Source: an uncultured Planctomycetales bacterium (GTDB lineage: Bacteria > Omnitrophota > Gorgyraeia > Zapsychrales > Fredricksoniimonadaceae). From it: DNA of 64,000 nucleotides. The notes beneath the pieces were generated by a model. The model made no database searches and was not told the DNA's origin. It saw only the letters and a list, made by a program, of their open reading frames with translations. Each line of letters starts with the position of its first letter. Position 1 is the first letter of the stretch. The DNA is taken from positions 99,552 through 163,551 of the forward strand of contig CAZOXU010000001.1 of assembly GCA_964583975.1 (NCBI GenBank), read 5' to 3'. Both the position numbers and the translations under genes were made by a program. Shown one piece after another: positions 1 through 64,000 of this stretch.

Positions 1-55
1 GGCGGTTATTATATATCAGAAATAAAGGTATGGAATAAAAAACTGCGGGATAGTT

Positions 56-1921
56 CTATTGTTTGAGGTATACGCTCAAATTGGCGGCTGCGGGATCTTC
101 AGACCAAATTTTCTTGAATTGACCATTATTGCCCTGCCAAGGATCTTTAGATGTAGTTGTGGATATTAACATACATGGATTGAAATTTCCCAATGGATAG
201 CTTAATTTTCCTGAAACATTATCTACTCCCACATGCTCTAAACGAATAGCTTTGTTTCCCTTATGCAAAAGGAGCCACAAAGGATATTCCCAGTCATCGG
301 CCGCCATTAACAGGCCAATATCCTTGCATTTATAATATAAAACACCTGAAACGGCATTATTGTAAGCAGGAGCTAAAGGTATTTTCTTAACAAAATATCG
401 GCCAAAACGAGGAACTTTGAGCCAATTCCCCTTTCCTATTAATTTCCTGGGATTTCCTGTAAACAAATACGCTTGGGAAAAAATAAAGAGAATAGCAAAA
501 ATAACAATAAAACTGCCACGTAGATTAAGACGTTGCCAAATGGCCCCCAACCAGGGTGATGCCAATACCAAAAAAGGAAGATGAAAACGATTAATCCACG
601 GTTGCCAATTTACTCCCCACGAAAAAGCAATGGCTGATGCTGCCAGACAAAACATATAAATATTCAGATTCTTATCTTTTCGATAGAAAAAGAACCATAA
701 AACTATTGTCAGACATCCTAAAAGAACATGCTGAAAGCTTCCGGCATAATCTTCATCCCGCGATATCTCTCCAATTAAAGTTTCATGACCAGTTTCTGAA
801 GGATCTATTTTATGAATTAAACCCACTAAAGGTTTGTTCACTGCCGCATTAAGAGATTCTATGGACGTACCTAAATTTGATCCAAGATTACATAATAAAT
901 TCACCGCCAGGGTCCGAACGTCGAATTGACGATTTTCTGTCCCCTCGGTTGATCCATAGATATTGCCAAATGTCGATATATTGCGTGCAAAATAACCTGT
1001 ATTGAGCAATAAAGCCAAAATTAAAACCATCACTACCATGGCAAATCTTTTAAATGGCTCTGACTTAACGACACTAAAAAACATTAATAGTAAAAAAGGC
1101 ACAGCATAAAGATAGGCATAAGCTTTTGTTAAAAAAGCGAGTCCTAGACCTAAGCCTGCGAATACCGCATTGGTCCATGAAGGATTAAGACGCCAGCGTA
1201 AAACACAATAGACAAAACTGACAAGCCAGAATGAAGCTACATAATCTGTCTGGGTGCTTGATCCTTGTAAAATACCCATAGGAATCGTTGCCGCAAAGAA
1301 CATAGATAATAATTGCCCTAAACGATTGGCTCCTAAGAACCCAGCAATTGCATACACTCCTACCCAAGAACCGATCATGGCAAAGAATTGTACAAAATTT
1401 GCTAAATAATCTGTCCCCGTCAAAATCAATGTCAGAAAAATAACGTATTCAGCAAAGGGACAATACGATAGTTGCCGAAGGATATGGGTAGGATAATGTT
1501 CTAAGCTATGATTTTGCACCCAATGAGCTACACGACTCAAATGGTACGTCATTGAGTCCCACGTATTAGGAGGAAAACTCCATGCCGTAAAGGCGATGAC
1601 TAGAGCTATAAAAACAATGCTTATTAAAAGAGCTCTTTCCTTCCACGACAATCGACGAAGCTTACCTAAATCTAATGAAAGACGATAAGCTTGATTTTTC
1701 CAAACCAACGCTCCCAGGAAAATAGTTACAATAAGCCATCCTGCCGACAAACCTGCAAACGACAAGCTATGGCCGAGACTTAAACCTTCTGTTAAAACAA
1801 CTAAAACAACACTCCAGAGAATAGAACCTAACAAAAAACTATCTTTCCAGGTAAGCTTAGAATCATATTTTTTTATTAAAGAAGAAATAAAAATGAAGGC
1901 GAGGACAGGAACGAGGATCAT
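56..1921 (-). CDS. Large polytopic membrane protein, possibly a GT-C-type (ArnT/PMT-like) glycosyltransferase
   Basis: The track ORF 56..2008 starts at a TTG. An internal ATG at 1919-1921 overlaps the stop of the upstream gene as ATGA. There are many hydrophobic helices in the N-terminal half, followed by a large soluble C-terminal domain. No sharp motif was found. Confidence 0.45.
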   Translation of the reverse strand: MILVPVLAFIFISSLIKKYDSKLTWKDSFLLGSILWSVVLVVLTEGLSLGHSLSFAGLSAGWLIVTIFLGALVWKNQAYRLSLDLGKLRRLSWKERALLISIVFIALVIAFTAWSFPPNTWDSMTYHLSRVAHWVQNHSLEHYPTHILRQLSYCPFAEYVIFLTLILTGTDYLANFVQFFAMIGSWVGVYAIAGFLGANRLGQLLSMFFAATIPMGILQGSSTQTDYVASFWLVSFVYCVLRWRLNPSWTNAVFAGLGLGLAFLTKAYAYLYAVPFLLLMFFSVVKSEPFKRFAMVVMVLILALLLNTGYFARNISTFGNIYGSTEGTENRQFDVRTLAVNLLCNLGSNLGTSIESLNAAVNKPLVGLIHKIDPSETGHETLIGEISRDEDYAGSFQHVLLGCLTIVLWFFFYRKDKNLNIYMFCLAASAIAFSWGVNWQPWINRFHLPFLVLASPWLGAIWQRLNLRGSFIVIFAILFIFSQAYLFTGNPRKLIGKGNWLKVPRFGRYFVKKIPLAPAYNNAVSGVLYYKCKDIGLLMAADDWEYPLWLLLHKGNKAIRLEHVGVDNVSGKLSYPLGNFNPCMLISTTTSKDPWQGNNGQFKKIWSEDPAAANLSVYLKQ

Positions 1922-3057
1922 ACACCATCCATCCAATTCAAAACCTTTTTTAAACGTGGCAGAATAAGTGCTAAGAGCGCCGCCCAAACAATAATTCTTA
2001 CCCACCAAGTCTTTGAACGTTTGATTAATTCAAGAGCACCAACAGTAAAAATAATAATTCCCAAGGGTGTTAACGACATCAAATAGCGATTGGAGACTTC
2101 AAAGCCCTGAGCGGGAGTTTGAACAAGGAATAAATAGCCAAGAAATGCGACGTAACCAGCTAGCGTTACCCATCCCCAAATAAAAAAAGGCCAAAGAATA
2201 AATTCTCTATTCTTATTGATACGCCAATCCCATACCCAAATCAAAATTGGAATAATAAAAAACGCTGCCAACCGTCCAGAAGGAATATTGGAGAAAATAA
2301 GATTGAATGGCTGACCATAAGAGGCAAAATAAAAAGAATAGTGATCGGCTCTTAAATAATAAATGATACTGACAAGTGCCGGTAAACCAACACAAGCTAA
2401 CAAAGTCCTTACTCGACGTTCTCCCTTAAACCACAAAACAACCGTGGAGGCAGCAATTTGAATAATGCTCAAAGTGGAAATCAACGATAAGAACAAGTTG
2501 GCAATTCCTATCCCCCAACAGTTCGGCTTGCGATCAAAACGGTAATAATAAAGTAAAAAGAGTGCCTGAATGGTAGTTCCTAAAAAAACTAATGCGTACG
2601 GTCTGGCTTCGGCCCAGTAATACCAAAGCATATAAGAAGACACCGCAACAATAAAAGCAATTAACCCGCCTATCCAAGAATAATACGTACAAAAAAACCA
2701 CACCAACAAAGCCAAACCCAGAGATATGCAAACGACAGGAGCTATTCTTAAAATAAAACGAGCTTCCATATCTTCTTTATGCCACAGATCATTGGATTGA
2801 TAATGAAACAGGTTACAGATGATCTTTTGAATCGAATAAAATAAAGGAGAATTATTTCCCTCCCCAATCTCCCCTTTCCAAATATCCCCCCAAGAGATAA
2901 CCTCCACACTGGAGATCTGCGTAAAAATCTCATCATTCCAAAGCGGCTTATTCATCGCCAGGTTAAATCCTTGGCACAGACCTAACGTGAAAATAAACAA
3001 AGCCACAAGCAAAACACAAAATTGTCGGGATAATTTCATAGGAATCCTATTTAACAA
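1918..3057 (-). CDS. Membrane glycosyltransferase, GT-C / PMT_2 (ArnT-like) family
   Basis: Multi-TM protein with an early-loop 'WNDEIF' (a D-E motif typical of ArnT/PMT-like GT-C enzymes). It sits in tandem with another polytopic membrane protein. Confidence 0.5.
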   Translation of the reverse strand: MLNRIPMKLSRQFCVLLVALFIFTLGLCQGFNLAMNKPLWNDEIFTQISSVEVISWGDIWKGEIGEGNNSPLFYSIQKIICNLFHYQSNDLWHKEDMEARFILRIAPVVCISLGLALLVWFFCTYYSWIGGLIAFIVAVSSYMLWYYWAEARPYALVFLGTTIQALFLLYYYRFDRKPNCWGIGIANLFLSLISTLSIIQIAASTVVLWFKGERRVRTLLACVGLPALVSIIYYLRADHYSFYFASYGQPFNLIFSNIPSGRLAAFFIIPILIWVWDWRINKNREFILWPFFIWGWVTLAGYVAFLGYLFLVQTPAQGFEVSNRYLMSLTPLGIIIFTVGALELIKRSKTWWVRIIVWAALLALILPRLKKVLNWMDGV

Positions 3058-4150
3058 ACACCTTTACCATGCGTTGAGAGTATTGATTCAAATTATAAAC
3101 TGAGTCGAAACGTGAGCGACTGGCGCTAGACATTCGTTTACGCAAATCTGGATTAGATAAAAGTTCGAGAGTTTTTTGGGCAAACTCTTGAGAATTTCCT
3201 TTGGAACATAGGAATCCTGTTTCTGCCTCCATAACAATTTCAGGAATTGTCCCCTCTTTCGAGGCAACAATAGGAATGCCTTCGGCCATCGCATGAAGCA
3301 AAACAAGGCCAAAAACATCTCTTAAAGTGGGAAAAATAAAAACATCAGCCCCTCGGAAAATAGAGGTCCTCTCTGTAGCATCTTCGACATAACCTAAATA
3401 TCGAACTCGGGCAGGATATTCTTTTTGTAATTTCTCTAACCGCAAAGCTACCTCTTCATTCTCCATAGGTCCAGCAAAAGTGATCACAACCTTTCTATTG
3501 GCTTGAAGAATTAAGGCACAAGCATCAAAGGCTACAAAAACACCTTTATCCTTACTCATGTGAGAAAAATACAATACATTTAAAAAGTCATGATCTGGTC
3601 TATTGGGCTGCGCCTTCCAATCATGACTGTCTTCGACAACCCCAGGCACAGAAAAGATTTTTGAATCATCCATGAGTCCCTGATAAGTTTTACGGACATT
3701 TTCTCCCATGACAATACTTCCCTCTGCATTTTTAAGCATCCAACGCAGCATATTGCGTTGCCAACCCGACAAGCTCTCATACAACTCAGCCACATATTGC
3801 CCAAAATCATGAAAAATAACCTGACGTCTTAGTACAATCCCTGTGCCACAAAATAAAAGGTCTTTCAAAAAAGGCATCCGATAAAAGCTGCTATTGTAAA
3901 GAACGTACTGAGGCTGCCAGAAAATAATAAGACCAAGATACTGGATATAGTACTTGGCCATCTTAAATATCTTCTCAAAAGTGACCTTCTTATTAGTCTG
4001 ATATGACCAAAAATGCATATTAAGAAAGCGAACATTAACACTCTCAGGAAAAGCGGATTTCATCAGCATCTCATACATAACGCTGTGGCCGAAATAAGGC
4101 GGTGGTAAAACTCCACAAACAAGAATTTTTGGTCTAATGTTGTTGGGCAT
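3047..4150 (-). CDS. Glycosyltransferase family 4 (GT-B, retaining)
   Basis: C-terminal EX7E-type motif 'GADVFIFPTLRDVFGLVLLHAMAEGIPIVASKEGTIPEIV'. Confidence 0.8.
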   Translation of the reverse strand: MPNNIRPKILVCGVLPPPYFGHSVMYEMLMKSAFPESVNVRFLNMHFWSYQTNKKVTFEKIFKMAKYYIQYLGLIIFWQPQYVLYNSSFYRMPFLKDLLFCGTGIVLRRQVIFHDFGQYVAELYESLSGWQRNMLRWMLKNAEGSIVMGENVRKTYQGLMDDSKIFSVPGVVEDSHDWKAQPNRPDHDFLNVLYFSHMSKDKGVFVAFDACALILQANRKVVITFAGPMENEEVALRLEKLQKEYPARVRYLGYVEDATERTSIFRGADVFIFPTLRDVFGLVLLHAMAEGIPIVASKEGTIPEIVMEAETGFLCSKGNSQEFAQKTLELLSNPDLRKRMSSASRSRFDSVYNLNQYSQRMVKVFVK

Positions 4151-4955
4151 AATATTGATAATAACGACGCAAACCTTCTTCTAGATTAATCGAAGGCTGC
4201 CAACCAGTCGCTCGCTTAATTTTGTCACAAGATACTTCCATTTTAGGCTGCGAACCTTCATCGGTAAATGTTATATCTGATGATGACTTACAAATTTTCT
4301 TAATCATCGATGCCAAGTCTTCAAGTCGTACAAGTTCAGAGGAAGCTAAATTAAACACACCATGGACCTGAGGATTTGTTGCCACATTTAAAATAGCACT
4401 GATTAAATCATCAATATAAACAAACTGTAGCCAAGTTCCTTTTGGACCAAAGACCTTGATAGGCTCATTACTCATAGCCTTGCTAAAAAATATAGGAATA
4501 ACAGCTTTCTCTGGCTGACCAGGCCCAAAAACATTCGTACATCTTAAAATAACCAACTCCTGGGCAGGCTTCAAATTCAAACATGCCTGCTCAGCCTGCC
4601 ATTTGCTTTGTTCATAAGCATTTTGAGGATCAATATCGCTGTCCTCACGAATGATCTCTATGCCTTTACGATAAAATTTAGTAGTTGATAAAAAAATGTA
4701 CTTCTTGGCCTGCACACCAGATAAAACATGCTTAGTCCCTTCAATATTCACACGCGAATAGATTGAAGGATCGGTATTCCCCACATTTGTAATGTTGTAA
4801 GCAGCTAGATGAATAACAACATCAAATGGTTCGATGACTGTAAAAGGAGTTGTAATGTCAAATCTTCGTGCATCGACCTCATGTCCAGCATGGGTAAGTT
4901 GCTCAACTAGATATTGACCAACAAAACCACTGGCTCCGGTTACAAAGATTTTCAT
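4134..4955 (-). CDS. NAD(P)-dependent sugar reductase/epimerase, RmlD-like (dTDP-4-dehydrorhamnose reductase family)
   Basis: Rossmann 'MKIFVTGASGFVGQYL'. Length is about 273 aa measured from the internal ATG at 4953-4955, which makes an ATGA overlap with the upstream stop. The gene sits adjacent to rmlA/rmlB-like genes. Confidence 0.6.
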   Translation of the reverse strand: MKIFVTGASGFVGQYLVEQLTHAGHEVDARRFDITTPFTVIEPFDVVIHLAAYNITNVGNTDPSIYSRVNIEGTKHVLSGVQAKKYIFLSTTKFYRKGIEIIREDSDIDPQNAYEQSKWQAEQACLNLKPAQELVILRCTNVFGPGQPEKAVIPIFFSKAMSNEPIKVFGPKGTWLQFVYIDDLISAILNVATNPQVHGVFNLASSELVRLEDLASMIKKICKSSSDITFTDEGSQPKMEVSCDKIKRATGWQPSINLEEGLRRYYQYYAQQH

Positions 4956-5677
4956 TTTTGACTTAATGTATGGATAAGGACAGTAGCATTGTACAGAGAC
5001 TCGAAAGATCCAGCATCTGTCCAAGGTGATTTTAGAATGGAATATGACAACTGACGTTCTTTAATGTAGTGAGCAAGCACATCAGTCACTTCATACTCAC
5101 CACGAGGACTCTTTTTTAAGTTCTTTAAAAGTTTAAATACATCGGGTGAAAACATCCACAACCCTGTATTAACATAATTAGATTTTGGATTTCTTGGTTT
5201 CTCCACAATATTAACAATACGATCACCTTTAATAGTGACCACTCCGTATTTCTGAGGATCTTTGACCTTGGCTACCAAGACCTTTGCTTTAACGGCATCT
5301 TTTCTCTTTTTGAAATCCTCTACAAAGCCTCGTGCACTCTCAACAATAATATTATCACCTAAAATAACCATACAATCTTGGTCCTTCACAAATGATTCAG
5401 CCAACAGCAAGGCTGCTCCAGTGCCCCCACTACCTTCTTGGATTTCATAACTAAAATGCGCACCCCATTCCTTGCCAGAACCTAATAGACGAAAGAAATC
5501 ACCAATATGTTCCCCACCCGTAACAATCAAAATATCTTTAATCCCAGCATTAATTAATGTTTGCAAAGGATAATAAATCATGGGCTGTTTATAAACAGGC
5601 AATAAATGTTTATTAGTGACCTTGGTCAAGGGCAATAATCGAGAACCTGTTCCGCCTGCAAGTAGAACGCCTTTCAT
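4952..5677 (-). CDS. rfbA: Glucose-1-phosphate thymidylyltransferase-like sugar nucleotidyltransferase (short form)
   Basis: 'LLAGGTGSRLLPLTKVTNKHLLPVYKQPMIYYPLQTL' matches the RmlA N-terminal signature. At 241 aa it is shorter than canonical RmlA. Confidence 0.7.
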   Translation of the reverse strand: MKGVLLAGGTGSRLLPLTKVTNKHLLPVYKQPMIYYPLQTLINAGIKDILIVTGGEHIGDFFRLLGSGKEWGAHFSYEIQEGSGGTGAALLLAESFVKDQDCMVILGDNIIVESARGFVEDFKKRKDAVKAKVLVAKVKDPQKYGVVTIKGDRIVNIVEKPRNPKSNYVNTGLWMFSPDVFKLLKNLKKSPRGEYEVTDVLAHYIKERQLSYSILKSPWTDAGSFESLYNATVLIHTLSQK

Positions 5678-6687
5678 TTTTTATCCCCCCAAAAACCCCT
5701 TTGATATCGCTGATCCATGCTCTGCTTAATTGGACGCCACCAGGGTTCATTGTTTTGATACCAATCCACAGTCACTTTTAATCCTTGATCAATGCCATGG
5801 GTTTGCTTCCACCCTAACTTCTTAAGTTTAGAACAATCTAAGCTATATCTAAAATCATGTCCTGGTCGATCCTGAACATATTTAATAGAAGATTCGTTTT
5901 TCCCCATCAACTTCAATATTCGCTTTGTTAAATCAATATTGGTTAATTCTTGTTCTCCGCCAATATTATATACTTCTCCATTAACACCTTTGTGAATCAA
6001 AAGATCGATACCACTACAATGATCTTCGACAAAAAGCCAATCTCTAATCTGCTGACCCTCCCCAAAAACAGGCACTTGTTGGCCATCAATCAGATTGGTT
6101 ATAAACAAAGGAATAACTTTCTCAAGATAAGCCGCAGGTCCGTAATTGTTAGAAGCCCTTGTGACGATGACTGGTAAACCATAAGTGGCAAAGAAACTAT
6201 AGGCTAAGCGATCACCGCCTAATTTTGAAGCCGCATAGGGATTACGAGGCCGTAATTCCGAAGTTTCCGTAAAACTTCCTTCTAGTATTTGCCCATAGAC
6301 TTCATCCGTTGAAATTTGGATAAAGCGCTCTAATTGTTTTTGATTACGGGCTTCCTGCAATAGTGAGTAGACCCCCAAGACATCGGTTTTAAGAAAAGAA
6401 TCAGGATCATCAATAGATCTATCCACCGCAGCTTCAGCAGCAAAATTAACCACTATATGCGCACCCTGCATGGCTTTTTTGACAATTACTGGATCACAGA
6501 TATCTCCTTGGATAAATGAAAATCCAGAATAACGTTGCATGCCTTTAATATTTTGAATATTGCCCGCATAGGTCATCTTATCAAGAACAACGACTTCGAT
6601 ATCTTTATGTTGTTGATATAGATAATGGACGAAGTTACTTCCAATAAAACCTGCAGCGCCAGTTATTAAATATCTTTTTTTAACCAT
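5674..6687 (-). CDS. rfbB: dTDP-glucose 4,6-dehydratase
   Basis: 'YLITGAAGFIGSNFVHYL', catalytic 'YAASK', and 337 aa length typical of RmlB. Confidence 0.85.
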   Translation of the reverse strand: MVKKRYLITGAAGFIGSNFVHYLYQQHKDIEVVVLDKMTYAGNIQNIKGMQRYSGFSFIQGDICDPVIVKKAMQGAHIVVNFAAEAAVDRSIDDPDSFLKTDVLGVYSLLQEARNQKQLERFIQISTDEVYGQILEGSFTETSELRPRNPYAASKLGGDRLAYSFFATYGLPVIVTRASNNYGPAAYLEKVIPLFITNLIDGQQVPVFGEGQQIRDWLFVEDHCSGIDLLIHKGVNGEVYNIGGEQELTNIDLTKRILKLMGKNESSIKYVQDRPGHDFRYSLDCSKLKKLGWKQTHGIDQGLKVTVDWYQNNEPWWRPIKQSMDQRYQRGFWGDKK

Positions 6688-6692
6688 AGGAC

Positions 6693-8402
6693 CTATTTAA
6701 CAACCTTCTCTTCGAGTTGATCACGATAAGCCCAAGTAAGGCCGAACAATGACCAAAATAAGACAGCATTATAAGGCAATTCCAAAATGACAAGGAAATT
6801 TGATAAAACCAGCCAATAAACTAATGCGCCCACCAAAAAACCTCCCTCAACGGATTTCATTTTATAAAAATCTTTAGCCAGCCTAGCCACTAAAAGTAAT
6901 AACATAATAATCAAGCCTACTCCCAAAACGCCTGTACGATAAATGATATGAAAGAAAGAATTATGTGGCGTAATCCACCCATCTCTATTCCACTCAATAA
7001 ATCCCCATTCCAAAGCTTCGATCGATGGCGAACGCTGCGGTTTACCAAAACCAACTCCAAGAAATTTATGGCTGGACCTCAATTCTTCAAACATATCTTC
7101 CCAAATAAAGACGCGAAATAAAATATTATTAACCGCGATATCTAAATCACGCGGGGTTGCACCTTTTGTTGGCACAACGTCCTCGGTCGTCTCATTTATT
7201 ATAGAATTTTGTTGTGTTAATTGCCCACTCTTAGAGGAATTCTCACTGGATGCTTCTAAAAAAGTATTTAATTTTGCCATTTTATAATTTAATTCATTCA
7301 TAAAAGCATCTGGCATATTAGGATTGTATAAATTATATGTTGGGTGTTGAGATGAACTTCTTTCGTTCACTTTATCAGGAACAGATTGGGAAACTTCATT
7401 AATCATTACTTTTTCTTGTGGTACTGATACTTGTTGGGGCTTTAAGATCTCTGCTCTTGATGAAGGATGAATCTCATTCTTAAAAATCTCTCCACCTTGA
7501 GTGCTTAACTGATTGTCAGAACTTTTCCGATTAGGATTATACAATTTATAAGAAGCAATCTGCGGATTACTGGATTTCTTAATTGTTAAAATATGCTTTT
7601 TTTCATATTTATACCTTTTCACTAAAGTATCCCACTTCAACATAGAATTTACGGCATTTTGATCTGAAACCTTAGTGACACCAATAAAAAAAGCAATAAC
7701 GAAAACTGCAACCAAACACACACGAATCTTAAAAGGAACCTTGTAAATCAAACCTCTATTCGCATAGATTAAAAATAATAAGGCGCCCCAAATAGCCACC
7801 ATATGCGTTCGGCTACCTACAAATAAATTGTCCATATGAGAAAGAACCAAAACAAGGATAATGGCAGGAAAACGCCAAGAAAAAGGAAGGATCTTAAAAA
7901 TGAAGATTACTATTAAAAGAAGATAAGTAAACCAGAAGTAAGCTTGAACTTGATTTAAAACCATGAGTAAAACCAAAATACCAAAGATAGGAAAGCTTAA
8001 CATTTTGTTAGCAAAAATACGTCGGTTATAAAAACTATACCCTAAGAAAGCAAACCATGGGTAGTAAAACAATGCTGCATTACGTAAAGCTAGCGGTCCC
8101 CATTCCAAATATCCCACCAAGGCAAGAATCAGCACCCATACAAAATAAACAACCCACAACCAATACCATTTAAGCCAACCTTGAGTAAGCCAAAGCTTTA
8201 AGAACAAAAGAATAAGACAAAAACTCAGCAACCACTCACTAATAAAAATAGGAAAATTTAAAAAAGAAAATCGGGTATTCAGTTCTGCAAAACTAGAACC
8301 AAACACAGAGGATCCCAAAGCATAAAGAGAGATTCCCAATACACCTAAAATATCAATGTAATCTGTTTTAGATAAATCTTTAAAATTATGATTCTGTGTC
8401 AT
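6693..8402 (-). CDS. O-antigen ligase / Wzy_C family membrane protein (WaaL, Wzy or an O-oligosaccharyltransferase-like protein)
   Basis: Polytopic protein with a large periplasmic loop. The Wzy_C-type motif 'PHNSFFHIIYRTGVLG' (HN..L...E.G..G) lies in the C-terminal part. The loop carries repeated 'YKLYNPN' and 'YNLYNPN' segments. Confidence 0.6.
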   Translation of the reverse strand: MTQNHNFKDLSKTDYIDILGVLGISLYALGSSVFGSSFAELNTRFSFLNFPIFISEWLLSFCLILLFLKLWLTQGWLKWYWLWVVYFVWVLILALVGYLEWGPLALRNAALFYYPWFAFLGYSFYNRRIFANKMLSFPIFGILVLLMVLNQVQAYFWFTYLLLIVIFIFKILPFSWRFPAIILVLVLSHMDNLFVGSRTHMVAIWGALLFLIYANRGLIYKVPFKIRVCLVAVFVIAFFIGVTKVSDQNAVNSMLKWDTLVKRYKYEKKHILTIKKSSNPQIASYKLYNPNRKSSDNQLSTQGGEIFKNEIHPSSRAEILKPQQVSVPQEKVMINEVSQSVPDKVNERSSSQHPTYNLYNPNMPDAFMNELNYKMAKLNTFLEASSENSSKSGQLTQQNSIINETTEDVVPTKGATPRDLDIAVNNILFRVFIWEDMFEELRSSHKFLGVGFGKPQRSPSIEALEWGFIEWNRDGWITPHNSFFHIIYRTGVLGVGLIIMLLLLVARLAKDFYKMKSVEGGFLVGALVYWLVLSNFLVILELPYNAVLFWSLFGLTWAYRDQLEEKVVK

Positions 8403-9292
8403 TTTACAGTATCAATGCGTCCTAAAATAACCTTCCCTATACCTTCCCAGTCCCCTTGGATTTTCTGGAAATCTAAACATATTAAATCTCGCAATACATA
8501 CCCCAACACACACCAGGCATAAGCACCAACAAAAATATTATTCTTCTTAGTTAAATAATACATATTTTGTATCCATTCTCTTCTATACTTGCGGCCAGAG
8601 TCCTTACCTGGAGGATTCTTGGTCTGAAAACAAATAGATTTAGGCTGAAAAAAAAGTTTGTGATGGCGTGAGATTCGATACGAAACATCAACATCATCTC
8701 CGTGACCAGTGCCGCATATACGCTCATCAAAACGATACTTACCAATTATCTTGCGTCGCCAGAACGTGCAACCACCTGAGACAAATTCGGTTTCACAAAA
8801 TTCTTTCTTCCAATGAGGATAGGTTTGCATCCCACTGATCAAAAAACGACCACTACCTTCGTGCGGCATCAGAAAAAAAGCCTGAAAAGGTTTTGGACGA
8901 TAATTCCATCCCTGTATCGTCCCCATTCCTCCGGCATACTTCTCTATGCGGTCATCCATAAACACTTTAACAATACTCTCACAAAATAGAGGATCTAAGG
9001 TAATATCATCATCCAAAAAAGCCACCAAATCCGTTTCACAAGCATCTAAACCAGCATGACGCGCCAAAATGAGTGATTTAACCTGGCGATGGATATATGT
9101 CTTATTGATCTGCGGATGATTCCATGCATTAAAAATATCACGCGTTAGATGATTGTCACTTTGATCAACCACAACGATCGCAGCAGGCAAAAGGGTTTGC
9201 TGTTCAATGGAGGATAAAAGATTTTTGACAAGTTCGGGACGATTTAATGTAGGAAGAATAATGCTATAGGTCATAGGGGTTTCTTCAAACAA
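8399..9292 (-). CDS. Glycosyltransferase family 2
   Basis: N-terminal 'YSIILPTLNRPELVKNLLSSIEQQT...VVVDQSDN' and 'FLDDD' (DxD). Confidence 0.75.
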   Translation of the reverse strand: MFEETPMTYSIILPTLNRPELVKNLLSSIEQQTLLPAAIVVVDQSDNHLTRDIFNAWNHPQINKTYIHRQVKSLILARHAGLDACETDLVAFLDDDITLDPLFCESIVKVFMDDRIEKYAGGMGTIQGWNYRPKPFQAFFLMPHEGSGRFLISGMQTYPHWKKEFCETEFVSGGCTFWRRKIIGKYRFDERICGTGHGDDVDVSYRISRHHKLFFQPKSICFQTKNPPGKDSGRKYRREWIQNMYYLTKKNNIFVGAYAWCVLGYVLRDLICLDFQKIQGDWEGIGKVILGRIDTVK

Positions 9293-9983
9293 CCTGACGG
9301 ACTAAGCGGAACGCTTCAGCTTTTTTAATCCCTACAGACAAGCCTCTAAAAGTAGCCAAGGTTTCCAGTCCTTTATCTGAACGAAAATGTGGAAATGGCC
9401 TTGCTTCCCCTCTATAGCAATGCCAAGCTTTCATTTTTTTCTGCCAGACTTTCTCAACATCAACAAAAACATTTGGCCTGAAATGGGGATCAAATTTCCA
9501 ATTCCCACTGCATATAATTTCAAAAGCATAAATTTCGCGAGGGGCCCAGATATTCACAGGACGGCAGGCAACCTCAACAGCTTCATAGGTAATGCGATGG
9601 TCGATATTCACTTCAGATGGGTTATGTGTCAAAAGAATGGTCGGACGAAAAGACCTCATTTCTCCTTCAATATCTTTAACAATGGAAAGAAAAGGGTACG
9701 TATCAAATTGCGTGCATAATCTTTCAGAGAAACGGACATGTTTGACCCCTAAAACCTTGAGGGCTGCTTGTGCTTCCCTCTGTCTTTGGGCTGTCTGTGC
9801 AAAGAATTCTGGCGAATCATATTGTCCAATAGGAAAACGTGCTGAAATCCCTTCGCCCAGAAATACCACCTTGACCTGTGCACCTTGCTGCAAGGCCTTT
9901 AAAATAGTGCCTCCACAACCGAGCACTTCATCATCAGGATGGGCAGCAATGACTAAAAGACGTGTTTTAGAAGTAAAATGCAT
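9285..9983 (-). CDS. PIG-L/LmbE family N-acetylglucosaminyl deacetylase
   Basis: 'LVIAAHPDDEVLGCGGT' (AHPDDE motif). Confidence 0.8.
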   Translation of the reverse strand: MHFTSKTRLLVIAAHPDDEVLGCGGTILKALQQGAQVKVVFLGEGISARFPIGQYDSPEFFAQTAQRQREAQAALKVLGVKHVRFSERLCTQFDTYPFLSIVKDIEGEMRSFRPTILLTHNPSEVNIDHRITYEAVEVACRPVNIWAPREIYAFEIICSGNWKFDPHFRPNVFVDVEKVWQKKMKAWHCYRGEARPFPHFRSDKGLETLATFRGLSVGIKKAEAFRLVRQVV

Positions 9984-9986
9984 ACT

Positions 9987-10793
9987 CTAATTTAGTTTAC
10001 CAACCAGACAAGAGATCTGTTTTTTAATAACAATCGGATTTTGTCGTGAGACTTGTTTTAATGTTTCTTGTTTTAAAGCTTCAACTTTTTCTTTAGAAAA
10101 ACTTTGAATACTTTCTCGCCATAACAATGTCGACCAATAATACTGGCCAAAGCTTTCAGCATCAGGAAAAGTCATGACTGAATCTATTTCTTGATAAGTC
10201 ACATTGGTCTTACCAAACAAATCCTTAAATTGAGGATAAAATTCATTACAAATTCTTTCAATTCTTTGGAAATGTTCATTATTAGGAGCTTGTCCGGTCA
10301 ATTTTTGGCTAAAATCAGTCAAATCTCTGACATTCTTTGGTCCTGGTCCTATAACAACAAAAGTTCCATTTTTGGCCAATAAACTCTTTGTTTTTTCAAG
10401 AAGTTTATTGCTGTCTTCGGTGTAATACAACGAAAAAATAGAAAATATCCAGTTAAAGGACATGCCAAAATCCGGAAAAGGTTTATCAAAATCATGGACG
10501 AAAAACTTAACCTTATCTTGAGGTAAATTCTTCTTTTGCTCCTTGGCCTCTTCAATGACAGAGGCATTCTTATCTAGCCCAATAATGGCCCCTTGCGGCT
10601 GGACAAAATCCCAAAAAAGGTTGGTAAAATTACCATTTCCGCAGCCCAAATCAAGGATCTTGCTGCCAGAAGCGATGTCAAAGTTTTGTTTAATCCAATT
10701 ATGAAGGTTGAAATCACTGAACTGCAAATGTGCAGATATTCTTGAGGATAAAGCGTCTTTTTTCTCTTCGTAACTAAATTTCTGATTAGACAT
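9987..10793 (-). CDS. Class I SAM-dependent methyltransferase
   Basis: Motif I 'ILDLGCGNGNFT'. Confidence 0.7.
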   Translation of the reverse strand: MSNQKFSYEEKKDALSSRISAHLQFSDFNLHNWIKQNFDIASGSKILDLGCGNGNFTNLFWDFVQPQGAIIGLDKNASVIEEAKEQKKNLPQDKVKFFVHDFDKPFPDFGMSFNWIFSIFSLYYTEDSNKLLEKTKSLLAKNGTFVVIGPGPKNVRDLTDFSQKLTGQAPNNEHFQRIERICNEFYPQFKDLFGKTNVTYQEIDSVMTFPDAESFGQYYWSTLLWRESIQSFSKEKVEALKQETLKQVSRQNPIVIKKQISCLVGKLN

Positions 10794-10898
10794 ATTTACT
10801 CCTTAAATGTCATTTTAAAAATTGAATGCAGGATAATATCATCCCACATCCCCACTGTCAATACAATGCCACTTCTCGTCAATCTGAGGGTTACAAAA
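10794..10898 (-). promoter_or_regulatory. 105-bp intergenic spacer, candidate internal promoter or processing region
   Basis: One of only three gaps longer than 90 bp in the locus. It is AT-rich. No consensus -35/-10 could be assigned with confidence. Confidence 0.15.
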
Positions 10899-11909
10899 TC
10901 AAAGATTACGCGTATTTCCAATAAAACGATCTGCATCACTAAAGCCTAAATGCGATGCAGGCCTTACCATTTCAGCGCAACGGTTAAAAATTTTTGCTAG
11001 TAAAGAACGCCCCCATAAGCCTGGCATACCCCACGAAGAAGCTTCTTTACGAATAAGCCCGCTTAACTGTTGAAATTGCGAAACTTCCAACCATCCTTTG
11101 GCATTGGCTTGGTCCAAAAGGTCGATGGCATAATCAGGTAAACGATAAACCATGGATATTGTTGCAGCTTTAATGATCTTAGCCGTACGCACAGCTTGGT
11201 CTTTTTGTTTTAAGGCATTTAACAGACTATCAATCTTACGAAAATACAAAGCATCACCAAAAACCAATTGTCCACTACCAATATAGCCAGTATATTTCTT
11301 TCTCTTCCACCAAGACCGACGCAAATTCATCAATTGAAAACCTTTTTCATCCATAAAAGCATCAACATCACGAAATAAAGCTTGGCCCTTATATAACGGG
11401 GCAAATTCAACCTCTAGTTCCACCCCACAAAGCAAATCTAAATTTGCTTTTGCACCTTTTAAGATATCCAATTCACTGCCTTGGGTATCAATTTTGATAA
11501 AATCAACCTCTTTAATACCGGCTGTAGCTAGGGCCTCATCCAAAGATTTGACTTTTTCTCGGCTAAATTCAATCTCTTGTATGGTTTCATACCTTTGATC
11601 ATCGGGAAAATCCTTTAATAAAGCCATATTGGGTGGATAAATAGAAGATTTACCCTGATCACGAGAGATATAAAAACGTAAATCTTGGCTAGAATGATAA
11701 AGGGCGTAGGGTAAATAAGTTATATGAGCGTCAGATTTTAATTTAATGAATTCTCGTTCATCCGGTTCAAAGGCAATCACATGGCAATGATTCAACAATT
11801 GCTTCCAATATAAAGAAATGCCGCCCATCGCTCCGACATCAATGTAATGCAGCACAATCTTCGAGTCACAAAACTCATCAAAAAAGTTCTTAAAAGTGGA
11901 TTTTCCCAT
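10899..11909 (-). CDS. FkbM-family methyltransferase
   Basis: 'IDVGAMGG' and 'FIKIDTQGSELDIL' (FkbM domain). Confidence 0.7.
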   Translation of the reverse strand: MGKSTFKNFFDEFCDSKIVLHYIDVGAMGGISLYWKQLLNHCHVIAFEPDEREFIKLKSDAHITYLPYALYHSSQDLRFYISRDQGKSSIYPPNMALLKDFPDDQRYETIQEIEFSREKVKSLDEALATAGIKEVDFIKIDTQGSELDILKGAKANLDLLCGVELEVEFAPLYKGQALFRDVDAFMDEKGFQLMNLRRSWWKRKKYTGYIGSGQLVFGDALYFRKIDSLLNALKQKDQAVRTAKIIKAATISMVYRLPDYAIDLLDQANAKGWLEVSQFQQLSGLIRKEASSWGMPGLWGRSLLAKIFNRCAEMVRPASHLGFSDADRFIGNTRNL

Positions 11910-12652
11910 TATAAAACAATCTTTCCATTGGTCACCGTTAGATTGATAGAGTATGGAATATCAGTTTTCTCTAACGTAAAAGATCCCCCGGCAGCTATTA
12001 ATATGGGTAATGCACCTGCAATATCCCACAACATAATACCTTTTTCACAATACACTTCTGCTCTAGCACAGCTAACATAACTTAAAGATAAAGCCGCAGA
12101 GCCGAGCCAGCGTAATTTTTGATAGGCTTGAACATCTTTCTTAAATTGTTCGAAGAACGCGGTTGAATAGTTGGTATTCAATGCAAAACCTGTGAGCAAC
12201 ATCGCTCTATCTTTATGGGTAACATCACTAACCTTAATGGGAGCGTCATTAAGCCATGCGCCTTTGCCTACTAGGCCTGAGAATAATTCTTCGTTTCTAG
12301 GTGAATACACAGCTCCTAAAACCGGTTGATCTTCCTCCCATAAACCAATAGAAACACCATACATCGGAATTCCACGATAATAATTAATAGTGCCATCCAA
12401 AGGATCAACAATCCAACGAAGACCATCGGATTTACCTGAGATCAAACCTTCCTCTTCAGATAAAATAGGATAATTAGTCTGTTTTAATTTTTCTAAAATG
12501 AATGATTCAGACATTTTGTCGGCTTTTAATTTAAGATCATGATGCTGCCACTGGTCAATTTTCTTAAAATCTTTTGGAGCATTAGCTAAAAGAGTCCCTG
12601 CTTCTCGTACTGTATTTTTAACTAGTTCTAAAAGGCTTTGCAAATCTGCCAT
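11909..12652 (-). CDS. Inositol-monophosphatase family phosphatase, candidate 3'(2'),5'-bisphosphate nucleotidase (CysQ-like)
   Basis: IMPase motifs 'LSEEEG', 'WIVDPLDGTINY' and 'WDIAGALPILIAAGG'. Its context with ATP sulfurylase, APS kinase and a sulfotransferase suggests removal of the sulfotransferase by-product PAP. Confidence 0.75.
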   Translation of the reverse strand: MADLQSLLELVKNTVREAGTLLANAPKDFKKIDQWQHHDLKLKADKMSESFILEKLKQTNYPILSEEEGLISGKSDGLRWIVDPLDGTINYYRGIPMYGVSIGLWEEDQPVLGAVYSPRNEELFSGLVGKGAWLNDAPIKVSDVTHKDRAMLLTGFALNTNYSTAFFEQFKKDVQAYQKLRWLGSAALSLSYVSCARAEVYCEKGIMLWDIAGALPILIAAGGSFTLEKTDIPYSINLTVTNGKIVL

Positions 12653-13572
12653 TACCGTAATCCTAACTCTTGGAAACCCTGCAATAAGTTCTCAGCTGCT
12701 TCCAATTCCATTCGTTGACGACATTCATGGGTTAATGAGCCCACATGGGGTGTTAATAACACTTGAGGGCATGATAACAAAGGTCCCGAATATGGCTCAT
12801 CGACAAATGTATCAATCCATGCCCCGGCAATTTTATTTTGATTTAATGCCTGTAACAGGGCCTGCTCGTTAACCACTCCGCCCCGAGCCACATTTAGAAT
12901 AATAGCGCTGGGCTTAATTAAAGAAAATTCGTTGGCGCCTATGATTTCCTGTTGCCCACTTGCATGAATGGAAATAATATCAGCTAAAGGCAAGGCTTCT
13001 TTGATAGACACATATTTATAATCTGGATGGGAATTCTTAACATGTGGATCAACAACAAGGATTTTAGCTTTAAATGCTTTAAGAATCTCAGCAACTCTTA
13101 AGCCTATTCTGCCACAACCGATAATAACTACAGTTTTACCTTCTAATTGGTTTCCTAAAATCTTATTCCAAGCTCCTTTATGTAGCTGATCATTCATTTG
13201 AGGAATTTTCCTTAATAAAGACAACATGGCACCAATGGTCAATTCGGCGACAGCATTGGTTGGAGCATCAGGGGTAGAGAAAAATTTAATCCCCTGGGCT
13301 TGAGCTGCCTGAACATCCACATTAGAAATACCAGCCCCACAACGGGAAATGACTTTTAAGCGGGATTTTTCTAAAACTTCTTTGTCTAATATTTCCAATC
13401 CAGCAATCAAACCATCAAAATCTGGGAGTAAATTCAGCGATTCTTGGCGGGTAAGTTTTCTTTTGAAAGGATTTAAAATAACTTCAAACCCTGCTGCTTC
13501 TAAAGTCTTGATGGGCGTAGGATCACTTTCACCAAATGTGGAGGTAGAGATTAAAACTTTCCCTTTAGGCAT
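12652..13572 (-). CDS. D-isomer-specific 2-hydroxyacid dehydrogenase (PGDH/GyaR-like)
   Basis: 'VVIIGCGRIGLRVAEIL', 'ILNVARGGVVNEQAL' and 'HVGS'. Start set at the internal ATG 13570-13572; the track ORF extends to 13644. Confidence 0.8.
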   Translation of the reverse strand: MPKGKVLISTSTFGESDPTPIKTLEAAGFEVILNPFKRKLTRQESLNLLPDFDGLIAGLEILDKEVLEKSRLKVISRCGAGISNVDVQAAQAQGIKFFSTPDAPTNAVAELTIGAMLSLLRKIPQMNDQLHKGAWNKILGNQLEGKTVVIIGCGRIGLRVAEILKAFKAKILVVDPHVKNSHPDYKYVSIKEALPLADIISIHASGQQEIIGANEFSLIKPSAIILNVARGGVVNEQALLQALNQNKIAGAWIDTFVDEPYSGPLLSCPQVLLTPHVGSLTHECRQRMELEAAENLLQGFQELGLR

Positions 13573-13579
13573 ATATTGA

Positions 13580-15145
13580 TTATTTGTTCGAACCAGCGGC
13601 AGAAATACCTTCTGATTTTTGCGCGGGGGCAGAATCAGGAGCACCGGGTTGAATCATATATTCCGTCAGAAAGATTTCTCTCAATTCATTGAAAATACGG
13701 TCGCCTTCCTCATCGAAGATTTCAGCTCTTTTAATCTTAGGCCAATAGGATTTGGGCATTTTACAATACAAAACAAATGTCCTTCGCATTCCTTGAATTT
13801 CCTTTTTAGAAAGCTGAGGCATATCCAATGGAGCATCCACATTGATCGAACCAAAAACCGTATCTTCTTTAATGTATCCTCTTTTGACACATTCCTTCTG
13901 CAACGGAGTGCCGTGAAAAGGAGCAAAAACCGAACAGTTGGTTGAATCGCTCACTAAAAGTCGATTTAATTCAATGGTATCAAAGATTAGCTCTCTTGTT
14001 TCGTCTGGAAATCCAATCATATTATTAACCGTTAAAGGAACCTGATATTTCTCCAATACCTTCGAAGCATCGACGAATTTCTGATTATCAAATGTCTTCT
14101 TAAGGATTTTCCTTCTAAAATCGATATTTCCATGTTCTAAACCTAAAGAGGCTCTGTGCACGCCAGCTTCTTTCAGTCTTTTCATTCTATGATCAGTGAT
14201 CAATTCTGCACGTATTTGCATCCAGAAAGGAATTTTAAATTCACTGTACATATCGACAAATTCGTCAAACTCCTGGTCTGAACCGACTAACAAGTTATCG
14301 GAGGTGAAATAAACATACTCAGCACCCCATTGTTTGATCAAGGTCCTAAGCTCTTTGCGTAAAACATCATTACTTTTCTTTCTAAAAAATTGAAAAGTAT
14401 CATCTTTATACATTTTTAATGACGAAGGCGAATTACAAAAGGTACATAGGTATGGGCACCCACGGGTGGTTTCTACAGGAATGGTCCTATAGACCTTACC
14501 AGCCATAGGTCGATAAAAACGTTCGATAGGAAAAAGGCTAAAATCTGGAATAGGTAAGGTATTGATATCAACCGGTGGTCTTAATTTATTCTTTCTAACC
14601 TTGCCGCCGTTTTCTCCTCTAAAACACAGATTGTCGATATCATCCAAACTTTCACCCTTGGCCAAGCGCTTACAGGAATCTATTAAAGCCCCTTCTCCTT
14701 CACCTGAACAAATGAAGCTTATATTCTTGTTTCTAAATACGATTTCTGGAGCAAATGTAGGAAACACGCCGCCTGCAATGATAGGAACCTTGATTCCATC
14801 AAGAGCTCTAAGCATATCCAAAGAATTCGCATAGGTGCATTCTAAGATGGAGATAATAATGATATCTGGATTAAATGATCTAACCTTTTCTAGCAGATCA
14901 TCTTCCATTCGTGTTGTTTTGACTTTAATACCTCGTTCAGCCCAATCAAAGGGACGAACTTGTAAATTTTGCTTTTTGGCATCATCTGAACTTAAGGTCA
15001 TTGGATCAGCATAAAGTGTGGAATCAAAAAGATCGACTTCAAATTCATTTTGACGCAATAAAGCTGTAAAAAGTCCAATGCTAATAGGGGGTGGATTCAA
15101 TAAAGTTCCATTGGGGTAAAGAAGCAGTACTTTCGTTTTCTTCAT
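13580..15145 (-). CDS. B12-binding radical SAM enzyme (class B; likely a methyltransferase or other radical modification enzyme)
   Basis: N-terminal cobalamin-binding-like domain ('KVLLLYPNG...IIIISI'). Radical SAM 'TTRGCPYLCTFCNS' (CxxxCxxC). Start set at the ATG 15143-15145. Confidence 0.8.
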   Translation of the reverse strand: MKKTKVLLLYPNGTLLNPPPISIGLFTALLRQNEFEVDLFDSTLYADPMTLSSDDAKKQNLQVRPFDWAERGIKVKTTRMEDDLLEKVRSFNPDIIIISILECTYANSLDMLRALDGIKVPIIAGGVFPTFAPEIVFRNKNISFICSGEGEGALIDSCKRLAKGESLDDIDNLCFRGENGGKVRKNKLRPPVDINTLPIPDFSLFPIERFYRPMAGKVYRTIPVETTRGCPYLCTFCNSPSSLKMYKDDTFQFFRKKSNDVLRKELRTLIKQWGAEYVYFTSDNLLVGSDQEFDEFVDMYSEFKIPFWMQIRAELITDHRMKRLKEAGVHRASLGLEHGNIDFRRKILKKTFDNQKFVDASKVLEKYQVPLTVNNMIGFPDETRELIFDTIELNRLLVSDSTNCSVFAPFHGTPLQKECVKRGYIKEDTVFGSINVDAPLDMPQLSKKEIQGMRRTFVLYCKMPKSYWPKIKRAEIFDEEGDRIFNELREIFLTEYMIQPGAPDSAPAQKSEGISAAGSNK

Positions 15146-15219
15146 ATGGTCTCCTAGGATTTTGAATGGCAATATTATGAATTTAATTCTTTGAATAAAC
15201 AAGCCAAATTTTTGCCATA

Positions 15220-16014
15220 TTAGCCTTTATATTGGGCAAATAGCCTGTCGTTTTGCATCATTGCAACTGCATTTTTTAAGTCATCAATCGTATCTACACC
15301 TATGGTAGGCTGATCACAGCATACCGTACGCACCTTTACCCCCATCTCTAAAATACGCAACATATCGACCGATTCAGTCTTCTCTAAGCTAGTTCTTGGC
15401 CAGGCTGTAAATTGCAAAAGCGATTCTTTGCGATAAGCGTTAATTCCATACTGTTTATAGACCGGCATAGGGGCATTTTTATCGGATTTTTTGGCTGAAG
15501 GAATAGGTTCCCGCGAATAATAAAGGGCATTGTTAAATTTATCAACGACAACTTTGACAACATTAGGACTGGTGAAATCCGCCATATTGGTAATAGGCCC
15601 AATCATGTCTGTATACTGAACATTGCGATCATTTAATAATGGCTGTATCAATTGGTCTAAAGATTCTGGTTGGACAAATGGCATATCTCCTTGAACATTA
15701 ATGATGATATCAGCCTTTAATTTCTGTGCTGCTTCGGTCACTCGGTCTACACAACTTTCATGGGTTGCAGATGTCATAACCGCCTTACCCCCAAAACGTT
15801 GCACCTCATCAACAATTTCCTTATCACAGGTAGCTACCACCACATCATCCATTAAGGTTGATCGCATCACACGGCGTCTGACGTGTTCAATCATAGATAA
15901 ACCCATAATTTGGGCCAAAGGTTTGCCTGGAAAACGGCTGGACGCCATGCGGGCAGGTATGATAGCAACAACAGACATTAGGATTTCCATTTTTTGAGAT
16001 AAGCTTTTTTCCAT
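15220..16014 (-). CDS. CMP-ulosonic acid synthetase family cytidylyltransferase (KdsB/NeuA-like)
   Basis: 'AIIPARMASSRFPGKPLAQIMGLSMIEHV' matches the KdsB N-terminal signature (IPAR..S.R.PGKPL). Confidence 0.75.
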   Translation of the reverse strand: MEKSLSQKMEILMSVVAIIPARMASSRFPGKPLAQIMGLSMIEHVRRRVMRSTLMDDVVVATCDKEIVDEVQRFGGKAVMTSATHESCVDRVTEAAQKLKADIIINVQGDMPFVQPESLDQLIQPLLNDRNVQYTDMIGPITNMADFTSPNVVKVVVDKFNNALYYSREPIPSAKKSDKNAPMPVYKQYGINAYRKESLLQFTAWPRTSLEKTESVDMLRILEMGVKVRTVCCDQPTIGVDTIDDLKNAVAMMQNDRLFAQYKG

Positions 16015-17012
16015 TGCCTATCAGCCCCGTAAATATCATAAACCAGCTTCATGGTTTCATAAGCATCGTTTACATGGCCAGAAACAATAGGTTTATTTTT
16101 GGCAATAGCATCAGCAAAATCATCAATTTCATCTCGCCAAGAGTTATCGGTCAGATATTTAATGACCTCCTCGGCATCTGATCCTGTAGTTCCCTCATTC
16201 TTGCGACCAATAATTAGCTTCTCTTCCCCGTAACTTTTGGTGCTAGAGAGAATTCCTTGCAACTTCAAGTAGCCTTTGGTTAAAGCTATATCCAATGAAA
16301 AGCAATGTTGCCACTGGGTAGCACTCGAATGAAGAATAGCTATTCTTCCGCGATTATCTTTCATCAAGGCGTAAGCATTATCTTCTACATCATGTTTCCA
16401 AAATTGATTGGAAACAAAACTTTTAACTTCCGTGAATTCGCCAGAAAACAATCGCATTAAATCAACCATATGAATACCTTGATCTAGCAAAATCCCCCCA
16501 CCCGCATATTTTCTTTCAGAGCGCCAATTTCCATCAAAAGGAGTAATACTGCTTTTGCCGTATACACCACGCAAATTAATAATCGTCCCTAAATCGCCGG
16601 ATTGAATGATCTTTAAAGCAGCGCGCACCGAGTCATGGTAACGATGATTAAAACCATATTTTAACTTCAATTTGGGCAATGTCTTTTTGACCTTCACAAC
16701 ATCTTCAATATCTTTAACTGTTTTTCCAGGTGGTTTCTCACAAAACACATGCATCCCTGCTTTTAAACCGGCAATGGTCACTTCAGGAGCCAGATAGTTA
16801 GGAAGGCTGACAAAAATCACATCTAACTTTTCTTTTAACAATTGTTTATAATTCGGGAAATATTTCACACCATCCGAGAACTCCCCCGAGCTTGTAAATT
16901 TCTGATCACATACGGCAACTGTCACCATATCAGGACGCATATCAATATATTGCCGACGGCGTTTTCCAACCAGCCCATAACCTGCAATACCGACCTTAAG
17001 TTTGTTAGCCAT
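15978..17012 (-). CDS. Gfo/Idh/MocA family sugar oxidoreductase
   Basis: N-terminal Rossmann 'KVGIAGYGLVGKRR', 'EKP' motif, and C-terminal alpha/beta domain. Confidence 0.75.
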   Translation of the reverse strand: MANKLKVGIAGYGLVGKRRRQYIDMRPDMVTVAVCDQKFTSSGEFSDGVKYFPNYKQLLKEKLDVIFVSLPNYLAPEVTIAGLKAGMHVFCEKPPGKTVKDIEDVVKVKKTLPKLKLKYGFNHRYHDSVRAALKIIQSGDLGTIINLRGVYGKSSITPFDGNWRSERKYAGGGILLDQGIHMVDLMRLFSGEFTEVKSFVSNQFWKHDVEDNAYALMKDNRGRIAILHSSATQWQHCFSLDIALTKGYLKLQGILSSTKSYGEEKLIIGRKNEGTTGSDAEEVIKYLTDNSWRDEIDDFADAIAKNKPIVSGHVNDAYETMKLVYDIYGADRQWKKAYLKKWKS

Positions 17013-17860
17013 TATTTACCCCTCGCCCAAATTTGATTCCTAGTTTGATCGTTTTGACTCCACGTTAATTTAAAACCATAGGATTTTAACAAATCTGCAC
17101 ACAATTGGCTGTTCTTAGGATCTGGCGGCATTTCTAAAACCAGACTTCTTAACCTAGGGTCCTGTAATATCTTTTTAGCACCTGTTAAAACCTTCATTTC
17201 ATTACCATCGGTATCGATCTTTAAAGCATTGGGGACTACATTCAATTGTTCACAGGCCCTATCTAAAGTAATAACGCTGATTCCTTCTCGAAAAACAACT
17301 GAAAATCCTTCTTCGGTCTTAGTAATTTTTGTCTTACTTTCGGTATGAGCTGCAGCTCCCACAGCAGTATCTTGCATGTTTAGAAAACTTAAACCTTCAA
17401 AATCTCCAACAGCCACACTATTGATGGTCACCTTATTAGCCAAGCCGTTTAAAAACACATTATCTTTAAGGTGATTCAAATTCGAATACTCTGGCTCAAA
17501 ACTATATACAGAAACATTGGAATGTTTCTTTGCACAATAGACTGAGAAAATTCCAACGTTAGCACCAATATCAAAGAAAACATCGCCTTCTTTAACGAAT
17601 TCATCGATGTAATAACATATTTCTGACTCTTTTTTACCAAATAAATACCAACGAAAATGGGTGATCCAATTCACGCAAGAAAGTGTAAAACTAACGTTAT
17701 TAGCCCTCACTGTTCTTCGTGGTACTAAACATTTTGCTAAAAACCAGCCTAAGGCAATATGAGGATAGCGCCAATCACCATAGGAATGGATTAAAAATTG
17801 TCCAAGGGGTGTTCTTTTTAAATACTGCTTAAATTGGAGGGATGAATTATTTGAGCTCAT
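17012..17860 (-). CDS. FkbM-family methyltransferase
   Basis: 'FFDIGANVGIFSV' and 'LKIDTDGNEMKVLTGAKK'. Confidence 0.7.
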   Translation of the reverse strand: MSSNNSSLQFKQYLKRTPLGQFLIHSYGDWRYPHIALGWFLAKCLVPRRTVRANNVSFTLSCVNWITHFRWYLFGKKESEICYYIDEFVKEGDVFFDIGANVGIFSVYCAKKHSNVSVYSFEPEYSNLNHLKDNVFLNGLANKVTINSVAVGDFEGLSFLNMQDTAVGAAAHTESKTKITKTEEGFSVVFREGISVITLDRACEQLNVVPNALKIDTDGNEMKVLTGAKKILQDPRLRSLVLEMPPDPKNSQLCADLLKSYGFKLTWSQNDQTRNQIWARGK

Positions 17861-18618
17861 TTCTTAATTAACTTTAATCCCTCTCTACATTGATCTCCTA
17901 ATAAAAGAAAATCAACACTGTAAGCGATAAACCTAAAGCCTTTTTTAATTTTATCTTTAACCATACGAGTGTCTGTTGGGACACAATGAATACCTGCAGT
18001 TACACCCTTTTCCTTGGCTTTCAACATAATCCTCTTTAAAGCTGCGATTAATTTGGGGTTTTCAAACTCGCCGGCAATTCCCATCGATCCAGAAAGATCA
18101 TAAAGTCCAACTAGAAAGCCATCAATTCCTTGCACAGCAAAAATTTTATCGAGATTTTCCACAGCTTCGATATGTTCGATTTGAACAATAACGACGCTTT
18201 CGTTCTTGACCCATCGTTTATATTCATTAAATGTAGTGCCATACCCTTGAGCTCGTGAAAGGCCGATGCCTCTAGTTCCTTCTGGCGGATATTTAACAGC
18301 GTTAACAGCTTTTTGAGCTTCCTGAGCCGTGTTCACCATGGGAACGATGACCCCCGTGGCCCCCGCATCCATCACTCTTTTAATTAAGGTAGGATTATTA
18401 TCCCCGACTCGTACCAAAGCTGGGATACCACATAAATCAATGGTTTGAATAAGTTTCATGGCATGCTGGACGGTTAAAGCAGAGTGTTCCATATCCACCG
18501 CCAACCAATCAAAACCTGCTTTAGCCATAATTTCAGCAATGCAAGTATCGGTCATGGTAATCCATGATCCAATGGTCAGTTGATTTTTCTTAAGTTTTTG
18601 TTTGAGTGAAGCTTTCAT
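17857..18618 (-). CDS. HpcH/HpaI-family class II (pyruvate-dependent) aldolase
   Basis: 'LTIGSWITMTDTCIAEIMAKAGFDWLAVDMEHSA' is a typical HpaI/RhmA-type TIM-barrel start. It contains 'VRV' and 'IEHIEAVEN'. Confidence 0.75.
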   Translation of the reverse strand: MKASLKQKLKKNQLTIGSWITMTDTCIAEIMAKAGFDWLAVDMEHSALTVQHAMKLIQTIDLCGIPALVRVGDNNPTLIKRVMDAGATGVIVPMVNTAQEAQKAVNAVKYPPEGTRGIGLSRAQGYGTTFNEYKRWVKNESVVIVQIEHIEAVENLDKIFAVQGIDGFLVGLYDLSGSMGIAGEFENPKLIAALKRIMLKAKEKGVTAGIHCVPTDTRMVKDKIKKGFRFIAYSVDFLLLGDQCREGLKLIKK

Positions 18619-20513
18619 CGGATACTCACAGATTTATCTTCGATGGCTCCTGAAGGAAGATATCCCTGCCCTTTCTTAAGATTTGAATTTAATAAAAAGA
18701 CCTTTAAATTTTCTTCTGACGGTTGTGTAAAATATTCATTCAAGACTTGTTGGGCCATCTGTTCAAAACCAAGTTTATCTTGGGCATTCATCGTTTCGAT
18801 CCAACGAATCTGATTTTTCAATTCCAATGGTGCAACTACTGGCTTTAAAGCATATCCTTTTAGATGAAATGGATCATGATAAATCGCATTATCTGGAATA
18901 ACACGTATCACTGGGACCGCCATCATCATGGCTTCTAAAATAGCAATTGATCCACCAGTTGTTACAACAGCATGTGTCAGAGTCAAACTTTCCTGAATCG
19001 GCCGTGGCTGATCAAATTCCCAATGCGAAAGATTCAGCGTTTCAAGGAATCGTAAAATTCGATCCTTTGATAGTAACGGATGCATTCTAACAACCACTTT
19101 ATACTCGTTGCTATCTTGCAAAGCTGCTTTTAACTTTGTAAATAATTCAAAAGCCAAATCATAGCCAAATGTCAATGGTAGCAAAAGCATTTTCTTAGCA
19201 TCAGAAACCCCACTAGATCGGCGTATTGTCTTATAAACTGCCGCAAAACGCAAGTTGGATCCCATGACTATGCGCTCTTGAGGAAATCTTGCTTCGATAT
19301 GTAATTGTCTGTATTTAGGACCAGAACATATAATCTGATCTGGCAAAGGATGATCTTTCCACTCTCCATCTGCGAGATGATAGGTCAGTTGATTGCCGAA
19401 AAATGTTGTGTGTTGGAATCCTATGATTTTAGAATCTGGATAATATTGGCGGCACGCCAAGATAAAAGGATTCTCAGAAGCATTACATTCAAATGGATAG
19501 TAGAAAGCATCGACTTCGAATCCTCTTTCACTTAATCGTTTCAGGGTGGGTACACACAAATTAAGAATGGATAGGTGAACGTTGAATCCTGCCTTCTTTA
19601 ACACCTCATTAAAAATAGGACTCACATCCAGACCTGCGATTTGGACATTAGTGATAACACGATTAAATCCCTGATAACTGCTCTTAAGTACTCCCAAATA
19701 ATCTGAAAGTTTCAGATATTGTTCAGGCATCACTAATTTCAGATTTTGCGCTTTTAATTTCTGGATGATAACGCTTAAGGGTGATTTTAGATTAAAAAAT
19801 GTCGGAAGAAGCAAAACTTCATACTGTTTGTCCTCTAACCAGGAAGCAAGCTCTCCAAAATTTCGATCATTGTATTTCCCAGAAGCACTAAATGTATCTT
19901 CAGTTATCCAGCTTCGAAGAACCACTCTCTTAGATGCCTCGGTCTTACTTTTCAAGGACATTTCTAGATTATTTGACACAGCCAGTTTATTGCGAAGATT
20001 AATCCGAATAAAATTAAGAATTTGAGCAAGGTAATAAAACTGATGCTGGATTGGCTCAAGCAGTCTTTTGAATAGACTTGTTCGCCATTTGATATCTAGA
20101 TTTAAAGAATGACCATATTCCACAATACACTTAGACAAAACCATGCTATCGGTAATGAAAACAATGTCGCTTTGGGATTGCGCGATAATTTTCTTGGCAC
20201 AGATCAAATAAAGAATATTCTGGGTCAAAGGCGTAGCGGTCGTGCTTTTGGTAGAAACTTGATTGGCCCACCACTCCAACGAATGATTGGCCGTATTAAC
20301 TCGATGATACAACTTAAGTAGATCTTCTTTATACTCTTGGAAGGTTGTATCTAACATTTCCCCCAGAGTTCGAATTTCTCCTGGTATCTGGGATTTTAAT
20401 TGAACCAATCTTTCCCAATCATTAGATAAATACCAGCACGTAACGTCCTTACCCATAAATTTAGGGAGAAGTCCTGATAAATTAAGATGATCTATTACGG
20501 TAATTCTCTTCAT
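18615..20513 (-). CDS. Large conserved hypothetical protein, possibly a GT-B-like or capsule-type transferase
   Basis: 632 aa with no sharp motif. The C-terminal 'HAVVTTGGSIAILEAMMMAVPVI' resembles a GT-B C-domain. Confidence 0.4.
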   Translation of the reverse strand: MKRITVIDHLNLSGLLPKFMGKDVTCWYLSNDWERLVQLKSQIPGEIRTLGEMLDTTFQEYKEDLLKLYHRVNTANHSLEWWANQVSTKSTTATPLTQNILYLICAKKIIAQSQSDIVFITDSMVLSKCIVEYGHSLNLDIKWRTSLFKRLLEPIQHQFYYLAQILNFIRINLRNKLAVSNNLEMSLKSKTEASKRVVLRSWITEDTFSASGKYNDRNFGELASWLEDKQYEVLLLPTFFNLKSPLSVIIQKLKAQNLKLVMPEQYLKLSDYLGVLKSSYQGFNRVITNVQIAGLDVSPIFNEVLKKAGFNVHLSILNLCVPTLKRLSERGFEVDAFYYPFECNASENPFILACRQYYPDSKIIGFQHTTFFGNQLTYHLADGEWKDHPLPDQIICSGPKYRQLHIEARFPQERIVMGSNLRFAAVYKTIRRSSGVSDAKKMLLLPLTFGYDLAFELFTKLKAALQDSNEYKVVVRMHPLLSKDRILRFLETLNLSHWEFDQPRPIQESLTLTHAVVTTGGSIAILEAMMMAVPVIRVIPDNAIYHDPFHLKGYALKPVVAPLELKNQIRWIETMNAQDKLGFEQMAQQVLNEYFTQPSEENLKVFLLNSNLKKGQGYLPSGAIEDKSVSIR

Positions 20514-20517
20514 AGAT

Positions 20518-22326
20518 TTAAGTTACCTTGGCCATCTTACGAAACTGCTGATTATTCTCTAAAAGTTGCTGATAGGTCCCTTGCTCAACAATCTTTCCTT
20601 TTTCTAAAAGGTAAATCACATCACATTCCTTGACCGTACTTAGTCGATGCGCAATGATCACAATAGTCTTCTTATGGGCTAAACGATTAATGGCCTCTAA
20701 AATAACGTCTTCCGTAATTCCATCCAAGGCGCTTGTGGCTTCATCAAATACAATGACCGAAGGATTTCGGTATAAGGCCCGTGCAATACCAATACGCTGT
20801 CTTTGTCCTCCACTTAAACGCACACCTCGCTCACCTACTTCCGTCGCATAACCGTTAGGCAATTCCTTTTCAATAAAATCATGGATATTAGCCATCTTAG
20901 CCGCTGCCTGTACAGCCTGCGCATCGATCTGATCATCAGGAATACCAAAGGCAATATTGCGCGTAACAGTATCATCACAAATATAAATATGTTGGGGAAC
21001 ATAACCTATATTTCGTTGCCACATCGGCAAATTATCTTCCGATATTCTTACGCCATCGACACGAATTTCACCGGCCTGAGGCGATAAAAGACCTAATAAA
21101 ATATCAATCACTGTTGTCTTTCCAGCCCCTGTACCGCCTACAAACCCAACAGTTGTGTTGTGCTTAATAACTAAATTAAAATTCTCAATCACATTGGTTT
21201 GAGCTTTAGGATATTTGAAATTGATACCGCGAAATTCAAACTCCTGATTAAAAGGCATTGTCTGATCAGGCCCTGTGGATTTTTCTTTCCTATAATCTTT
21301 GTAGTTAATCATATCCTCATACAAAGAATCTAAGGCAGATTGGCCAAAACGTATCGAACTAATCGATTGAAAAATTTGCTGTAAAGCCGGGATTAATCGA
21401 TAGGCAGCTAAGGTATATAAACCAATCATGGGCACGGCTTCTTGATAGTTTTTACTGATAACCACACAATAAACCGTGACCAATAAAAGCCCTCCAAAGG
21501 TCAACGATTCAAAAATGTAGCGTGGGGTCGTTGTAATTAAGGCTTGCGCCACATAACCATCGACTGTTTTAATCGCTGGCTGATAAAATCGGTCAATAAA
21601 GATATTCTCTTTACCTAAAAGCTTAATATCTTTAACGCCACCAAAAGCCTCATTAATGACTCTAAACATGGTTGCTGTATGCGCCCTATTGGTAGCCCCT
21701 ATGGAAGCTAGCTTATTTCTAAAACAAAAATAAATAAGCCCATATCCTCCACCCATCACAGTCAATACAATGCCCGTTACTACAGGATTGACAACTACTA
21801 ATAAAATAATGACCGTTGCAACAAACACAGTCTTGGCAAACATTTCAAGCGAAGGAATCAGGACATAACCAACCACTCTTCCTACCTCAGCCATTAAATG
21901 ATGGGTCAATCCCGCGCTGTTGCGGTTAAGAAAGAATGCATACGGTTCATAAAGGTATTGGGTCAATAATCGAGAAGCTATTGTTCCCTGCTGCGTCCAT
22001 GTCATACGTGTTAACACAGCCGTAGTCAGAGTGCGAAAAATATTGCTGGATATAAAAATAGCAAACATGGTGATGGCCAAGGCCACAATAAAGTCCGTGG
22101 CGTTTTGAAAACTAAAGAATTGATAACACCAGCGTAATTTATCATTAGTTTCAATAATGCTTGGAGTAGCCACCACTTTCAAAAAAGGAAAAATAGAGGC
22201 TACTCCCAACATATCTAAAAAGGCCACAAAGACCATCGCCACCGCCAGCCAGTAGAGCTTACGACGATCTTTTGGCATGATGATTCGATGTAACTTATGA
22301 TAAACATCAAAGCGGTGGATTTTCAA
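20518..22326 (-). CDS. ABC transporter, fused permease/ATPase type I exporter (MsbA/PglK-like)
   Basis: Six-TM N-domain, Walker A 'GGTGAGKTT', signature 'LSGGQRQRIGIARAL', Walker B 'IVFDEATSALD'. Confidence 0.85.
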   Translation of the reverse strand: MKIHRFDVYHKLHRIIMPKDRRKLYWLAVAMVFVAFLDMLGVASIFPFLKVVATPSIIETNDKLRWCYQFFSFQNATDFIVALAITMFAIFISSNIFRTLTTAVLTRMTWTQQGTIASRLLTQYLYEPYAFFLNRNSAGLTHHLMAEVGRVVGYVLIPSLEMFAKTVFVATVIILLVVVNPVVTGIVLTVMGGGYGLIYFCFRNKLASIGATNRAHTATMFRVINEAFGGVKDIKLLGKENIFIDRFYQPAIKTVDGYVAQALITTTPRYIFESLTFGGLLLVTVYCVVISKNYQEAVPMIGLYTLAAYRLIPALQQIFQSISSIRFGQSALDSLYEDMINYKDYRKEKSTGPDQTMPFNQEFEFRGINFKYPKAQTNVIENFNLVIKHNTTVGFVGGTGAGKTTVIDILLGLLSPQAGEIRVDGVRISEDNLPMWQRNIGYVPQHIYICDDTVTRNIAFGIPDDQIDAQAVQAAAKMANIHDFIEKELPNGYATEVGERGVRLSGGQRQRIGIARALYRNPSVIVFDEATSALDGITEDVILEAINRLAHKKTIVIIAHRLSTVKECDVIYLLEKGKIVEQGTYQQLLENNQQFRKMAKVT

Positions 22327-22335
22327 TTCTTCCCC

Positions 22336-23172
22336 TTATTTCTTATCAGATGCAAGCTGATAAGAATGTATTAAGTTTTCCTTGCGAGCACTATTTAATG
22401 TTCTAAAAGGACTAAACTCAGGATTACCAAGCTTTTTATGGATCTTAGCCAATGCTGAAAAATGAAACGGAAACCAGATCTGAAATTCTGGAACTCCTGA
22501 ATCTGTATGATAGAAATTCTTCACAAAAATAGAAAGTCCAAATCGCGGATATTTATGTCGATTAACCACGGTGCGATGCAAGGTAAAGGTATGCATAAAC
22601 AAACCATCTCCTTCTTCCATCTTCGGGGTCAAATATTGAGCAGACTCAGGAATTTCAAGAGGCTCTCTATTACGGTGCGGAATATGACCCCACTCATGTG
22701 AGCCTGGGATTAATTCAAGCCCTCCCATTCCTTCTTCCATAGATACGGGAAACCAAAAATTGACCGTATGTACACCACAGCCAGACCAATATTCTTGATG
22801 CCATTTCTTAACTAGGAAATCATCTTTGACCTCTGTTACGTTAATTGGGAATCCTGGATATTCAGTGAAGCATAAATCTGGCCCTAAAAGAGTAATGAAC
22901 TTATTTAAAACTTCTTTTTGATTTAAGATCCTCGTTGCAAAATTGTTATACGCAAGATCCCGGTATAAATACTCCTGCACCTCAAACTGACGATCTTTCT
23001 TAATTGCTTCTAAAAATCCTTCGTTGTAGTTAACCTTTTTGCCTAATTTCTTCGATAAGGTCTCTGACATAATTTGCTTAGCTTCATTGAGAAGATTTTT
23101 ATCAATACAATTCCTAACAATTGCGAATCCATCCTTTAGAAAGGATTCTTCAAAATTCTTCAAATCGTCCAT
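22336..23172 (-). CDS. Phytanoyl-CoA dioxygenase (PhyH) family Fe(II)/2-oxoglutarate-dependent oxygenase
   Basis: 'FLKDGFAIVRNCIDK' PhyH-type start, and an HxD...H arrangement ('HEWGH...H'). Confidence 0.65.
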   Translation of the reverse strand: MDDLKNFEESFLKDGFAIVRNCIDKNLLNEAKQIMSETLSKKLGKKVNYNEGFLEAIKKDRQFEVQEYLYRDLAYNNFATRILNQKEVLNKFITLLGPDLCFTEYPGFPINVTEVKDDFLVKKWHQEYWSGCGVHTVNFWFPVSMEEGMGGLELIPGSHEWGHIPHRNREPLEIPESAQYLTPKMEEGDGLFMHTFTLHRTVVNRHKYPRFGLSIFVKNFYHTDSGVPEFQIWFPFHFSALAKIHKKLGNPEFSPFRTLNSARKENLIHSYQLASDKK

Positions 23173-23212
23173 CTTTACCCCCTTCTTTGCTGTTCTACTT
23201 CATGGTTAATAA

Positions 23213-24325
23213 TTATATTAATTTAAAACTTTTCAACTGATACTCTCTGGAAAATCTTTTCTTAATACTGCCATTCGCAGGACCATAAGGAAGAATTAAA
23301 TGGACGGAAGAATCAAGTAGCGCCGGATTGATGACCGGTTTGCCTCTAAATCGTCTCGACTCATTCTTACTCTTCATATTTTCATCTACAAAGAATTCAA
23401 TTCGATTACCTAACACACTCTCTACAAACGCTGCAGTTGTTGTTGTTCCTAAAACACATGTCTTTGGCTGCGAAATTGTAAGCAATTGTCGTTTCACTCG
23501 GTCTAAATATTTCATGGTCCTATAAATGCTTGTATCTTTTTTGATCTGACTGGTCTTATTTGAAGATGTCGCTTGGGCTATGGCAACGATATCTCTAGGG
23601 AAATGCTCATTGGGCAATAAAACCATATCAAAACCAGCCTTATGAAGAACGTTCCTTAAAATAGACGGCGTAAAATAATAATACTGATCAGCCAAAAGGA
23701 TCGAACAAGGATTGTTAGTGACATCCGGCAACTGGATAAAGAGTTTGCCTTCTTTTTTTAACAATCGTCGAACATTCACCAATAGTCCTTGGATGTCCTT
23801 GATATAGATCATCGACAGGGACATACAAATCAAGTCAAACTCACCTTTAATCTTTGAAAGATCGGCTAAATGAAAAACAAAATTCTTTTTCGAAGGAAAA
23901 CATTTTTTTAAATGTCGATTAACATCAAAGCCATGAAATTCAGCTTTAGGAAAACGGCCATTTAACTCTAGTAACAATTCCCCCTTAAAGCATCCAATGT
24001 CTAATACCTTGGTCTCCTTGCTATTACGTAAAAACCCCTTTAGTAGTTCTCCTTGTAAAAAAAATCGTGTTACACGTCGATTAGGTTTCAATAAAAATGT
24101 CTGATTAGTGATCGGCGCCTTAGCATAGTCTAAACTTTCATAAATCTGAGCCTGCTTTTTCTCATCCGCCTCACTCATGATATTAATGAGCAACTGACAA
24201 TCCTTACACCGACCTATCATTCCACTTTTTCTATAATCTACAAAACCTAGATGTCTAAACAAAGTATACGGAAGTTTAATCAATTCTATTTTTGATCCCT
24301 GACAAAACGCGCACCTTTTACTCAA
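23213..24325 (-). CDS. SAM methyltransferase with N-terminal Zn-ribbon (TylCIII/NDP-hexose C-methyltransferase-like architecture)
   Basis: 'CAFCQGS...CKDCQLL' Cys pairs, followed by 'VLDIGCFKGELLLEL'. Confidence 0.6.
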   Translation of the reverse strand: MSKRCAFCQGSKIELIKLPYTLFRHLGFVDYRKSGMIGRCKDCQLLINIMSEADEKKQAQIYESLDYAKAPITNQTFLLKPNRRVTRFFLQGELLKGFLRNSKETKVLDIGCFKGELLLELNGRFPKAEFHGFDVNRHLKKCFPSKKNFVFHLADLSKIKGEFDLICMSLSMIYIKDIQGLLVNVRRLLKKEGKLFIQLPDVTNNPCSILLADQYYYFTPSILRNVLHKAGFDMVLLPNEHFPRDIVAIAQATSSNKTSQIKKDTSIYRTMKYLDRVKRQLLTISQPKTCVLGTTTTAAFVESVLGNRIEFFVDENMKSKNESRRFRGKPVINPALLDSSVHLILPYGPANGSIKKRFSREYQLKSFKLI

Positions 24326-25898
24326 GTTGACTTAAAACCTCCCCTATAGGTAATAAAGCTGCATGTTTTCTTAAGAAACTTCGTCCGATTCTGCTATTGA
24401 CCGTAACTTTTTCATCAGCATAAGCCTTTCCTACTTCAGCCATGGCTGCCTTGAACCTCTCTTGCAAGATTTCATCTTCATCCACATATTTTAAAGTGCC
24501 CTTGCACTTATCTAACATTTCTTCCACCACTGCTTTTATTTCTTCAGCTGAATTTCTTATAACTTCTAATCCCATGGTGTCATAGGTGTACTGTTCGCAA
24601 GCAGCTCCCACAGGTGGACTCACCAATTCTTCAAAGTTTAAATATCTTTTTTCTAGCGAATGCCAACAGAGCCCGGGTAAGAATAAATCCTTCGCTGATA
24701 AACAATAGATAGCATGTGCAGGTAAAAGATTTGTTACAACTGCCGGAACGCCAAAAGCAACTGATACCATAAAATAACCAGAAGAAGTACCAACCACAAA
24801 ACGACATTGTGACGACAAAAAGACATCCATCCAATCACTTTTGAGATTGCTGTGAGCATAATCAATCACATGCGACATTTTCTTTAACGGTTTCATCGAA
24901 GGATCACCCATACGAATCACCCATCCTCCCGCAGACACAATCGATTCAATAGCAGGAATATAGGTATCGATATCCGCATTACGGTAATCTTCTACAAGAG
25001 ATTTTTCATGCCATCCTGCTTCTCGGACATGAAAACATACAAACCATGCAGTCTCAGGAACTCCCAATAATTTTAAATTCTGCCAGCCACGATTAAAGTC
25101 TTCTTGGGTTAACGTCAATAAAGGAGGTCGGTTTTCTTTATCCCATTGCTCCTGCACAATCCCAATGGCCGTATGACTAACAATGACTTCATCGCGCAAT
25201 TTCATAGCGTAATTAAAAGGATAGTCCAAAGCTTTTTCCAAAGGTTCCAAGGTCTCAATAGTTTGCGGATCAGTAATAACGGTGATGTATTTACTCCAAT
25301 AATTGAGGTAGCATCGATTATTGATCTTGGTATTAGGAGGCAAAAGCAAAATCATTTTCTTTAAAGGACGCCAACCAAGGAGTGCTGCCATCACATAGGT
25401 GCTAAGCGTTTCGTAAAGACCAATAGAACCACTTACAAGGATTCGTGGCACAAATTCAACGTTTAAGTTATCTAATTGATGAGATTTCAAAAGATAAAAT
25501 CTTGTTCTTTCAAAATCTTTAAAAACGACTCTATGCTTCTGGTATTCTCCGCTAAAAAAATATAATACCGCAAGACCTACATTAGCAGCTGCCCAAGAAG
25601 ACATATTTTCTAAATCTGGTGTTCTAGCAACTGTCTTTCTTAATATCTCTTCTGCTTTTCTTTGCGCCCTAACCAAGGATTCGCCCTCAACCCTCTGGGT
25701 ACGCAGTTTTCGGTAATCTTTTAATAACTTCACAGAAAGAAAATCGTATGCCTGAGGCCAATTAAGATTCCACTGTACAGCCAAACCTGCAAAAAGATTT
25801 AAAAGGAGCTTGTTTTTCCCATTAGAAATCTTTTGACTGAAAGCTCTCCAACCTCCCTTTTTGATCTGAAAAAATTGACGTTTAAGAAAAACAAACAT
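24318..25898 (-). CDS. Conserved protein of unknown function, paralog of 32520..33776 (TIGR04372-like putative glycosyltransferase)
   Basis: Shares the blocks 'VIDYAHSNLKSDWMDVFLSSQCRFVVGTSSG' and 'GLEVIRNSAEEIKAVVEEM' with 32520..33776. Confidence 0.45.
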   Translation of the reverse strand: MFVFLKRQFFQIKKGGWRAFSQKISNGKNKLLLNLFAGLAVQWNLNWPQAYDFLSVKLLKDYRKLRTQRVEGESLVRAQRKAEEILRKTVARTPDLENMSSWAAANVGLAVLYFFSGEYQKHRVVFKDFERTRFYLLKSHQLDNLNVEFVPRILVSGSIGLYETLSTYVMAALLGWRPLKKMILLLPPNTKINNRCYLNYWSKYITVITDPQTIETLEPLEKALDYPFNYAMKLRDEVIVSHTAIGIVQEQWDKENRPPLLTLTQEDFNRGWQNLKLLGVPETAWFVCFHVREAGWHEKSLVEDYRNADIDTYIPAIESIVSAGGWVIRMGDPSMKPLKKMSHVIDYAHSNLKSDWMDVFLSSQCRFVVGTSSGYFMVSVAFGVPAVVTNLLPAHAIYCLSAKDLFLPGLCWHSLEKRYLNFEELVSPPVGAACEQYTYDTMGLEVIRNSAEEIKAVVEEMLDKCKGTLKYVDEDEILQERFKAAMAEVGKAYADEKVTVNSRIGRSFLRKHAALLPIGEVLSQLE

Positions 25899-25899
25899 G

Positions 25900-27252
25900 T
25901 TATGAACTCACTTTTTGGATTAAAACATCTTTACTAGACGCTCTTGTAGTATCTGTGGACCAGTTAAACTTTGTTAACATTTCTTGAGGAATCATCCGCG
26001 TGGCTCGATCGATCTGAGCCGCAGTAAAATCCTTCTTCCATTCATCGACCCCTCCTGAACGCATACGTGTATTCTTTTTAAATTCAGGTGATTTGGGGTA
26101 AGTAAATTTTGATTCCTCAATGTCATAAAATTTAAGGATCTTTTGAAATAGTTCTTTAGGTTGAGCTACCAATTCTTCTTGAGTAACAAATAATATCTCC
26201 GGTTCAAATGTTGGATCTTTTTGTGCATCCATCCATGATTGAATCCATTTGATCGAGGCAGGTAAATAAAAATGATCAATTTGCCAAGAAATCTGATCTT
26301 CCAGAGACATAAGGAAATACCCATCAGGAATGTGTGATTCTAAAAGGCCTTCGATATTATTAATCGATCTCATATACGTGTTGATATAGTGCACGTAGGA
26401 AATCAACCCTTGGCGAGGATCACGAACATTGACAATCATACGATCTACGCACAAATTAAGAATAGCTAAATTAGAAGGTGCCCCTGAGGTATGATCCACT
26501 GAAAGCATATCTTCAATGGGTGCGGTGCTTAATGCATAATTAGGAAGCGGAACTGTAATGTCTGGATACCACCACCAGGTCGCAGGTGTAACCTGACCAA
26601 TATCTTCAGCTAATTTTAAACCTTCTTTGAGCGATGTCTGGATATAACCTGAAGCTGAACGATGCTGAGAAGCCACAAAAATAGGGCCAACCCCTCCCTG
26701 TGCACGACGCTGGAATATTCTTAACTTGGTGGCTTTATGAAAATAATGATTTGCTTCATTACGGTTTCCTTGGGCCATGAGAACCGCATTGCCTCTAATA
26801 AAATTGGCTTGCACAGAATCTGGAAATATTTCCACCATTTTCTTTGTACACGCCAGATGTTTCTCTACTGATGCCTGATCCAGAATTAAATTTCTATGAT
26901 CATGCATTCTATTACCTTTGCTATCTGTCCTTTTCTCTTGTCCATTATAGCGAACCAACATTTCTAATTTTAAATGAGCCTCTAGCAGATTCGGATCAAG
27001 AGCAATGGCCTTTTCACAGTGCTTAATTGCTTGGGCCAATTGATCCAATTTATAACAAACTTCCGCCATCTCCATCTGCGCCATGGCAGAGCCAGGGTGA
27101 GCTGCTATTTTCTTAGTCAATACGAATTTCTTTAAGCGATAAAGTAACTTTACGCACTTGCGACTCCAAGGAAGGAACTCTTTCCTGATGAATCGGATCA
27201 AGTCAGAAGGCAAATGTTTTAATAACCATAATCGCAAACTACGCTTCTTCAT
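25900..27252 (-). CDS. TPR-repeat / PAPS-dependent sulfotransferase fusion
   Basis: N-terminal TPR-like helices ('AIALDPNLLEAHLKLEM'). C-terminal sulfotransferase motifs: a 3'-PB-like 'VNVRDPRQGLISYVHY' and a terminal 'RMRSGGVDEWKKDFT' (cf. RKGxxGxWKxxFT). Confidence 0.65.
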   Translation of the reverse strand: MKKRSLRLWLLKHLPSDLIRFIRKEFLPWSRKCVKLLYRLKKFVLTKKIAAHPGSAMAQMEMAEVCYKLDQLAQAIKHCEKAIALDPNLLEAHLKLEMLVRYNGQEKRTDSKGNRMHDHRNLILDQASVEKHLACTKKMVEIFPDSVQANFIRGNAVLMAQGNRNEANHYFHKATKLRIFQRRAQGGVGPIFVASQHRSASGYIQTSLKEGLKLAEDIGQVTPATWWWYPDITVPLPNYALSTAPIEDMLSVDHTSGAPSNLAILNLCVDRMIVNVRDPRQGLISYVHYINTYMRSINNIEGLLESHIPDGYFLMSLEDQISWQIDHFYLPASIKWIQSWMDAQKDPTFEPEILFVTQEELVAQPKELFQKILKFYDIEESKFTYPKSPEFKKNTRMRSGGVDEWKKDFTAAQIDRATRMIPQEMLTKFNWSTDTTRASSKDVLIQKVSS

Positions 27253-27269
27253 ACTGTTTAAGACTCTCC

Positions 27270-29483
27270 TTATTCTTGGAATATTTCCTTGCCCGCATCA
27301 ATTTGGTTGATGATCAATTCTGATAAATCTTTACGCATAAACCATTCCGGAGGCAGATTTTTATCCATCAACATCTTTCGTCCTTGCGTTCCACTGATGG
27401 AAAGAATATCTTCTTGTTTATGGTCGCATGTCTCTACGTAACTTTCGCATTTGCGGCAATAATTGATTTCATTAAAGAAAATTGGTTCAATTCCAATATC
27501 TCCCAAGCTTTCAAATAATTGACGAACGCTATCTTTCTGATAGTACCCCTCGATCCCAGAATGATCGCGTCCCACCACAAAATGGCTGCAGCCATAATTC
27601 TTACGGCAAATCGCTGTAAATACTGCTTCTCTAGGGCCCGCATAGCGAGGGTAATTTAGCCAGGCTGCAAGCAAAACTTTATGAGCCGGATAATATTTGC
27701 TAATAATAATTTCATAGCTTTTTAGAATGATTTCAGAGAGATAATCGCCCTTCTTCTTTGGTCCAGACAAAGGGTGAATGAAAATGCCATCACAATGGTA
27801 TTTCTCGATGGCTGTCTTCTGGATGTGTTCGTGAACCCGGTGGGCTACATTGCGTGTATGAAAACCAATAATTCTCGACCAACCTTTATGCTCAAATATT
27901 TTTCGGACCTGCCTAGGCGTCATTTCAAACTGTTTGTTTTGAGAAGGCAGCCTTTTAATTAAAGTAATCTCTCCACCCAAAAAATGATTAGGTCGTTTTA
28001 AAATATCTTCAACACCAGGATGTTTAGAATCATTCGTACCAAATAACTGGCTGGTCAATTGTTGCAAATCATAGGTATATATATCTTTAATATCCAAGAT
28101 GGCATATACCAATCCATCATTCTTAAAACACAGAGCAACTTTCTGGCCAATACTTAATTGCTCAGCATTTTTCTGATCAATTTGTAAAACTATGGGCATG
28201 GGCCAGATGACACCCGTAGGAAGTTTAAAATCCTTCAATACCCCATCTAACTCTTCCTTGCTCATAAAGCCTTTAAGCGGAGAAAATGCTCCAATGGCAA
28301 TCTGCTCGGCATTAATCAAATCTTTTTCTTCGACTACAATCTTCTTGTATGCATTAATTAGCTCTAAATCAGGACTATCTTCATAGCGATGAATTAACTC
28401 TCCACCGTGAGGCTTAATCAAAAAAGAATGGTCGTCACTATCTAAATTCTCTAGAAAACCATTGGGTCCCTGACAATACTCATGGAATTGTTGCATCACA
28501 CGTGAAACCATGCTGGCGCATTCTACCGGATAGGAACCAATTGCTGTTTCCGCAGCCAAAACCAAACCATCGGCACCATCTACCAAGGTATTAAAAATAT
28601 CATTAACTTCAGCTCGAGTTGGATTAGACATAGTGATCATGGATTCCAATAAATTGGTAGCTACAAACATTTCCACATTAGCTTGCTTTGCTCTTCTAAT
28701 TATTTCTTTTTGCACCCTAGGGATTTGTTCGATCGGTACCTGCCTGGACATGTCTCCTCGATCCAACAAAAGGGCATGGCTACGACCTGCAATGGCTTCT
28801 AAATTCTTAATACCCATCAGTGATTCAATTTTAGAAATAATATAGGTCTGAGGAGCAACGTGCTTCTTTAGCTCATCGATATCTTCAGCTTTATTAGCAA
28901 AGGACAATGCCACATGTTTAATTCCCATCTTTTTGCCAATAGCAAATGCCTGGATATCTTTTTCTGTTAATGCAGGCAGGTCAATTTCACGATCTACACT
29001 GACAGCTTTATTACGTCCAATAAAGCCGCCGGTCAAAACCTTAATCACCAAACCATTTTGGTCCTTAGCAATCACCTTGACCAAAACAGAATTAAAATCA
29101 ATGCTGACAATGTCTCCGACTTCTATTTTGTCAACGCAATCTAAAGGATACAAATTAAATGAACTACCGCTTCCCTCAACTGCTTGTCTTGGTATTTTGA
29201 TGATTTGATTTTCTTCCAACAGGATTTTAATATCAAGGAAGTCTCCTGTTCTAATCTGTGCGCCTTCGCTGTCTAAACACACAGGGACCTTGGTCCTGGA
29301 CTGAATAAACTTAATCACTTCTGGAAGATCTTTAATCTTAGTATGCGAAAGATTGATCCGAAAAAGACTGACCCCCACATCAGTTAATCGCGCAATGACA
29401 CGATCATTCATTGATGCAGGACCTAAAGTGCATAATATTTTTTTCGGCACACTCATATTGAAGATATTCTTTCCTTTAAGCAC
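27270..29483 (-). CDS. Pyruvate kinase catalytic domain fused to ATP sulfurylase (sulfate adenylyltransferase)
   Basis: PK N-terminal part: 'KILCTLGPAS', 'RINLSHT', 'IISKIES', 'LLDRGDM', 'ATNLLESMITMSNPTRAEVNDIFN'. ATP sulfurylase C-terminal part: 'LIKPHGGELI', 'GFHTRNVAHRVHE', 'VVGRDHSGIEGYY'. Confidence 0.8.
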   Translation of the reverse strand: MLKGKNIFNMSVPKKILCTLGPASMNDRVIARLTDVGVSLFRINLSHTKIKDLPEVIKFIQSRTKVPVCLDSEGAQIRTGDFLDIKILLEENQIIKIPRQAVEGSGSSFNLYPLDCVDKIEVGDIVSIDFNSVLVKVIAKDQNGLVIKVLTGGFIGRNKAVSVDREIDLPALTEKDIQAFAIGKKMGIKHVALSFANKAEDIDELKKHVAPQTYIISKIESLMGIKNLEAIAGRSHALLLDRGDMSRQVPIEQIPRVQKEIIRRAKQANVEMFVATNLLESMITMSNPTRAEVNDIFNTLVDGADGLVLAAETAIGSYPVECASMVSRVMQQFHEYCQGPNGFLENLDSDDHSFLIKPHGGELIHRYEDSPDLELINAYKKIVVEEKDLINAEQIAIGAFSPLKGFMSKEELDGVLKDFKLPTGVIWPMPIVLQIDQKNAEQLSIGQKVALCFKNDGLVYAILDIKDIYTYDLQQLTSQLFGTNDSKHPGVEDILKRPNHFLGGEITLIKRLPSQNKQFEMTPRQVRKIFEHKGWSRIIGFHTRNVAHRVHEHIQKTAIEKYHCDGIFIHPLSGPKKKGDYLSEIILKSYEIIISKYYPAHKVLLAAWLNYPRYAGPREAVFTAICRKNYGCSHFVVGRDHSGIEGYYQKDSVRQLFESLGDIGIEPIFFNEINYCRKCESYVETCDHKQEDILSISGTQGRKMLMDKNLPPEWFMRKDLSELIINQIDAGKEIFQE

Positions 29484-31053
29484 CCGTAAAGTGATCTGTT
29501 GCTAAATGTCCTGTTGCTCGATTAATCAAAAACCAATTGCCATTAAAATTCGTGGTGGGATGCTCGAACCAGACAACCGCAGCCTCATTCATCGAATCTC
29601 CAATCTTTTTGATCAAATCATCACCATGAATCGTAGAAATACCATCAGGAATATTCAAAGGATAATTGTTAAACACATGCTCAGTTCCCTTATCCGTAAA
29701 AATTCGTAAATTAATGGTCTTATCTGGATTTGTTCGAGCTCCACCTGCAGTCGCTAAGGCATAAATACTTCGAAATTCCTTAAATAAAGGCGCCATTTTT
29801 AAACAGCGATAAGATTTAGGTAGGCCACAGGAATCATTATGGTAGCCAAAAGAATATTGGGTATGAACCTGATCAGCAAAGCTCTCTCCCCGGCGATAAT
29901 ATAAATGCAGATAACATGGAGGTTTTTGTTCAAACTCATTTTGATCGCGCTGAAAATCGACCACAAAATAAACACCGCCTTTGATCTGTTTTCCCTCAAA
30001 GACCTTAGCCAAATCAAAACCCAGCTCTTCATCACTTAATGTAACAAATTTCTCTCCTAACAATTCACCAGACTCTCGATACCCCTTGATCAAGAAGGAT
30101 CGGGTTTGAAAACCAATTTCTTCTTCATTCACATTAATCAGTGGAGCATTAAGTTCAAAATCTGGTACATAAAAAGCAGTGACACAAGATTGTACGGTTT
30201 TCTCCTTTGATGGAATATGTCGAATGTTCTTCATATGGCCTGAACAGTTATCATGCCAAAGAGTTGTTGGATCGCCACTCTCATCATGCACGATACAAAA
30301 ACCCATTGATCCTTTAATAGGCCCTTGGCTTTGGGCTCTTCTAAAAGCACCCTTGGCCCCCTCAGTCTGAAGAACTTGGTAGGGATCAGCAAAGTTACAA
30401 TAATAGGCTAGCTGCTGCCCTGGAATAAATGCACGGTAGCAAAATTCATCACGTTTGACATAAGGCTTCAAAAGAACAGGTATCGAATGAATACCCGAAA
30501 TCGTACCTTTGGCCGTATTGTTGAGAAACATAAAAAAACGAAATTCATTACCTGGGGTTTTAAGCCGAGGATGAAAGGCTTCTAACATCACAATTCCCTG
30601 CTTTGGTAAGGCGTTCTGGTCAGCCTCCTGGGTAAAGTTCTTAAGATATTTAACTTCATTAGGGGCCAAAAGATATTGTTTAGACCAAAAACACTGCTCA
30701 CCTACCAAGATAGACAAACGAATGAGGATAGGATCACGAAGGCCATAGTTACGTTGCAAAAAGTTAAAAATCAAAATATCTGTCATGCCTCTATGATAGG
30801 GAACATGAACCGAGGCTCGAGGAACCGAAACATCCGGAACAATTTGTTCAGGCGTCTTCTTACCATAATAAATATTAAATAACTCAGGCAATATTTTGGA
30901 GGCGGCAACGCTCTTGGCTGCAGAGTGTTCTTTTAAATAATATTGCTCGGTAAGGGTTGGATTATACCCAGGGCAGGCCTTGAAAAACTTGACCGCTAAC
31001 TTCTCAGCATTGCTCTTTCCTATAATCCTTGAAACCATTTCGAATTTTTGCAT
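29476..31053 (-). CDS. Hypothetical protein (525 aa), no recognisable motif
   Basis: Long uninterrupted ORF, co-directional, with an 8-nt overlap with the upstream gene. Cys/His-rich and probably soluble. Confidence 0.5.
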   Translation of the reverse strand: MQKFEMVSRIIGKSNAEKLAVKFFKACPGYNPTLTEQYYLKEHSAAKSVAASKILPELFNIYYGKKTPEQIVPDVSVPRASVHVPYHRGMTDILIFNFLQRNYGLRDPILIRLSILVGEQCFWSKQYLLAPNEVKYLKNFTQEADQNALPKQGIVMLEAFHPRLKTPGNEFRFFMFLNNTAKGTISGIHSIPVLLKPYVKRDEFCYRAFIPGQQLAYYCNFADPYQVLQTEGAKGAFRRAQSQGPIKGSMGFCIVHDESGDPTTLWHDNCSGHMKNIRHIPSKEKTVQSCVTAFYVPDFELNAPLINVNEEEIGFQTRSFLIKGYRESGELLGEKFVTLSDEELGFDLAKVFEGKQIKGGVYFVVDFQRDQNEFEQKPPCYLHLYYRRGESFADQVHTQYSFGYHNDSCGLPKSYRCLKMAPLFKEFRSIYALATAGGARTNPDKTINLRIFTDKGTEHVFNNYPLNIPDGISTIHGDDLIKKIGDSMNEAAVVWFEHPTTNFNGNWFLINRATGHLATDHFTGA

Positions 31054-31064
31054 AGTTTTTCCGC

Positions 31065-31931
31065 TTAGATACTTGATTGAAATTCATGGACCCGCTTTTT
31101 CATTCTAAAAACTTCTCCAGGATATTTAAGCCATTTAATATTCCCTCCAAGAGGGCCCGCCATCACAGAATACACTAAAGGACTTTTAAGTTCAGGCACC
31201 TTGGTGAATCGCACTGTATAGCGCGCATAATCTTTTTGGCCAACAAGTTCTGGAGCCATATACGCATCACTTTGAGGATCAGAGGAAATAGGCTCAAGCT
31301 TCCCCCAATACAAAATACGAATATGATTAAAGCCTTCTGCTAAAGCAACTTTTACAATTTCAGGAACACTGATAATGTCAAAGTACACAAGTCCCTGGCC
31401 CGCATTTTTATGATGGCACTTATCCAAATCAGAAATCGTCCCTTCTTGAATGCAGCCTATAAAAGTCATGATAAAACTGATATTAATATGTTTTAAAACC
31501 TTCTTTAGTTGTTCGAGGGGCTCAGGCATATGGTGGATCGAATGTCTTTCATAGCCATAATCATAATTTCGAGTAAATTCATACTTAGTAAAATCTGCAT
31601 GCACCCACTTGGCTTGAGGAAAACGTTCACGAGCAGCAGCAACACCCTTGTCAGAAACTTCAATTCCGGTATAGTCGCTCACATCAATAATACCCTTACT
31701 CTTTAATGCATTAAATCCCTGCCCCATAGCTGAACCAATCTCAACTATACTTTTCTTTTGAACAGGTTTTGTAACCTCATAACGCCAAGCACGATTTGGT
31801 CGTTCGAAATCATCATCAAAAGGCAGATGGATCCAGTCCCATTGCACTTGACCGTATTTGCCATAGGCATCAAAGGTCCATACTTGACCCAAATTCTGTT
31901 CATAATATTTTTCTTTATGATTCATAATCAC
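31065..31931 (-). CDS. Class I SAM-dependent methyltransferase
   Basis: 'IVEIGSAMGQGFNAL' motif I. Confidence 0.6.
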   Translation of the reverse strand: MIMNHKEKYYEQNLGQVWTFDAYGKYGQVQWDWIHLPFDDDFERPNRAWRYEVTKPVQKKSIVEIGSAMGQGFNALKSKGIIDVSDYTGIEVSDKGVAAARERFPQAKWVHADFTKYEFTRNYDYGYERHSIHHMPEPLEQLKKVLKHINISFIMTFIGCIQEGTISDLDKCHHKNAGQGLVYFDIISVPEIVKVALAEGFNHIRILYWGKLEPISSDPQSDAYMAPELVGQKDYARYTVRFTKVPELKSPLVYSVMAGPLGGNIKWLKYPGEVFRMKKRVHEFQSSI

Positions 31932-31940
31932 CTTTCAATC

Positions 31941-32468
31941 TTACTTAGCCTTAAAGGCCTTTTTTCTTTCGCGCAATTGATCCATATAATCTTTAGCCCG
32001 TCCGGAATCTTCCATCGATGGCGACCATGGAGCAACCACGGTATCTCTGTCTCGATCAAAAGGGCCCTTGGTTGTCTCGTGAAAAACGCAAGTATCGGAA
32101 TCAATCAAAACCGTATGGTAAAACTCACCGTCCATTCGGTAATAAAAACGTCGACCTGAACGATATTCTCCCATATTAACTACGTCCTTAATTTCACCAT
32201 GATTGTCAAAAATAATAATGTCAGCGGCACCTTCAATAATATGAATAGATTCGGGCTTACCAAGATGCTTATGCGGTCTCACATAGGTGTCTCTAAAATG
32301 AACAATAAACATTTCATGCAAATCTGAATTGGGATCTTCATGCATACATAATCGACTGCGAACAGTTTTAGCGACGTGAGCCTTTGCTATCAACACCCCT
32401 ATATCTTTTTGATCAACCTTAACGATCGGCTTGTCAGCATAAAATATACAATCCGTTATTTCTTTCAT
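31941..32468 (-). CDS. Cupin-fold protein (WbuC-like)
   Basis: 'CMHEDPNSDLHEMFIVHFRDTYVRPHKH...ESIHIIEGAADIIIFD' cupin His/Glu pattern. Small (175 aa) and located inside a polysaccharide locus. Confidence 0.45.
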   Translation of the reverse strand: MKEITDCIFYADKPIVKVDQKDIGVLIAKAHVAKTVRSRLCMHEDPNSDLHEMFIVHFRDTYVRPHKHLGKPESIHIIEGAADIIIFDNHGEIKDVVNMGEYRSGRRFYYRMDGEFYHTVLIDSDTCVFHETTKGPFDRDRDTVVAPWSPSMEDSGRAKDYMDQLRERKKAFKAK

Positions 32469-32519
32469 AAAACTCCTTTTAAAAAAACCATTTATCTACG
32501 CCTTTTCGCTGATAGCGAT

Positions 32520-33776
32520 CTACACTTGATTTATAGACGAATTAAAGGCATTTTTCGATTCATTTAAATCTTGTAAATATTGATATTTTTCCAAAAACAA
32601 TGCCCCTATTCTGGAATAATTATGCGGGCCGTGCACACCATTTGTAAAAGGGAAATCTCCCCAGAATTGCGACTGTAACTCTTCTTGTTCTTCGGTAGTT
32701 TTCCATTGACCCTTTAAACGTTCTTCCATTTCTAAGACTACATCACGAATCTCTTCAGGAGAGTTTTTGATCACCTCTAATCCTTGATCTTCAAACATCT
32801 TGGTCTGTACACCATATCTGATATTTTCATTTAACATTTCTTTAAAACTCAAAAGTCTGCCATCTTTCTTGTTTCTCAAAAGTTTGAGAATGCTTAAGAA
32901 TTGATCTGACCAGGTAAAGAGAAAACCAACGGGAATAACATTGATATAAACAACCGGTTTTCGGAAAAGTCTGGCCACAGCTTCAATACCGCCCTCTCCG
33001 ACAAAGAAATGACACTTGGAAATTAAATAGATATCAGCAAAATCACTTCTAAAAGAGCTGTTGGCATAATCAATGACTTGCGGATGAACCAACGGAAACT
33101 TCTCTTCAACAACTCGCCCCATACGAATGATGTAATAACCTCGAGCTATCAACTCTTGAGCTGCCAATACAAAATCTGCAACAGGAAAATTACGATAATG
33201 ATGATAGCTCCAATCTCGGCCAGGGCTATGCTGACTTAAATACAAGCCATCGCGTCCTTGAATACAAACAAACGGCGTTCCTTTGGGAATGCCCATGCAA
33301 CGCAATAAGGTCTCACCCTGCTCTTGTTCGGAAGGAGTAAAAGTAACCTGAGGTGGAGTTTTATACGTTAAAGAAAAAATATCCCTGCTCTGAAAGGTGC
33401 GCCACTTATGAAGATGTGCTTTTCCACCAGGAACTTTTATATTGATTCGAAAAACCCAATAGGCCAAATTTGATACAGGTAAAACTCGACTCCATAACTT
33501 CACCATCTGCTTATTGACCTTGTTGGGACGATTAGGAAAGAAAATATTGATGGCTTGTGGCTGATGCATACCCATTTTTCTTTCTAAAACATAGGTATCT
33601 AACTCTCCAGCTGCATGTCCAATGCGATCTTTGATAGGAATAAGCCGCACCAAAACAAATGGACGGAGAATTCGCATCAACACAACACAAGGCAAGGCTA
33701 AAAACAAGACTGGAATTTTAGGCACTACGACTGATACTAACCATTGAAATGAATATTTAGGTGGAACACTCGACAC
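32520..33776 (-). CDS. Conserved protein of unknown function, paralog of 24318..25898 (TIGR04372-like putative glycosyltransferase)
   Basis: 'VIDYANSSFRSDFADIYLISKCHFFVGEGG' and 'GLEVIKNSPEEIRDVVLEM' are shared with 24318..25898. It lies immediately downstream of an FkbM methyltransferase. Confidence 0.45.
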   Translation of the reverse strand: MSSVPPKYSFQWLVSVVVPKIPVLFLALPCVVLMRILRPFVLVRLIPIKDRIGHAAGELDTYVLERKMGMHQPQAINIFFPNRPNKVNKQMVKLWSRVLPVSNLAYWVFRINIKVPGGKAHLHKWRTFQSRDIFSLTYKTPPQVTFTPSEQEQGETLLRCMGIPKGTPFVCIQGRDGLYLSQHSPGRDWSYHHYRNFPVADFVLAAQELIARGYYIIRMGRVVEEKFPLVHPQVIDYANSSFRSDFADIYLISKCHFFVGEGGIEAVARLFRKPVVYINVIPVGFLFTWSDQFLSILKLLRNKKDGRLLSFKEMLNENIRYGVQTKMFEDQGLEVIKNSPEEIRDVVLEMEERLKGQWKTTEEQEELQSQFWGDFPFTNGVHGPHNYSRIGALFLEKYQYLQDLNESKNAFNSSINQV

Positions 33777-33787
33777 AATGACGCTCC

Positions 33788-34774
33788 TTAATCGGGATTC
33801 AACTCCAATGATTGATTGAACTCGTGTAATCCCTTCATATCTTTGCCAAAAATGGCATGGTAAGTTTCATGATGCTTCTTTAAGGATTGGCCTGGCTGCC
33901 ATTTCAATGAATAAAAAAGTTTATGAAGACCAATATCCATGAATGAATACAATTGGGTACCTTTGAGACTATTGAAATTGACCCCATGTTTCTTTCGAGC
34001 CTCCAATAAAACATCGACAGCCACATCACTGGCTGAATTTAATAGACAAAAAGCAGCATATTTTAAAGCTTTAATAGCAGCGCTCTGGTTTTTCTTAAAA
34101 GCAGAACGAAAAAGATAATCTTTGCGCTTCATCCAGATCGCATCGCCATCAAGCATGACTCCGTATTGGCCATGCACATTGACAAATTCATTTAAAGGAT
34201 GGCCTTGGCCTTTATAACTTAAGTTCATCAAAAAGAAATCGTGCTGCAGCATAAACTCATGGATGGTTGAAAACATAGGCATGCCCTCAAACACATAATC
34301 AAAGCTGACCTCGCAACGAACACCCATTACATTATTTTTTAACTGAGATAATCCACCATTTAGAATTTGAAATTCAGTTCCTTCGGTGTCTAATTTTAAG
34401 AAATCAAGTTCAATTTTATTCTTCTGACAGAAATCATCGATCGTGGTCATTGGTACTCGTTCTTTAGAAACCACCTGGGTCTCCTTTTGTTTTTCTCCAA
34501 CAAAGGTAAATCGATCTTTATATCGCTTGCAGCTGGTACTCATGGCTCGGTTATGAAAGAAATTAATCTCTAACTCTCCCGCCTCTTGACCTAAAGCTTG
34601 ACCATAAATAAAGATTTCTTTAGAACGCGCCTTGTATTTTTGTTTAAGCCTTTTGACCTCGATGGAATCCGGCTCAAACAAGTAATAGCCCAACTCACCT
34701 TTAAAAGGTTTCCAATTGGGATGCAATCCATAACGTCCGCCTGCATCAATAACCGTTGTTACAATGTTTTTCAT
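33788..34774 (-). CDS. FkbM-family methyltransferase
   Basis: 'VIDAGGRYG' and 'FLKLDTEGTEFQIL'. Confidence 0.7.
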   Translation of the reverse strand: MKNIVTTVIDAGGRYGLHPNWKPFKGELGYYLFEPDSIEVKRLKQKYKARSKEIFIYGQALGQEAGELEINFFHNRAMSTSCKRYKDRFTFVGEKQKETQVVSKERVPMTTIDDFCQKNKIELDFLKLDTEGTEFQILNGGLSQLKNNVMGVRCEVSFDYVFEGMPMFSTIHEFMLQHDFFLMNLSYKGQGHPLNEFVNVHGQYGVMLDGDAIWMKRKDYLFRSAFKKNQSAAIKALKYAAFCLLNSASDVAVDVLLEARKKHGVNFNSLKGTQLYSFMDIGLHKLFYSLKWQPGQSLKKHHETYHAIFGKDMKGLHEFNQSLELNPD

Positions 34775-34780
34775 ATTTTT

Positions 34781-35503
34781 CTACCAAGGAATTGGACTGC
34801 CATCATAGTTATAAAATACGCCGTTTTTCTCCGGAGTAAATGCGCTAATAATATTTCGCATCGATTGTATGCTATGCTCCACGGTTATGTCTGCCCTGTT
34901 CCCTACCCTTTCTGTCTTTACAAATCCTGGATGCATCACAATGACGCTAATACCCATTGGCGTATAATCAAACGCCAAACTTTGAGTAACAGCATTTAAA
35001 GCTGCTTTTGAAGAGCGATAAATATAAGTTCCCCCACGCACATGATGCGGCAATTTTCCTCGTTCAGCCAAAGATCCAGCTCGGCTGGATATAAAAACTA
35101 TCTTTTTTTCACGACTACGTTTGACTAAATCAAAAAACATCTCAGTAAATTTAATCGTCGAAAAAAGATTCGTATGCATCACTTCAGTCCATCTTTGAAT
35201 ATCAAGGTGACCAAAGGTAGCTTTCTCATCCTCCGGTCCTCGAATTGCCGCGTTATTCAAAAGAACATCAATACTTTCATCTTTGATCTGATTTCTCACC
35301 TGCTCTACGGCCTTGATATCAGTGATATCCAAACGAAACAAGTGCAGATCACCTTTTAATGACTTAAGCTCACCAGCCAACTCTTCTTTGCGATAGGTTC
35401 CATAAACGCGACATCCATCATTTAGATACTGCCGCGCAAACTCTAATCCAAGTCCACTATTAGCACCAGTTATAAAGATATTTGACTTCGCAACATTCTT
35501 CAT
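34781..35503 (-). CDS. Short-chain dehydrogenase/reductase (SDR)
   Basis: 'IFITGANSGLGLEFARQY', 'NNAA', 'YRSSKAALN'. Confidence 0.8.
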   Translation of the reverse strand: MKNVAKSNIFITGANSGLGLEFARQYLNDGCRVYGTYRKEELAGELKSLKGDLHLFRLDITDIKAVEQVRNQIKDESIDVLLNNAAIRGPEDEKATFGHLDIQRWTEVMHTNLFSTIKFTEMFFDLVKRSREKKIVFISSRAGSLAERGKLPHHVRGGTYIYRSSKAALNAVTQSLAFDYTPMGISVIVMHPGFVKTERVGNRADITVEHSIQSMRNIISAFTPEKNGVFYNYDGSPIPW

Positions 35504-36744
35504 TTGCTATAGATTTTCCACTCTGGAAGAAAAACAACAAACTTCCCACCATTTTCCAGGAATTTTTGGTGGCGTTTTAAAATGGGATCAATATAACGCC
35601 AAGAAAACACTATGACATAATCTGGTTTTTTCTCATATAAAACATCTGAAGAATATGCTGCGAGATGGTGCCCTGGCGTAAATAAATTAAATCGATCTGG
35701 ATTATCATCAACCACATACTCAAGCTTATCTCCTAAATCAAATAAGTGCGCCAAGGTCGTTATGCCTACAGAAGCGCCATAAGCGGCAATCGTCTTACCT
35801 TGTTTTTTCCATCCTGAAATTTCAGAATGAAGACGTTTATGCGTCTGTTCAATAAATTGATTAAATGGCCCAAAAGCTTCAATTTGATCAATTCCCTTAC
35901 TCTTTTCCAAAGCAATCATCTGAGCTACGGATGGCTGAACCTTCCTTGGCCCATTTCTTCTTTGCACATAATTACGAATACATCCACCTTTAGAAACAGT
36001 ATGTTGAACATGGATCAATTCCAAATCAAATTTAGACAATGAACACTGAAGTGACTTTACTGTAAAATATGAAAGATGTTCATGGTGAATAACATCTAAA
36101 AGTCTTTTATCAACGGCGTCTAAGCCGTAGCCCGTTTCAAAAACAAAACATCCCTCTGGACTAAGAAGCTCTCTAATACCAAAAAAGAAATCCTCAAGTT
36201 CATCGATATTAGCCACCACATTATTGGCTGTAATCAACTGAGGCATTCCCCTTTTGTCTTTTAACTCTTTAGCTACCTTGGTAGTAAAGAATGTTTGTAT
36301 GGCTTCAATACCTGATTTATTAACAACCTGAGCAATCGGAGCAGGATCAATGCCTAACACCTTAAATCCGCGATCTTTAAAATACCGCAGCAAAGTCCCA
36401 TCATTGCAGCCAATATCAATAATGAACGCACCTGGTGCGGGCGCCACAAAACTCAAAACATCATCGGCATATTTCTTAAAATATTCGGTAAGACCATATG
36501 ATATTTCTGTTCGGTAGATATAGTTTGCATATAAAGTTTTTGGCGAAACCACATCCAATAACTGTACATTGCTACAAGAGTTGCACAGAAATAAATCTAA
36601 CAAGAAAGTCTTCTCTGTTTGCCCAAGTTCATCAGCTTTAATAAATATATCCCCTGGAGGCGTGGGAGCTAGTTGTGAACCCAATACAACCTTATCGCTT
36701 CCACACAGACGACAATTCTTTCTACGATAATAATCAATCTCCAT
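35500..36744 (-). CDS. NDP-hexose C-methyltransferase-like (TylCIII architecture: Zn-ribbon + SAM methyltransferase + C-terminal domain)
   Basis: 'CRLCGSD...CNSCSNVQL' Zn-ribbon and 'IIDIGCNDGTLLRYF'. Confidence 0.65.
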   Translation of the reverse strand: MEIDYYRRKNCRLCGSDKVVLGSQLAPTPPGDIFIKADELGQTEKTFLLDLFLCNSCSNVQLLDVVSPKTLYANYIYRTEISYGLTEYFKKYADDVLSFVAPAPGAFIIDIGCNDGTLLRYFKDRGFKVLGIDPAPIAQVVNKSGIEAIQTFFTTKVAKELKDKRGMPQLITANNVVANIDELEDFFFGIRELLSPEGCFVFETGYGLDAVDKRLLDVIHHEHLSYFTVKSLQCSLSKFDLELIHVQHTVSKGGCIRNYVQRRNGPRKVQPSVAQMIALEKSKGIDQIEAFGPFNQFIEQTHKRLHSEISGWKKQGKTIAAYGASVGITTLAHLFDLGDKLEYVVDDNPDRFNLFTPGHHLAAYSSDVLYEKKPDYVIVFSWRYIDPILKRHQKFLENGGKFVVFLPEWKIYSK

Positions 36745-36760
36745 CTAATCACCTTTCATT

Positions 36761-37957
36761 CTATGCTATTTTCTTAAAGCTAATGTAGGGACTTGCCATT
36801 CCCCAAGATCTACGTAAATAATTTGTTTTCTTATAAGAGGCAACCATCTGTTGGTCTGAGCCTGTCTTTAAAACCTCCAACAATCCTTTAAGTTCTGTAT
36901 TCAATACAGATAGTTCAGGCTTTCGACTTCGACTAAAATACTTATCCATCAATGCAGGATAAGACACCGATTCAAACGGCATCTGTAAAAAATTATATGA
37001 TGAAAGATCTTTAATAAAGTCTGACACTGCTTGTACCTCTTGAGGGGTGATGATCTCTCCATCTTCAGAAGGAGTTGGTGCTCCCACTAAAAAGAATGGG
37101 AATGCTTTATAAAAATGATCCAGAAAACGTTGATAACGTTCTTCGAAAGACAAAACATTCTTATACCACAGATAATAATCCATCGTGGTCCATCCTGGCG
37201 AAGTTGCATGAATCTCACAATTAGCTTTTTTTAGAATAGATAAAAATTCAGGATATGTTCCCAAGTGATCCCAGGACACATACTGATTAAGCAAAACATC
37301 CTGCCACCAAGCTTCAAAAGGACGTGAAGCTTTTAATTGTGCGAAATCTTCCCCATAAAGCTCTTTCGCAACGGCTAAGGCTTGTTCGCTATGAAGATCT
37401 TTGATATTTCTCGTTTGACAAACACGTCTAAAAACCATTTGTCTCAATACTTCAAAAAAAGATCCATACAGATCGTCAAAAGAAATAGACCCATATCCAC
37501 CTGGAGCTATTAAACTACAGATCTTCAGAAGCATTGCCTCACGATTAGGAATCATCGTCAGGAATCCTTCAGCAATCATAATGTCATATTGCTTTTTTGC
37601 ATTAAACCCAGCGATATCAGTGTTAGCTAATTCTACAATACTGCCTTCCATACCGAAATTTTGAAATAAACTACGCAGTCGTGGGAGAACTTGTTCATTA
37701 GGTTCAACGAGTGTCAACTGCGCCCCAAGAGAAGCAAGATATAAAGCATTCTCACCAGAATTACAGCCAAACTCAATCACTGAACGATCACGAAACATCG
37801 ACAGGGGAATTTTAAGATGTCGTTCATAAAGGTTCTGACGCTTGATTTGATGATTCTCCCAGATTTTCTTATCTTCGATCTTAATCGGCACAGGATTGAT
37901 CTGATGGCTTTGATAATATTCAAGGATAGACATTAATTTATTAGAAGATTCTGGCAT
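36761..37957 (-). CDS. Class I SAM-dependent methyltransferase
   Basis: 'VIEFGCNSGENALYLA'. Confidence 0.6.
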   Translation of the reverse strand: MPESSNKLMSILEYYQSHQINPVPIKIEDKKIWENHQIKRQNLYERHLKIPLSMFRDRSVIEFGCNSGENALYLASLGAQLTLVEPNEQVLPRLRSLFQNFGMEGSIVELANTDIAGFNAKKQYDIMIAEGFLTMIPNREAMLLKICSLIAPGGYGSISFDDLYGSFFEVLRQMVFRRVCQTRNIKDLHSEQALAVAKELYGEDFAQLKASRPFEAWWQDVLLNQYVSWDHLGTYPEFLSILKKANCEIHATSPGWTTMDYYLWYKNVLSFEERYQRFLDHFYKAFPFFLVGAPTPSEDGEIITPQEVQAVSDFIKDLSSYNFLQMPFESVSYPALMDKYFSRSRKPELSVLNTELKGLLEVLKTGSDQQMVASYKKTNYLRRSWGMASPYISFKKIA

Positions 37958-37993
37958 TTACTCCTCCTATATTCTTGTTAGACACCCTCATGA

Positions 37994-39088
37994 CTACTTT
38001 TTTCCGTAAAATCGCTTAATACGGTCGATGATATAATCAATTTGTTTATTCGTTAGATTCGCTTCATTGGGAATACAAACCAGTTGTTTGACAAGGCGTT
38101 CTGCTACCGGAATCTTAGGAGAAAACTTACCACGATAGGCCGTATGGTATGGCATTAAAATCGGATGCTGGATCTTAGTTTCAATGCCATTCTTCATTAA
38201 ATATTCTCTAAGCTCATCTCGACGTGGAGCAAGGATCGTATAAGAATAGTACACATGGTCATCGCCTTTATCCTGAGGACATGTCACAACCCCTTTGAGA
38301 GCTGCTGTATAGCGCTTGGCAATTTTCCTAAGTTTTTCTAATTTAGCTTGGAAATGTTTCAAATTAACAGAAATCATGGCAGCCTGAATAGTATCGATAC
38401 GGCCATTAAGACTTGGAAAATGGCAATCATCACGGTTCACAGTACCCGCATAACGCAGCGATACCAAACGTTCGCATAATTTTGGGTAATCCGTCACAAC
38501 CGCCCCAGCTTCCCCATAAGCACATAATACCTTCATTGGATTCATACTAAAGCAACTAATGTCTCCAAATGATCCTGCGACACCAGAGGGAAGTCTGGCA
38601 CCGAATGCCTGGGCAGCATCTTCAACCAAAAAAAGTTTATGACGATTAGCAATGTCCTTAATGCGCGGCATATCACACATTTTGCCGGTGAAATGAACAG
38701 GCACAATGGCTTTGGTTTTTGGCGTAATAGCTTTTTCAATTAAATTTGCATTGATATTCAAATCTTTGCCAATGTCCACATAAACAGGTGTTGCACCCGC
38801 TAAGACAATGGCATTGGTCGTAGCGATCCAAGAAAGTGGAGTTGTGATGACCTCATCTCCTGGGCCAACTCCCAAGGCACGAAGTGCCAGATATAGAGCA
38901 TCCGTACCTGAACCCACCCCTACAGCATATTTCTTATCACACAAAGCCGCGATTTCACGTTCTAAGGTTTCGACTTCATCGCCTAAAATAAACCAGCCAT
39001 GGTCTAAGACTTTTTCTACGGCTTGCATTAATTCTTTCTTAAGAACCGGGTCTTTAACACTCAAATCTCTATAACGAATATAGATCAT
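37994..39088 (-). CDS. DegT/DnrJ/EryC1/StrS family PLP-dependent sugar aminotransferase
   Basis: 'YAVGVGSGTDALYLALRALGVGPGDEVITTPLSWIATTNAI' and 'FSMNPMK' (PLP lysine). Confidence 0.85.
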   Translation of the reverse strand: MIYIRYRDLSVKDPVLKKELMQAVEKVLDHGWFILGDEVETLEREIAALCDKKYAVGVGSGTDALYLALRALGVGPGDEVITTPLSWIATTNAIVLAGATPVYVDIGKDLNINANLIEKAITPKTKAIVPVHFTGKMCDMPRIKDIANRHKLFLVEDAAQAFGARLPSGVAGSFGDISCFSMNPMKVLCAYGEAGAVVTDYPKLCERLVSLRYAGTVNRDDCHFPSLNGRIDTIQAAMISVNLKHFQAKLEKLRKIAKRYTAALKGVVTCPQDKGDDHVYYSYTILAPRRDELREYLMKNGIETKIQHPILMPYHTAYRGKFSPKIPVAERLVKQLVCIPNEANLTNKQIDYIIDRIKRFYGKK

Positions 39089-40164
39089 AGTTTAATTACC
39101 ACCCTTCCGCTTTGGCCGCTGCGTATTTTATCCAAAGCTACATTTATTTGGTCTAATGAAAATTCATCAGTAATCAAACCATCAAGGGTCATCTTACCTC
39201 GTTTCATTAAATCAATGTAACGCGGGATCTCTAAATTTGGCTGAATGCTTCCCCCATGGGATCCTTTTAAAACTTTTTTAAAATGCAAAGGTAAGGTATA
39301 GATAGAAACATTGTCCCCCTTACGTGGAACACCAACGAGAATGGTCTTTCCATCAGGATGAGTTAATTCATAAGCTACTTCAATGACTCTTGAATTGCCT
39401 GTTGTATCAATAACAACATCTGCACCTTTTTCACCAACAATCTTGCGTATCTCGGCTAGATATTCTTTATTATCCTTGGTATTAAAACAATGCGTGGCAC
39501 CAAAACGCTTGGCCATATCCAATTTCTTATCAAATAGATCAACGGCAATGATGGGATTCGCACTCACCATGCTAGCGGATTGGATAATATTTAAACCAAC
39601 CCCTCCAACCCCAAAAACTACTACCGATTGACCGATTCGTACATGAGCATCATTATTAATGACGCCCATGGCGGTGGTCACTGCACAACCAAATAGAGGC
39701 GCGATCTTCAAATCAAAATCATTAGGGATCACTGTCAATCTGTTTTCTGAAACAATGGCATGATCATTAAAGGTTGTTACCCAACCAGAATTGACCTTCT
39801 GTCCATTCCAATTGTAGGTTGGTGTCGGAGCTTGAATACCATCACTTTGACGCCAGTGCATGACCACACGGTCATTAGGTTTAAGACGTGTGACGCCTTC
39901 TCCAATAGCTAAGACTGTTGCTGAACCTTCATGCCCTAAAAGATGTGGCAAGAATTTATCTGGCCCTTTGGCTCCTTCGATTTCATTAAACTGTGCCCCG
40001 CAAATTCCGCTGTAATGGACTTTCACGAGAACTTGACCAAAAGACAATCGCTTAGGCAACTCAATTTGAGCCACAACCAAAGGTTTATTAAGCTCGGTTA
40101 AAATAGCTGCCCTCATCGTTTTAACGGGAAGACCAGCTTCTACTGTCATCTGTGCTTGTTCCAT
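39085..40164 (-). CDS. Zinc-dependent alcohol dehydrogenase (MDR family)
   Basis: 'GICGAQFNE', 'GHEGSATVLAIG', and Rossmann 'VVFGVGGVGLNIIQ'. Start set at an internal ATG; the track ORF runs to 40224. Confidence 0.75.
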   Translation of the reverse strand: MEQAQMTVEAGLPVKTMRAAILTELNKPLVVAQIELPKRLSFGQVLVKVHYSGICGAQFNEIEGAKGPDKFLPHLLGHEGSATVLAIGEGVTRLKPNDRVVMHWRQSDGIQAPTPTYNWNGQKVNSGWVTTFNDHAIVSENRLTVIPNDFDLKIAPLFGCAVTTAMGVINNDAHVRIGQSVVVFGVGGVGLNIIQSASMVSANPIIAVDLFDKKLDMAKRFGATHCFNTKDNKEYLAEIRKIVGEKGADVVIDTTGNSRVIEVAYELTHPDGKTILVGVPRKGDNVSIYTLPLHFKKVLKGSHGGSIQPNLEIPRYIDLMKRGKMTLDGLITDEFSLDQINVALDKIRSGQSGRVVIKL

Positions 40165-40183
40165 ATTTTTTGACTCCACTTTC

Positions 40184-40849
40184 TTATTCAAAATAAATAA
40201 ATTCATAATCACCGGTATAACCAAATTCTTTCGCTAACCATACCCAAGCCTCATTATCAAAAAACGCTTCAGCGGTTAACGCCCAACATTGCAAATTAAA
40301 TTGTTCTTGTTCATTGCGGTAACTTTCCACCATAAAAAACTTTTGCTTACCCAAGCGTTCAATTTCACCGAATGCCTTTTTTAAATCAAAAATACGTAAA
40401 TTGTGTAAACAGCCTAGTGAAATGACCAAATCAAAATATTTGTCTGGCCAGGGATAAGGAACATCTTGAGCTTTACGAATAGAAAGGCTCTTTTTTATTC
40501 CTTCAGGAGCATCAGCAATACCGTGTTTAGAAATATCAAAACCATGTAATTCCGCATTAGGAAGCAATTGCTTTAATTCATATAGCACATGCGCTTTACC
40601 ACAGCCAACATCCAAAATCTTACAACCATCTTTGAGATTATATTTCTTGATAAGCACTTCAGCGATAGGCTTCCATCGTCCATCATATTTGTAACCGCCA
40701 TAACCGTAACGGCGATCGCCATCCCAATAATCAGCTTCATACTCTTTGGCTTTGAGCATGCAATGGACCTTATCATCCACCATACGATCGAGATATTTTC
40801 TTGCTGTCTTCTTGTGCAACGGTGTAAAAACTTCAACAAAACTTCCCAT
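40184..40849 (-). CDS. Class I SAM-dependent methyltransferase
   Basis: 'ILDVGCGKAHVLYEL'. Confidence 0.65.
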   Translation of the reverse strand: MGSFVEVFTPLHKKTARKYLDRMVDDKVHCMLKAKEYEADYWDGDRRYGYGGYKYDGRWKPIAEVLIKKYNLKDGCKILDVGCGKAHVLYELKQLLPNAELHGFDISKHGIADAPEGIKKSLSIRKAQDVPYPWPDKYFDLVISLGCLHNLRIFDLKKAFGEIERLGKQKFFMVESYRNEQEQFNLQCWALTAEAFFDNEAWVWLAKEFGYTGDYEFIYFE

Positions 40850-40851
40850 AC

Positions 40852-41379
40852 TTACTGACTCCTTTTGATGGTTTTAATAAAATTTAAAAAATTGGCTAAA
40901 GAATCTGCCTCGGATTTAACACCCGTCTCAATGATCAAATCTGGATTCTCTGGCGGTTCATACGGGTTTTCTGTATCGACCCCAATAAAATTTCGAATTT
41001 CTCCAGCTAAAGCTTTTTTATACAGTCCTTTTACATCTCTTTGGATGACTTGCTCTAAAGTTGCCTTCACATAGATTTCTGCATATTGTCCTGCGAAGGT
41101 CTCTCTTAATTCCCTACGTATCTGACAATAAGGAGTAATCACAGAAACAAATATATAATCAAACTCCGCTAAACGTTTTCGACAAAGATCAGCAATAAAC
41201 CTGTTATTTTGAAGGATATCTTCTCTAGTGAAACCTAAGGCTCGTGGATATTGCGAGCGGATCTCATCTCCATCTAATAACAGAACCTTCTTTCCTTCAC
41301 CCTCCAAAACCTCTTTGGCCTTTCTTGCGATGGTTGTCTTGCCCGCTCCTGAAAGACCTGTAAACCAGAAAATTCTCAT
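40852..41379 (-). CDS. cysC: Adenylylsulfate (APS) kinase
   Basis: 'IFWFTGLSGAGKTTIA' P-loop and 175 aa length typical of CysC. Confidence 0.85.
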   Translation of the reverse strand: MRIFWFTGLSGAGKTTIARKAKEVLEGEGKKVLLLDGDEIRSQYPRALGFTREDILQNNRFIADLCRKRLAEFDYIFVSVITPYCQIRRELRETFAGQYAEIYVKATLEQVIQRDVKGLYKKALAGEIRNFIGVDTENPYEPPENPDLIIETGVKSEADSLANFLNFIKTIKRSQ

Positions 41380-41381
41380 AT

Positions 41382-42344
41382 TTAAACAAGCTCTTGAATA
41401 CTCGCACTTCGATTAACTTTTAAATCTTTTAATTCTTTGACGGTACTTATCAAATGTTCGGTCGAAATTTGAAAACCTTTCATCAAACTTGACTGTGAAC
41501 CATACTTCTCAGCAAAAACATCAGGAATACCAATACGTTTGAAACGTTTAACGGTTGAGAAATTAGCTTCGGTAATAACTTCAGCAATAGCACTACCCAG
41601 TCCACCAATAATCGAATGTTCTTCAATCGTCACAATCACTGGCACGCGTGCAGCATATTTGGTAATTGTCTCGACATCCAAAGGTTTAATCGTAGGCACA
41701 TGCAATAATGCACACTTCAATCCTTGATCACTTAATTGATCAGCAGCTTCCAATCCGTTTTTAAGCGTAATGCCGGTTGTCATAATCAAAGCATCGGAGC
41801 CTTCACGCATAGCTAAAGCTCGTCCTATTTTAAAAGGAACTGTATCATTTGTAACAATAGGATCTCCGCCCTTAGCAACGCGAATATACATAGGTCCTGG
41901 ATAATCCACTGATTGCAGCATCGCGCGGCGCATCTCATCTGCATCAGCAGGTGCAATTACGGTCATATGAGGGATCGTACGCATGATCGCAATATCTTCA
42001 ATCGCTTGATGCGTTGGACCTAACGGAGCGTAAACCAATCCTCCACCATTACCAATTAAACGAACATTGAGATTATGTAATCCTAGATCGACCACTACTT
42101 GTTCAAAACAACGACGCGTTAAGAACGTAGCAATGGTATTAACGTAAGGGATCTTTCCATCCATGGCAAAACCAGCAGCCATCCCGATCATATTAGCTTC
42201 ACTGATTCCTTCCATAAAAAAACGGTCAGGCATTTCTTCTTTAAATTTCTGTAAGGTCCCGACTCCTAAGTCAGAACCGATAAAGAAAATTCGCTTATCC
42301 TTACGCGCCAGTTCATGGACCATCTCAAGACACAATTTACGCAT
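41382..42344 (-). CDS. Transketolase, C-terminal (pyrimidine-binding) subunit
   Basis: Split-transketolase C-half: 'FFIGSDLG', 'GMAAGFAMDGKIPYVNTIATF'. Confidence 0.85.
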   Translation of the reverse strand: MRKLCLEMVHELARKDKRIFFIGSDLGVGTLQKFKEEMPDRFFMEGISEANMIGMAAGFAMDGKIPYVNTIATFLTRRCFEQVVVDLGLHNLNVRLIGNGGGLVYAPLGPTHQAIEDIAIMRTIPHMTVIAPADADEMRRAMLQSVDYPGPMYIRVAKGGDPIVTNDTVPFKIGRALAMREGSDALIMTTGITLKNGLEAADQLSDQGLKCALLHVPTIKPLDVETITKYAARVPVIVTIEEHSIIGGLGSAIAEVITEANFSTVKRFKRIGIPDVFAEKYGSQSSLMKGFQISTEHLISTVKELKDLKVNRSASIQELV

Positions 42345-43174
42345 TACGCAATCTCCAATTCTGTCAAAAGCTGCTGAATTTCTTCATCCTTCAGGCCGCT
42401 TTTATGGTGCCACTTTAAATTACCTTCAGTACAATTCATGCCCTTACCTTTAAGCGTGTGACAGATGATGGCTGTTGGCTTATCAGATACCAAAGGGATC
42501 GCCTTTAAAGCGCTGCGCAAATCTGCCACATCATGACCATTGACTTCACGAACAGCAAAACCAAAGGCCTTCCACTTATCAGCAAATGGTTCAAGATTTT
42601 GCACTTCATGGACTGGGCCATAGGATTGAAACTTGTTATAATCTACCAAAACAACAAGATTATTTAATTTATGCTTACTAGCTGATAATGCCGCTTCCCA
42701 AACTGATCCTTCATTGCATTCACCATCACCTAATATGACAAAGATACGATGACTTGCTTTATCATGACGAGCACTGAGTGCCAGTCCAACTCCAATAGGT
42801 AAGCCATGTCCTAAACTTCCAGTAGAAGCCTCAACCCCTGGGATTTTAACCTCAGGATGACCTCCTAAAAGCCCTTCAGCTTCACAAAACCTCCATAATT
42901 CATCTTCAGGAAAAAATCCTTTGTCTTGTAAAACAACGTAAAGCGCCAAGCATCCATGGCCTTTGCTTAAAATGCAACGGTCCCGGCCCAACCACTTAGG
43001 ATTCTTTGGGTCATATTTCAAAACATCATCGTAAAGCACACGTAAAATTTCAATCAAAGACAAGGCTGGTCCGACATGTCCACGTCTGGTGGCATTGAGG
43101 ACATCAATGATTCTTCGACGTAAATATTTGGAACGTTGATCTAATTTGGTATTCTTAGCTCTATCTAGATGCAT
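42344..43174 (-). CDS. Transketolase, N-terminal (TPP-binding) subunit
   Basis: 'SKGHGCLALYVVL', 'GSLGHGLPIGVGLALSA', 'ILGDGECNEGSVWEA'. Confidence 0.85.
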   Translation of the reverse strand: MHLDRAKNTKLDQRSKYLRRRIIDVLNATRRGHVGPALSLIEILRVLYDDVLKYDPKNPKWLGRDRCILSKGHGCLALYVVLQDKGFFPEDELWRFCEAEGLLGGHPEVKIPGVEASTGSLGHGLPIGVGLALSARHDKASHRIFVILGDGECNEGSVWEAALSASKHKLNNLVVLVDYNKFQSYGPVHEVQNLEPFADKWKAFGFAVREVNGHDVADLRSALKAIPLVSDKPTAIICHTLKGKGMNCTEGNLKWHHKSGLKDEEIQQLLTELEIA

Positions 43175-44219
43175 AAGGAAAATTCCTGTAGGTTTCTTTG
43201 ATTTGACTGCTTAAATTCTTGGCCTTCACTAATTGTTCGAATCTAATAGTGGCTTTATCCTTAAGTATTGAACCTGCAAAATCCCGTCGTTTGGCATCTG
43301 AAGCGACAAATTCATTCAAACAAATCAAACACCATTTGAGTCCAAACACAGGAAAGTAAGTTTCTAATCGTGTTTGAAAATGCGTATCATCATTAAATAA
43401 ATCCTGCATACGCTTGGTAAACTGATGTTTATATTCCTCTTTAAGGTTCATGGCTGGATGCCACAAAAAATCAGCGGTCATCTTCACCGGATCATCCCAA
43501 CCAAAATATTCAAAATCTAAAAAACACAAATGTCCGTCAGGACGGCGAATAGCATTATGAAAACCAAAATCCGAAGGACTCAACGTTCTGTATTTCGAAT
43601 CAAGCGTTTGTTCCCAGGCAATACCAGCATCAGCCAATTTCTTCTGGGCCCACTGTTCAACTTGGTCCAACAAGGGCATAAATTCATTATACAAATATTC
43701 TTTAAGCGCTTTGTACTCGGGTTCTTGATGAAAACCAAAACGTTTTAAACGATTCCTTACTCCTGCCACAATATCTTTAGGTGAAAAAAACGCTTCAGAG
43801 GCAGAAGAAAATTCTTTAGCAGCCGCTTCGGTCTTTAATGTCTTTAAATTCACTAAAAAATCTGCAGCTGTATCAATATCTCGGCTGCTGATCTCTTGGA
43901 TTAAAGCACCATCAACGCATTCATACAAGGCACAGGATTGTTGGGGCCAGGCATTGATGCATTGCGGCACCTGACGATTGCCTCGGTCCCACAAAAACGA
44001 CAAACTTTTAAATTCTGTCCCTAATCGATCGCGCGTATCTGAAGGGTGCTGAAAATAAAACTTCATCACGCACTCTTGATTCGAAATTTCCAATCGAAAA
44101 AGCCTGCTGTTGCCTCCATGACGAATAGGAGTAACACGAGTCACCAGCTTGTCGGTCAACTCGCCAGCCAACTTTCCCACATCTTCCAAGGCTTGTTTAT
44201 CAACTAAAGAAGTGCTCAT
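43161..44219 (-). CDS. Phosphotransferase of the APH/choline-kinase family (candidate sugar kinase)
   Basis: 'GFHNAIRRPDGHLCFLDFEYFGWDDP' (H.N and D.E..G.DDP Brenner-type motifs). Confidence 0.6.
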   Translation of the reverse strand: MSTSLVDKQALEDVGKLAGELTDKLVTRVTPIRHGGNSRLFRLEISNQECVMKFYFQHPSDTRDRLGTEFKSLSFLWDRGNRQVPQCINAWPQQSCALYECVDGALIQEISSRDIDTAADFLVNLKTLKTEAAAKEFSSASEAFFSPKDIVAGVRNRLKRFGFHQEPEYKALKEYLYNEFMPLLDQVEQWAQKKLADAGIAWEQTLDSKYRTLSPSDFGFHNAIRRPDGHLCFLDFEYFGWDDPVKMTADFLWHPAMNLKEEYKHQFTKRMQDLFNDDTHFQTRLETYFPVFGLKWCLICLNEFVASDAKRRDFAGSILKDKATIRFEQLVKAKNLSSQIKETYRNFPYASR

Positions 44220-44841
44220 AAATCTCTTTCCAATGGTGCATAACCTTCATATTCTTCCTAGCAGCAACATTCTTAGAAGAATAAAGAATTTTAAAGGTAC
44301 CTTGGGGAAATGACTTCTCTAAAAAGATCTCCTCTAAATCATCAATAAAATGCGAACAATTTAACTGCTTGATTCTGCTAATTTTTTCTTCACGGGTGTT
44401 CTCAAAGAAAACCTGATCGCGTGATAAACCTAATTTTGAAGCTTCAAAGAACCCCTGATCCTTCATCCACTTCAAAGCAGCTTGCTGCAAATCAATTTTA
44501 TCGGTATCCTGAGCAGCATGCTTCGATTTATGGCTAACAATGAAGGTTGCAATATGCTGATCCTTACAAGCTCTAAGGAATCGCTCAACCCCTTCAATCA
44601 AACGCGCGCGGTTCATTTGCTTGCCATAAACCTCGGCCTGCAATTTTTGCCACTTGATTTCCCCTGCCGGCAGTCCTCGAAGATAATCTCGAATCTGTTG
44701 TTTATTTTCAACCGCCGCCTTTGCATCAATCAAATCTAATTCTAAGGCCGTTTGAACCATGGCCTCGTCATAACTCACTATCGTGTTATCAAAATCTAAA
44801 CCAATGATGAATTGGGTTTTAGGCATTAGCAGCAACCGCAA
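44200..44841 (-). CDS. HAD-superfamily hydrolase (candidate phosphatase)
   Basis: 'FIIGLDFDNTIVSYDE' (DxD motif I). Confidence 0.55.
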   Translation of the reverse strand: MRLLLMPKTQFIIGLDFDNTIVSYDEAMVQTALELDLIDAKAAVENKQQIRDYLRGLPAGEIKWQKLQAEVYGKQMNRARLIEGVERFLRACKDQHIATFIVSHKSKHAAQDTDKIDLQQAALKWMKDQGFFEASKLGLSRDQVFFENTREEKISRIKQLNCSHFIDDLEEIFLEKSFPQGTFKILYSSKNVAARKNMKVMHHWKEIYEHFFS

Positions 44842-45994
44842 TATTTTTCTTCGTATAAAAAGAACGTACTGTTTTGACCATATACTCCATCATCTCAGTG
44901 CTTAAATGTTGGTGTACTGGCAGGGTAATCATTGTACGGGCATCTTCTTCAGCCACAGGAAAATCGCCTTCTTTGTATCCCAGATAAGCCGATGCTTCTT
45001 GTAAATGCATCGCAATTGGATAATGAATCTTGGCGCGTATCTCATTCTTCAATAAATATTCTAAAAGTTGATCACGTTGTTTCACACGCAAGACATAAGT
45101 ATGATAAACCCACTTATAACCTGCAGGACGTTTAGGAACCTTGATAAAATCTCCTAAGTCTTTAAAAGCTTCATCGAGATAACGCGCATTTTCGATTCTC
45201 TTATCGGTAATCCAATGCACATCTTTGATCAGACGAAGACCAATAGCAGCATGGACAGAATCCAAACGACTGTTGTGCCCGAAGATTTTAATTTCTTCAC
45301 GGGTATTCATGCCGTGATTACGCAATAAACGTAAATGATCGCGCATTTCTTTGGAATTGGTCAGGATAATGCCACCATCTCCCCAGACATTTAAATTTTT
45401 CAAAGGATGTAAACTAAAACCAGCAGCTTCACCCCACATGCCAACATGTTTTCCATCAATGGCTGCCAAAATAGCCTGGGCCGCATCTTCGATGACCTTT
45501 AAGTTATGCTTCTTAGCAATGCGCATAATCTCGGGCATATCAGCAGGACATCCGCTTAAATGCACCGGCATAATGGCTTTGGTACGAGGTGTAATGGCCT
45601 TTTCAATTTGAGCAACATCAATGGTGTATCGTTCATTATTATCGACAAAGACCGGAGTGGCTCCGCACATGGCGATTGCACCAACGGTGGCCACAAATGT
45701 ATTGGCCGCAGTAATAACCTCATCACCTGGACCAATCCCGATAGCTTTTAAAGGCAAAATCAATGCATCTGTTCCAGAGCCAACACCAACGGCATAGGCG
45801 ACACCGGTTAATTTGGCAAACTGTTCTTCAAATTGGGTCACAGCCTCACCTAAAGTAAAGTCTCCTTTTAAAACCACCTTCTTGACCTCTGCGAGGTATT
45901 GATCGATATCAGCAAACTGCTCATTAAGATAGGAATATGGAACTTTCATGATGAACCTTTCATTTTTTATAAAACTCTTGCACACATTGGACAA
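44819..45994 (-). CDS. DegT-family sugar aminotransferase (tandem copy 1)
   Basis: 'YAVGVGSGTDALILPLKAIGIGPGDEVITAANTFVATVGAI' and 'KKHNLKVIEDAAQA'. Confidence 0.85.
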   Translation of the reverse strand: MSNVCKSFIKNERFIMKVPYSYLNEQFADIDQYLAEVKKVVLKGDFTLGEAVTQFEEQFAKLTGVAYAVGVGSGTDALILPLKAIGIGPGDEVITAANTFVATVGAIAMCGATPVFVDNNERYTIDVAQIEKAITPRTKAIMPVHLSGCPADMPEIMRIAKKHNLKVIEDAAQAILAAIDGKHVGMWGEAAGFSLHPLKNLNVWGDGGIILTNSKEMRDHLRLLRNHGMNTREEIKIFGHNSRLDSVHAAIGLRLIKDVHWITDKRIENARYLDEAFKDLGDFIKVPKRPAGYKWVYHTYVLRVKQRDQLLEYLLKNEIRAKIHYPIAMHLQEASAYLGYKEGDFPVAEEDARTMITLPVHQHLSTEMMEYMVKTVRSFYTKKNIAVAANA

Positions 45995-47075
45995 TATATT
46001 CCATTTGATCTTGGGTCAATTCTGGATAAATCGGAAGACTTAAAATTTTCTGAGATTGTTGTTCTGTAACAGGCAAATCTCCTTGTTTATACCCCAAATC
46101 ACTGGCAGCGGGTTGTAGATGCACAGGCACTGGATAATGAATTTTAGTCCCCACCCCTTTTTCAGCCAGATAAGCGCTTAACTCATCGCGCCGTTCAGCT
46201 TGAATAACAAAGGTATGATAAACAGCCTTTTCATGAGCTTGCTCAAGAGGAAATTTAATACAATTCGATTTAGCGAATGCTTGTTGATAAAACTTAGCAT
46301 TCTGAATTCTCTTGTCCGTCCACTGCTCGAAATGATCTAGCTTGACTAATAAGATGGCTGCTTGAATCGAATCCAAGCGAGAATTGCTACTCCAAGCAAC
46401 ACATTCACTACGGTTCTTCATTCCATTGTCGCGTAGAACTCTACACTTCTCATACACCTGTGTATCATTCGTCACCATCACGCCACCATCACCGCAAGCA
46501 TTGAGAGTTTTTAAAGGATGTAAACTAAAACACCCCACATCACCGAAACTTCCTACCTTCTGCCCCTTATATTCAGCGCCAACCGCTTGAGCACAATCTT
46601 CAATGACCTTCAAGTTATGTTTCTTGGCAATGCTCATAATGGCAGACATATCAGCAGGTCGGCCGGTTAAATGAACAGGTAAAATGGCCTTAGTTTTTTT
46701 CGTAAGGGCCTTTTCAATAAGCTGAGGATCAATATTATAATCACCTCGTACATCTACCAAGACTGGTCGAGCTCCAACAAGCGCAATACTGCTGATCGTT
46801 GAAACAAAGGTATTAGAGACACTAATGACTTCATCACCAGGTCCAATACCTAATGCTTTGAGCGCTAAAATAATGGCATCGGTACCGTTTCCAACCCCGA
46901 TGGCATACTTGGTTTTACAAAATTGAGCAAAGCGAGATTCAAATTCTTCAACTTCAGAGCCAAAAACAAAATGAGCATGATCAAATACACGTTCGACCGC
47001 AGCCACCAGTTGCTCTTTGAGTTGGGCATGCTGAAGGGCAAGATTGCTATAAGAAATTTTAGTAGCACATGTCAT
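45960..47075 (-). CDS. DegT-family sugar aminotransferase (tandem copy 2)
   Basis: 'YAIGVGNGTDAIILALKALGIGPGDEVISVSNTFVSTISSI' and 'KKHNLKVIEDCAQA'. Confidence 0.85.
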   Translation of the reverse strand: MTCATKISYSNLALQHAQLKEQLVAAVERVFDHAHFVFGSEVEEFESRFAQFCKTKYAIGVGNGTDAIILALKALGIGPGDEVISVSNTFVSTISSIALVGARPVLVDVRGDYNIDPQLIEKALTKKTKAILPVHLTGRPADMSAIMSIAKKHNLKVIEDCAQAVGAEYKGQKVGSFGDVGCFSLHPLKTLNACGDGGVMVTNDTQVYEKCRVLRDNGMKNRSECVAWSSNSRLDSIQAAILLVKLDHFEQWTDKRIQNAKFYQQAFAKSNCIKFPLEQAHEKAVYHTFVIQAERRDELSAYLAEKGVGTKIHYPVPVHLQPAASDLGYKQGDLPVTEQQSQKILSLPIYPELTQDQMEYIVQCVQEFYKK

Positions 47076-48073
47076 TTAAGAGTCGAGGCTTTCATAACTT
47101 TAATATTGAAATAACGATCTTCAGTCATCGAATTAGGAAGCTTGCCATCTTTAAAGGCGTTGACGAGATCTTTAACGGCATCTTCAATCGTATGCACAGG
47201 AACAAATCCTAATTCTTTTTTAATTTTCTCAGAAGAGACATGGTACGAACGATTATCATCGGTTGGTTCGGTCGCAATCACAATATTAGGATCGCCGATC
47301 ACATCCTTGACCATCTTAGCAATTTGACTGACCGTATGGTTTTCGTAACCTGCATTAAATGTTTTGCCAGCGATCTTTTCCTTAGGATATTCCAAACATT
47401 TCACATACAGATCGGTGATATCTTCAATATGAATATTAGGGCGTTTTTGCGCACCGCCAAAAACACGGATCTTACGATTATGGAAGCCATGATTAGTCAA
47501 AATATTCACGGTCAAATCCATGCGTTGACGAGTGGAGTATCCACAAACGGTGGCAGGTCGTAAAATAAGAACGGTAAAATCATCGGATTGATGTTCTAAA
47601 AGATAATCTTCGCATAAGGCTTTAAATTTAGAATAATCGGTCAATGGAAGGCGTTCCATATCTTCGGTAACATTCTCGACTTCCTTAACACCATAAACAC
47701 TCGAAGATGAGGCATAGATGAAACGTTTAACTTTATTCTTCTTAGAAATCTGAACGAGCGGCAAGAAAGCATCATAGTTAATCGATTTTCCTAAATCAGG
47801 ATTTAATTCAAAACTCGGATCATTGGAAATACAAGCCAGGTGAATAACGACATCGCTTCCTGGAATAGTTTTTTCCAAAAGGGCCACATCACGCATATCC
47901 CCTTTGATTTCGGTTAGATTAGGATGACCTTTTACCGAAGCTAACACATCATCGCCATAAATATACAGATCAAGTACCCTGACCTTATAACCCTTATTCA
48001 AAAGTTTAGGAACCAACATAGCTCCCACATAGCCTGCGCCACCTGTGACAAAAACAGTCTTTAACTCACTCAT
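47072..48073 (-). CDS. NAD-dependent epimerase/dehydratase family protein
   Basis: 'VFVTGGAGYVGAMLVPKL' and 'YSKFKALCEDY' (YxxxK). Confidence 0.8.
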   Translation of the reverse strand: MSELKTVFVTGGAGYVGAMLVPKLLNKGYKVRVLDLYIYGDDVLASVKGHPNLTEIKGDMRDVALLEKTIPGSDVVIHLACISNDPSFELNPDLGKSINYDAFLPLVQISKKNKVKRFIYASSSSVYGVKEVENVTEDMERLPLTDYSKFKALCEDYLLEHQSDDFTVLILRPATVCGYSTRQRMDLTVNILTNHGFHNRKIRVFGGAQKRPNIHIEDITDLYVKCLEYPKEKIAGKTFNAGYENHTVSQIAKMVKDVIGDPNIVIATEPTDDNRSYHVSSEKIKKELGFVPVHTIEDAVKDLVNAFKDGKLPNSMTEDRYFNIKVMKASTLK

Positions 48074-48093
48074 TTAAATCCTCCTACGGTAAA

Positions 48094-49626
48094 TTATTTT
48101 AATAATCTGGTGATAAATTTAATAAGATCGACGGATTTAACCGGCTCGCGATTACACACAATTTGTACCGCTAATGATCCGACCGCATTTCCAATTAGAG
48201 AAACAATTTCCTGCGGCAGCCTGGAAGCAAAACACGGAGCAATGAAGGCAAAAAAGGCATCGCCAGCTCCAATAGTATCAATGACATTATTCGAAAAAGC
48301 TGGGGTTTCATGAAATCCATGTTTTTTAGAATAGCAAATAGATCCTGCAGCCCCGCGCGTGGCAATAATATGCTCACAACCCATTTGTTCATACACCTTC
48401 TTGGCATGGCGCTTAAGATCACTGACTCGATCATGGGTAGCATAGCGTAGTTCCAATTCATCAACGCAAACACAATTGGCCCGACGATATTTGGTCACCA
48501 AGTTAAAACCGATGTTTGCACTATTGGTCTGCACATTTAAGGCCAAATATTTAGCCTTAGCTCCAATTAAATCACGGATTTTCTTGGTTAAAAATCCATG
48601 TCCAAAATCAGAAATGATGACTGCATCATAGTCTTTGATGACCTTATTCAAATGCTCCAGAACCTTCTTTTCTTCACGTTCAGCAATATCGGTATCATCA
48701 ATAAAACAGATCTCAAATAACTTACGATTATTGTCCTTGCTGACATATCTTCTTTTAACAATGGTCTCGGTGTCAGGACGGAAAAAGAATTTAGGTTTAA
48801 TATTGGAACTTAAACGCGATTCGATAAAGGCTTGATGAGATCTTTGTTCACCTAGGATGGTCACCAGATCTACTTTGCCGCAAACACTCGCAGCATTATT
48901 GGCTGTTGCCAAACTACCGCCCGCAAAAGCTTCTTTGGATTTATAACGATTGACCACTAAATGTTCCTTGGATGATTTTCCCATCGGTGTGCAATAGTGG
49001 TATTCATCGATAATCGTATCGCCAATGACCAATACTTTGAGCTTCTTTAAAGCTTCTAAGGACTGAATAATATAATCAATCGGATATCGCTTGGCCATGG
49101 CCCGCAGATACTTAACAGTCCGTGGTGGGTAAGCATCCAAATAATCATTGATCAATTTCGAAGAGCTAAAGGTGATATCATCAGTAATAAATAATTTCCC
49201 ACCCACCGCCTTAACAGCTTCTTCCTCTTCAAAGATCTTACCTGTAACGTCTTTTCCTTTAGCTCGGTAATCAGGACCTTTGGCATAGATATCAGGACGG
49301 ACCTTACGGATAAATTCGGTAGCTTCAGGAGCATCGACGATCGCTACGTAATCGGTGACTGACAAAGAGGCCAACGCTTCGGCACGCAAGCGACCTGTAA
49401 AATAGGGGCGGCCTGGTCCGCGTTTAACATATTTATCTTGAGTGACAGAAGTGATTAAAACATCACCTTGTTTTTTGGCTTGATTAAAGTGGCGGATATG
49501 TCCTAGGTGCACAATGTCAAATACACCATGACAAAGAACCACTCGTTTTCCTTTTTTCTTTAAATCTTCAACGATCTTGGCCAGCCTGGCTGGGGATTGT
49601 ATTTTTCTTAAAACTTTCTGGTCCAT
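48094..49626 (-). CDS. Bifunctional sugar-phosphate nucleotidyltransferase / PfkB-family sugar kinase (HldE-like, reversed domain order)
   Basis: N-terminal cytidylyltransferase-like 'VLCHGVFDIVHLGHIRHF' (HxGH). C-terminal PfkB kinase 'DTIGAGDAFFA'. Confidence 0.75.
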   Translation of the reverse strand: MDQKVLRKIQSPARLAKIVEDLKKKGKRVVLCHGVFDIVHLGHIRHFNQAKKQGDVLITSVTQDKYVKRGPGRPYFTGRLRAEALASLSVTDYVAIVDAPEATEFIRKVRPDIYAKGPDYRAKGKDVTGKIFEEEEAVKAVGGKLFITDDITFSSSKLINDYLDAYPPRTVKYLRAMAKRYPIDYIIQSLEALKKLKVLVIGDTIIDEYHYCTPMGKSSKEHLVVNRYKSKEAFAGGSLATANNAASVCGKVDLVTILGEQRSHQAFIESRLSSNIKPKFFFRPDTETIVKRRYVSKDNNRKLFEICFIDDTDIAEREEKKVLEHLNKVIKDYDAVIISDFGHGFLTKKIRDLIGAKAKYLALNVQTNSANIGFNLVTKYRRANCVCVDELELRYATHDRVSDLKRHAKKVYEQMGCEHIIATRGAAGSICYSKKHGFHETPAFSNNVIDTIGAGDAFFAFIAPCFASRLPQEIVSLIGNAVGSLAVQIVCNREPVKSVDLIKFITRLLK

Positions 49627-49629
49627 GTT

Positions 49630-50625
49630 TTACTTAACCAAATATTTAAACCAATCTTCAGTTGCCTTTTCGATAGTTTGAGGAGTCCAGACTGGAGCAT
49701 CCTTCCAATAATCAATATGTTTAAGAATTTCCTCTACGCCTTGCTCAAAAGAGATCTTGGGAGACCAACCGAGCACCGATTTGATTTTACGGATATCAGC
49801 CCAGGTGCAATCGGGTTCGCCAGGACGCTTAGGAATGTGAGTCTTCTCACCGCCTAACAAAGCGACCAGCTTATTAATGCTTTGAGCCTCGCCAGTTCCG
49901 ACATTAAAAATCTCATTTTTGACGGGTGAAAAAGCAGCAGCCACAATCGCACGGGCCACATCGGTGACAAAGGTAAAGTCGCGTGTCTGATTTCCATCAC
50001 CAACAATGGTGTAGGGTTTGCCATCGAGTTTCTGGGCTAAAAATACTCCAAACACCGCACCATAGGTTCCAGAAGTTCTGGAGCGTGGACCATAAACGTT
50101 AAAGAATCGCAAAGAAACCACTGGCACATCATAGACCTGTCCCCAATGAAGCAATGTCTGCTCTCCTAAATATTTCGTTAAAGCGTAAGGATATTGTGGA
50201 CTGATAGGTGCTGTTTCGGGAGTTGGATAATATTCTTTTGAAGGAATGCCATAACAAGACGATGAGGCGGCATAAACGATCTTTTGAACCTTGGCTAAAC
50301 GCGAAGCTTCAGCCACATTCATGGTTCCAAGCACATTGGATGCATAATACCCGCGAGGCTTAACGATCGAAGGAACAATGTCTGCTAAAGCAGCTATGTG
50401 AAAAACAATCTCCTGACCTTCAAAATAAGGGGCAATCAGATCAAAATTGGTAATATCAGCTTCAATAAGCTTGATATTTCCTTTTTGATGAGTCAAATTG
50501 CCCGGTCGGCCAGTGGAGAAATTATCAAGGACCGTGACCGTATGACCCGCTTCAACCAATTGATCGACCAAATGACTTCCAATAAAACCTGCCCCACCTG
50601 TAACTAAAACTCTCTTCTGACTCAT
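49630..50625 (-). CDS. NAD-dependent epimerase/dehydratase (candidate nucleotide-heptose or hexose epimerase)
   Basis: 'VLVTGGAGFIGSHLVDQL' and 'YALTKYLGE'. Confidence 0.8.
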   Translation of the reverse strand: MSQKRVLVTGGAGFIGSHLVDQLVEAGHTVTVLDNFSTGRPGNLTHQKGNIKLIEADITNFDLIAPYFEGQEIVFHIAALADIVPSIVKPRGYYASNVLGTMNVAEASRLAKVQKIVYAASSSCYGIPSKEYYPTPETAPISPQYPYALTKYLGEQTLLHWGQVYDVPVVSLRFFNVYGPRSRTSGTYGAVFGVFLAQKLDGKPYTIVGDGNQTRDFTFVTDVARAIVAAAFSPVKNEIFNVGTGEAQSINKLVALLGGEKTHIPKRPGEPDCTWADIRKIKSVLGWSPKISFEQGVEEILKHIDYWKDAPVWTPQTIEKATEDWFKYLVK

Positions 50626-51257
50626 TGGATTTCTTTCTTTAATTCCAGCATGAAGTAAGAAACAATCATGTGGTTTAGGATTAAATGGATATCTTCCACA
50701 GGGCCATATTCTCCCTTTTTGCTCTTAATATGGATGGTATAATCGCAAATTTGAGCCAAACGGCCGCCATCAAAACCAACTAAAGCTACGGTTTTACCTC
50801 CTCGTGATTTGGCTAATTCGACCGCCTTGATCACATTGGGGCTGTTGCCGCTCGCTGAGATAACGACTAAAACATCACCAGGATTAAAACTGTATTGAAT
50901 TTGGAGGGAAAATACATCTTCGTAGCTGTAATCATTGCTAATAGCGGTCAAGGCTGACACATTATCATTGATACTTAAGGTCCTAAAACCCTTACCCTGG
51001 ATCTTGCGTCCAACCTCGTTCATATCCTGGGAAAAATGTGAAGCAGTGGTAGCACTTCCCCCATTGCCTGCAAAATAAATAGTTTTATTGTTTTTTCTAG
51101 CTTCTAGGAAGCATTCGGCTACTTTTTGGACTGATTCGACATCTATTTCGGAGATAAGCTTTTGGAGATAATCCCCATATTTTTTAAAATAATTGGCTTG
51201 TAAACTGCTTTCCTTATAGATTTCTTCTAGGGTATTCATGGGCATCTCCTGTTTCAA
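50622..51257 (-). CDS. gmhA: SIS-domain sedoheptulose-7-phosphate isomerase
   Basis: 'IYFAGNGGSATTASHFSQDM' and 'ISASGNSPNVIKAVE'. The start is ambiguous: a TTG at 51257, or an ATG at 51245 or 51239. Confidence 0.8.
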   Translation of the reverse strand: MKQEMPMNTLEEIYKESSLQANYFKKYGDYLQKLISEIDVESVQKVAECFLEARKNNKTIYFAGNGGSATTASHFSQDMNEVGRKIQGKGFRTLSINDNVSALTAISNDYSYEDVFSLQIQYSFNPGDVLVVISASGNSPNVIKAVELAKSRGGKTVALVGFDGGRLAQICDYTIHIKSKKGEYGPVEDIHLILNHMIVSYFMLELKKEIQ

Positions 51258-51350
51258 GCTCGGTTAGAACTTCTTTGTATATAAGGGGTTGAGAGTTTAG
51301 AGTTCAATTTTTGAACATAATTATAAAAGAATAAGTTACCCTGTCAAGAA
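51258..51350 (-). promoter_or_regulatory. 93-bp intergenic spacer upstream of gmhA, candidate internal promoter
   Basis: One of the few gaps longer than 90 bp. It is AT-rich ('tataaaagaataag' region). No confident -35/-10 assignment was possible. Confidence 0.15.
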
Positions 51351-52199
51351 TTAACTCTTCGTCGGCATTGTCTCATAATCGGTGACTTTAACGCCACCCA
51401 CCCCACAACGGATAAACATCTGTTTTCCTACACTAAAAGGTACTCCTATTTTTTTGGTAGAAAAGAGCTTGGGAACATAACATTCTTCCACCCACCACAG
51501 CTGATATTTAAGACCTTTATGGAAGAAAAAAGCTCCTGGATAAGGTCGGGTCTGAGCTCGGACCCAATTATAAACCTTGCGAGCAGACCAGCCAAAGTCA
51601 ATCAAACCATCGCTTGGCACCCGTTTGCCGCAATAGCTGTGCTTATTCCAATCCTGCTTTTGTCGCTTAAGTCTACCTTGGGCAATATCGCTTAAGACCT
51701 TATTTAAAATAATAGGATAACGCGGACTCATGCGCTTAATCAAAGACCCACCTGTATCGGTATTGCTGATCGCTAATTTTTCCTGATAAAGAATATCGCC
51801 GGCATCAACCTCTTCGATCATTTCATGAACGGTAATCCCTGTTTCGATTTCATCATTGATAATGACCCATGTATTTGGCGTGCGCCCTCTATATCGAGGC
51901 AGCAGTGCATCATGAATATTGATCGCTAGCGGCGCTGCAGCTAAGACAGCCTTAGGAAGCAAGAACAAATAATTAAGAGATAAAAGCACATCCGCTTTTG
52001 GCATTTGGCGAGCGGCTAATTTCTTAGGCTTACCAACATACAATGGAATCCGTGACTCTTGGGCCCAATCGATAATCCCTTGAGAATCTTTATTCGTCCA
52101 CACGGCTGTAATGTTCCAGCGAGGATTTCGAGCCAAAGCTTTTAAACTGACTTCTCCCAAATGCCCTCCACAACAAATCCATAAGGATAATTTACGCAT
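51351..52199 (-). CDS. Sugar N-formyltransferase (Fmt/ArnA-N-domain family)
   Basis: 'NIHDALLPRYRGRTPNTWVIINDEIETGITVHEM..VDAGDI' formyl-transferase core. Confidence 0.75.
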   Translation of the reverse strand: MRKLSLWICCGGHLGEVSLKALARNPRWNITAVWTNKDSQGIIDWAQESRIPLYVGKPKKLAARQMPKADVLLSLNYLFLLPKAVLAAAPLAINIHDALLPRYRGRTPNTWVIINDEIETGITVHEMIEEVDAGDILYQEKLAISNTDTGGSLIKRMSPRYPIILNKVLSDIAQGRLKRQKQDWNKHSYCGKRVPSDGLIDFGWSARKVYNWVRAQTRPYPGAFFFHKGLKYQLWWVEECYVPKLFSTKKIGVPFSVGKQMFIRCGVGGVKVTDYETMPTKS

Positions 52200-52962
52200 G
52201 GCTGTCTCCTACTGGATCAGCCATCTCTACAAAAGCCTCGGCGAACTTCACTTGAGATTCATCGCCACGCATGGCTCCTAGCTTTTCAATGAATTCCACC
52301 GAACGAAAATCCGGATAAACGCGTCTTTCGCTTTCATAAGCAGCCAAGGCTTTTAATTTCAAGGCAAATGTCACGCTTACATCCACATAATGGTTAGGTT
52401 TAAAGGATTTTTGTCTTTCAGGTACCGACAAATAGGTCGATTCAGGGACTTCAAAATGCAACACGCGCGTATTGGCCTGTCCTGGTTTTGGTCGAAAAGC
52501 TGTCAATACCGAGCGGCAGACAATCTGATGGTCTAAATTCAGATCTCCCCAAAAATGCGTATAAACAATCGATGGTGATACGCGATTTTTAATGCTTTCA
52601 ATGCGCTTGATCACATCTAATAACAAGTATTGATCGAGCCGCTGATCTGCTAATTTCAAGAAAACAACATCTTCTTTCTTCAAACCTAATATAGTCGCAG
52701 CCTGACAGGCTTCCTTGGTACGCCGCTCGAGCCCCTGGCGATTTAACTCAAGTTCCTCTTGGCGAGATACCAGACGATCAGGATCATAGGTCCTCGAGGT
52801 TACTCCATCAGCCACCAATACCAACGTGACATGATCTCCAGCAGCCGCATGCTTGGCCATGGTAGCTCCGCAACCTAAAATTTCATCATCCGGATGAGCA
52901 GCGATAACTAAAATCTCTTTTGCCTTTGACATTTGCTTAACCTTTCTTAAGACGAGGCACAT
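52192..52962 (-). CDS. PIG-L/LmbE family deacetylase (second copy)
   Basis: 'ILVIAAHPDDEILGCGAT'. Confidence 0.8.
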   Translation of the reverse strand: MCLVLRKVKQMSKAKEILVIAAHPDDEILGCGATMAKHAAAGDHVTLVLVADGVTSRTYDPDRLVSRQEELELNRQGLERRTKEACQAATILGLKKEDVVFLKLADQRLDQYLLLDVIKRIESIKNRVSPSIVYTHFWGDLNLDHQIVCRSVLTAFRPKPGQANTRVLHFEVPESTYLSVPERQKSFKPNHYVDVSVTFALKLKALAAYESERRVYPDFRSVEFIEKLGAMRGDESQVKFAEAFVEMADPVGDSHA

Positions 52963-53650
52963 AACTACGGCCTTGATGTGTAATACAAATAAAATTCTGT
53001 AAATTAACAGCTGTTAAAACACCAAAACCTTCTGAAACAGGATATGTAGCTCCTGTATCGATACCCAATTTATAACCATCCCAAAAAGCTTGGCTGAATG
53101 ACGTATGTCCAAATACAACAATCTTGCCACGAAATTTTCTACGTACTGGCAGAAAATCCCGACGAGCAAAGACCATCTTTTCTAAATTACCAATGCGAAA
53201 TCGATTGCGACGATCTGATGGAATACCTCCATGCACTATAAAATAATCCTTGGTCTCATAATATGATCGTAACGACCGAAAAAAATTTAAATGTTTTTCT
53301 AGAAGTATTTTAAACGTCCCTTCTTTGATCATCTGCGCACATTGAACATCTGAAATCTTCTTGCCCAAATAACTTTCCAAAGTGTTTTTAAAACCATAAG
53401 CCATCATAAATTCCTGGGCTTGCTTGTGTCCTTCCCAAGCCTGCAGTAATTTAAATTCATGGTTGCCAATCAAACAGATGACATCGCGTCGCGCTTTAAG
53501 TTTAATAAGAAAATCAACAACAGCCTTAGAATCCTTGCCCTTATCAATGTAATCGCCTATAAAAATGAGACGCGCTTTAAGGGGAATTCTTTTAAGCAAG
53601 GCCTTTAACTTATCTATTTCGCCATGAATGTCCCCAATAACAAACTCCAT
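52937..53650 (-). CDS. Calcineurin-like metallophosphoesterase
   Basis: 'FVIGDIHGE', 'LIFIGDYIDKG', 'LIGNHEF'. Start set at the internal ATG 53648-53650; the track ORF runs to 53752 and overlaps the upstream gene. Confidence 0.65.
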   Translation of the reverse strand: MEFVIGDIHGEIDKLKALLKRIPLKARLIFIGDYIDKGKDSKAVVDFLIKLKARRDVICLIGNHEFKLLQAWEGHKQAQEFMMAYGFKNTLESYLGKKISDVQCAQMIKEGTFKILLEKHLNFFRSLRSYYETKDYFIVHGGIPSDRRNRFRIGNLEKMVFARRDFLPVRRKFRGKIVVFGHTSFSQAFWDGYKLGIDTGATYPVSEGFGVLTAVNLQNFICITHQGRSYVPRLKKG

Positions 53651-54552
53651 CAATGCAATTCCTCTAATAAACGCTTCAGGCCGCGGGCTCGACTTAAATT
53701 CCATGGTTTTAAATGCTTTTTTAACGCAGCAACGTCCATCGCACAAGGACAATAATCCTGTTGATTTAAAACGGTGACCTTGGATTTGGACTGATAATAG
53801 GTCTGCATCTGTTTTAACAATGCATTTAAATCCATGCGATCGCCATAACCGGCATTGAGGACACTAAATTTGCCATCCAAAGCAGGTTTATTCAATAATT
53901 TAACCAAAGTATGAACAGCATCTTGGACATTCATCACATCCCAATTACCCAAATTCTTGAGATCCAATGTAATGTCCTCATTGTTCTTAAACTTCTTGGC
54001 GGTGTTATACAGCATACCGTTTTTACGGCTGCCACCAAATAAACCAGGAAAGCGTACAACCAATCCGCTTTGGATATCCTTATTCGCACAAAATAAACGC
54101 AGGATCTGTTCGCCCCAGAGTTTGGATAAACCATAAAAATGTGAAGGATCTAAAGGAGTTGTATGTTGCAAACGACCCTTAGGAGGATTATTTTTATAGA
54201 CGGTCATTGAGGAAGCCAAGATAAATTTCTTAACTTGATTATCCTTAGCCCAATTAAGTACATTGTAGACTAACATCATATTGTAATTAAGAAGGTTCTG
54301 GACCTCTTGGCGATTATCGGTATTGATCTTAACCAAGGCGGCCAAATGGATGATCGCATCAACCTGACTTATTTGCCCCATGGACGTCGGCGATAACAAA
54401 TCACATGTTCTTTTCTTAAAACGTAAATGTGAAGGAGTATCTGAATCCCAACGACGGCTAACCCCAATCACTTTATGTTGGGTGTTTTCTAAAATGTATT
54501 GGACCATTTCTTTGCCTAAATAACCGTTAGCCCCTGTAATTAAGATATTCAT
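53650..54552 (-). CDS. NAD-dependent epimerase/dehydratase family protein
   Basis: 'MNILITGANGYLGKEMVQYIL' and 'YGLSKLWGE'. Confidence 0.75.
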   Translation of the reverse strand: MNILITGANGYLGKEMVQYILENTQHKVIGVSRRWDSDTPSHLRFKKRTCDLLSPTSMGQISQVDAIIHLAALVKINTDNRQEVQNLLNYNMMLVYNVLNWAKDNQVKKFILASSMTVYKNNPPKGRLQHTTPLDPSHFYGLSKLWGEQILRLFCANKDIQSGLVVRFPGLFGGSRKNGMLYNTAKKFKNNEDITLDLKNLGNWDVMNVQDAVHTLVKLLNKPALDGKFSVLNAGYGDRMDLNALLKQMQTYYQSKSKVTVLNQQDYCPCAMDVAALKKHLKPWNLSRARGLKRLLEELH

Positions 54553-55526
54553 AAGACTTTCTCCACAGGTACATAATGTTGTGACATGTATCGAAGCATG
54601 ACTAAATTTTCTTTAAAATGCAGCTTGCCTGGTTGTGAGATGCCTGAAAAATCTTTAATTAAACAGCCCACCTCATCAATTCCAGCCGCGATCGTATGCG
54701 CTACTGTAGTTGAAAAACGCGGATTGACTTCCAACACATATAACTTCTTAGCTTGCTGGATCAATTGCACATTAAATGGGCCTTGGGGATGAAATTCTTG
54801 TTGAATTTTCGATACTAACTGTTCAATAGGTTGATGACGCTCGGTCACTGACTGATAGGTAATCCCCTTTTTGGTAATGATTCGCTTTGGCACAACCGCA
54901 TACACATGATCCCTCTTTCCCACCACAGCACTGACGGTATACTCCTGGCCTTTAATGTACTCTTGCACCATCACATCTCGTTTCTGATACGAATGGTCTT
55001 TGAAATATTGCTGCCATTGTTGATAAGAACGGATCAATGCCACTCCACGACTGCCTCGGCCAACGATGGGTTTAATAATTTTTGGCGTTCTAAAGGATTG
55101 TTTATTAACATGCGATGGCAAAATGGTTGCAGGACAAGTAATCCCAGATGCTGAAAATTCTTTGACCATTTGATATTTATTTAATGTTAATTTTATAAAA
55201 TCCTCAGTTGGCGTGATGACTTTCAGGTTCTTAACCGACTTCTCTAAGCTCTTAGCACCAAGTAATTCTTCGTCAATCAAAGGAACATACACATCTATCT
55301 TATATTTTTGGATAATCTTCTTAACTTGATTCCAATAGCTGGCTGAATTTACAGATGGGACTACAATTCCACGATCAGCCATATATAAACCAACTGCATA
55401 TTTATTCATATCCAAAGCAGCAATCCAAAACCCTTTGGATTTGAGTTCCTTGATGATCTCAATAGTCCCTGCGCCACCGGCTCCTGAAATCAATACACGC
55501 ATCTGCTTCATTAAATGTTCTCCCAT
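54549..55526 (-). CDS. ATP-grasp domain protein (carboxylate-amine ligase type)
   Basis: 'MRVLISGAGGAGTIEIIKEL' pre-ATP-grasp region and 'YVLEVNPRFS' ATP-grasp C-terminal motif. Confidence 0.7.
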   Translation of the reverse strand: MGEHLMKQMRVLISGAGGAGTIEIIKELKSKGFWIAALDMNKYAVGLYMADRGIVVPSVNSASYWNQVKKIIQKYKIDVYVPLIDEELLGAKSLEKSVKNLKVITPTEDFIKLTLNKYQMVKEFSASGITCPATILPSHVNKQSFRTPKIIKPIVGRGSRGVALIRSYQQWQQYFKDHSYQKRDVMVQEYIKGQEYTVSAVVGKRDHVYAVVPKRIITKKGITYQSVTERHQPIEQLVSKIQQEFHPQGPFNVQLIQQAKKLYVLEVNPRFSTTVAHTIAAGIDEVGCLIKDFSGISQPGKLHFKENLVMLRYMSQHYVPVEKVL

Positions 55527-56548
55527 GTAATCGCAGTATCTTCTTCAATATCCACCTTGGATATTTTACCAATCACCTGATCTATAAACTTAGGCTTTAT
55601 CCCATATCCCGGTCTTTTAATTGTTAGCTTATCGGCCGTGATAACACTTCCCTTGGCAATATTGGCAGCTGCATGAATGCTGCGACGAGCCTTGGTAAAC
55701 ATTTCTTGTTCTTGCTTAGAAGGGCCATTTTTAACGCCATCGCCTAAGGCTGCCTCGACATCACGAATATATTCCACCATCTGCTTTAATTCATGCGGCT
55801 CGATGGCAAAAGGATGATCAGGTCCTTTTAATTTACGACTGATCGTAAAATGCTTTTCAATGACCTTGGCGCCCATGGCCACCGCAGCTGGTGCAATATG
55901 GACTCCTGGTGTATGATCGGATAAGCCTATCTCAACTTGAAATGCCTTTCGTAAAGTAGCCATGCTGTTTAAATTCATAATGGATGCTGGCGAAGGATAC
56001 ATCGAGGCGCACTGTAAAAGGATCAAATCTTTGTTTCGGGTTTTTTGCACAGCCTCAAAAGCATCCTGAATCTCTTCCATATTGCATAAACCTGTTGATA
56101 GGATGACTGGCTTTCCTTTGGCTGCCGCATAGGTAATCAGCGGCAGATCAACAATTTCAAAAGAAGCTAATTTAAAAAGAGGCAAACCTAATCGGTTAGC
56201 CAAATCTATATCTTCCTTCGATGTGACTGAACAAAAGAAAATAATACCAACCTTCTTGGCATAATCTCTTAGTTGCTCGACCCATTCTAAAGGAAGTTCA
56301 ATCTCTTTAAGCAAATCGACAATATTCTTCGTTATCCCTTGTTTGGCTAGGTATTCAAAAGGCGGTGTTTTACGTGAATAATGTTTTTCACCTGTAAACA
56401 ATTGAAATTTGACCGCATCCGCACCTGCGTCTTTAGCTGCATCGATGAGCTGACAGGCTAATTTGAAATCACGATTATGATTACTGCCTGCCTCGGCAAT
56501 AATAAAACAAGGATATTGGCCCCCTACATTCTTACCAGCAATCTTCAT
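55511..56548 (-). CDS. Nonulosonic acid synthase (NeuB/PseI/LegI family)
   Basis: 'CFIIAEAGSNHNRDFKLACQLIDAAKDAGADAVKFQ' plus a C-terminal SAF domain 'ITADKLTIKRPGYGIKP'. Confidence 0.85.
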   Translation of the reverse strand: MKIAGKNVGGQYPCFIIAEAGSNHNRDFKLACQLIDAAKDAGADAVKFQLFTGEKHYSRKTPPFEYLAKQGITKNIVDLLKEIELPLEWVEQLRDYAKKVGIIFFCSVTSKEDIDLANRLGLPLFKLASFEIVDLPLITYAAAKGKPVILSTGLCNMEEIQDAFEAVQKTRNKDLILLQCASMYPSPASIMNLNSMATLRKAFQVEIGLSDHTPGVHIAPAAVAMGAKVIEKHFTISRKLKGPDHPFAIEPHELKQMVEYIRDVEAALGDGVKNGPSKQEQEMFTKARRSIHAAANIAKGSVITADKLTIKRPGYGIKPKFIDQVIGKISKVDIEEDTAITWENI

Positions 56549-57588
56549 ATGGCTTCTCCTATCAAAACATCTAACATCTCATGGATCTTGGGACGCTTCA
56601 CACATTCATGCAATGACCGAGCCAGAGACTCTCTTAATGGAACATCATTAAATATCTTCTTAAGAGCAGTGGCCCAATCTTCTACAGATCTCTCATTAAA
56701 CCAGCCTAAGGAAACAATAGCCCCAATTTTATCAAGCTCTTCGATAATGCGTTGCTGATTATCAATCAAAATAATCCCAGCCAAAGGGGTTGATAGATGT
56801 GCATATTCCCAAACTGTACTGCCGCCTGCGCTAATGGCCACATCGGCCCATTGCATAAGTTCGGGCATCTGACGATGCACATTCTTGATAAGCTCCATAT
56901 CCAAAGAAGTCTTCTGTATAAAATCTCTGAGCGAAGCTTCATTTTTATTTAAATGACCAAAAACGATCTTTACCTTAAGCTTAGGATCCTTCAAAGAATC
57001 CAAGGCCTGCAAAACTTTTAAGGTCACATTATTAGGATCCACACCCCCTAAGGTAACCAAAACATGCTTAACCTCTGGGTTTATGACCCTACGAAAGCTT
57101 TTGGCTGCATCTAAGAAATCTCGACGGACTAAGGCATGTTCGGAACCTAAAAAGAAACGGGTATATTCTTCAGCTGTATACGCCTCGCGCTTAGCTCCAA
57201 AATTTTGATTCAAAACCATATCAGCCACATAATGACAAGAAGCCATATCATCAATACACAAAACTTTTAAACCAGCTTGCTTTAATGAGCGTTGATATTC
57301 TACTCCAAACAAATATCCGTCTAAAATCACCCATGTGGCTCGATATTGCTTAGCTAATTCAACCGTTTGCCGAGCATCTAGCATTGAGCCACGCTCGACA
57401 TTGGAGTGGATCGCTACTAATGCAAATCCTTCTTCTTCAATGCGACGTAGAAAATCTCGGTTATAGGCAATCGAATGAAAATAAGAAGTGACACCTTTTT
57501 GTTGCAATATTTGGGCTAAGGCAATACATCTAATGACATGCCCAATACCAATATGTTCTGCTGCATCTGTACGAATAATAACGTTCAT
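56545..57588 (-). CDS. PseG-like UDP-sugar hydrolase (UDP-2,4-diacetamido-2,4,6-trideoxy-hexose hydrolase family)
   Basis: 'MNVIIRTDAAEHIGIGHVIRCIALAQ' matches the PseG N-terminal signature. Confidence 0.7.
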   Translation of the reverse strand: MNVIIRTDAAEHIGIGHVIRCIALAQILQQKGVTSYFHSIAYNRDFLRRIEEEGFALVAIHSNVERGSMLDARQTVELAKQYRATWVILDGYLFGVEYQRSLKQAGLKVLCIDDMASCHYVADMVLNQNFGAKREAYTAEEYTRFFLGSEHALVRRDFLDAAKSFRRVINPEVKHVLVTLGGVDPNNVTLKVLQALDSLKDPKLKVKIVFGHLNKNEASLRDFIQKTSLDMELIKNVHRQMPELMQWADVAISAGGSTVWEYAHLSTPLAGIILIDNQQRIIEELDKIGAIVSLGWFNERSVEDWATALKKIFNDVPLRESLARSLHECVKRPKIHEMLDVLIGEAI

Positions 57589-59630
57589 AAGCTTGTATTG
57601 ATCGCCAATATTTTATCCTTGCCCCACATTTTAGCGTATCGCTCAGCTACATCAGCTAATACGATATCTCGATCTAGATTGGCTTTAAGTCCATCTCTAA
57701 CCCATTCTAAATATGTACCCATACGCTCGGCAGCTCTTCCATCTCTAAAAGGATCGATATCCTCGATCATGGCTGACCAATCCCCAAATCCAGGCCCACC
57801 AGACTTCCAATGGTCCTGGCAAGCTTGCCAAAGATCATTCCAATTTCTAAAAACAACACGACCTTCACCTAATTCATAGATAGGGCTCTTAGAACAGCCT
57901 TCTCGATCTAACATCAAGGTTGGCACGCCAGCTAAAGCAGATTCAACGCCGGCGGTAGCTCCAAAAAGATGTCCATGAATAGCAATATCCGAAGCCAAGG
58001 CGGCGATGGCTGGCGTATGCGAGCCAAAATGAAACTCACCCTCAGTAAATATATAGCATCGGCCGCTCGCTTGAGCGCGATCTAAAAGATCAGTAACGGG
58101 GCCTAATCTTCGGCGCAAGGTTGAACTGACCTTGGGCTTAAGTACCAGGCCAAGCGAAGGCGTATCTAAAACCTTCTTAAGTAAGAATTCATAATTCTCC
58201 TGGGTTATATTATGCCCTTCGACCCATCGCGGATCATCCGCCGTATTCTCATCAAAATAAGCCAGAATGCGATTAGCACCATGACTCATTAACTGCTCGC
58301 GGATCTGCAATGCTTCTTTTTTAACTAAAGGGAAACGGTAATCTCCCAAATAACCTGTGACCACATAATAAGGAATCAGAGAATCCTTGTCTTTCCCCAG
58401 ATGCGCGCCGAGCTTAGAAAAACCAAAAAATAAATCAGCCTTGGTGACCATCCATGGATTTGTATCACTTTCAAAAGACCTTTGATACATGGCGGATACT
58501 CCCCCAAGATCCTGCAAGGCATCAGCCATTGGAAAATATCTGGTTTCACTACGATACCAAGTGACATGCATCTTAATATTGTGTTTAGAAAAAAACTGAT
58601 ACCAATAATCTTTCTGTCTATAATATTCCACGATTTGGGTATTCAAATCTCGGCTGATATCATCCTGGTCTTTGGTATGAATAACAAAAACTTCTTCATG
58701 ATTGATTTTGCCATTGTAATGAAACAACGGAACCCGCGAAGAACTTGTAGCCCTGGGATTAAGAACTACGGCTGACATTCCATGGGTCTTGATTTCCGCC
58801 CATTTCTCATCAGAAAGCGGAAGTGGTGGATGCTGAAAATAAACTAAAACGTTCTTATTTAAGCTGTTATTAGTTTGGCAAAAAAATAAATCTGAATTCA
58901 GTTGGGGATAATCCAAATTAAGATGCCCGTAGAATTCCACAGCTATCTTAAGTGAATCGTTACTGGCCTCTTGCTGATCGCCCTGTGCCATTTTAGAAAT
59001 ATTCTGTTTAATTCCCACTGCTACAAACACGGCCTGCTTAAGAAAGTCTTTAATAAAATCCAATCGCATCATGATCTCTTTCCTACTAAAACGATGTCCG
59101 CCACGCATAGGAATAATATGCACATGGCGCGTAGCAGCCCATTTGGAAAGTTCAGACAGCCAAGGTCGCTTATAAGAATAAAGAAAGAAATTAATGGTTT
59201 GGGGTTCTTTGTGTTCTAAGCGAGCCACACGAAAGAGCATTAGAATACGCATCAATGTCACAGGGCTTGAATTAAAATATAAAATACGGCGCATGAGAAA
59301 TAACTTTAAGTGCTCTTGGGCTTCATGACTTTTGAAAATCTCCTGTAAAGCCGAATACTGTGACATATACTTCTGCACCTCGGCTAGATCCTCAAACATC
59401 ATGATCCACCAAAGAAAGTCACCCTTTTCATCCTTGGCATCAAAGAAAGTAAATTCTAAACGCTTAATCTCAATCTTAAAATTTTTAGCCATGGCCTGGG
59501 CCAACCACAGCCCTGGTCCGGAAGCATCCACATAATAGACAAGCGCGGATTCCGCTTTATGTTGGCGCTTAATTTCAGGAACAATAGATACGATCCACGA
59601 AAAAACTGTTAATTTCTCTACATAATACAC
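57585..59630 (-). CDS. Large hypothetical protein (681 aa), possibly a transferase
   Basis: No sharp motif. C-terminal 'HGHLFGATAGVESALAGVPTLMLDREG'. Co-directional with a 4-nt overlap. Confidence 0.45.
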   Translation of the reverse strand: MYYVEKLTVFSWIVSIVPEIKRQHKAESALVYYVDASGPGLWLAQAMAKNFKIEIKRLEFTFFDAKDEKGDFLWWIMMFEDLAEVQKYMSQYSALQEIFKSHEAQEHLKLFLMRRILYFNSSPVTLMRILMLFRVARLEHKEPQTINFFLYSYKRPWLSELSKWAATRHVHIIPMRGGHRFSRKEIMMRLDFIKDFLKQAVFVAVGIKQNISKMAQGDQQEASNDSLKIAVEFYGHLNLDYPQLNSDLFFCQTNNSLNKNVLVYFQHPPLPLSDEKWAEIKTHGMSAVVLNPRATSSSRVPLFHYNGKINHEEVFVIHTKDQDDISRDLNTQIVEYYRQKDYWYQFFSKHNIKMHVTWYRSETRYFPMADALQDLGGVSAMYQRSFESDTNPWMVTKADLFFGFSKLGAHLGKDKDSLIPYYVVTGYLGDYRFPLVKKEALQIREQLMSHGANRILAYFDENTADDPRWVEGHNITQENYEFLLKKVLDTPSLGLVLKPKVSSTLRRRLGPVTDLLDRAQASGRCYIFTEGEFHFGSHTPAIAALASDIAIHGHLFGATAGVESALAGVPTLMLDREGCSKSPIYELGEGRVVFRNWNDLWQACQDHWKSGGPGFGDWSAMIEDIDPFRDGRAAERMGTYLEWVRDGLKANLDRDIVLADVAERYAKMWGKDKILAINTSL

Positions 59631-59644
59631 TTTTCCATCACCTA

Positions 59645-61642
59645 TTAAATTAAAGCAGGCTTGCCTTCATCCTTTTTAGCCTTGCTCATTTTTATACCTT
59701 CTAAAGCTAATTTGTACTTCCCTAGAAATGTCGAATCATAAGCGAATTGGGGCGCATACTGTTCATGAATATTCACAATTTCAATAACCGTATTGGCCAA
59801 ACTCTTTAATTGAGAATGATACTTCGCCCCCATTTTTGAATCGAGCCAGTCAGCAATGCTTAAAGCTTCCGCAGCAAATTCCAAAGTTATACGATCGTAT
59901 CTCATGGAATAACGTGAATGTGATCCAAAACGCAATGTTTCTCGAAAATACCAGAAGATGGTCGTGATCAGACGTTCATGACATTGCGGTCCCTGGGCCA
60001 AATGTTCATGAAGAGATCGCTCTACATTGCTGATGATTCTTCGAATCCACTGATCATCTTCGCTCGCCTTTAAAACCGGCTGAGCCTCGTTGATTTCTTT
60101 AATTTGATCATGGTCAGGAAGAATAGATGACAGGACTTGGGAACTATGCAATAGCGCCAGCGAGGCAGGAAACAATCGCTCATATTGAGAGTCTTGCTCG
60201 ATCGCTTTTAAATATGGAATCATTTGTCTAACTAAGAAGTATTCTGGAAAACGTCCTATATCAAAAGAGAACCGTGGAGGAAAACGGCAAATATCAATGC
60301 TTTGAGTAAAGCACGGATGCTTGCGGTGATATTCAATCGCCCTTTGCATCTCAGTTGAAATAAAAGCCAACGAATGATCGGTAAACTGACCATTAGTTTG
60401 GAAATCCTCTTTGAGCCTAACTACGTCATTTTCAATTTGCGCTTCAGAGTATGGCGCATAGGTTTTATAGTAGTCATGGAATCGACTTGTATTGCCTAAA
60501 GCTAATTCCAAATTTAAAAGATCATTGTTAATAGTAGCTCGGGATTGTCCATTAAGCAGATTCAATTTCTTTAAAATGGCTGCTACACGATCTTGCATGA
60601 GCCTCTGTCCTACAGGCAAAAGATGACAATGATCGATAAACAAGTTATCATCTAGGTCTGCCATAGAAACAACGTTAACGTTCTGAGCGAACTCATGGGC
60701 AATCTGGTCCATTTGAGTCAGATAACTATTTTTGACACGATACATAGATGTATCAATCTCATAGGCTTTGTGCAAATAGCTCTTAAAGCCTTCTTGATCA
60801 GCTTGCTTTAAAAGTAACATGGCATAATTAAATAAAAAGATCTCCTGACGAGCGTTCCACTCTTTAAGTAACATCCCAAATACAACTTCGGCTTCTACAA
60901 ATTTTCCTAACTGAGCGCAGGCCAGCGCATAGTTATGCGCGACTAACAATGGGTATTCCATAGAGCTTTTGCCCGAGGTTTCTAAAATCTTTTTATATAG
61001 CTTTCGACTGACCTCAAAATCACCATCTTCATAGGATTGATAAGCCTTTAAGAAATTAGGATCAGGATGTGTTAAAAGACTGGCAAATTTAGTTGTCAGG
61101 TTTAAATAATGATAGTAGATAAAATTCCCTTTTCCGATACCTGCTGGAAAAAGTTCATGTGCCTTTGGACGGATCAAAATGACAGGGATATTACGTTGTT
61201 GGCAGGTAGAGACAATGCGACGCAGATTGTATTTAAAATCCTCAGGCGATTCAGGCTGCTCTAGAGATGGATTGTACGAATGCTCATTCCATTCATAGCG
61301 TAAGATTTTATTATATAAAGAACTTTTAGGAGTCTTGATGTTCAAAGCCTCACGGCATTGTTGAGATAACTGACGAAAAGGTGTAAATCTCGCTCTTTTT
61401 AATTCACTGGCATTGGCATCGCAATTACCCAAATAAATAATGATTGCTGCGATATCTTGGACGGATGCTTTACGAAAGAAATAGGCAGCTGCATCAGCAG
61501 CCGTGATCCCTGGTTGAGATATATTGATAAACTGGCAGCCACTGGGCCACACAGCTTGATCAGCCAAAAGAAAAGGATACGATCGTCTTTCTAAACCAAT
61601 CGTCATGCTAGTTGAATCACCTAGGATAAGAATATTCTTCAT
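59645..61642 (-). CDS. SGNH/GDSL-type hydrolase with an inserted TPR-like helical region and a C-terminal domain of unknown function
   Basis: Block I 'ILILGDSTS', block III 'YLGNCDA', block V 'DHCHLLP' at about residue 340. A helical-repeat insert lies between blocks III and V. The last ~300 aa are unassigned. Confidence 0.55.
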   Translation of the reverse strand: MKNILILGDSTSMTIGLERRSYPFLLADQAVWPSGCQFINISQPGITAADAAAYFFRKASVQDIAAIIIYLGNCDANASELKRARFTPFRQLSQQCREALNIKTPKSSLYNKILRYEWNEHSYNPSLEQPESPEDFKYNLRRIVSTCQQRNIPVILIRPKAHELFPAGIGKGNFIYYHYLNLTTKFASLLTHPDPNFLKAYQSYEDGDFEVSRKLYKKILETSGKSSMEYPLLVAHNYALACAQLGKFVEAEVVFGMLLKEWNARQEIFLFNYAMLLLKQADQEGFKSYLHKAYEIDTSMYRVKNSYLTQMDQIAHEFAQNVNVVSMADLDDNLFIDHCHLLPVGQRLMQDRVAAILKKLNLLNGQSRATINNDLLNLELALGNTSRFHDYYKTYAPYSEAQIENDVVRLKEDFQTNGQFTDHSLAFISTEMQRAIEYHRKHPCFTQSIDICRFPPRFSFDIGRFPEYFLVRQMIPYLKAIEQDSQYERLFPASLALLHSSQVLSSILPDHDQIKEINEAQPVLKASEDDQWIRRIISNVERSLHEHLAQGPQCHERLITTIFWYFRETLRFGSHSRYSMRYDRITLEFAAEALSIADWLDSKMGAKYHSQLKSLANTVIEIVNIHEQYAPQFAYDSTFLGKYKLALEGIKMSKAKKDEGKPALI

Positions 61643-61644
61643 AA

Positions 61645-61836
61645 TTAGAATAAAGGATACACGTCATCCCCCGAGGCACTAAGAGATGTTGAACTATTGT
61701 CCTTATTAGTTTTGGCCAAATCGCGCATCAAAAATGGCATAAAAATGATACCTTGGATCATATATTTAAGACGTTCATTAAAAGTTTTCTTACGAGCGGC
61801 CATTTTCATAACATTACTCAATAGATTAGATTTCAT
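61645..61836 (-). CDS. Small hypothetical protein (63 aa)
   Basis: The ATG at 61834-61836 overlaps the upstream stop as ATGA. The stop is 3 nt before the next gene's ATG. No motif. Confidence 0.3.
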   Translation of the reverse strand: MKSNLLSNVMKMAARKKTFNERLKYMIQGIIFMPFLMRDLAKTNKDNSSTSLSASGDDVYPLF

Positions 61837-62813
61837 AACCACTGCCTCTTCTTAAGTTCTACCGTCAGGCATTCAGCCACCTTTTGGTGGCCATGACTGT
61901 TGAGATGACCATCAGATACAATCACTGGTTTGCCATTCTTTTGTTCACTGATAAGTTCTTGAGATAAATTCACGTAAGGAACCTGATATTTTTCTAAAAC
62001 AGCAACCAACTTCTTAGAAGGCAAATCGTAATCAACTAACTCACTAGCATTCTTAGGATAAAAATGCTGTAGATGTGCCGTTAAGAAAATGAGCAACTTG
62101 ATGTTATGCTCATCACAATAATTCTTGATTCGCTGGGCAATCTTTCCATATAGTTCATAGGCATATTCGTAATATTGGCTTTTCCATAAAACAAATACGG
62201 GATCCAAGGCTGGATCATAATTTTCTTTAATATTGATATTACCGCACATCTCAACAAATTCTTTTTTATACGAACGGTAGGTCCCCACAATGTTGCGGTA
62301 CACTTTAAAACGCGCCAAGGCTGGTACAGGCACAAATTTTAATTCGCCATCAGGAAGCAAATAATAATAAGGTTTAAGATACCCGTTAACATAAGAATTT
62401 AAAACGCGATGAAAAGCCCACGGGTATTGTTCAATGACAATCCCCTCAGGTTTATAGATACTGCTTCGCTTTTCAATATCTAAGGCTATTTGATCAAAAC
62501 CAAGGCTGGCGTGACCGACGTTTAAAAATCTCTCTTTCGTTAATTGCGTTAATTTGTCGCTATAACGCTCATCTTGCTCAACGTAAGCGCCCCAGGTATG
62601 AGAGCCGCCATAACATAAAAATCGTCGCTCATTTAAGTTGACATCGACTGATTTATCACGGTTTCCATAATCATTATGCACAACTACAGACGAATCACTA
62701 TCCCCGGCTGTAAACTTCACTCGTCGGTTAACATTGGCCATGCCCCAAAATCCAGTTAACGCATCATAGCGGTAAATGGAATGGGATGTTGGATCCGATT
62801 TTTGATTGCTCAT
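61833..62813 (-). CDS. SGNH-hydrolase-like protein (candidate glycan esterase or O-acyltransferase)
   Basis: Block I-like 'LCYGGSHTWG' and block V 'VIVSDGHLNSHGHQ'. Confidence 0.5.
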   Translation of the reverse strand: MSNQKSDPTSHSIYRYDALTGFWGMANVNRRVKFTAGDSDSSVVVHNDYGNRDKSVDVNLNERRFLCYGGSHTWGAYVEQDERYSDKLTQLTKERFLNVGHASLGFDQIALDIEKRSSIYKPEGIVIEQYPWAFHRVLNSYVNGYLKPYYYLLPDGELKFVPVPALARFKVYRNIVGTYRSYKKEFVEMCGNINIKENYDPALDPVFVLWKSQYYEYAYELYGKIAQRIKNYCDEHNIKLLIFLTAHLQHFYPKNASELVDYDLPSKKLVAVLEKYQVPYVNLSQELISEQKNGKPVIVSDGHLNSHGHQKVAECLTVELKKRQWL

Positions 62814-62960
62814 AAGAGAGATTATTTCTTAATTTCCCAAAGGGAGATTCGTCTTCTAGAAAAAGAGACGCTTAAGATTCTCTTTAAAAATCCCAAAGGG
62901 GTCAAAACTACAAAGAAAATAATGCCCAGGACAAAATCGATAGCTAATTTCTTTATCATA
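62814..62960 (-). promoter_or_regulatory. 147-bp intergenic region with a 10-bp direct repeat; candidate promoter or operator
   Basis: 'tcccaaaggg' occurs at 62835-62844 and again at 62891-62900. This is the longest non-coding gap in the window. Confidence 0.2.
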
Positions 62961-64000
62961 TTAATCTAACTCAAACTCTTTCTGCCATTCAACATGGTCT
63001 TCAAACTTCGGTTGTTGTTTTCTATATAGTAAAAAATTTCCCAAAACCAAAACATCCATGTTCGTACGCATAAAACATGTATAGGCCTGTTCGGGAGATT
63101 CGACAATGGGTTCGCCTCTAACGTTGAAAGATGTATTGATCAACATAGGGCATTGGGTTTTCTCATAAAAACTTTTTAATAACTGGTAGAACAAAGGGCT
63201 TTGCCGGGCTGATACAGTCTGAAGACGCGCTGAGTAATCCACATGCGTGATAGCAGGAACTTCTGAGCGAATGCTATTAAGCTTACTTAAACCTTGAAGC
63301 TTTGCCTCTTCAGCTGATAAGGCACGACAACGTTCTTTTTTGACATTCACTACGGTCAACATATAGGGACTTTTAGCATCGATCTCAAACCAGTCTCCCA
63401 CCTTCTCTTGCATAATTGCTGGAGCAAACGGACGAAAACTTTCGCGAAATTTAATTTTTAGGTTCATCGTCTTTTGCATTTGAGTCGAACGCGGATCCCC
63501 TAAGATCGATCGACCTCCCAAGGCACGTGGGCCAAACTCCATACGACCTGAGAACCAACCAACCACCATCTCTTTGGTTAGCAAATCGGCCACCCGATCG
63601 ACCAAGGCAGCATCGTCATATCGTTCATACACTGCACCTTCTTTTTTTAAATACGCTTCGATAGCAGCATTATCGTGCGAAGATCCCAAATAAGATCCTC
63701 TTTGCAAATCTTCACCATTCTTAGGGGGTAATTGTCCTTTAAAATAATGGCAATGGGCCATGTAGGCTGCACCTAACGAACCGCCTGAGTCACCCGAAGC
63801 TGGCTGGATCCAGATATCATCAAATATTTTGGATTTCAAAATCTTGCCGTTAATTACACAATTTAAAGCAACCCCTCCTGACAAACATAGATAGCGTTCC
63901 TGAGTCACTTGTCTTATATGCTTAACCATGCGCATGACAATTTCTTCCGAAACAACTTGGATCGATTTAGCTAAGTCCATGTCTCGCTGCGTTAATTTTG
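62961..64000 (-). CDS. Carbamoyltransferase, NodU/CmcH family (5'-truncated at the window edge)
   Basis: 'LCLSGGVALNCVINGKI...IWIQPASGDSGGSLGAAY' Kae1-like core. The reading frame stays open upstream of the ATG at 63980 to the end of the window. Confidence 0.8.
   Translation of the reverse strand, partial: KLTQRDMDLAKSIQVVSEEIVMRMVKHIRQVTQERYLCLSGGVALNCVINGKILKSKIFDDIWIQPASGDSGGSLGAAYMAHCHYFKGQLPPKNGEDLQRGSYLGSSHDNAAIEAYLKKEGAVYERYDDAALVDRVADLLTKEMVVGWFSGRMEFGPRALGGRSILGDPRSTQMQKTMNLKIKFRESFRPFAPAIMQEKVGDWFEIDAKSPYMLTVVNVKKERCRALSAEEAKLQGLSKLNSIRSEVPAITHVDYSARLQTVSARQSPLFYQLLKSFYEKTQCPMLINTSFNVRGEPIVESPEQAYTCFMRTNMDVLVLGNFLLYRKQQPKFEDHVEWQKEFELD

What the first reader, a model, noticed from the sequence alone, without database searches (positions are those of the whole stretch)
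27270..29483. Pyruvate kinase catalytic domain fused in-frame to a full ATP sulfurylase
One 737-aa ORF carries a complete PK A/B-domain and a complete ATP sulfurylase. In the PK part the catalytic Arg, Lys, Glu, Asp and Thr positions look intact ('RINLSHT', 'SKIES', 'DRGDM', 'ATNLLESM...PTRAEVND'), but it lacks the PK C-terminal allosteric domain. The ATP sulfurylase part has the PUA-like 'PHGG' N-domain and the 'HTRN..H..HE' and 'GRDHSG' motifs. I am not aware of this architecture being described. ATP sulfurylase is thermodynamically unfavourable and is usually pulled by CysN GTPase, pyrophosphatase or an APS-kinase fusion. A fused PEP-driven ATP regenerator would channel PEP energy into PAPS, with the stand-alone CysC at 40852 recycling ADP. 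That would be a new coupling strategy.
Basis: partly seen in the sequence, partly recalled or inferred. Interest (0 to 1): 0.85.

Follow-up and report, generated by a model that had tools for sequence, protein, structure and literature searches.

The report
Pyruvate kinase fused to ATP sulfurylase
This is a real, widely conserved bacterial enzyme that joins a stripped-down pyruvate kinase to the sulfate-activating enzyme ATP sulfurylase, most likely so that phosphoenolpyruvate can help power production of the sulfate donor PAPS for sugar sulfation. It is common in genomes, but I found no paper describing or testing it.

Summary
The ORF at 27270-29483 (minus strand, likely start ATG 29456) encodes a pyruvate kinase (PK) A/B barrel without the C-terminal allosteric domain, a disordered linker, and a complete PUA + ATP sulfurylase (ATPS).

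It is not a frameshift artefact. All 120 best database clusters share the architecture. A scan of species genomes confirmed 511 relatives (80 examined, all full-length) across more than 12 phyla, including cultured Mesorhizobium, Sinorhizobium and Methyloversatilis.

Catalytic residues of both halves are near-invariant. Both halves also carry clade-specific changes. PK has DTKGPE>D(T/S)EGAQ, GDLGVE>GDLSRQ, ATQ>ATN and LSGE>LAAE. ATPS has the sulfate-contacting Gln of QxRN replaced by His.

The gene sits in PAPS/sulfation cassettes. An APS kinase or a sulfotransferase lies within 6 kb in 65 of 80 loci. The same PK clade also occurs fused to ATPS+APS kinase in both orders, to APS kinase alone, and stand-alone.

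Best reading: a dedicated, unregulated PK removes the ADP made by APS kinase and regenerates ATP. It cannot pull the sulfurylase step directly.

I found no paper describing it. Databases name only one half. I rate it a new variant of a known kind, biochemically untested.

The parts
27270..29456 (-). PK-ATP sulfurylase fusion gene. The CDS probably starts at ATG 29456 (728 aa). The mechanical ORF begins at GTG 29483 (737 aa). The stop codon is at 27270-27272.
   Evidence: (P0001 is 100% identical and 728 aa)
28518..29441 (-). Pyruvate kinase A/B barrel (aa 15-322), with no C-terminal allosteric domain. Catalytic R42, K218, E220, D244 and T276 are present. Clade-specific motifs are DSEGAQIR, DRGDMSRQ, ATNLLESM and LAAETAIG.
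   Evidence: PF00224, E 1.4e-63; alignment to PykF and family conservation; Foldseek match to M. tuberculosis, E. coli and PKM2 PKs, ~332-350 aligned columns
28419..28517 (-). Poorly conserved inter-domain linker (aa 323-355).
   Evidence: mean top-residue frequency 0.50; 3% of columns >= 95% conserved; pLDDT < 50 for residues 340-358
27951..28418 (-). PUA-like N-domain of ATP sulfurylase (aa 356-511), including the PHGG motif.
   Evidence: PF14306, E 1.8e-41
27309..27932 (-). ATP sulfurylase catalytic and C-terminal domains (aa 518-725). Contains HTRN (His in place of the Gln of QxRN), H548xxH551, GPREA, GRDHSG, and the Zn motif C676-x2-C679-x6-C686-x-H688.
   Evidence: (TM 0.88 to 8a8d)
25900..27252 (-). 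TPR + sulfotransferase gene immediately downstream (17-nt gap). This is the likely PAPS consumer.
   Evidence: PF00685 37.2 bits > 22; TPR_2 37.1 > 27
40852..41379 (-). Stand-alone APS kinase (CysC) in the same co-directional cluster, 11.4 kb upstream in the direction of transcription.
   Evidence: PF01583, E 4.2e-42; TIGR00455 157.7 > 138.7
11909..12652 (-). Inositol-monophosphatase-family protein, a candidate CysQ-like PAP phosphatase. The assignment is tentative.
   Evidence: PF00459, E 7.7e-50; CysQ equivalog 90.7 bits, below its 228.8 cut-off, and not the top-scoring model

Best explanation
The gene encodes a bifunctional enzyme: a PK barrel lacking the allosteric domain, tethered by a flexible linker to a Sat-type ATP sulfurylase. 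It is part of a dedicated PAPS-supply cassette (fusion + APS kinase + sulfotransferase, possibly + PAP phosphatase) inside a very large glycan-tailoring cluster.

Proposed mechanism:
1. The ATPS half makes APS + PPi from ATP and sulfate.
2. APS kinase converts APS + ATP to PAPS + ADP.
3. The PK half uses PEP to rephosphorylate that ADP to ATP.

Keeping local ADP low prevents the dead-end APS-kinase-ADP-APS complex and adds the free energy of PEP to the second step. That holds APS low and so drains the unfavourable sulfurylase equilibrium. Loss of the C-domain would free this PK from the sugar-phosphate/AMP control of housekeeping PKs.

Shown here: domain content, residue conservation, recurrence, gene neighbourhood and alternative fusions. 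Inferred: PK activity with ADP and PEP, the direction of coupling, and lack of allosteric regulation.
For: Domains and curated cut-offs.

Conservation. Catalytic residues of both halves are present in 116-120 of 120 members. Conservation across the PK barrel (mean top-residue frequency 0.67; 27% of columns >= 95% conserved) is comparable to that across the ATPS domain (0.73; 31%). That indicates selection on both halves.

Recurrence. The 120 best clusters are all PK+PUA_2+ATPS. 511 relatives were confirmed in species genomes, and the top 80 are all full-length.

Neighbourhood.
- APS kinase lies immediately downstream in 34 of 76 loci.
- APS kinase or sulfotransferase lies within 6 kb in 65 of 80 loci, and in 42 of 51 loci with full flanks.
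- Examples: Anaerolineales, Omnitrophota, S. saheli and Methyloversatilis, the last with a sulfate-binding protein upstream.

Fusion evidence. The same PK clade is fused as APSK-PK-PUA-ATPS, as PK-PUA-ATPS-APSK, and as PK-APSK without any sulfurylase. APS kinase is the only ADP-forming step of the pathway.

Published in vitro precedent. PAPSS1 made almost no PAPS without PK/PEP regeneration. The authors attribute this to the dead-end enzyme-ADP-APS complex (PMC9885120).

Substitution tolerance. K114Q and E117K rabbit PK mutants remain active, and a crenarchaeal PK branch has non-Glu/non-Lys residues at position 117 (Gln among those listed); its characterised members, which carry Ser, Arg or Val there, are active and K+-independent (PMC8835810, PMC4374775).
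Against: - No member has been assayed.
- Twelve positions differ from PykF and are invariant or nearly so across the clade: G38T, K68E, P70A, E71Q, G157A, A243D, G248S, V249R, Q279N, S312A, G313A and K317I in PykF numbering. I could not map them onto ligand contacts with these tools, so the phosphoryl acceptor or cation requirement may differ from canonical PK.
- AlphaFold gives no confident packing of the two halves (pTM 0.56), so physical channelling is not supported.
- In this window CysC lies 11.4 kb away rather than adjacent.
- In 15 of 80 loci I detected neither APS kinase nor sulfotransferase. My sulfotransferase detection is insensitive and many of those contigs are short.
- I could not check whether host genomes also carry a housekeeping PK.
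Confidence: 0.6

Rival explanations
1. The PK-like half is catalytic but has shifted specificity. It would use PEP, or another phosphoenol donor, on an acceptor other than ADP. Candidates are another nucleotide of the sulfation cycle such as AMP or PAP, or another NDP. It might also have a different cation requirement. On this reading the fusion does more than simple ADP-to-ATP regeneration.
For: - Clade-invariant substitutions lie in loops that canonical PKs keep constant: DTKGPE>D(T/S)EGAQ, NKG>NKA, ARGDLGVE>DRGDLSR(Q/E), ATQ>ATN, LSGE(S/T)AKG>LAAETAIG.
- These motifs are found in fusions and in stand-alone clade members, but not in the canonical ~470-aa PKs of the same search.
- The K+-site signature matches neither published class.
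- The ATPS half has its own invariant change at a sulfate-contacting residue.
Against: - All residues that bind the PEP phosphate and carboxylate, Mg2+, and the nucleotide beta/gamma-phosphates are retained.
- Fusion to APS kinase alone is most simply explained by ADP recycling.
- PKs are naturally promiscuous for NDPs (my own knowledge).
- Mutations at rabbit positions 113, 114 and 117 leave activity largely intact.
Confidence: 0.2
2. The PK half is mainly a regulatory or scaffolding module. It could be a PEP/ADP sensor or an oligomerisation domain controlling the sulfurylase. The precedent would be the catalytically dead APS-kinase-like allosteric domain of fungal ATP sulfurylases.
For: - ATPS enzymes are known to acquire non-catalytic fused domains (my own knowledge of the Penicillium enzyme, PDB 1i2d/1m8p, both listed).
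- The clade also occurs fused to a CBS domain (P0139).
- It also occurs fused to decayed ATPS remnants (P0147, P0159). This shows that domains in this family can lose catalysis.
Against: - In the decayed forms, the ATPS part has lost its motifs while the PK motifs are fully retained.
- Metal ligands, the catalytic Lys and the Thr are conserved in 119-120 of 120 members. That is not expected of a pure sensor.
- Stand-alone PK-only members exist in glycan and sulfation contexts.
Confidence: 0.1
3. The fusion is an assembly, frameshift or gene-calling artefact joining two adjacent genes.
For: None beyond the prior that unusual fusions in a single sequence can be artefacts.
Against: The same uninterrupted architecture, of the same length (~720-735 aa), is seen in at least 120 independent 90%-identity clusters. 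It is also seen in 80 of the 80 best species genomes, including complete chromosomes and RefSeq isolates.
Confidence: 0.01
4. The sulfurylase works in the ATP-forming direction (APS + PPi -> ATP + sulfate), as in sulfur oxidisers. The PK would then simply be a second substrate-level ATP source in an energy-conserving module.
For: Sat-type enzymes are reversible, and some are tuned to ATP synthesis (PMC3779200).
Against: - No APS reductase, Dsr or Sox genes are nearby.
- The neighbours are APS kinase, sulfotransferases, glycosyltransferases and sugar-nucleotide enzymes.
- The closest solved relative is the assimilatory M. thermolithotrophicus enzyme.
Confidence: 0.03

Closest known systems
Bifunctional PAPS synthases (ATP sulfurylase-APS kinase fusions, e.g. 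Aquifex 2gks, human PAPSS1/2)
   Same: The same Sat-type sulfurylase fold and motifs. The same logic of fusing the unfavourable first step to an enzyme that helps consume its product. Some relatives of this protein also carry the APS kinase domain (P0088, P0214, P0230, P0247).
   Different: The partner here is a pyruvate kinase barrel, which acts on neither APS nor PPi. APS kinase is a separate gene in this window (40852-41379).
ATP sulfurylase-inorganic pyrophosphatase fusions of stramenopiles and haptophytes, and the ATPS-APR fusion of Heterocapsa (PMC2275785)
   Same: A fused helper enzyme that shifts the unfavourable ATPS equilibrium.
   Different: Those helpers remove a direct ATPS product (PPi or APS). 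PK removes ADP, the product of the next enzyme, and regenerates the substrate ATP. PK is not among the ATPS fusion partners named in that survey.
CysDN, the GTPase-coupled heterodimeric ATP sulfurylase
   Same: An extra high-energy phosphate compound is spent to drive sulfate activation.
   Different: CysD is an unrelated fold. In CysDN the coupling is mechanistic, within one complex. Here the energy input is PEP, through a separate active site.
Canonical pyruvate kinase (E. coli PykF 1pky, M. tuberculosis 5wrp, rabbit M1)
   Same: The A/B barrel fold and all core catalytic residues. E-values are about 1e-50 to solved PKs.
   Different: There is no C-terminal allosteric or tetramerisation domain. 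The K+-loop signature is non-canonical: (T/S)113, E114, Q117, T120. Clade-specific motifs are DRGDxSR, ATN and LAAETAIG. NCBIfam PK equivalog scores are below their cut-offs.
Engineered PK/PEP ATP-regeneration modules used for enzymatic PAPS synthesis (PMC9885120)
   Same: The same three activities: ATPS, APS kinase and PK with PEP. The stated rationale is the same: remove ADP to relieve the dead-end APS-kinase complex.
   Different: That is an in vitro mixture of unrelated commercial enzymes. Here the combination is genetically hard-wired and evolutionarily conserved.
Fungal ATP sulfurylase with a C-terminal APS-kinase-like allosteric domain (Penicillium 1i2d/1m8p)
   Same: A Sat-type ATPS carrying an additional kinase-derived domain.
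   Different: The fungal extra domain is catalytically dead and binds PAPS (my own knowledge). The PK domain here keeps all its catalytic residues.

Membership tests
Pyruvate kinase (EC 2.7.1.40) | PK (beta/alpha)8 barrel with inserted B (lid) domain (PF00224) | tested here: met
   PF00224 E 1.4e-63, profile 5-327/328. Foldseek hits to PK structures (E ~1e-34) aligning ~332 columns.
Pyruvate kinase (EC 2.7.1.40) | Catalytic and ligand-binding residues (PykF R32, N34, S36, D66, R73, K156, K220, E222, D246, T278, E314) | tested here: met
   all are present in the query (R42, N44, S46, D71, R78, K159, K218, E220, D244, T276, E312) and in 116-120 of 120 family members.
Pyruvate kinase (EC 2.7.1.40) | C-terminal alpha/beta allosteric and tetramerisation domain (PK_C) | tested here: not met
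   no PK_C hit; the PK equivalog models match only positions ~3-340 of 476 and score below their cut-offs (264 vs 306).
Pyruvate kinase (EC 2.7.1.40) | One of the two published monovalent-cation signatures (T113/K114/E117/T120 or L113/Q114/K117/hydrophobic-120, rabbit numbering) | tested here: not met
   the family has (T/S), E, Q, T at these positions. The signatures are taken from PMC8835810 and PMC4374775.
Pyruvate kinase (EC 2.7.1.40) | PEP + ADP -> pyruvate + ATP activity | not testable with these tools
   Needs an enzyme assay.
Homo-oligomeric (Sat-type) ATP sulfurylase | PUA-like domain plus ATP-sulfurylase catalytic domain, scoring above the curated family cut-offs | tested here: met
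   (PF14306, PF01747). (NF003166 409.1 > 387; TIGR00339 338.5 > 322.95). (TM 0.88 to 8a8d).
Homo-oligomeric (Sat-type) ATP sulfurylase | HxxH motif, GRD loop, GPREA and GxxKxxD mobile loop | tested here: met
   H548/H551, G638-R-D-H-S-G, G616-P-R-E-A and G574-P-K-K-K-G-D are all >= 95% conserved in the family.
Homo-oligomeric (Sat-type) ATP sulfurylase | QxRN (RNP) loop with the Gln that hydrogen-bonds the sulfate of APS | tested here: not met
   R and N are kept, but Gln is replaced by His in 119 of 120 clusters and in at least 82 of 84 genome loci. The role of the Gln, and its description as strictly conserved, come from PMC3779200.
Homo-oligomeric (Sat-type) ATP sulfurylase | Cys3His zinc site in domain III (Thermus / A. 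vinosum type) | tested here: met
   C676, C679, C686 and H688 are nearly invariant. The motif is mentioned in PMC3779200.
PAPS synthase (ATPS + APS kinase in one chain) | APS kinase domain (PF01583) in the same polypeptide | tested here: not met
   there is none in the window protein, and CysC is a separate gene. The feature is met in relatives P0088, P0214, P0230 and P0247.
ATPS-pyrophosphatase fusion | Inorganic pyrophosphatase domain | tested here: not met
   no such domain. No pyrophosphatase family hit among the ORFs of at least 150 aa scanned across the window.

The most novel reading that the evidence does not exclude
The C-domain-less PK clade may not be a plain ADP-to-ATP regenerator. 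It may be a re-tooled phosphotransferase whose remodelled nucleotide and cation loops adapt it to a sulfation-cycle nucleotide. Examples would be re-phosphorylating AMP- or PAP-derived species, or acting in a tight complex with APS kinase. Together with the His-for-Gln sulfurylase, this would form a PAPS synthase that runs stoichiometrically on PEP with only catalytic amounts of adenine nucleotide.
Probability: 0.15. Interest if true: 0.85.

Novelty: new variant of a known kind. Interest (0 to 1): 0.6.

Why it matters
Sulfate activation is one of the most thermodynamically unfavourable steps in central metabolism. The known ways of driving it are GTP hydrolysis (CysDN), pyrophosphatase, and APS-consuming partner enzymes.

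A conserved, phylogenetically widespread family that hard-wires pyruvate kinase to the PAPS pathway would add PEP as a fourth driving force. It would be a natural counterpart of the PK/PEP regeneration trick that biocatalysis groups add by hand to make PAPS.

It also defines a PK subfamily without the allosteric domain, and I found no paper describing it. Its occurrence marks bacterial sulfated-glycan clusters in Omnitrophota, Planctomycetota, Nitrospinota, rhizobia and others.

Practically, such enzymes could be compact modules for cell-free or in-cell PAPS supply. For annotation, current database names describe only half the protein.

Tried and rejected
- Frameshift/artefact explanation: rejected by recurrence.
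- Looking up the exact window protein to identify the source organism: not on record. The cluster look-up gave no name. The best species-genome hit is only 60% identical (a Planctomycetales MAG), so the organism remains unidentified.
- PLSDB annotation of the Ensifer and Sinorhizobium replicons: no features are listed there.
- Nine literature searches (eight term combinations aimed at a PK-sulfurylase, PK-APS-kinase or PK-sulfotransferase link, plus one for sulfoenolpyruvate). They found only coupled-assay mentions and no description of the fusion.
- A search for a paper listing PK nucleotide-contact residues: no hit. I therefore did not assign the clade-specific substitutions to specific ligand contacts.
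- The sulfoenolpyruvate / sulfuryl-transfer idea for the PK half (recalled from memory): nothing supports it, so it was dropped.
- AlphaFold monomer to see whether the active sites face each other: the inter-domain geometry is not confidently predicted.
- AFDB fold search for UniProt naming: the library was unavailable.
- First crude neighbour counts were flawed by stop-to-stop ORF overlaps. They were redone with domain coordinates.
- CysQ assignment of 11909-12652: only family-level support, below the equivalog cut-offs, so it is kept as tentative.
Full report
**1. The observation**

The ORF reported at 27270-29483 on the minus strand exists and is 737 aa from a GTG. The upstream gene stops at 29476. 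An AGGA motif precedes an ATG at 29456, and a 100%-identical database protein (P0001) is 728 aa. The true start is therefore most likely 29456. Seventeen bases after the stop codon a TPR-sulfotransferase gene begins.

Pfam finds three domains:
- PK barrel, aa 15-322 (E 1.4e-63, covering 5-327 of the 328 profile positions)
- PUA_2, aa 356-511 (E 1.8e-41)
- ATP-sulfurylase, aa 518-725 (E 3e-73)

There is no PK C-terminal domain. NCBIfam sulfate adenylyltransferase models pass their curated cut-offs. All PK models stay below theirs because only the first ~340 of ~476 positions are matched.

No solved structure covers both halves, by sequence or by fold (best TM normalised to the query is 0.47). 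Each half matches its own family well. The closest ATPS is the assimilatory enzyme of Methanothermococcus thermolithotrophicus, 8a8d (E 1e-94; TM 0.88).

**2. Not an artefact, and not rare**

The 120 best 90%-identity clusters in the 5.8-billion-protein collection all have the same three Pfam domains. They are 51-82% identical and nearly all ~720-735 aa long.

The best 80 all span the whole protein at 47-60% identity. They come from:
- Planctomycetota, Elusimicrobiota, Omnitrophota, Nitrospinota, Deltaproteobacteria, Bdellovibrionales
- Chloroflexota (Anaerolineae, Caldilineaceae, Dehalococcoidia), Actinomycetota (Acidimicrobiia), Gemmatimonadota, Verrucomicrobiota, Calditrichota
- Alpha-, Beta- and Gammaproteobacteria
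- Cultured isolates: several Mesorhizobium species, Sinorhizobium saheli, Ensifer sp. BR816, Pseudaminobacter soli, and Methyloversatilis universalis FAM5

Two more copies lie on large Ensifer and Sinorhizobium replicons. Sources name these proteins 'sulfate adenylyltransferase' (NCBI) or 'pyruvate kinase' / 'ATP sulfurylase' (JGI), i.e. by one half only.

**3. Active sites**

*PK half.* Aligned to E. coli PykF, the query keeps the following residues, each in 116-120 of 120 family members:

| Query | PykF |
|---|---|
| R42 | R32 |
| N44 | N34 |
| S46 | S36 |
| H47 | H37 |
| D71 | D66 |
| R78 | R73 |
| K159 | K156 |
| K218 | K220 |
| E220 | E222 |
| D244 | D246 |
| T276 | T278 |
| E312 | E314 |

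The family also departs from canonical PK in motifs that ordinary PKs keep constant, and these departures are themselves invariant or nearly so:
- DTKGPEIR > D(T/S)EGAQIR
- HG > HT
- NKG > NKA
- ARGDLGVE > DRGDLSR(Q/E)
- ATQML > ATNLL
- LSGE(S/T)AKG > LAAETAIG

The cation-loop signature, (T/S)113 / E114 / Q117 / T120 in rabbit numbering, fits neither published class (PMC8835810, PMC4374775). Against reading too much into this:
- K114Q and E117K mutants remain active.
- A crenarchaeal PK branch has non-Glu/non-Lys residues at position 117, Gln among those listed. Its characterised members, which carry Ser, Arg or Val there, are active and K+-independent.

So the pattern is a conserved, remodelled, probably active site rather than a decayed one. 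Conservation across the PK barrel (mean top-residue frequency 0.67) is comparable to that of the ATPS domain (0.73), whereas the linker is poorly conserved (0.50).

*ATPS half.* HxxH, GxxKxxD, GPREA, GRDHxG and the Cys3His zinc motif are conserved. The Gln of the QxRN loop is His in 119 of 120 clusters and in at least 82 of 84 genome loci.

**4. Context**

The whole 64-kb window is one co-directional run of about 58 genes for glycan synthesis and tailoring. It contains:
- heptose-pathway genes, three DegT aminotransferases, about ten methyltransferases, split transketolase subunits
- an HpcH aldolase, a B12-radical-SAM enzyme, a KdsB-like cytidylyltransferase, a NeuB/PseI-like synthase
- glycosyltransferases (two of the TIGR04372 type flank the fusion), a Wzy-like protein and an ABC exporter

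Within this run lie four genes of the sulfation pathway:
- the fusion
- the adjacent TPR-sulfotransferase
- a bona fide APS kinase at 40852-41379
- an inositol-monophosphatase-family protein at 11909-12652 that could be the PAP phosphatase (family-level support only)

Elsewhere the linkage is tighter:
- Anaerolineales: fusion, then APS kinase, then sulfotransferase
- Omnitrophota: sulfotransferase, then fusion, then APS kinase
- S. saheli: fusion, then APS kinase
- Methyloversatilis: sulfate-binding protein and sigma-54 activator, then fusion, then sulfotransferase

Over the 80 species loci:
- APS kinase is immediately downstream in 34 of the 76 loci with enough flank.
- An APS kinase and/or sulfotransferase lies within 6 kb in 65 of 80 loci, and in 42 of 51 loci with full flanks.

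My sulfotransferase detection relies on iterated phmmer from five seeds, so it undercounts.

**5. Other fusions of the same PK clade**

An exhaustive search with the PK half alone against 1.84 billion representatives, followed by domain scans, shows the clade occurs in seven forms:
- (i) PK-PUA-ATPS, the majority form
- (ii) PK-PUA-ATPS-APSK (P0214, P0230, P0247)
- (iii) APSK-PK-PUA-ATPS (P0088)
- (iv) PK-APSK with no sulfurylase (P0152, P0250), found in a polysaccharide cluster
- (v) PK plus a decayed sulfurylase remnant that has lost HxRN/HxxH while every PK motif is retained (P0147, P0159). P0147 is directly followed by a sulfotransferase gene.
- (vi) PK-CBS (P0139)
- (vii) stand-alone ~325-355-aa barrel-only PKs beside a sulfatase-family gene or a Wzt-type ABC ATPase

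Most of forms (i)-(vii) carry the clade motifs D(T/S)EGAQ, DRGDxSR, ATN and LAAETAIG. The more divergent triple fusions and P0250 keep only some of them. Canonical ~470-aa PKs appear only at the bottom of the hit list and carry the canonical motifs instead.

The PK is thus the constant element, and its partners are the enzymes of PAPS synthesis. APS kinase is the only ADP-forming enzyme of that pathway.

**6. Mechanism**

ATP sulfurylase releases PPi, not ADP, so PK cannot pull that reaction directly.

The best-supported model is indirect coupling:
1. APS kinase turns APS + ATP into PAPS + ADP.
2. The tethered PK converts that ADP back to ATP using PEP.

This has two effects. It prevents the dead-end enzyme-ADP-APS complex, and it adds the PEP-to-ATP free-energy drop (about -30 kJ/mol, from my own knowledge) to the step that removes APS. 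That in turn drains the unfavourable sulfurylase equilibrium.

There is direct in vitro precedent. Human PAPSS1 produced almost no PAPS without a PK/PEP regeneration module, for exactly this reason (PMC9885120).

Loss of the C-domain would uncouple this PK from the sugar-phosphate/AMP regulation of housekeeping PKs. This is an inference from established PK biology.

The AlphaFold model folds each half well (mean pLDDT 83). It gives pTM 0.56 and a disordered linker at residues 340-358, so there is no evidence for facing active sites or a channel. Proximity and stoichiometric co-expression are the most that can be claimed.

My confidence in this model is about 0.6. The alternatives are:
- PK half with altered acceptor or cation specificity, suggested by the invariant substitutions: about 0.2
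- A mainly regulatory or scaffold role: about 0.1
- Reverse (ATP-forming) operation: about 0.03
- Artefact: about 0.01

**7. Comparison and novelty**

Known fusion partners of Sat-type ATPS are APS kinase, inorganic pyrophosphatase and APS reductase (PMC2275785). Fungal enzymes also carry an APS-kinase-like allosteric domain.

PK is not among the partners named in that survey. None of the eight literature searches aimed at a link between PK and the sulfate-activation enzymes found a description of a PK-sulfurylase or PK-APS-kinase protein (among them). The library lacks most subscription-journal papers, so 'undescribed' is provisional.

The protein passes membership tests for Sat-type ATPS, except for the Gln of QxRN. 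It passes the tests for the PK catalytic core, but fails the PK tests for the C-domain and the cation-loop signature.

I therefore class it as a new variant of a known kind: known enzymes and a known principle (fuse a helper to ATPS) with a new helper and a new energy source. It is not categorically new, and it is not unique to this genome.

Interest is 0.6. A specialist in sulfur metabolism or sulfation biocatalysis would find it notable, and it is directly testable. The mechanism is unproven and the chemistry is probably conventional.

Noticed in passing
window 1-64000 (all on the minus strand): The entire window is a single co-directional block of about 58 ORFs (>= 150 aa) with persistent negative GC skew. 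It carries no tRNA or Rfam hit. It is an unusually large glycan biosynthesis and tailoring cluster, with heptose genes, three DegT aminotransferases, about ten methyltransferases, a NeuB/PseI-like synthase, KdsB-like CMP-transferase, a Wzy-like protein and an ABC exporter.
   Followed up: partly
window 29476-31053, 57585-59630, 59645-61642, 1918-3057, 44200-44841: Several ORFs inside the cluster (213-681 aa) have no Pfam or NCBIfam hit. The largest are 525, 665 and 681 aa. One of them (29476-31053) lies directly upstream of the fusion and overlaps its mechanical start.
   Followed up: no
window 24318-25898 and 32520-33776: Two paralogous TIGR04372-family glycosyltransferases (E ~1e-67 each) bracket the block made up of the sulfotransferase, the fusion, the unknown ORF, a methyltransferase and a WbuC cupin.
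   Followed up: no
window 41382-43174 and 17857-18618: Split transketolase-like subunits (N and pyrimidine/C) and an HpcH/HpaI aldolase are in the same cluster. These enzymes typically use pyruvate or ketose donors to build branched or extended sugars. Pyruvate is the PK by-product, but I did not test any link.
   Followed up: no
window 11909-12652: An inositol-monophosphatase-family protein (PF00459, E 8e-50). It could be the PAP phosphatase of the sulfation cycle, but it scores below the CysQ equivalog cut-offs, and other family models score higher.
   Followed up: partly
P0261 (1051 aa; one search hit, domains): A distant hit with two tandem PK barrels followed by an adenylate kinase domain. 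It looks like another natural fusion of ATP-regenerating enzymes. It carries canonical PK motifs, not the clade motifs.
   Followed up: no
P0147 / L087 7001-8584; P0159: PK barrel with all clade motifs, fused to a ~190-aa remnant of the sulfurylase catalytic domain. The remnant has lost HxRN and HxxH. In L087 the next gene is a Sulfotransfer_3 protein.
   Followed up: partly
P0152 / L088 2248-3765; P0250: PK barrel fused directly to an APS kinase, with no sulfurylase. In L088 it sits between a Polysacc_synt flippase and CDP-alcohol phosphatidyltransferase-like and GT2 genes. No sulfotransferase is seen on the 8-kb contig.
   Followed up: partly
L021, L023, L026, L033, L052, L072, L076, L079, L084 (proteobacterial members): In these members the HTRN loop is HGRN (Thr replaced by Gly). 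This is a second lineage-specific change in the phosphosulfate-binding loop.
   Followed up: no
window 62961-63980: An ORF resembling only the C-terminal half of NodU-type carbamoyltransferases (E 5e-39, model positions 287-537 of 556). A full carbamoyltransferase also neighbours the fusion in the Anaerolineales locus L001.
   Followed up: no

Follow-up and report, generated by a model that had tools for sequence, protein, structure and literature searches.

Seven genes on the minus strand of the window, the 64,000-nucleotide stretch of DNA analysed here, are on balance best explained as the late half of a pseudaminic acid (Pse)-type pathway, leading to a 5,7-diamino-3,5,7,9-tetradeoxy-nonulosonate; an N-acyl remodelling add-on would be joined to this pathway, and a formyltransferase would take the place of PseH. 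The product of this cassette is probably a bacterial sialic acid-like sugar in which both amino groups are re-decorated, one by formylation and the other by de-acetylation and re-acylation. The open reading frames follow one another through positions 51351-57588, as the preliminary description had placed them, with neighbours overlapping by 4-16 bp or nearly abutting. All seven families are supported by domain matches far beyond chance (Pfam, NCBIfam), and their motifs are intact. The identical gene set is found again, in the same order, in unrelated phyla, indicating that the genes work as a unit and did not come together by chance. In order of transcription, the cassette and its flanking features are:

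57585..59630, minus strand: 681-aa protein (U681) of an undescribed GT-B-fold family, upstream of the cassette (Foldseek on an AF2 model, gene context)
56545..57588, minus strand: PseG-family UDP-sugar hydrolase, GT-B fold, cassette gene 1 (TIGR03590, Pfam Glyco_tran_28_C)
55511..56548, minus strand: NeuB-family nonulosonate synthase (PEP condensation) of a non-canonical clade (PF03102, E 1e-86; SAF)
54549..55526, minus strand: ATP-grasp carboxylate-amine ligase, PylC/PurT/PurK-like (Pfam ATP-grasp_3, ATPgrasp_Ter, PylC-like_N)
53650..54552, minus strand: extended SDR, GalE/L-threonine-dehydrogenase-like (PF01370, E 5e-32; GxxGxxG and YxxxK motifs in the translation)
52937..53650 (ORF to 53752), minus strand: PPP-type metallophosphoesterase, ApaH/PrpE-like, in the phosphatase slot (PF00149, E 6e-16; ApaH-like matches)
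52192..52962, minus strand: LmbE/PIG-L zinc de-N-acetylase (PF02585, E 1.5e-25; AHPDDE motif)
51351..52199, minus strand: two-domain ArnA/Fmt-like N-formyltransferase in the PseH slot, last cassette gene (Formyl_trans_N, Formyl_trans_C)
51320..51347, minus strand: sigma-70 consensus promoter at the downstream cassette boundary

The canonical CMP-Pse pathway of Campylobacter jejuni and Helicobacter pylori (PseB, C, H, G, I, F), exemplified by the PGAP-annotated locus L086 on Klebsiella pneumoniae plasmid NZ_CP055164, resembles the window in its neighbourhood logic, with a NeuB-family synthase placed after a PseG equivalog, and its PseB, PseC, and PseH are shared by related cassette loci. The window differs in lacking PseH, PseB, PseC, and PseF, in a synthase that lies outside the PseI clade, in the added ATP-grasp, SDR, phosphatase, and LmbE genes, and in the formyltransferase found at the PseH position. 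A non-standard 5,7-diamino nonulosonate module, as opposed to one for Neu5Ac, had been proposed from the outset and agrees with what was found: neither NeuC nor NeuA accompanies the module, the hydrolase exceeds the PseG equivalog cut-off (TIGR03590, 239.6 bits against 153.6), and the synthase scores below the NeuB_NnaB cut-off. PseG itself may not be indispensable in this lineage, since an AP_endonuc_2 TIM-barrel protein takes its place in loci L090 and L087. The expectation that PseB, PseC, and the CMP-transferase are encoded outside the window also held, as PseB, PseC, and PseF were not found in its 64,000 nucleotides, and the substrate is for this reason an assumption. The nearby genes put forward as substitutes are unlikely sources. 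The DegT copies belong to a heptose-type block (SIS/SDR/HldE/SDR/DegT/DegT) that is separate from the cassette and is conserved (60-86% identity) in relatives whose nonulosonate (NulO) cassettes differ, while the KdsB-like gene scores above the KdsB equivalog cut-offs and is a true KdsB.

The stereochemistry of the backbone, pseudaminic or legionaminic (Leg), is uncertain, because the synthase falls below both equivalog cut-offs (NeuB_NnaB, 357.9 against 399.65; PseI, 327.5 against 340.25), forms a separate clade, and has SpsE of Bacillus subtilis as its nearest solved structure (228 bits, compared with 210 for PseI 8h2c and 147 for NmNeuB). Phylogenetic placement, which the preliminary description had suggested as a check, separates the synthase from canonical PseI in 100 of 100 bootstrap replicates of a neighbour-joining tree; the same tree also leaves SpsE outside the clade. 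A legionaminic-type or other non-pseudaminic stereoisomer, made by a UDP-linked route like that of B. subtilis SpsM/C/D/G/E, would fit the proximity to SpsE, the NeuB_NnaB score exceeding that for PseI, and the exclusion of canonical PseI. B. subtilis SpsG is PseG-like. Used together with SpsG, SpsE makes legionaminic acid (PMC7439481), and the precursors are UDP-linked. We nevertheless consider such a backbone improbable. Besides the exclusion of SpsE, the relatives carry PseB, PseC, and PseH equivalogs and not SpsM, SpsC, and SpsD. Members of the synthase clade are accompanied by PseC and by PseB-like inverting-type dehydratases (54-60% identical to one Campylobacterales PseB), and in L090 and L002 they stand beside PseH equivalogs. 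L087, a syntenic relative, encodes PseB and PseC equivalogs upstream of its U681 homologue, but the synthase of that locus belongs to canonical PseI.

Within a pseudaminic-type pathway, the formyltransferase most likely substitutes for PseH, giving a 7-N-formyl group; its target would be the 4-amino group made by PseC, which needs no prior deacetylation. It matches the formyltransferase domain of ArnA (E 3e-31), with the catalytic Asn-x-His and Asp aligned. ArnA, the top structural match, takes a UDP-beta-L-4-amino sugar as its formylation substrate. This assignment follows from the true PseH equivalog, an N-acetyltransferase, that fills the same position in L090 and L002 (Campylobacterales MAG), together with PseG+GNAT and PseG+Fmt composites in other loci, read from stop-to-stop ORFs. 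L090 is the closest relative of the window, at 82% identity for NeuB, 73% for the ATP-grasp, and 72% for the metallophosphoesterase. PseH-type GNAT queries have no homologue anywhere in the window, and its ORFs of 150 aa or more contain no GNAT Pfam domain. PseJ (PDB 6ci2, 6ci4) and its product Pse5Ac7Fo are described (PMC11040635) and offer a parallel, a formyltransferase standing for PseH in a Pse cluster with the same predicted reaction, although PseJ is single-domain and the two-domain window enzyme is distantly and weakly similar to it (E 2.5e-8). The short Fmt genes of L012, L022, and L031 are of PseJ-like size.

Formylation by this enzyme had been anticipated and is plausible, but the preliminary description had it follow de-N-acetylation by LmbE. 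Spelled out for a single nitrogen, this reading would have LmbE remove the acetyl group and the formyltransferase formylate the freed amine to a 5-N-formyl; the PseH step would fall to a GNAT encoded at another site, and the ATP-grasp would supply further decoration. The adjacency of the two genes, which overlap by 8 bp, favors this scheme, as does the presence of a GNAT as well as an Fmt in cassette loci L012, L057, and L002. So does Ca. Kuenenia stuttgartiensis, where a deacetylase and a formyltransferase lie inside a Leg-type nonulosonate cluster (legB, legC, legG; SugarBase preprint, 10.64898/2026.04.20.719630). In the CMP-sugars measured in that organism, however, one amine is free and the other is a formamide (10.64898/2026.04.20.719630), which places the modifications on different nitrogens. 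Nothing like the ATP-grasp, phosphatase, and SDR add-on has been reported in that cluster. The PseH equivalogs in the identical slot and the failure of GNAT queries to find a window homologue for the PseH step count further against single-nitrogen formylation. LmbE varies together with the ATP-grasp instead. All cassette loci have an LmbE gene, whereas Fmt occurs in only 9 of 26 (copies within the cassette). Successive action on one nitrogen is thus not the best reading and appears doubtful.

The preferred role for LmbE is instead within a four-gene add-on. ATP-grasp, SDR, phosphatase, and LmbE genes lie between or beside PseG and the synthase in Pse-type clusters at 26 loci from as many species-level genomes, with the ATP-grasp gene as the conserved marker. 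The genomes come from many bacterial phyla and include two archaea, and most of the loci also have PseB and PseC homologues. Though widespread in microbes, the add-on was not found described in the literature. Every cassette locus combines ATP-grasp with LmbE, and so do Nocardiopsis-type loci in which there is no synthase, a pattern that suggests one coupled deacetylate-then-ligate unit; the fusion of LmbE to a GNAT in L001 is counted as support for deacetylation coupled to re-acylation. LmbE accordingly most likely acts together with the ATP-grasp in exchanging the other N-acyl group, and the ATP-dependent amide decoration expected of the ligase is plausible. Mycothiol and bacillithiol synthesis follow the same logic: the LmbE enzyme MshB or BshB deacetylates an amino sugar, and the ATP-dependent ligase MshC or BshC then joins an acid to the amine. 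The window LmbE matches BshB and MshB distantly, with scores far below the family cut-offs. As those pathways involve a different sugar and a cysteinyl-tRNA synthetase-like ligase in contrast to the ATP-grasp here, the relation is one of analogy and not of membership.

The phosphatase slot is always kept, by three unrelated superfamilies, and a dephosphorylation step therefore looks integral to the add-on. Besides the window and L090, a metallophosphoesterase fills it in 11 of the 26 loci, an IMPase-family protein in 14 (Pfam-confirmed in five, assigned by phmmer in the others), and a HAD hydrolase in one (L003); none of the 26 has two of these superfamilies and none goes without. The metallophosphoesterase of the window retains GDIHG, GDYIDKG, and GNHE motifs, and its true start is likely Met35 at 53650, overlapping the SDR stop. 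In nearly all cassette loci the SDR gene comes after the ATP-grasp gene, and the PDB neighbors of its product are NDP-sugar 4-epimerases and L-threonine 3-dehydrogenases. Both the metallophosphoesterase and the SDR were left unused in the preliminary description.

One documented glycan ATP-grasp and phosphatase pair was found. In the C. jejuni HS:2 capsule, the ATP-grasp ligase Cj1438C amidates a sugar carboxylate with a phosphorylated co-substrate, serinol-P or ethanolamine-P, after which Cj1435 removes the phosphate (PMC11800379). The pair may serve as a precedent for the cassette phosphatase, although the carboxylate there comes from the sugar and the amine from the co-substrate, and Cj1438C is TupA-like and not PylC/PurT-like. 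Together with the free amine of the Kuenenia CMP-NulOs, it would also fit a scheme in which LmbE simply leaves a positively charged amine and the three other add-on enzymes have a different target, either amidating the C1 carboxylate with a phosphorylated amine, as Cj1438C and Cj1435 would suggest, or decorating a hydroxyl. That scheme has little likelihood given the constant pairing of ATP-grasp with LmbE, with or without a synthase, and CMP activation normally requires a free C1 carboxylate.

The acid that the ligase would attach may be very small. Foldseek matches to its AF2 model (pLDDT 93.8) comprise 2pn1, PurK, PurT, biotin carboxylase, PylC, and L-amino-acid ligases, and PurK and PurT, users of bicarbonate and formate, lead those of known function; a small acid would leave the phosphatase in need of another explanation. 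A PurT/PurK-like ligase that N-formylates or N-carboxylates the LmbE-freed amine, yielding a 5,7-di-N-formyl sugar, draws on these matches and on weak NCBIfam hits to PurT and PurK, but is very improbable, as identity to both is only 16-21%, PylC and L-amino-acid ligases score almost equally, and the universally conserved phosphatase and SDR go unexplained.

In the pathway proposed from these assignments, PseB and PseC, supplied from outside the window, would make UDP-4-amino-4,6-dideoxy-beta-L-AltNAc, and the ArnA-like enzyme, judged by slot equivalence, would N-formylate the 4-amino group (N7 in the nonulosonate), as PseJ does. PseG, by its family, would then remove UDP, and the NeuB-family synthase would join the presumed free sugar to PEP. 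At some stage LmbE would remove the GlcNAc-derived acetyl group, N5 in the product, and the ATP-grasp would re-acylate the amine by attaching a carboxylic acid, probably phosphate-bearing, from which the phosphatase would take the phosphate; the SDR would modify either the acyl group or the sugar. A Pse-type sugar with a 7-N-formyl and a 5-N-(non-acetyl acyl) group is thus predicted as the product. Its CMP activation would depend on a gene outside the window, and its transfer possibly on the adjacent GT-B protein.

That protein, U681, is encoded immediately upstream, its stop overlapping the PseG start by 4 bp. It has no Pfam or NCBIfam match, and among the matches listed for its 253 homologues all source names are ‘hypothetical’ or ‘uncharacterized’. 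Foldseek aligns its AF2 model (pLDDT 84) with GT-B enzymes, including HepE, MurG, 2-epimerases, polysialyltransferase, and PseG, and homologues adjoin NulO synthase modules in L009, L012, L035, L087, and L089. On the strength of this model and context, U681 is possibly a nonulosonate transferase.

At the other end of the cassette, the only intergenic gap holds a perfect sigma-70 consensus promoter (TTGACA-16-TATAAT, 12/12 match). It is kept in L087 and L090, directly after their last cassette genes, which are different ones.

The window is a giant glycan-biosynthesis locus, encoding glycosyltransferases, a Wzy-like protein, an ABC exporter, many methyltransferases, PAPS-synthesis and sulfotransferase genes, RmlA, RmlB and KdsB. 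Its 58 ORFs of 150 aa or more are all on the minus strand across the 64 kb, their ends mostly overlapping or abutting; G+C is ~39-41%, and GC skew is negative in each 2 kb step along 1-64000. The nonulosonic-acid module named in the preliminary description is real and well delimited: all seven ORFs are present, every family call is backed by Pfam and NCBIfam, and neighbouring genes overlap by 4-16 bp or nearly abut. The module and its flanks are as follows.

62961-63980, minus strand: carbamoyltransferase ORF with the C domain but just the final ~70 residues of the N domain
57585-59630, minus strand: U681, a protein of 681 aa unmatched in Pfam and NCBIfam, encoded upstream of PseG
51351-57588, minus strand: cassette of PseG, NeuB-family synthase, ATP-grasp ligase, extended SDR, metallophosphoesterase, LmbE and ArnA-like formyltransferase
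51347-51320, minus strand: promoter TTGACA-16-TATAAT, matching the sigma-70 consensus at 12 of 12 positions, between the formyltransferase stop codon, which it adjoins, and the SIS gene
41382-51257, minus strand: heptose-type block of SIS (GmhA-like), SDR, HldE-like, SDR and two DegT genes, with a weak HAD-like 213-aa protein, an APH-type kinase and a split transketolase

PseG is an equivalog (TIGR03590, 239.6 bits against a cut-off of 153.55), and the synthase carries NeuB and SAF domains (E 1e-86). The SDR is of the extended type, with intact GxxGxxG and YxxxK motifs, and resembles NDP-sugar 4-epimerases and also L-threonine dehydrogenases. The metallophosphoesterase is PPP-type, retains the GDIHG, GDYIDKG and GNHE motifs, and probably starts at Met35 (position 53650), overlapping the SDR stop codon. 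LmbE belongs to the LmbE/PIG-L family (PF02585, E 1.5e-25) and its translation contains the AHPDDE metal motif; its scores fall under the cut-offs of the BshB, MshB and Mca models, so it is none of these. PDB sequence searches with the SDR, the metallophosphoesterase and LmbE returned generic relatives only.

Four of these genes, encoding the ATP-grasp enzyme, SDR, phosphatase and LmbE, constitute an add-on to nonulosonate synthesis that recurs far beyond this lineage. One genome per species, the source genome of the window not being among these representatives, was searched with an alignment of ATP-grasp homologues, and the resulting loci were mapped with the window proteins and with Pse enzymes that PGAP names on a K. 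pneumoniae plasmid. Twenty-six loci show this arrangement with PseG and a NeuB-family synthase, in the order ATP-grasp, usually SDR, phosphatase and LmbE; most also have PseB and PseC homologues. The bacterial hosts include Omnitrophota, Planctomycetia, Verrucomicrobia, Nitrospiraceae, Vicinamibacterales, Syntrophaceae, Desulfobacteraceae, Bacteriovoracaceae, Bacteroidetes, Campylobacterales, Bacillaceae, Clostridia, Dehalococcoidales and Collierbacteria; the archaeal hosts include Methanoregula and one unclassified archaeon. In the window all four functions are adjacent, next to PseG and the synthase, and its gene order is that of loci L002, L012, L022, L031, L035, L041, L054, L057, L067 and L090, the last being the closest relative. 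A plasmid search with the ATP-grasp protein gave matches of at most 30% identity. The add-on is portable, widely distributed and clearly bounded, and no description of it was found in the pseudaminic and nonulosonic acid literature searched.

The ATP-grasp gene also occurs in a different context, in ~45 actinomycete loci (L030-L082; Nocardiopsis and related genera) that have no nonulosonate synthase; in a dozen of these, LmbE lies ~2.5 kb from it. In L091, a Halorussus lipolyticus plasmid likewise without a synthase, it adjoins a HAD hydrolase in a glycan cluster. The logic of deacetylase, ligase and phosphatase may therefore reach other amino sugars.

An unexpected and apparently obligatory feature of the add-on is its phosphatase step. 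The slot following the SDR holds a metallophosphoesterase in 11 loci, and likewise in the window and L090, an inositol-monophosphatase-family protein in 14 (assigned by Pfam for five, E 1e-35 to 1e-40, and by phmmer for the remainder), and a HAD hydrolase (E 2.7e-26) in the archaeal L003. Exactly one of the three types is present per locus in 26 of 26 cassette loci. Three unrelated phosphohydrolase superfamilies in one position constitute non-orthologous displacement, which argues that dephosphorylation is an integral step. The phosphoesterase had been listed earlier with no role assigned; its presence holds, and conservation of the slot now argues for one. The idea that the metallophosphoesterase stands in for GmhB in the downstream heptose block was rejected, since it accompanies the ATP-grasp gene in loci without heptose genes.

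The ATP-grasp protein, with its PylC-like N domain, is a predicted carboxylate-amine ligase by family membership. Its AF2 model is confident (pLDDT 93.8), has the ATP-grasp fold with a pre-ATP-grasp N domain, and matches PurK, PurT, PylC and others in Foldseek with probability 1.0; the structural neighbours extend from the bicarbonate and formate users PurK and PurT through PylC to L-amino-acid ligases. One documented parallel in glycan biosynthesis was found for its pairing with a phosphatase. In Campylobacter jejuni, Cj1438C is an ATP-grasp amide ligase with serinol phosphate or ethanolamine phosphate as co-substrate, and the phosphatase Cj1435 removes that phosphate after ligation (PMC11800379).

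Comparison with the two closest relatives delimits the cassette. In the metagenome contig L090, cassette proteins are 82% (NeuB), 73% (ATP-grasp), 67% (SDR), 72% (metallophosphoesterase) and 54% (LmbE) identical to those of the window; the contig starts within the U681 gene, whose 184 remaining C-terminal residues are 71% identical, and the downstream SIS, SDR and HldE-like proteins are 83%, 84% and 86% identical. From the 82-86% identity of the flanks, the source organism of the window is probably related to Omnitrophota. L090 differs at two slots, with a 258-aa AP_endonuc_2 protein for PseG and a GNAT protein for the formyltransferase. L087, from a Ca. Omnitrophota MAG, carries just three genes between the same flanks, for AP_endonuc_2, a canonical PseI and GNAT, and the four-gene add-on is therefore separable. 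The AP_endonuc_2 protein, a xylose-isomerase-like TIM barrel at the PseG position (12087-12866 in L087, 575-1351 in L090), would be either a replacement of the UDP-sugar hydrolase or part of a different route to the free sugar. The consensus promoter recurs in L087 (14383-14411) and L090 (~6230-6260) behind different last cassette genes, and hence marks a boundary of both recombination and transcription. With promoter and flanks conserved around different cassette ends, the cassette is a swappable unit between U681 and the promoter-led block.

The formyltransferase slot is one such exchange point. The 182-aa GNAT protein that occupies it in L090 qualifies as a PseH equivalog (116.6 bits; cut-off 93.1), as is the one in L002 from Campylobacterales (117.3 bits), and other loci fill it with short formyltransferases of 220-260 aa. 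Elsewhere PseG ORFs, read from stop to stop only, extend into GNAT, as in K. pneumoniae pseG, or into a formyltransferase. PseH-type GNAT queries found no homologue within the 64 kb window, and Pfam assigned a GNAT domain to none of its ORFs of 150 aa or more. With PseH in the same slot of L090 and L002 and none in the window, we infer that the window formyltransferase is a PseH/PseJ analogue and not an enzyme that follows LmbE; it would N-formylate the PseC product, on the nitrogen that becomes N7.

By domain content (Formyl_trans_N, E 1.4e-23; Formyl_trans_C, E 8.7e-11; Pfam) the protein is an ArnA/Fmt-type N10-formyl-THF-dependent formyltransferase. Its best solved relative is the formyltransferase domain of ArnA (E 3e-31), whose substrate is a UDP-beta-L-4-amino sugar; the alignment spans NIH...LLPRYRGR and VDAGD, in which the catalytic Asn, His and Asp line up with N102, H104 and D140 of ArnA. 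PseJ is a known substitute for PseH and yields Pse5Ac7Fo (PMC11040635). It has a single Formyl_trans_N domain, whereas the window enzyme has N and C domains, and similarity to PseJ (6ci2, 6ci4) is weak (E 2.5e-8, 36 bits), placing the protein outside the PseJ type. Functional equivalence to PseJ is suggested by gene position only.

The preliminary description had the formyltransferase acting on the product of LmbE. This order is disfavoured by PseH in the slot of L090 and L002, and LmbE appears instead to pair with the ATP-grasp enzyme. LmbE is present in every cassette locus and in L001 is fused to GNAT, which fits freeing of an amine followed by its re-acylation. Mycothiol synthesis by MshB and MshC follows the same logic, as an analogy only. 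In Ca. Kuenenia, CMP-nonulosonates bear one free amine and one formamide, and the cluster encodes a deacetylase and a formyltransferase (10.64898/2026.04.20.719630). This 2026 preprint lends experimental support to deacetylation and formylation on different nitrogens, and makes that part of the finding less new.

As had been expected, PseB, PseC and the CMP-transferase PseF are not encoded in the window, where no equivalog of the three is found: the best window SDR scores 46 bits against the PseB cut-off of 407.75, the three DegT proteins reach 211-272 where the PseC model requires 423.5, and the sole CTP_transf_3 protein is a KdsB equivalog, above the KdsB cut-offs. The DegT copies and the KdsB-like gene, put forward earlier as possible sources, were rejected as the missing Pse genes. 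The DegT genes belong to the heptose-type block, which is 60-86% identical in L087, L088 and L090 whatever the cassette, and so are unlikely to supply PseC; that block, in whose HldE-like protein the nucleotidyltransferase domain is N-terminal to the kinase domain, looks like a route to an NDP-amino-deoxy-heptose or chain-extended sugar. L087 encodes PseB and PseC equivalogs and a CTP_transf_3 protein just upstream of its U681 homologue. The corresponding space in the window holds two unknown proteins and the carbamoyltransferase fragment, up to the window end; this ORF starts only ~20 bp inside the edge and is therefore truncated, frameshifted or split.

The synthase itself scores below both relevant models (TIGR03586, PseI, 327.5 against 340.25; TIGR03569, NeuB_NnaB, 357.9 against 399.65), and among solved structures it is closest to B. 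subtilis SpsE (228 bits), followed by C. jejuni-type PseI (210) and N. meningitidis NeuB (147). In a neighbour-joining tree of 50 sequences with 100 bootstraps, with 8h2c, K. pneumoniae PGAP pseI and L087 PseI (485 bits) as PseI references, it falls outside the reference PseI clade in 100 of 100 replicates and, in 89 of 100, within a 28-member clade without canonical PseI, which in the base tree also lacks SpsE. Both synthase clades are found in the same cassette type, beside PseG, PseB and PseC.

A legionaminic acid stereochemistry, reached through an Sps-like route, is possible, given that SpsE is the nearest solved relative of the synthase; B. subtilis SpsG is PseG-like. In that organism SpsG and SpsE make legionaminic acid (PMC7439481). 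However, PseH equivalogs accompany synthases of the window clade in L090 and L002, and L087 encodes PseB together with PseC (both equivalogs), though its own synthase is a canonical PseI; a Pse-type backbone is favoured for these reasons. The window has no UDP-GlcNAc 2-epimerase family gene (LegG), and its scores against the LegB and LegC models are far under cut-off. A Neu5Ac module was rejected, as no NeuC-type or NeuA-type gene lies within the window and similarity to N. meningitidis NeuB is low; the earlier prediction of a product other than Neu5Ac holds, the counter-case it named, a Neu5Ac-clade NeuB with neuA and neuC, not having been found.

The best model, which we consider moderately probable, is a Pse-type nonulosonate with a 7-N-formyl group and a remodelled 5-N-acyl group installed via a phosphorylated intermediate; its substrates, step order, acyl identity and stereochemistry are what we infer from the genes. 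A bolder and rather unlikely proposal is that the add-on supplies the missing enzymes by which bacterial sialic-acid-like sugars acquire hydroxyacyl or aminoacyl N-substituents, through phospho-acid ligation. LmbE would free the amine, the ATP-grasp enzyme would ligate a phosphorylated metabolite, for example a phospho-hydroxy-amino acid or a phosphoglycerate, and a phosphatase of any of the three superfamilies, obligatory in this scheme, would unmask the group. The N-glyceroyl of Tannerella Pse5Am7Gra and the Campylobacter di-O-methylglyceroyl Pse would be examples of such substituents; the Tannerella papers leave the genes between pseH and pseG unnamed. If true, the proposal would give bacteria and archaea a general modular route of deacetylation, phospho-acid ligation and dephosphorylation. 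N-acyl variation of pseudaminic and legionaminic acids affects immune recognition, phage susceptibility and surface charge. The installers of most of these N-acyl groups are largely unknown (PMC5378307, PMC11040635). Clear boundaries, the phosphatase step and natural swaps (PseH or formyltransferase, PseG or TIM-barrel protein, cassettes with or without the add-on) open the question to direct experimental test, and they offer annotators a rule for predicting non-acetyl nonulosonates from genomes.

U681 has 253 homologues, for which all source names shown are 'hypothetical' or 'uncharacterized'. Its AF2 model (pLDDT 84) has a GT-B fold with likeness to HepE, MurG, 2-epimerases, polysialyltransferase and PseG, and its homologues adjoin nonulosonate synthase modules in several phyla, making it part of a candidate nonulosonate transferase family. 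U665 was rejected as a paralogue, having no similarity to it.

Further genes of the window touch on sulfation and sugar tailoring.

40852-41379, 25900-29483 and 11909-12652, minus strand: PAPS-related sulfation genes
13580-17012, minus strand: trio of GFO/IDH oxidoreductase, CTP_transf_3 and B12-radical-SAM genes
9285-9983, minus strand: second LmbE paralogue, matching that of the cassette at E 2e-31, 42 kb downstream

The sulfation set consists of a pyruvate-kinase-barrel/PUA/ATP-sulfurylase fusion (737 aa), an APS kinase, a TPR-sulfotransferase and an IMPase/CysQ-like protein, and suggests local PAPS supply and recycling for glycan sulfation. In L001 the same fusion, APS kinase and sulfotransferase adjoin a NeuB homologue. 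The trio resembles a set of radical-SAM, GFO/IDH, cytidylyltransferase and Aminotran_3 genes between PseC and PseG in L009, L012 and L031. Another variant surrounds a U681 homologue in L089 (JGI 3300025173, 159.9 kb), with an SDR, methyltransferase, metallophosphoesterase, ATP-grasp and GNAT upstream and an AMP-binding ligase, mannitol-dehydrogenase-like protein, IMPase, 77-aa protein, NeuB, glyoxalase and PIG-L downstream. This further gene set points to hypervariable nonulosonate tailoring in the lineage.
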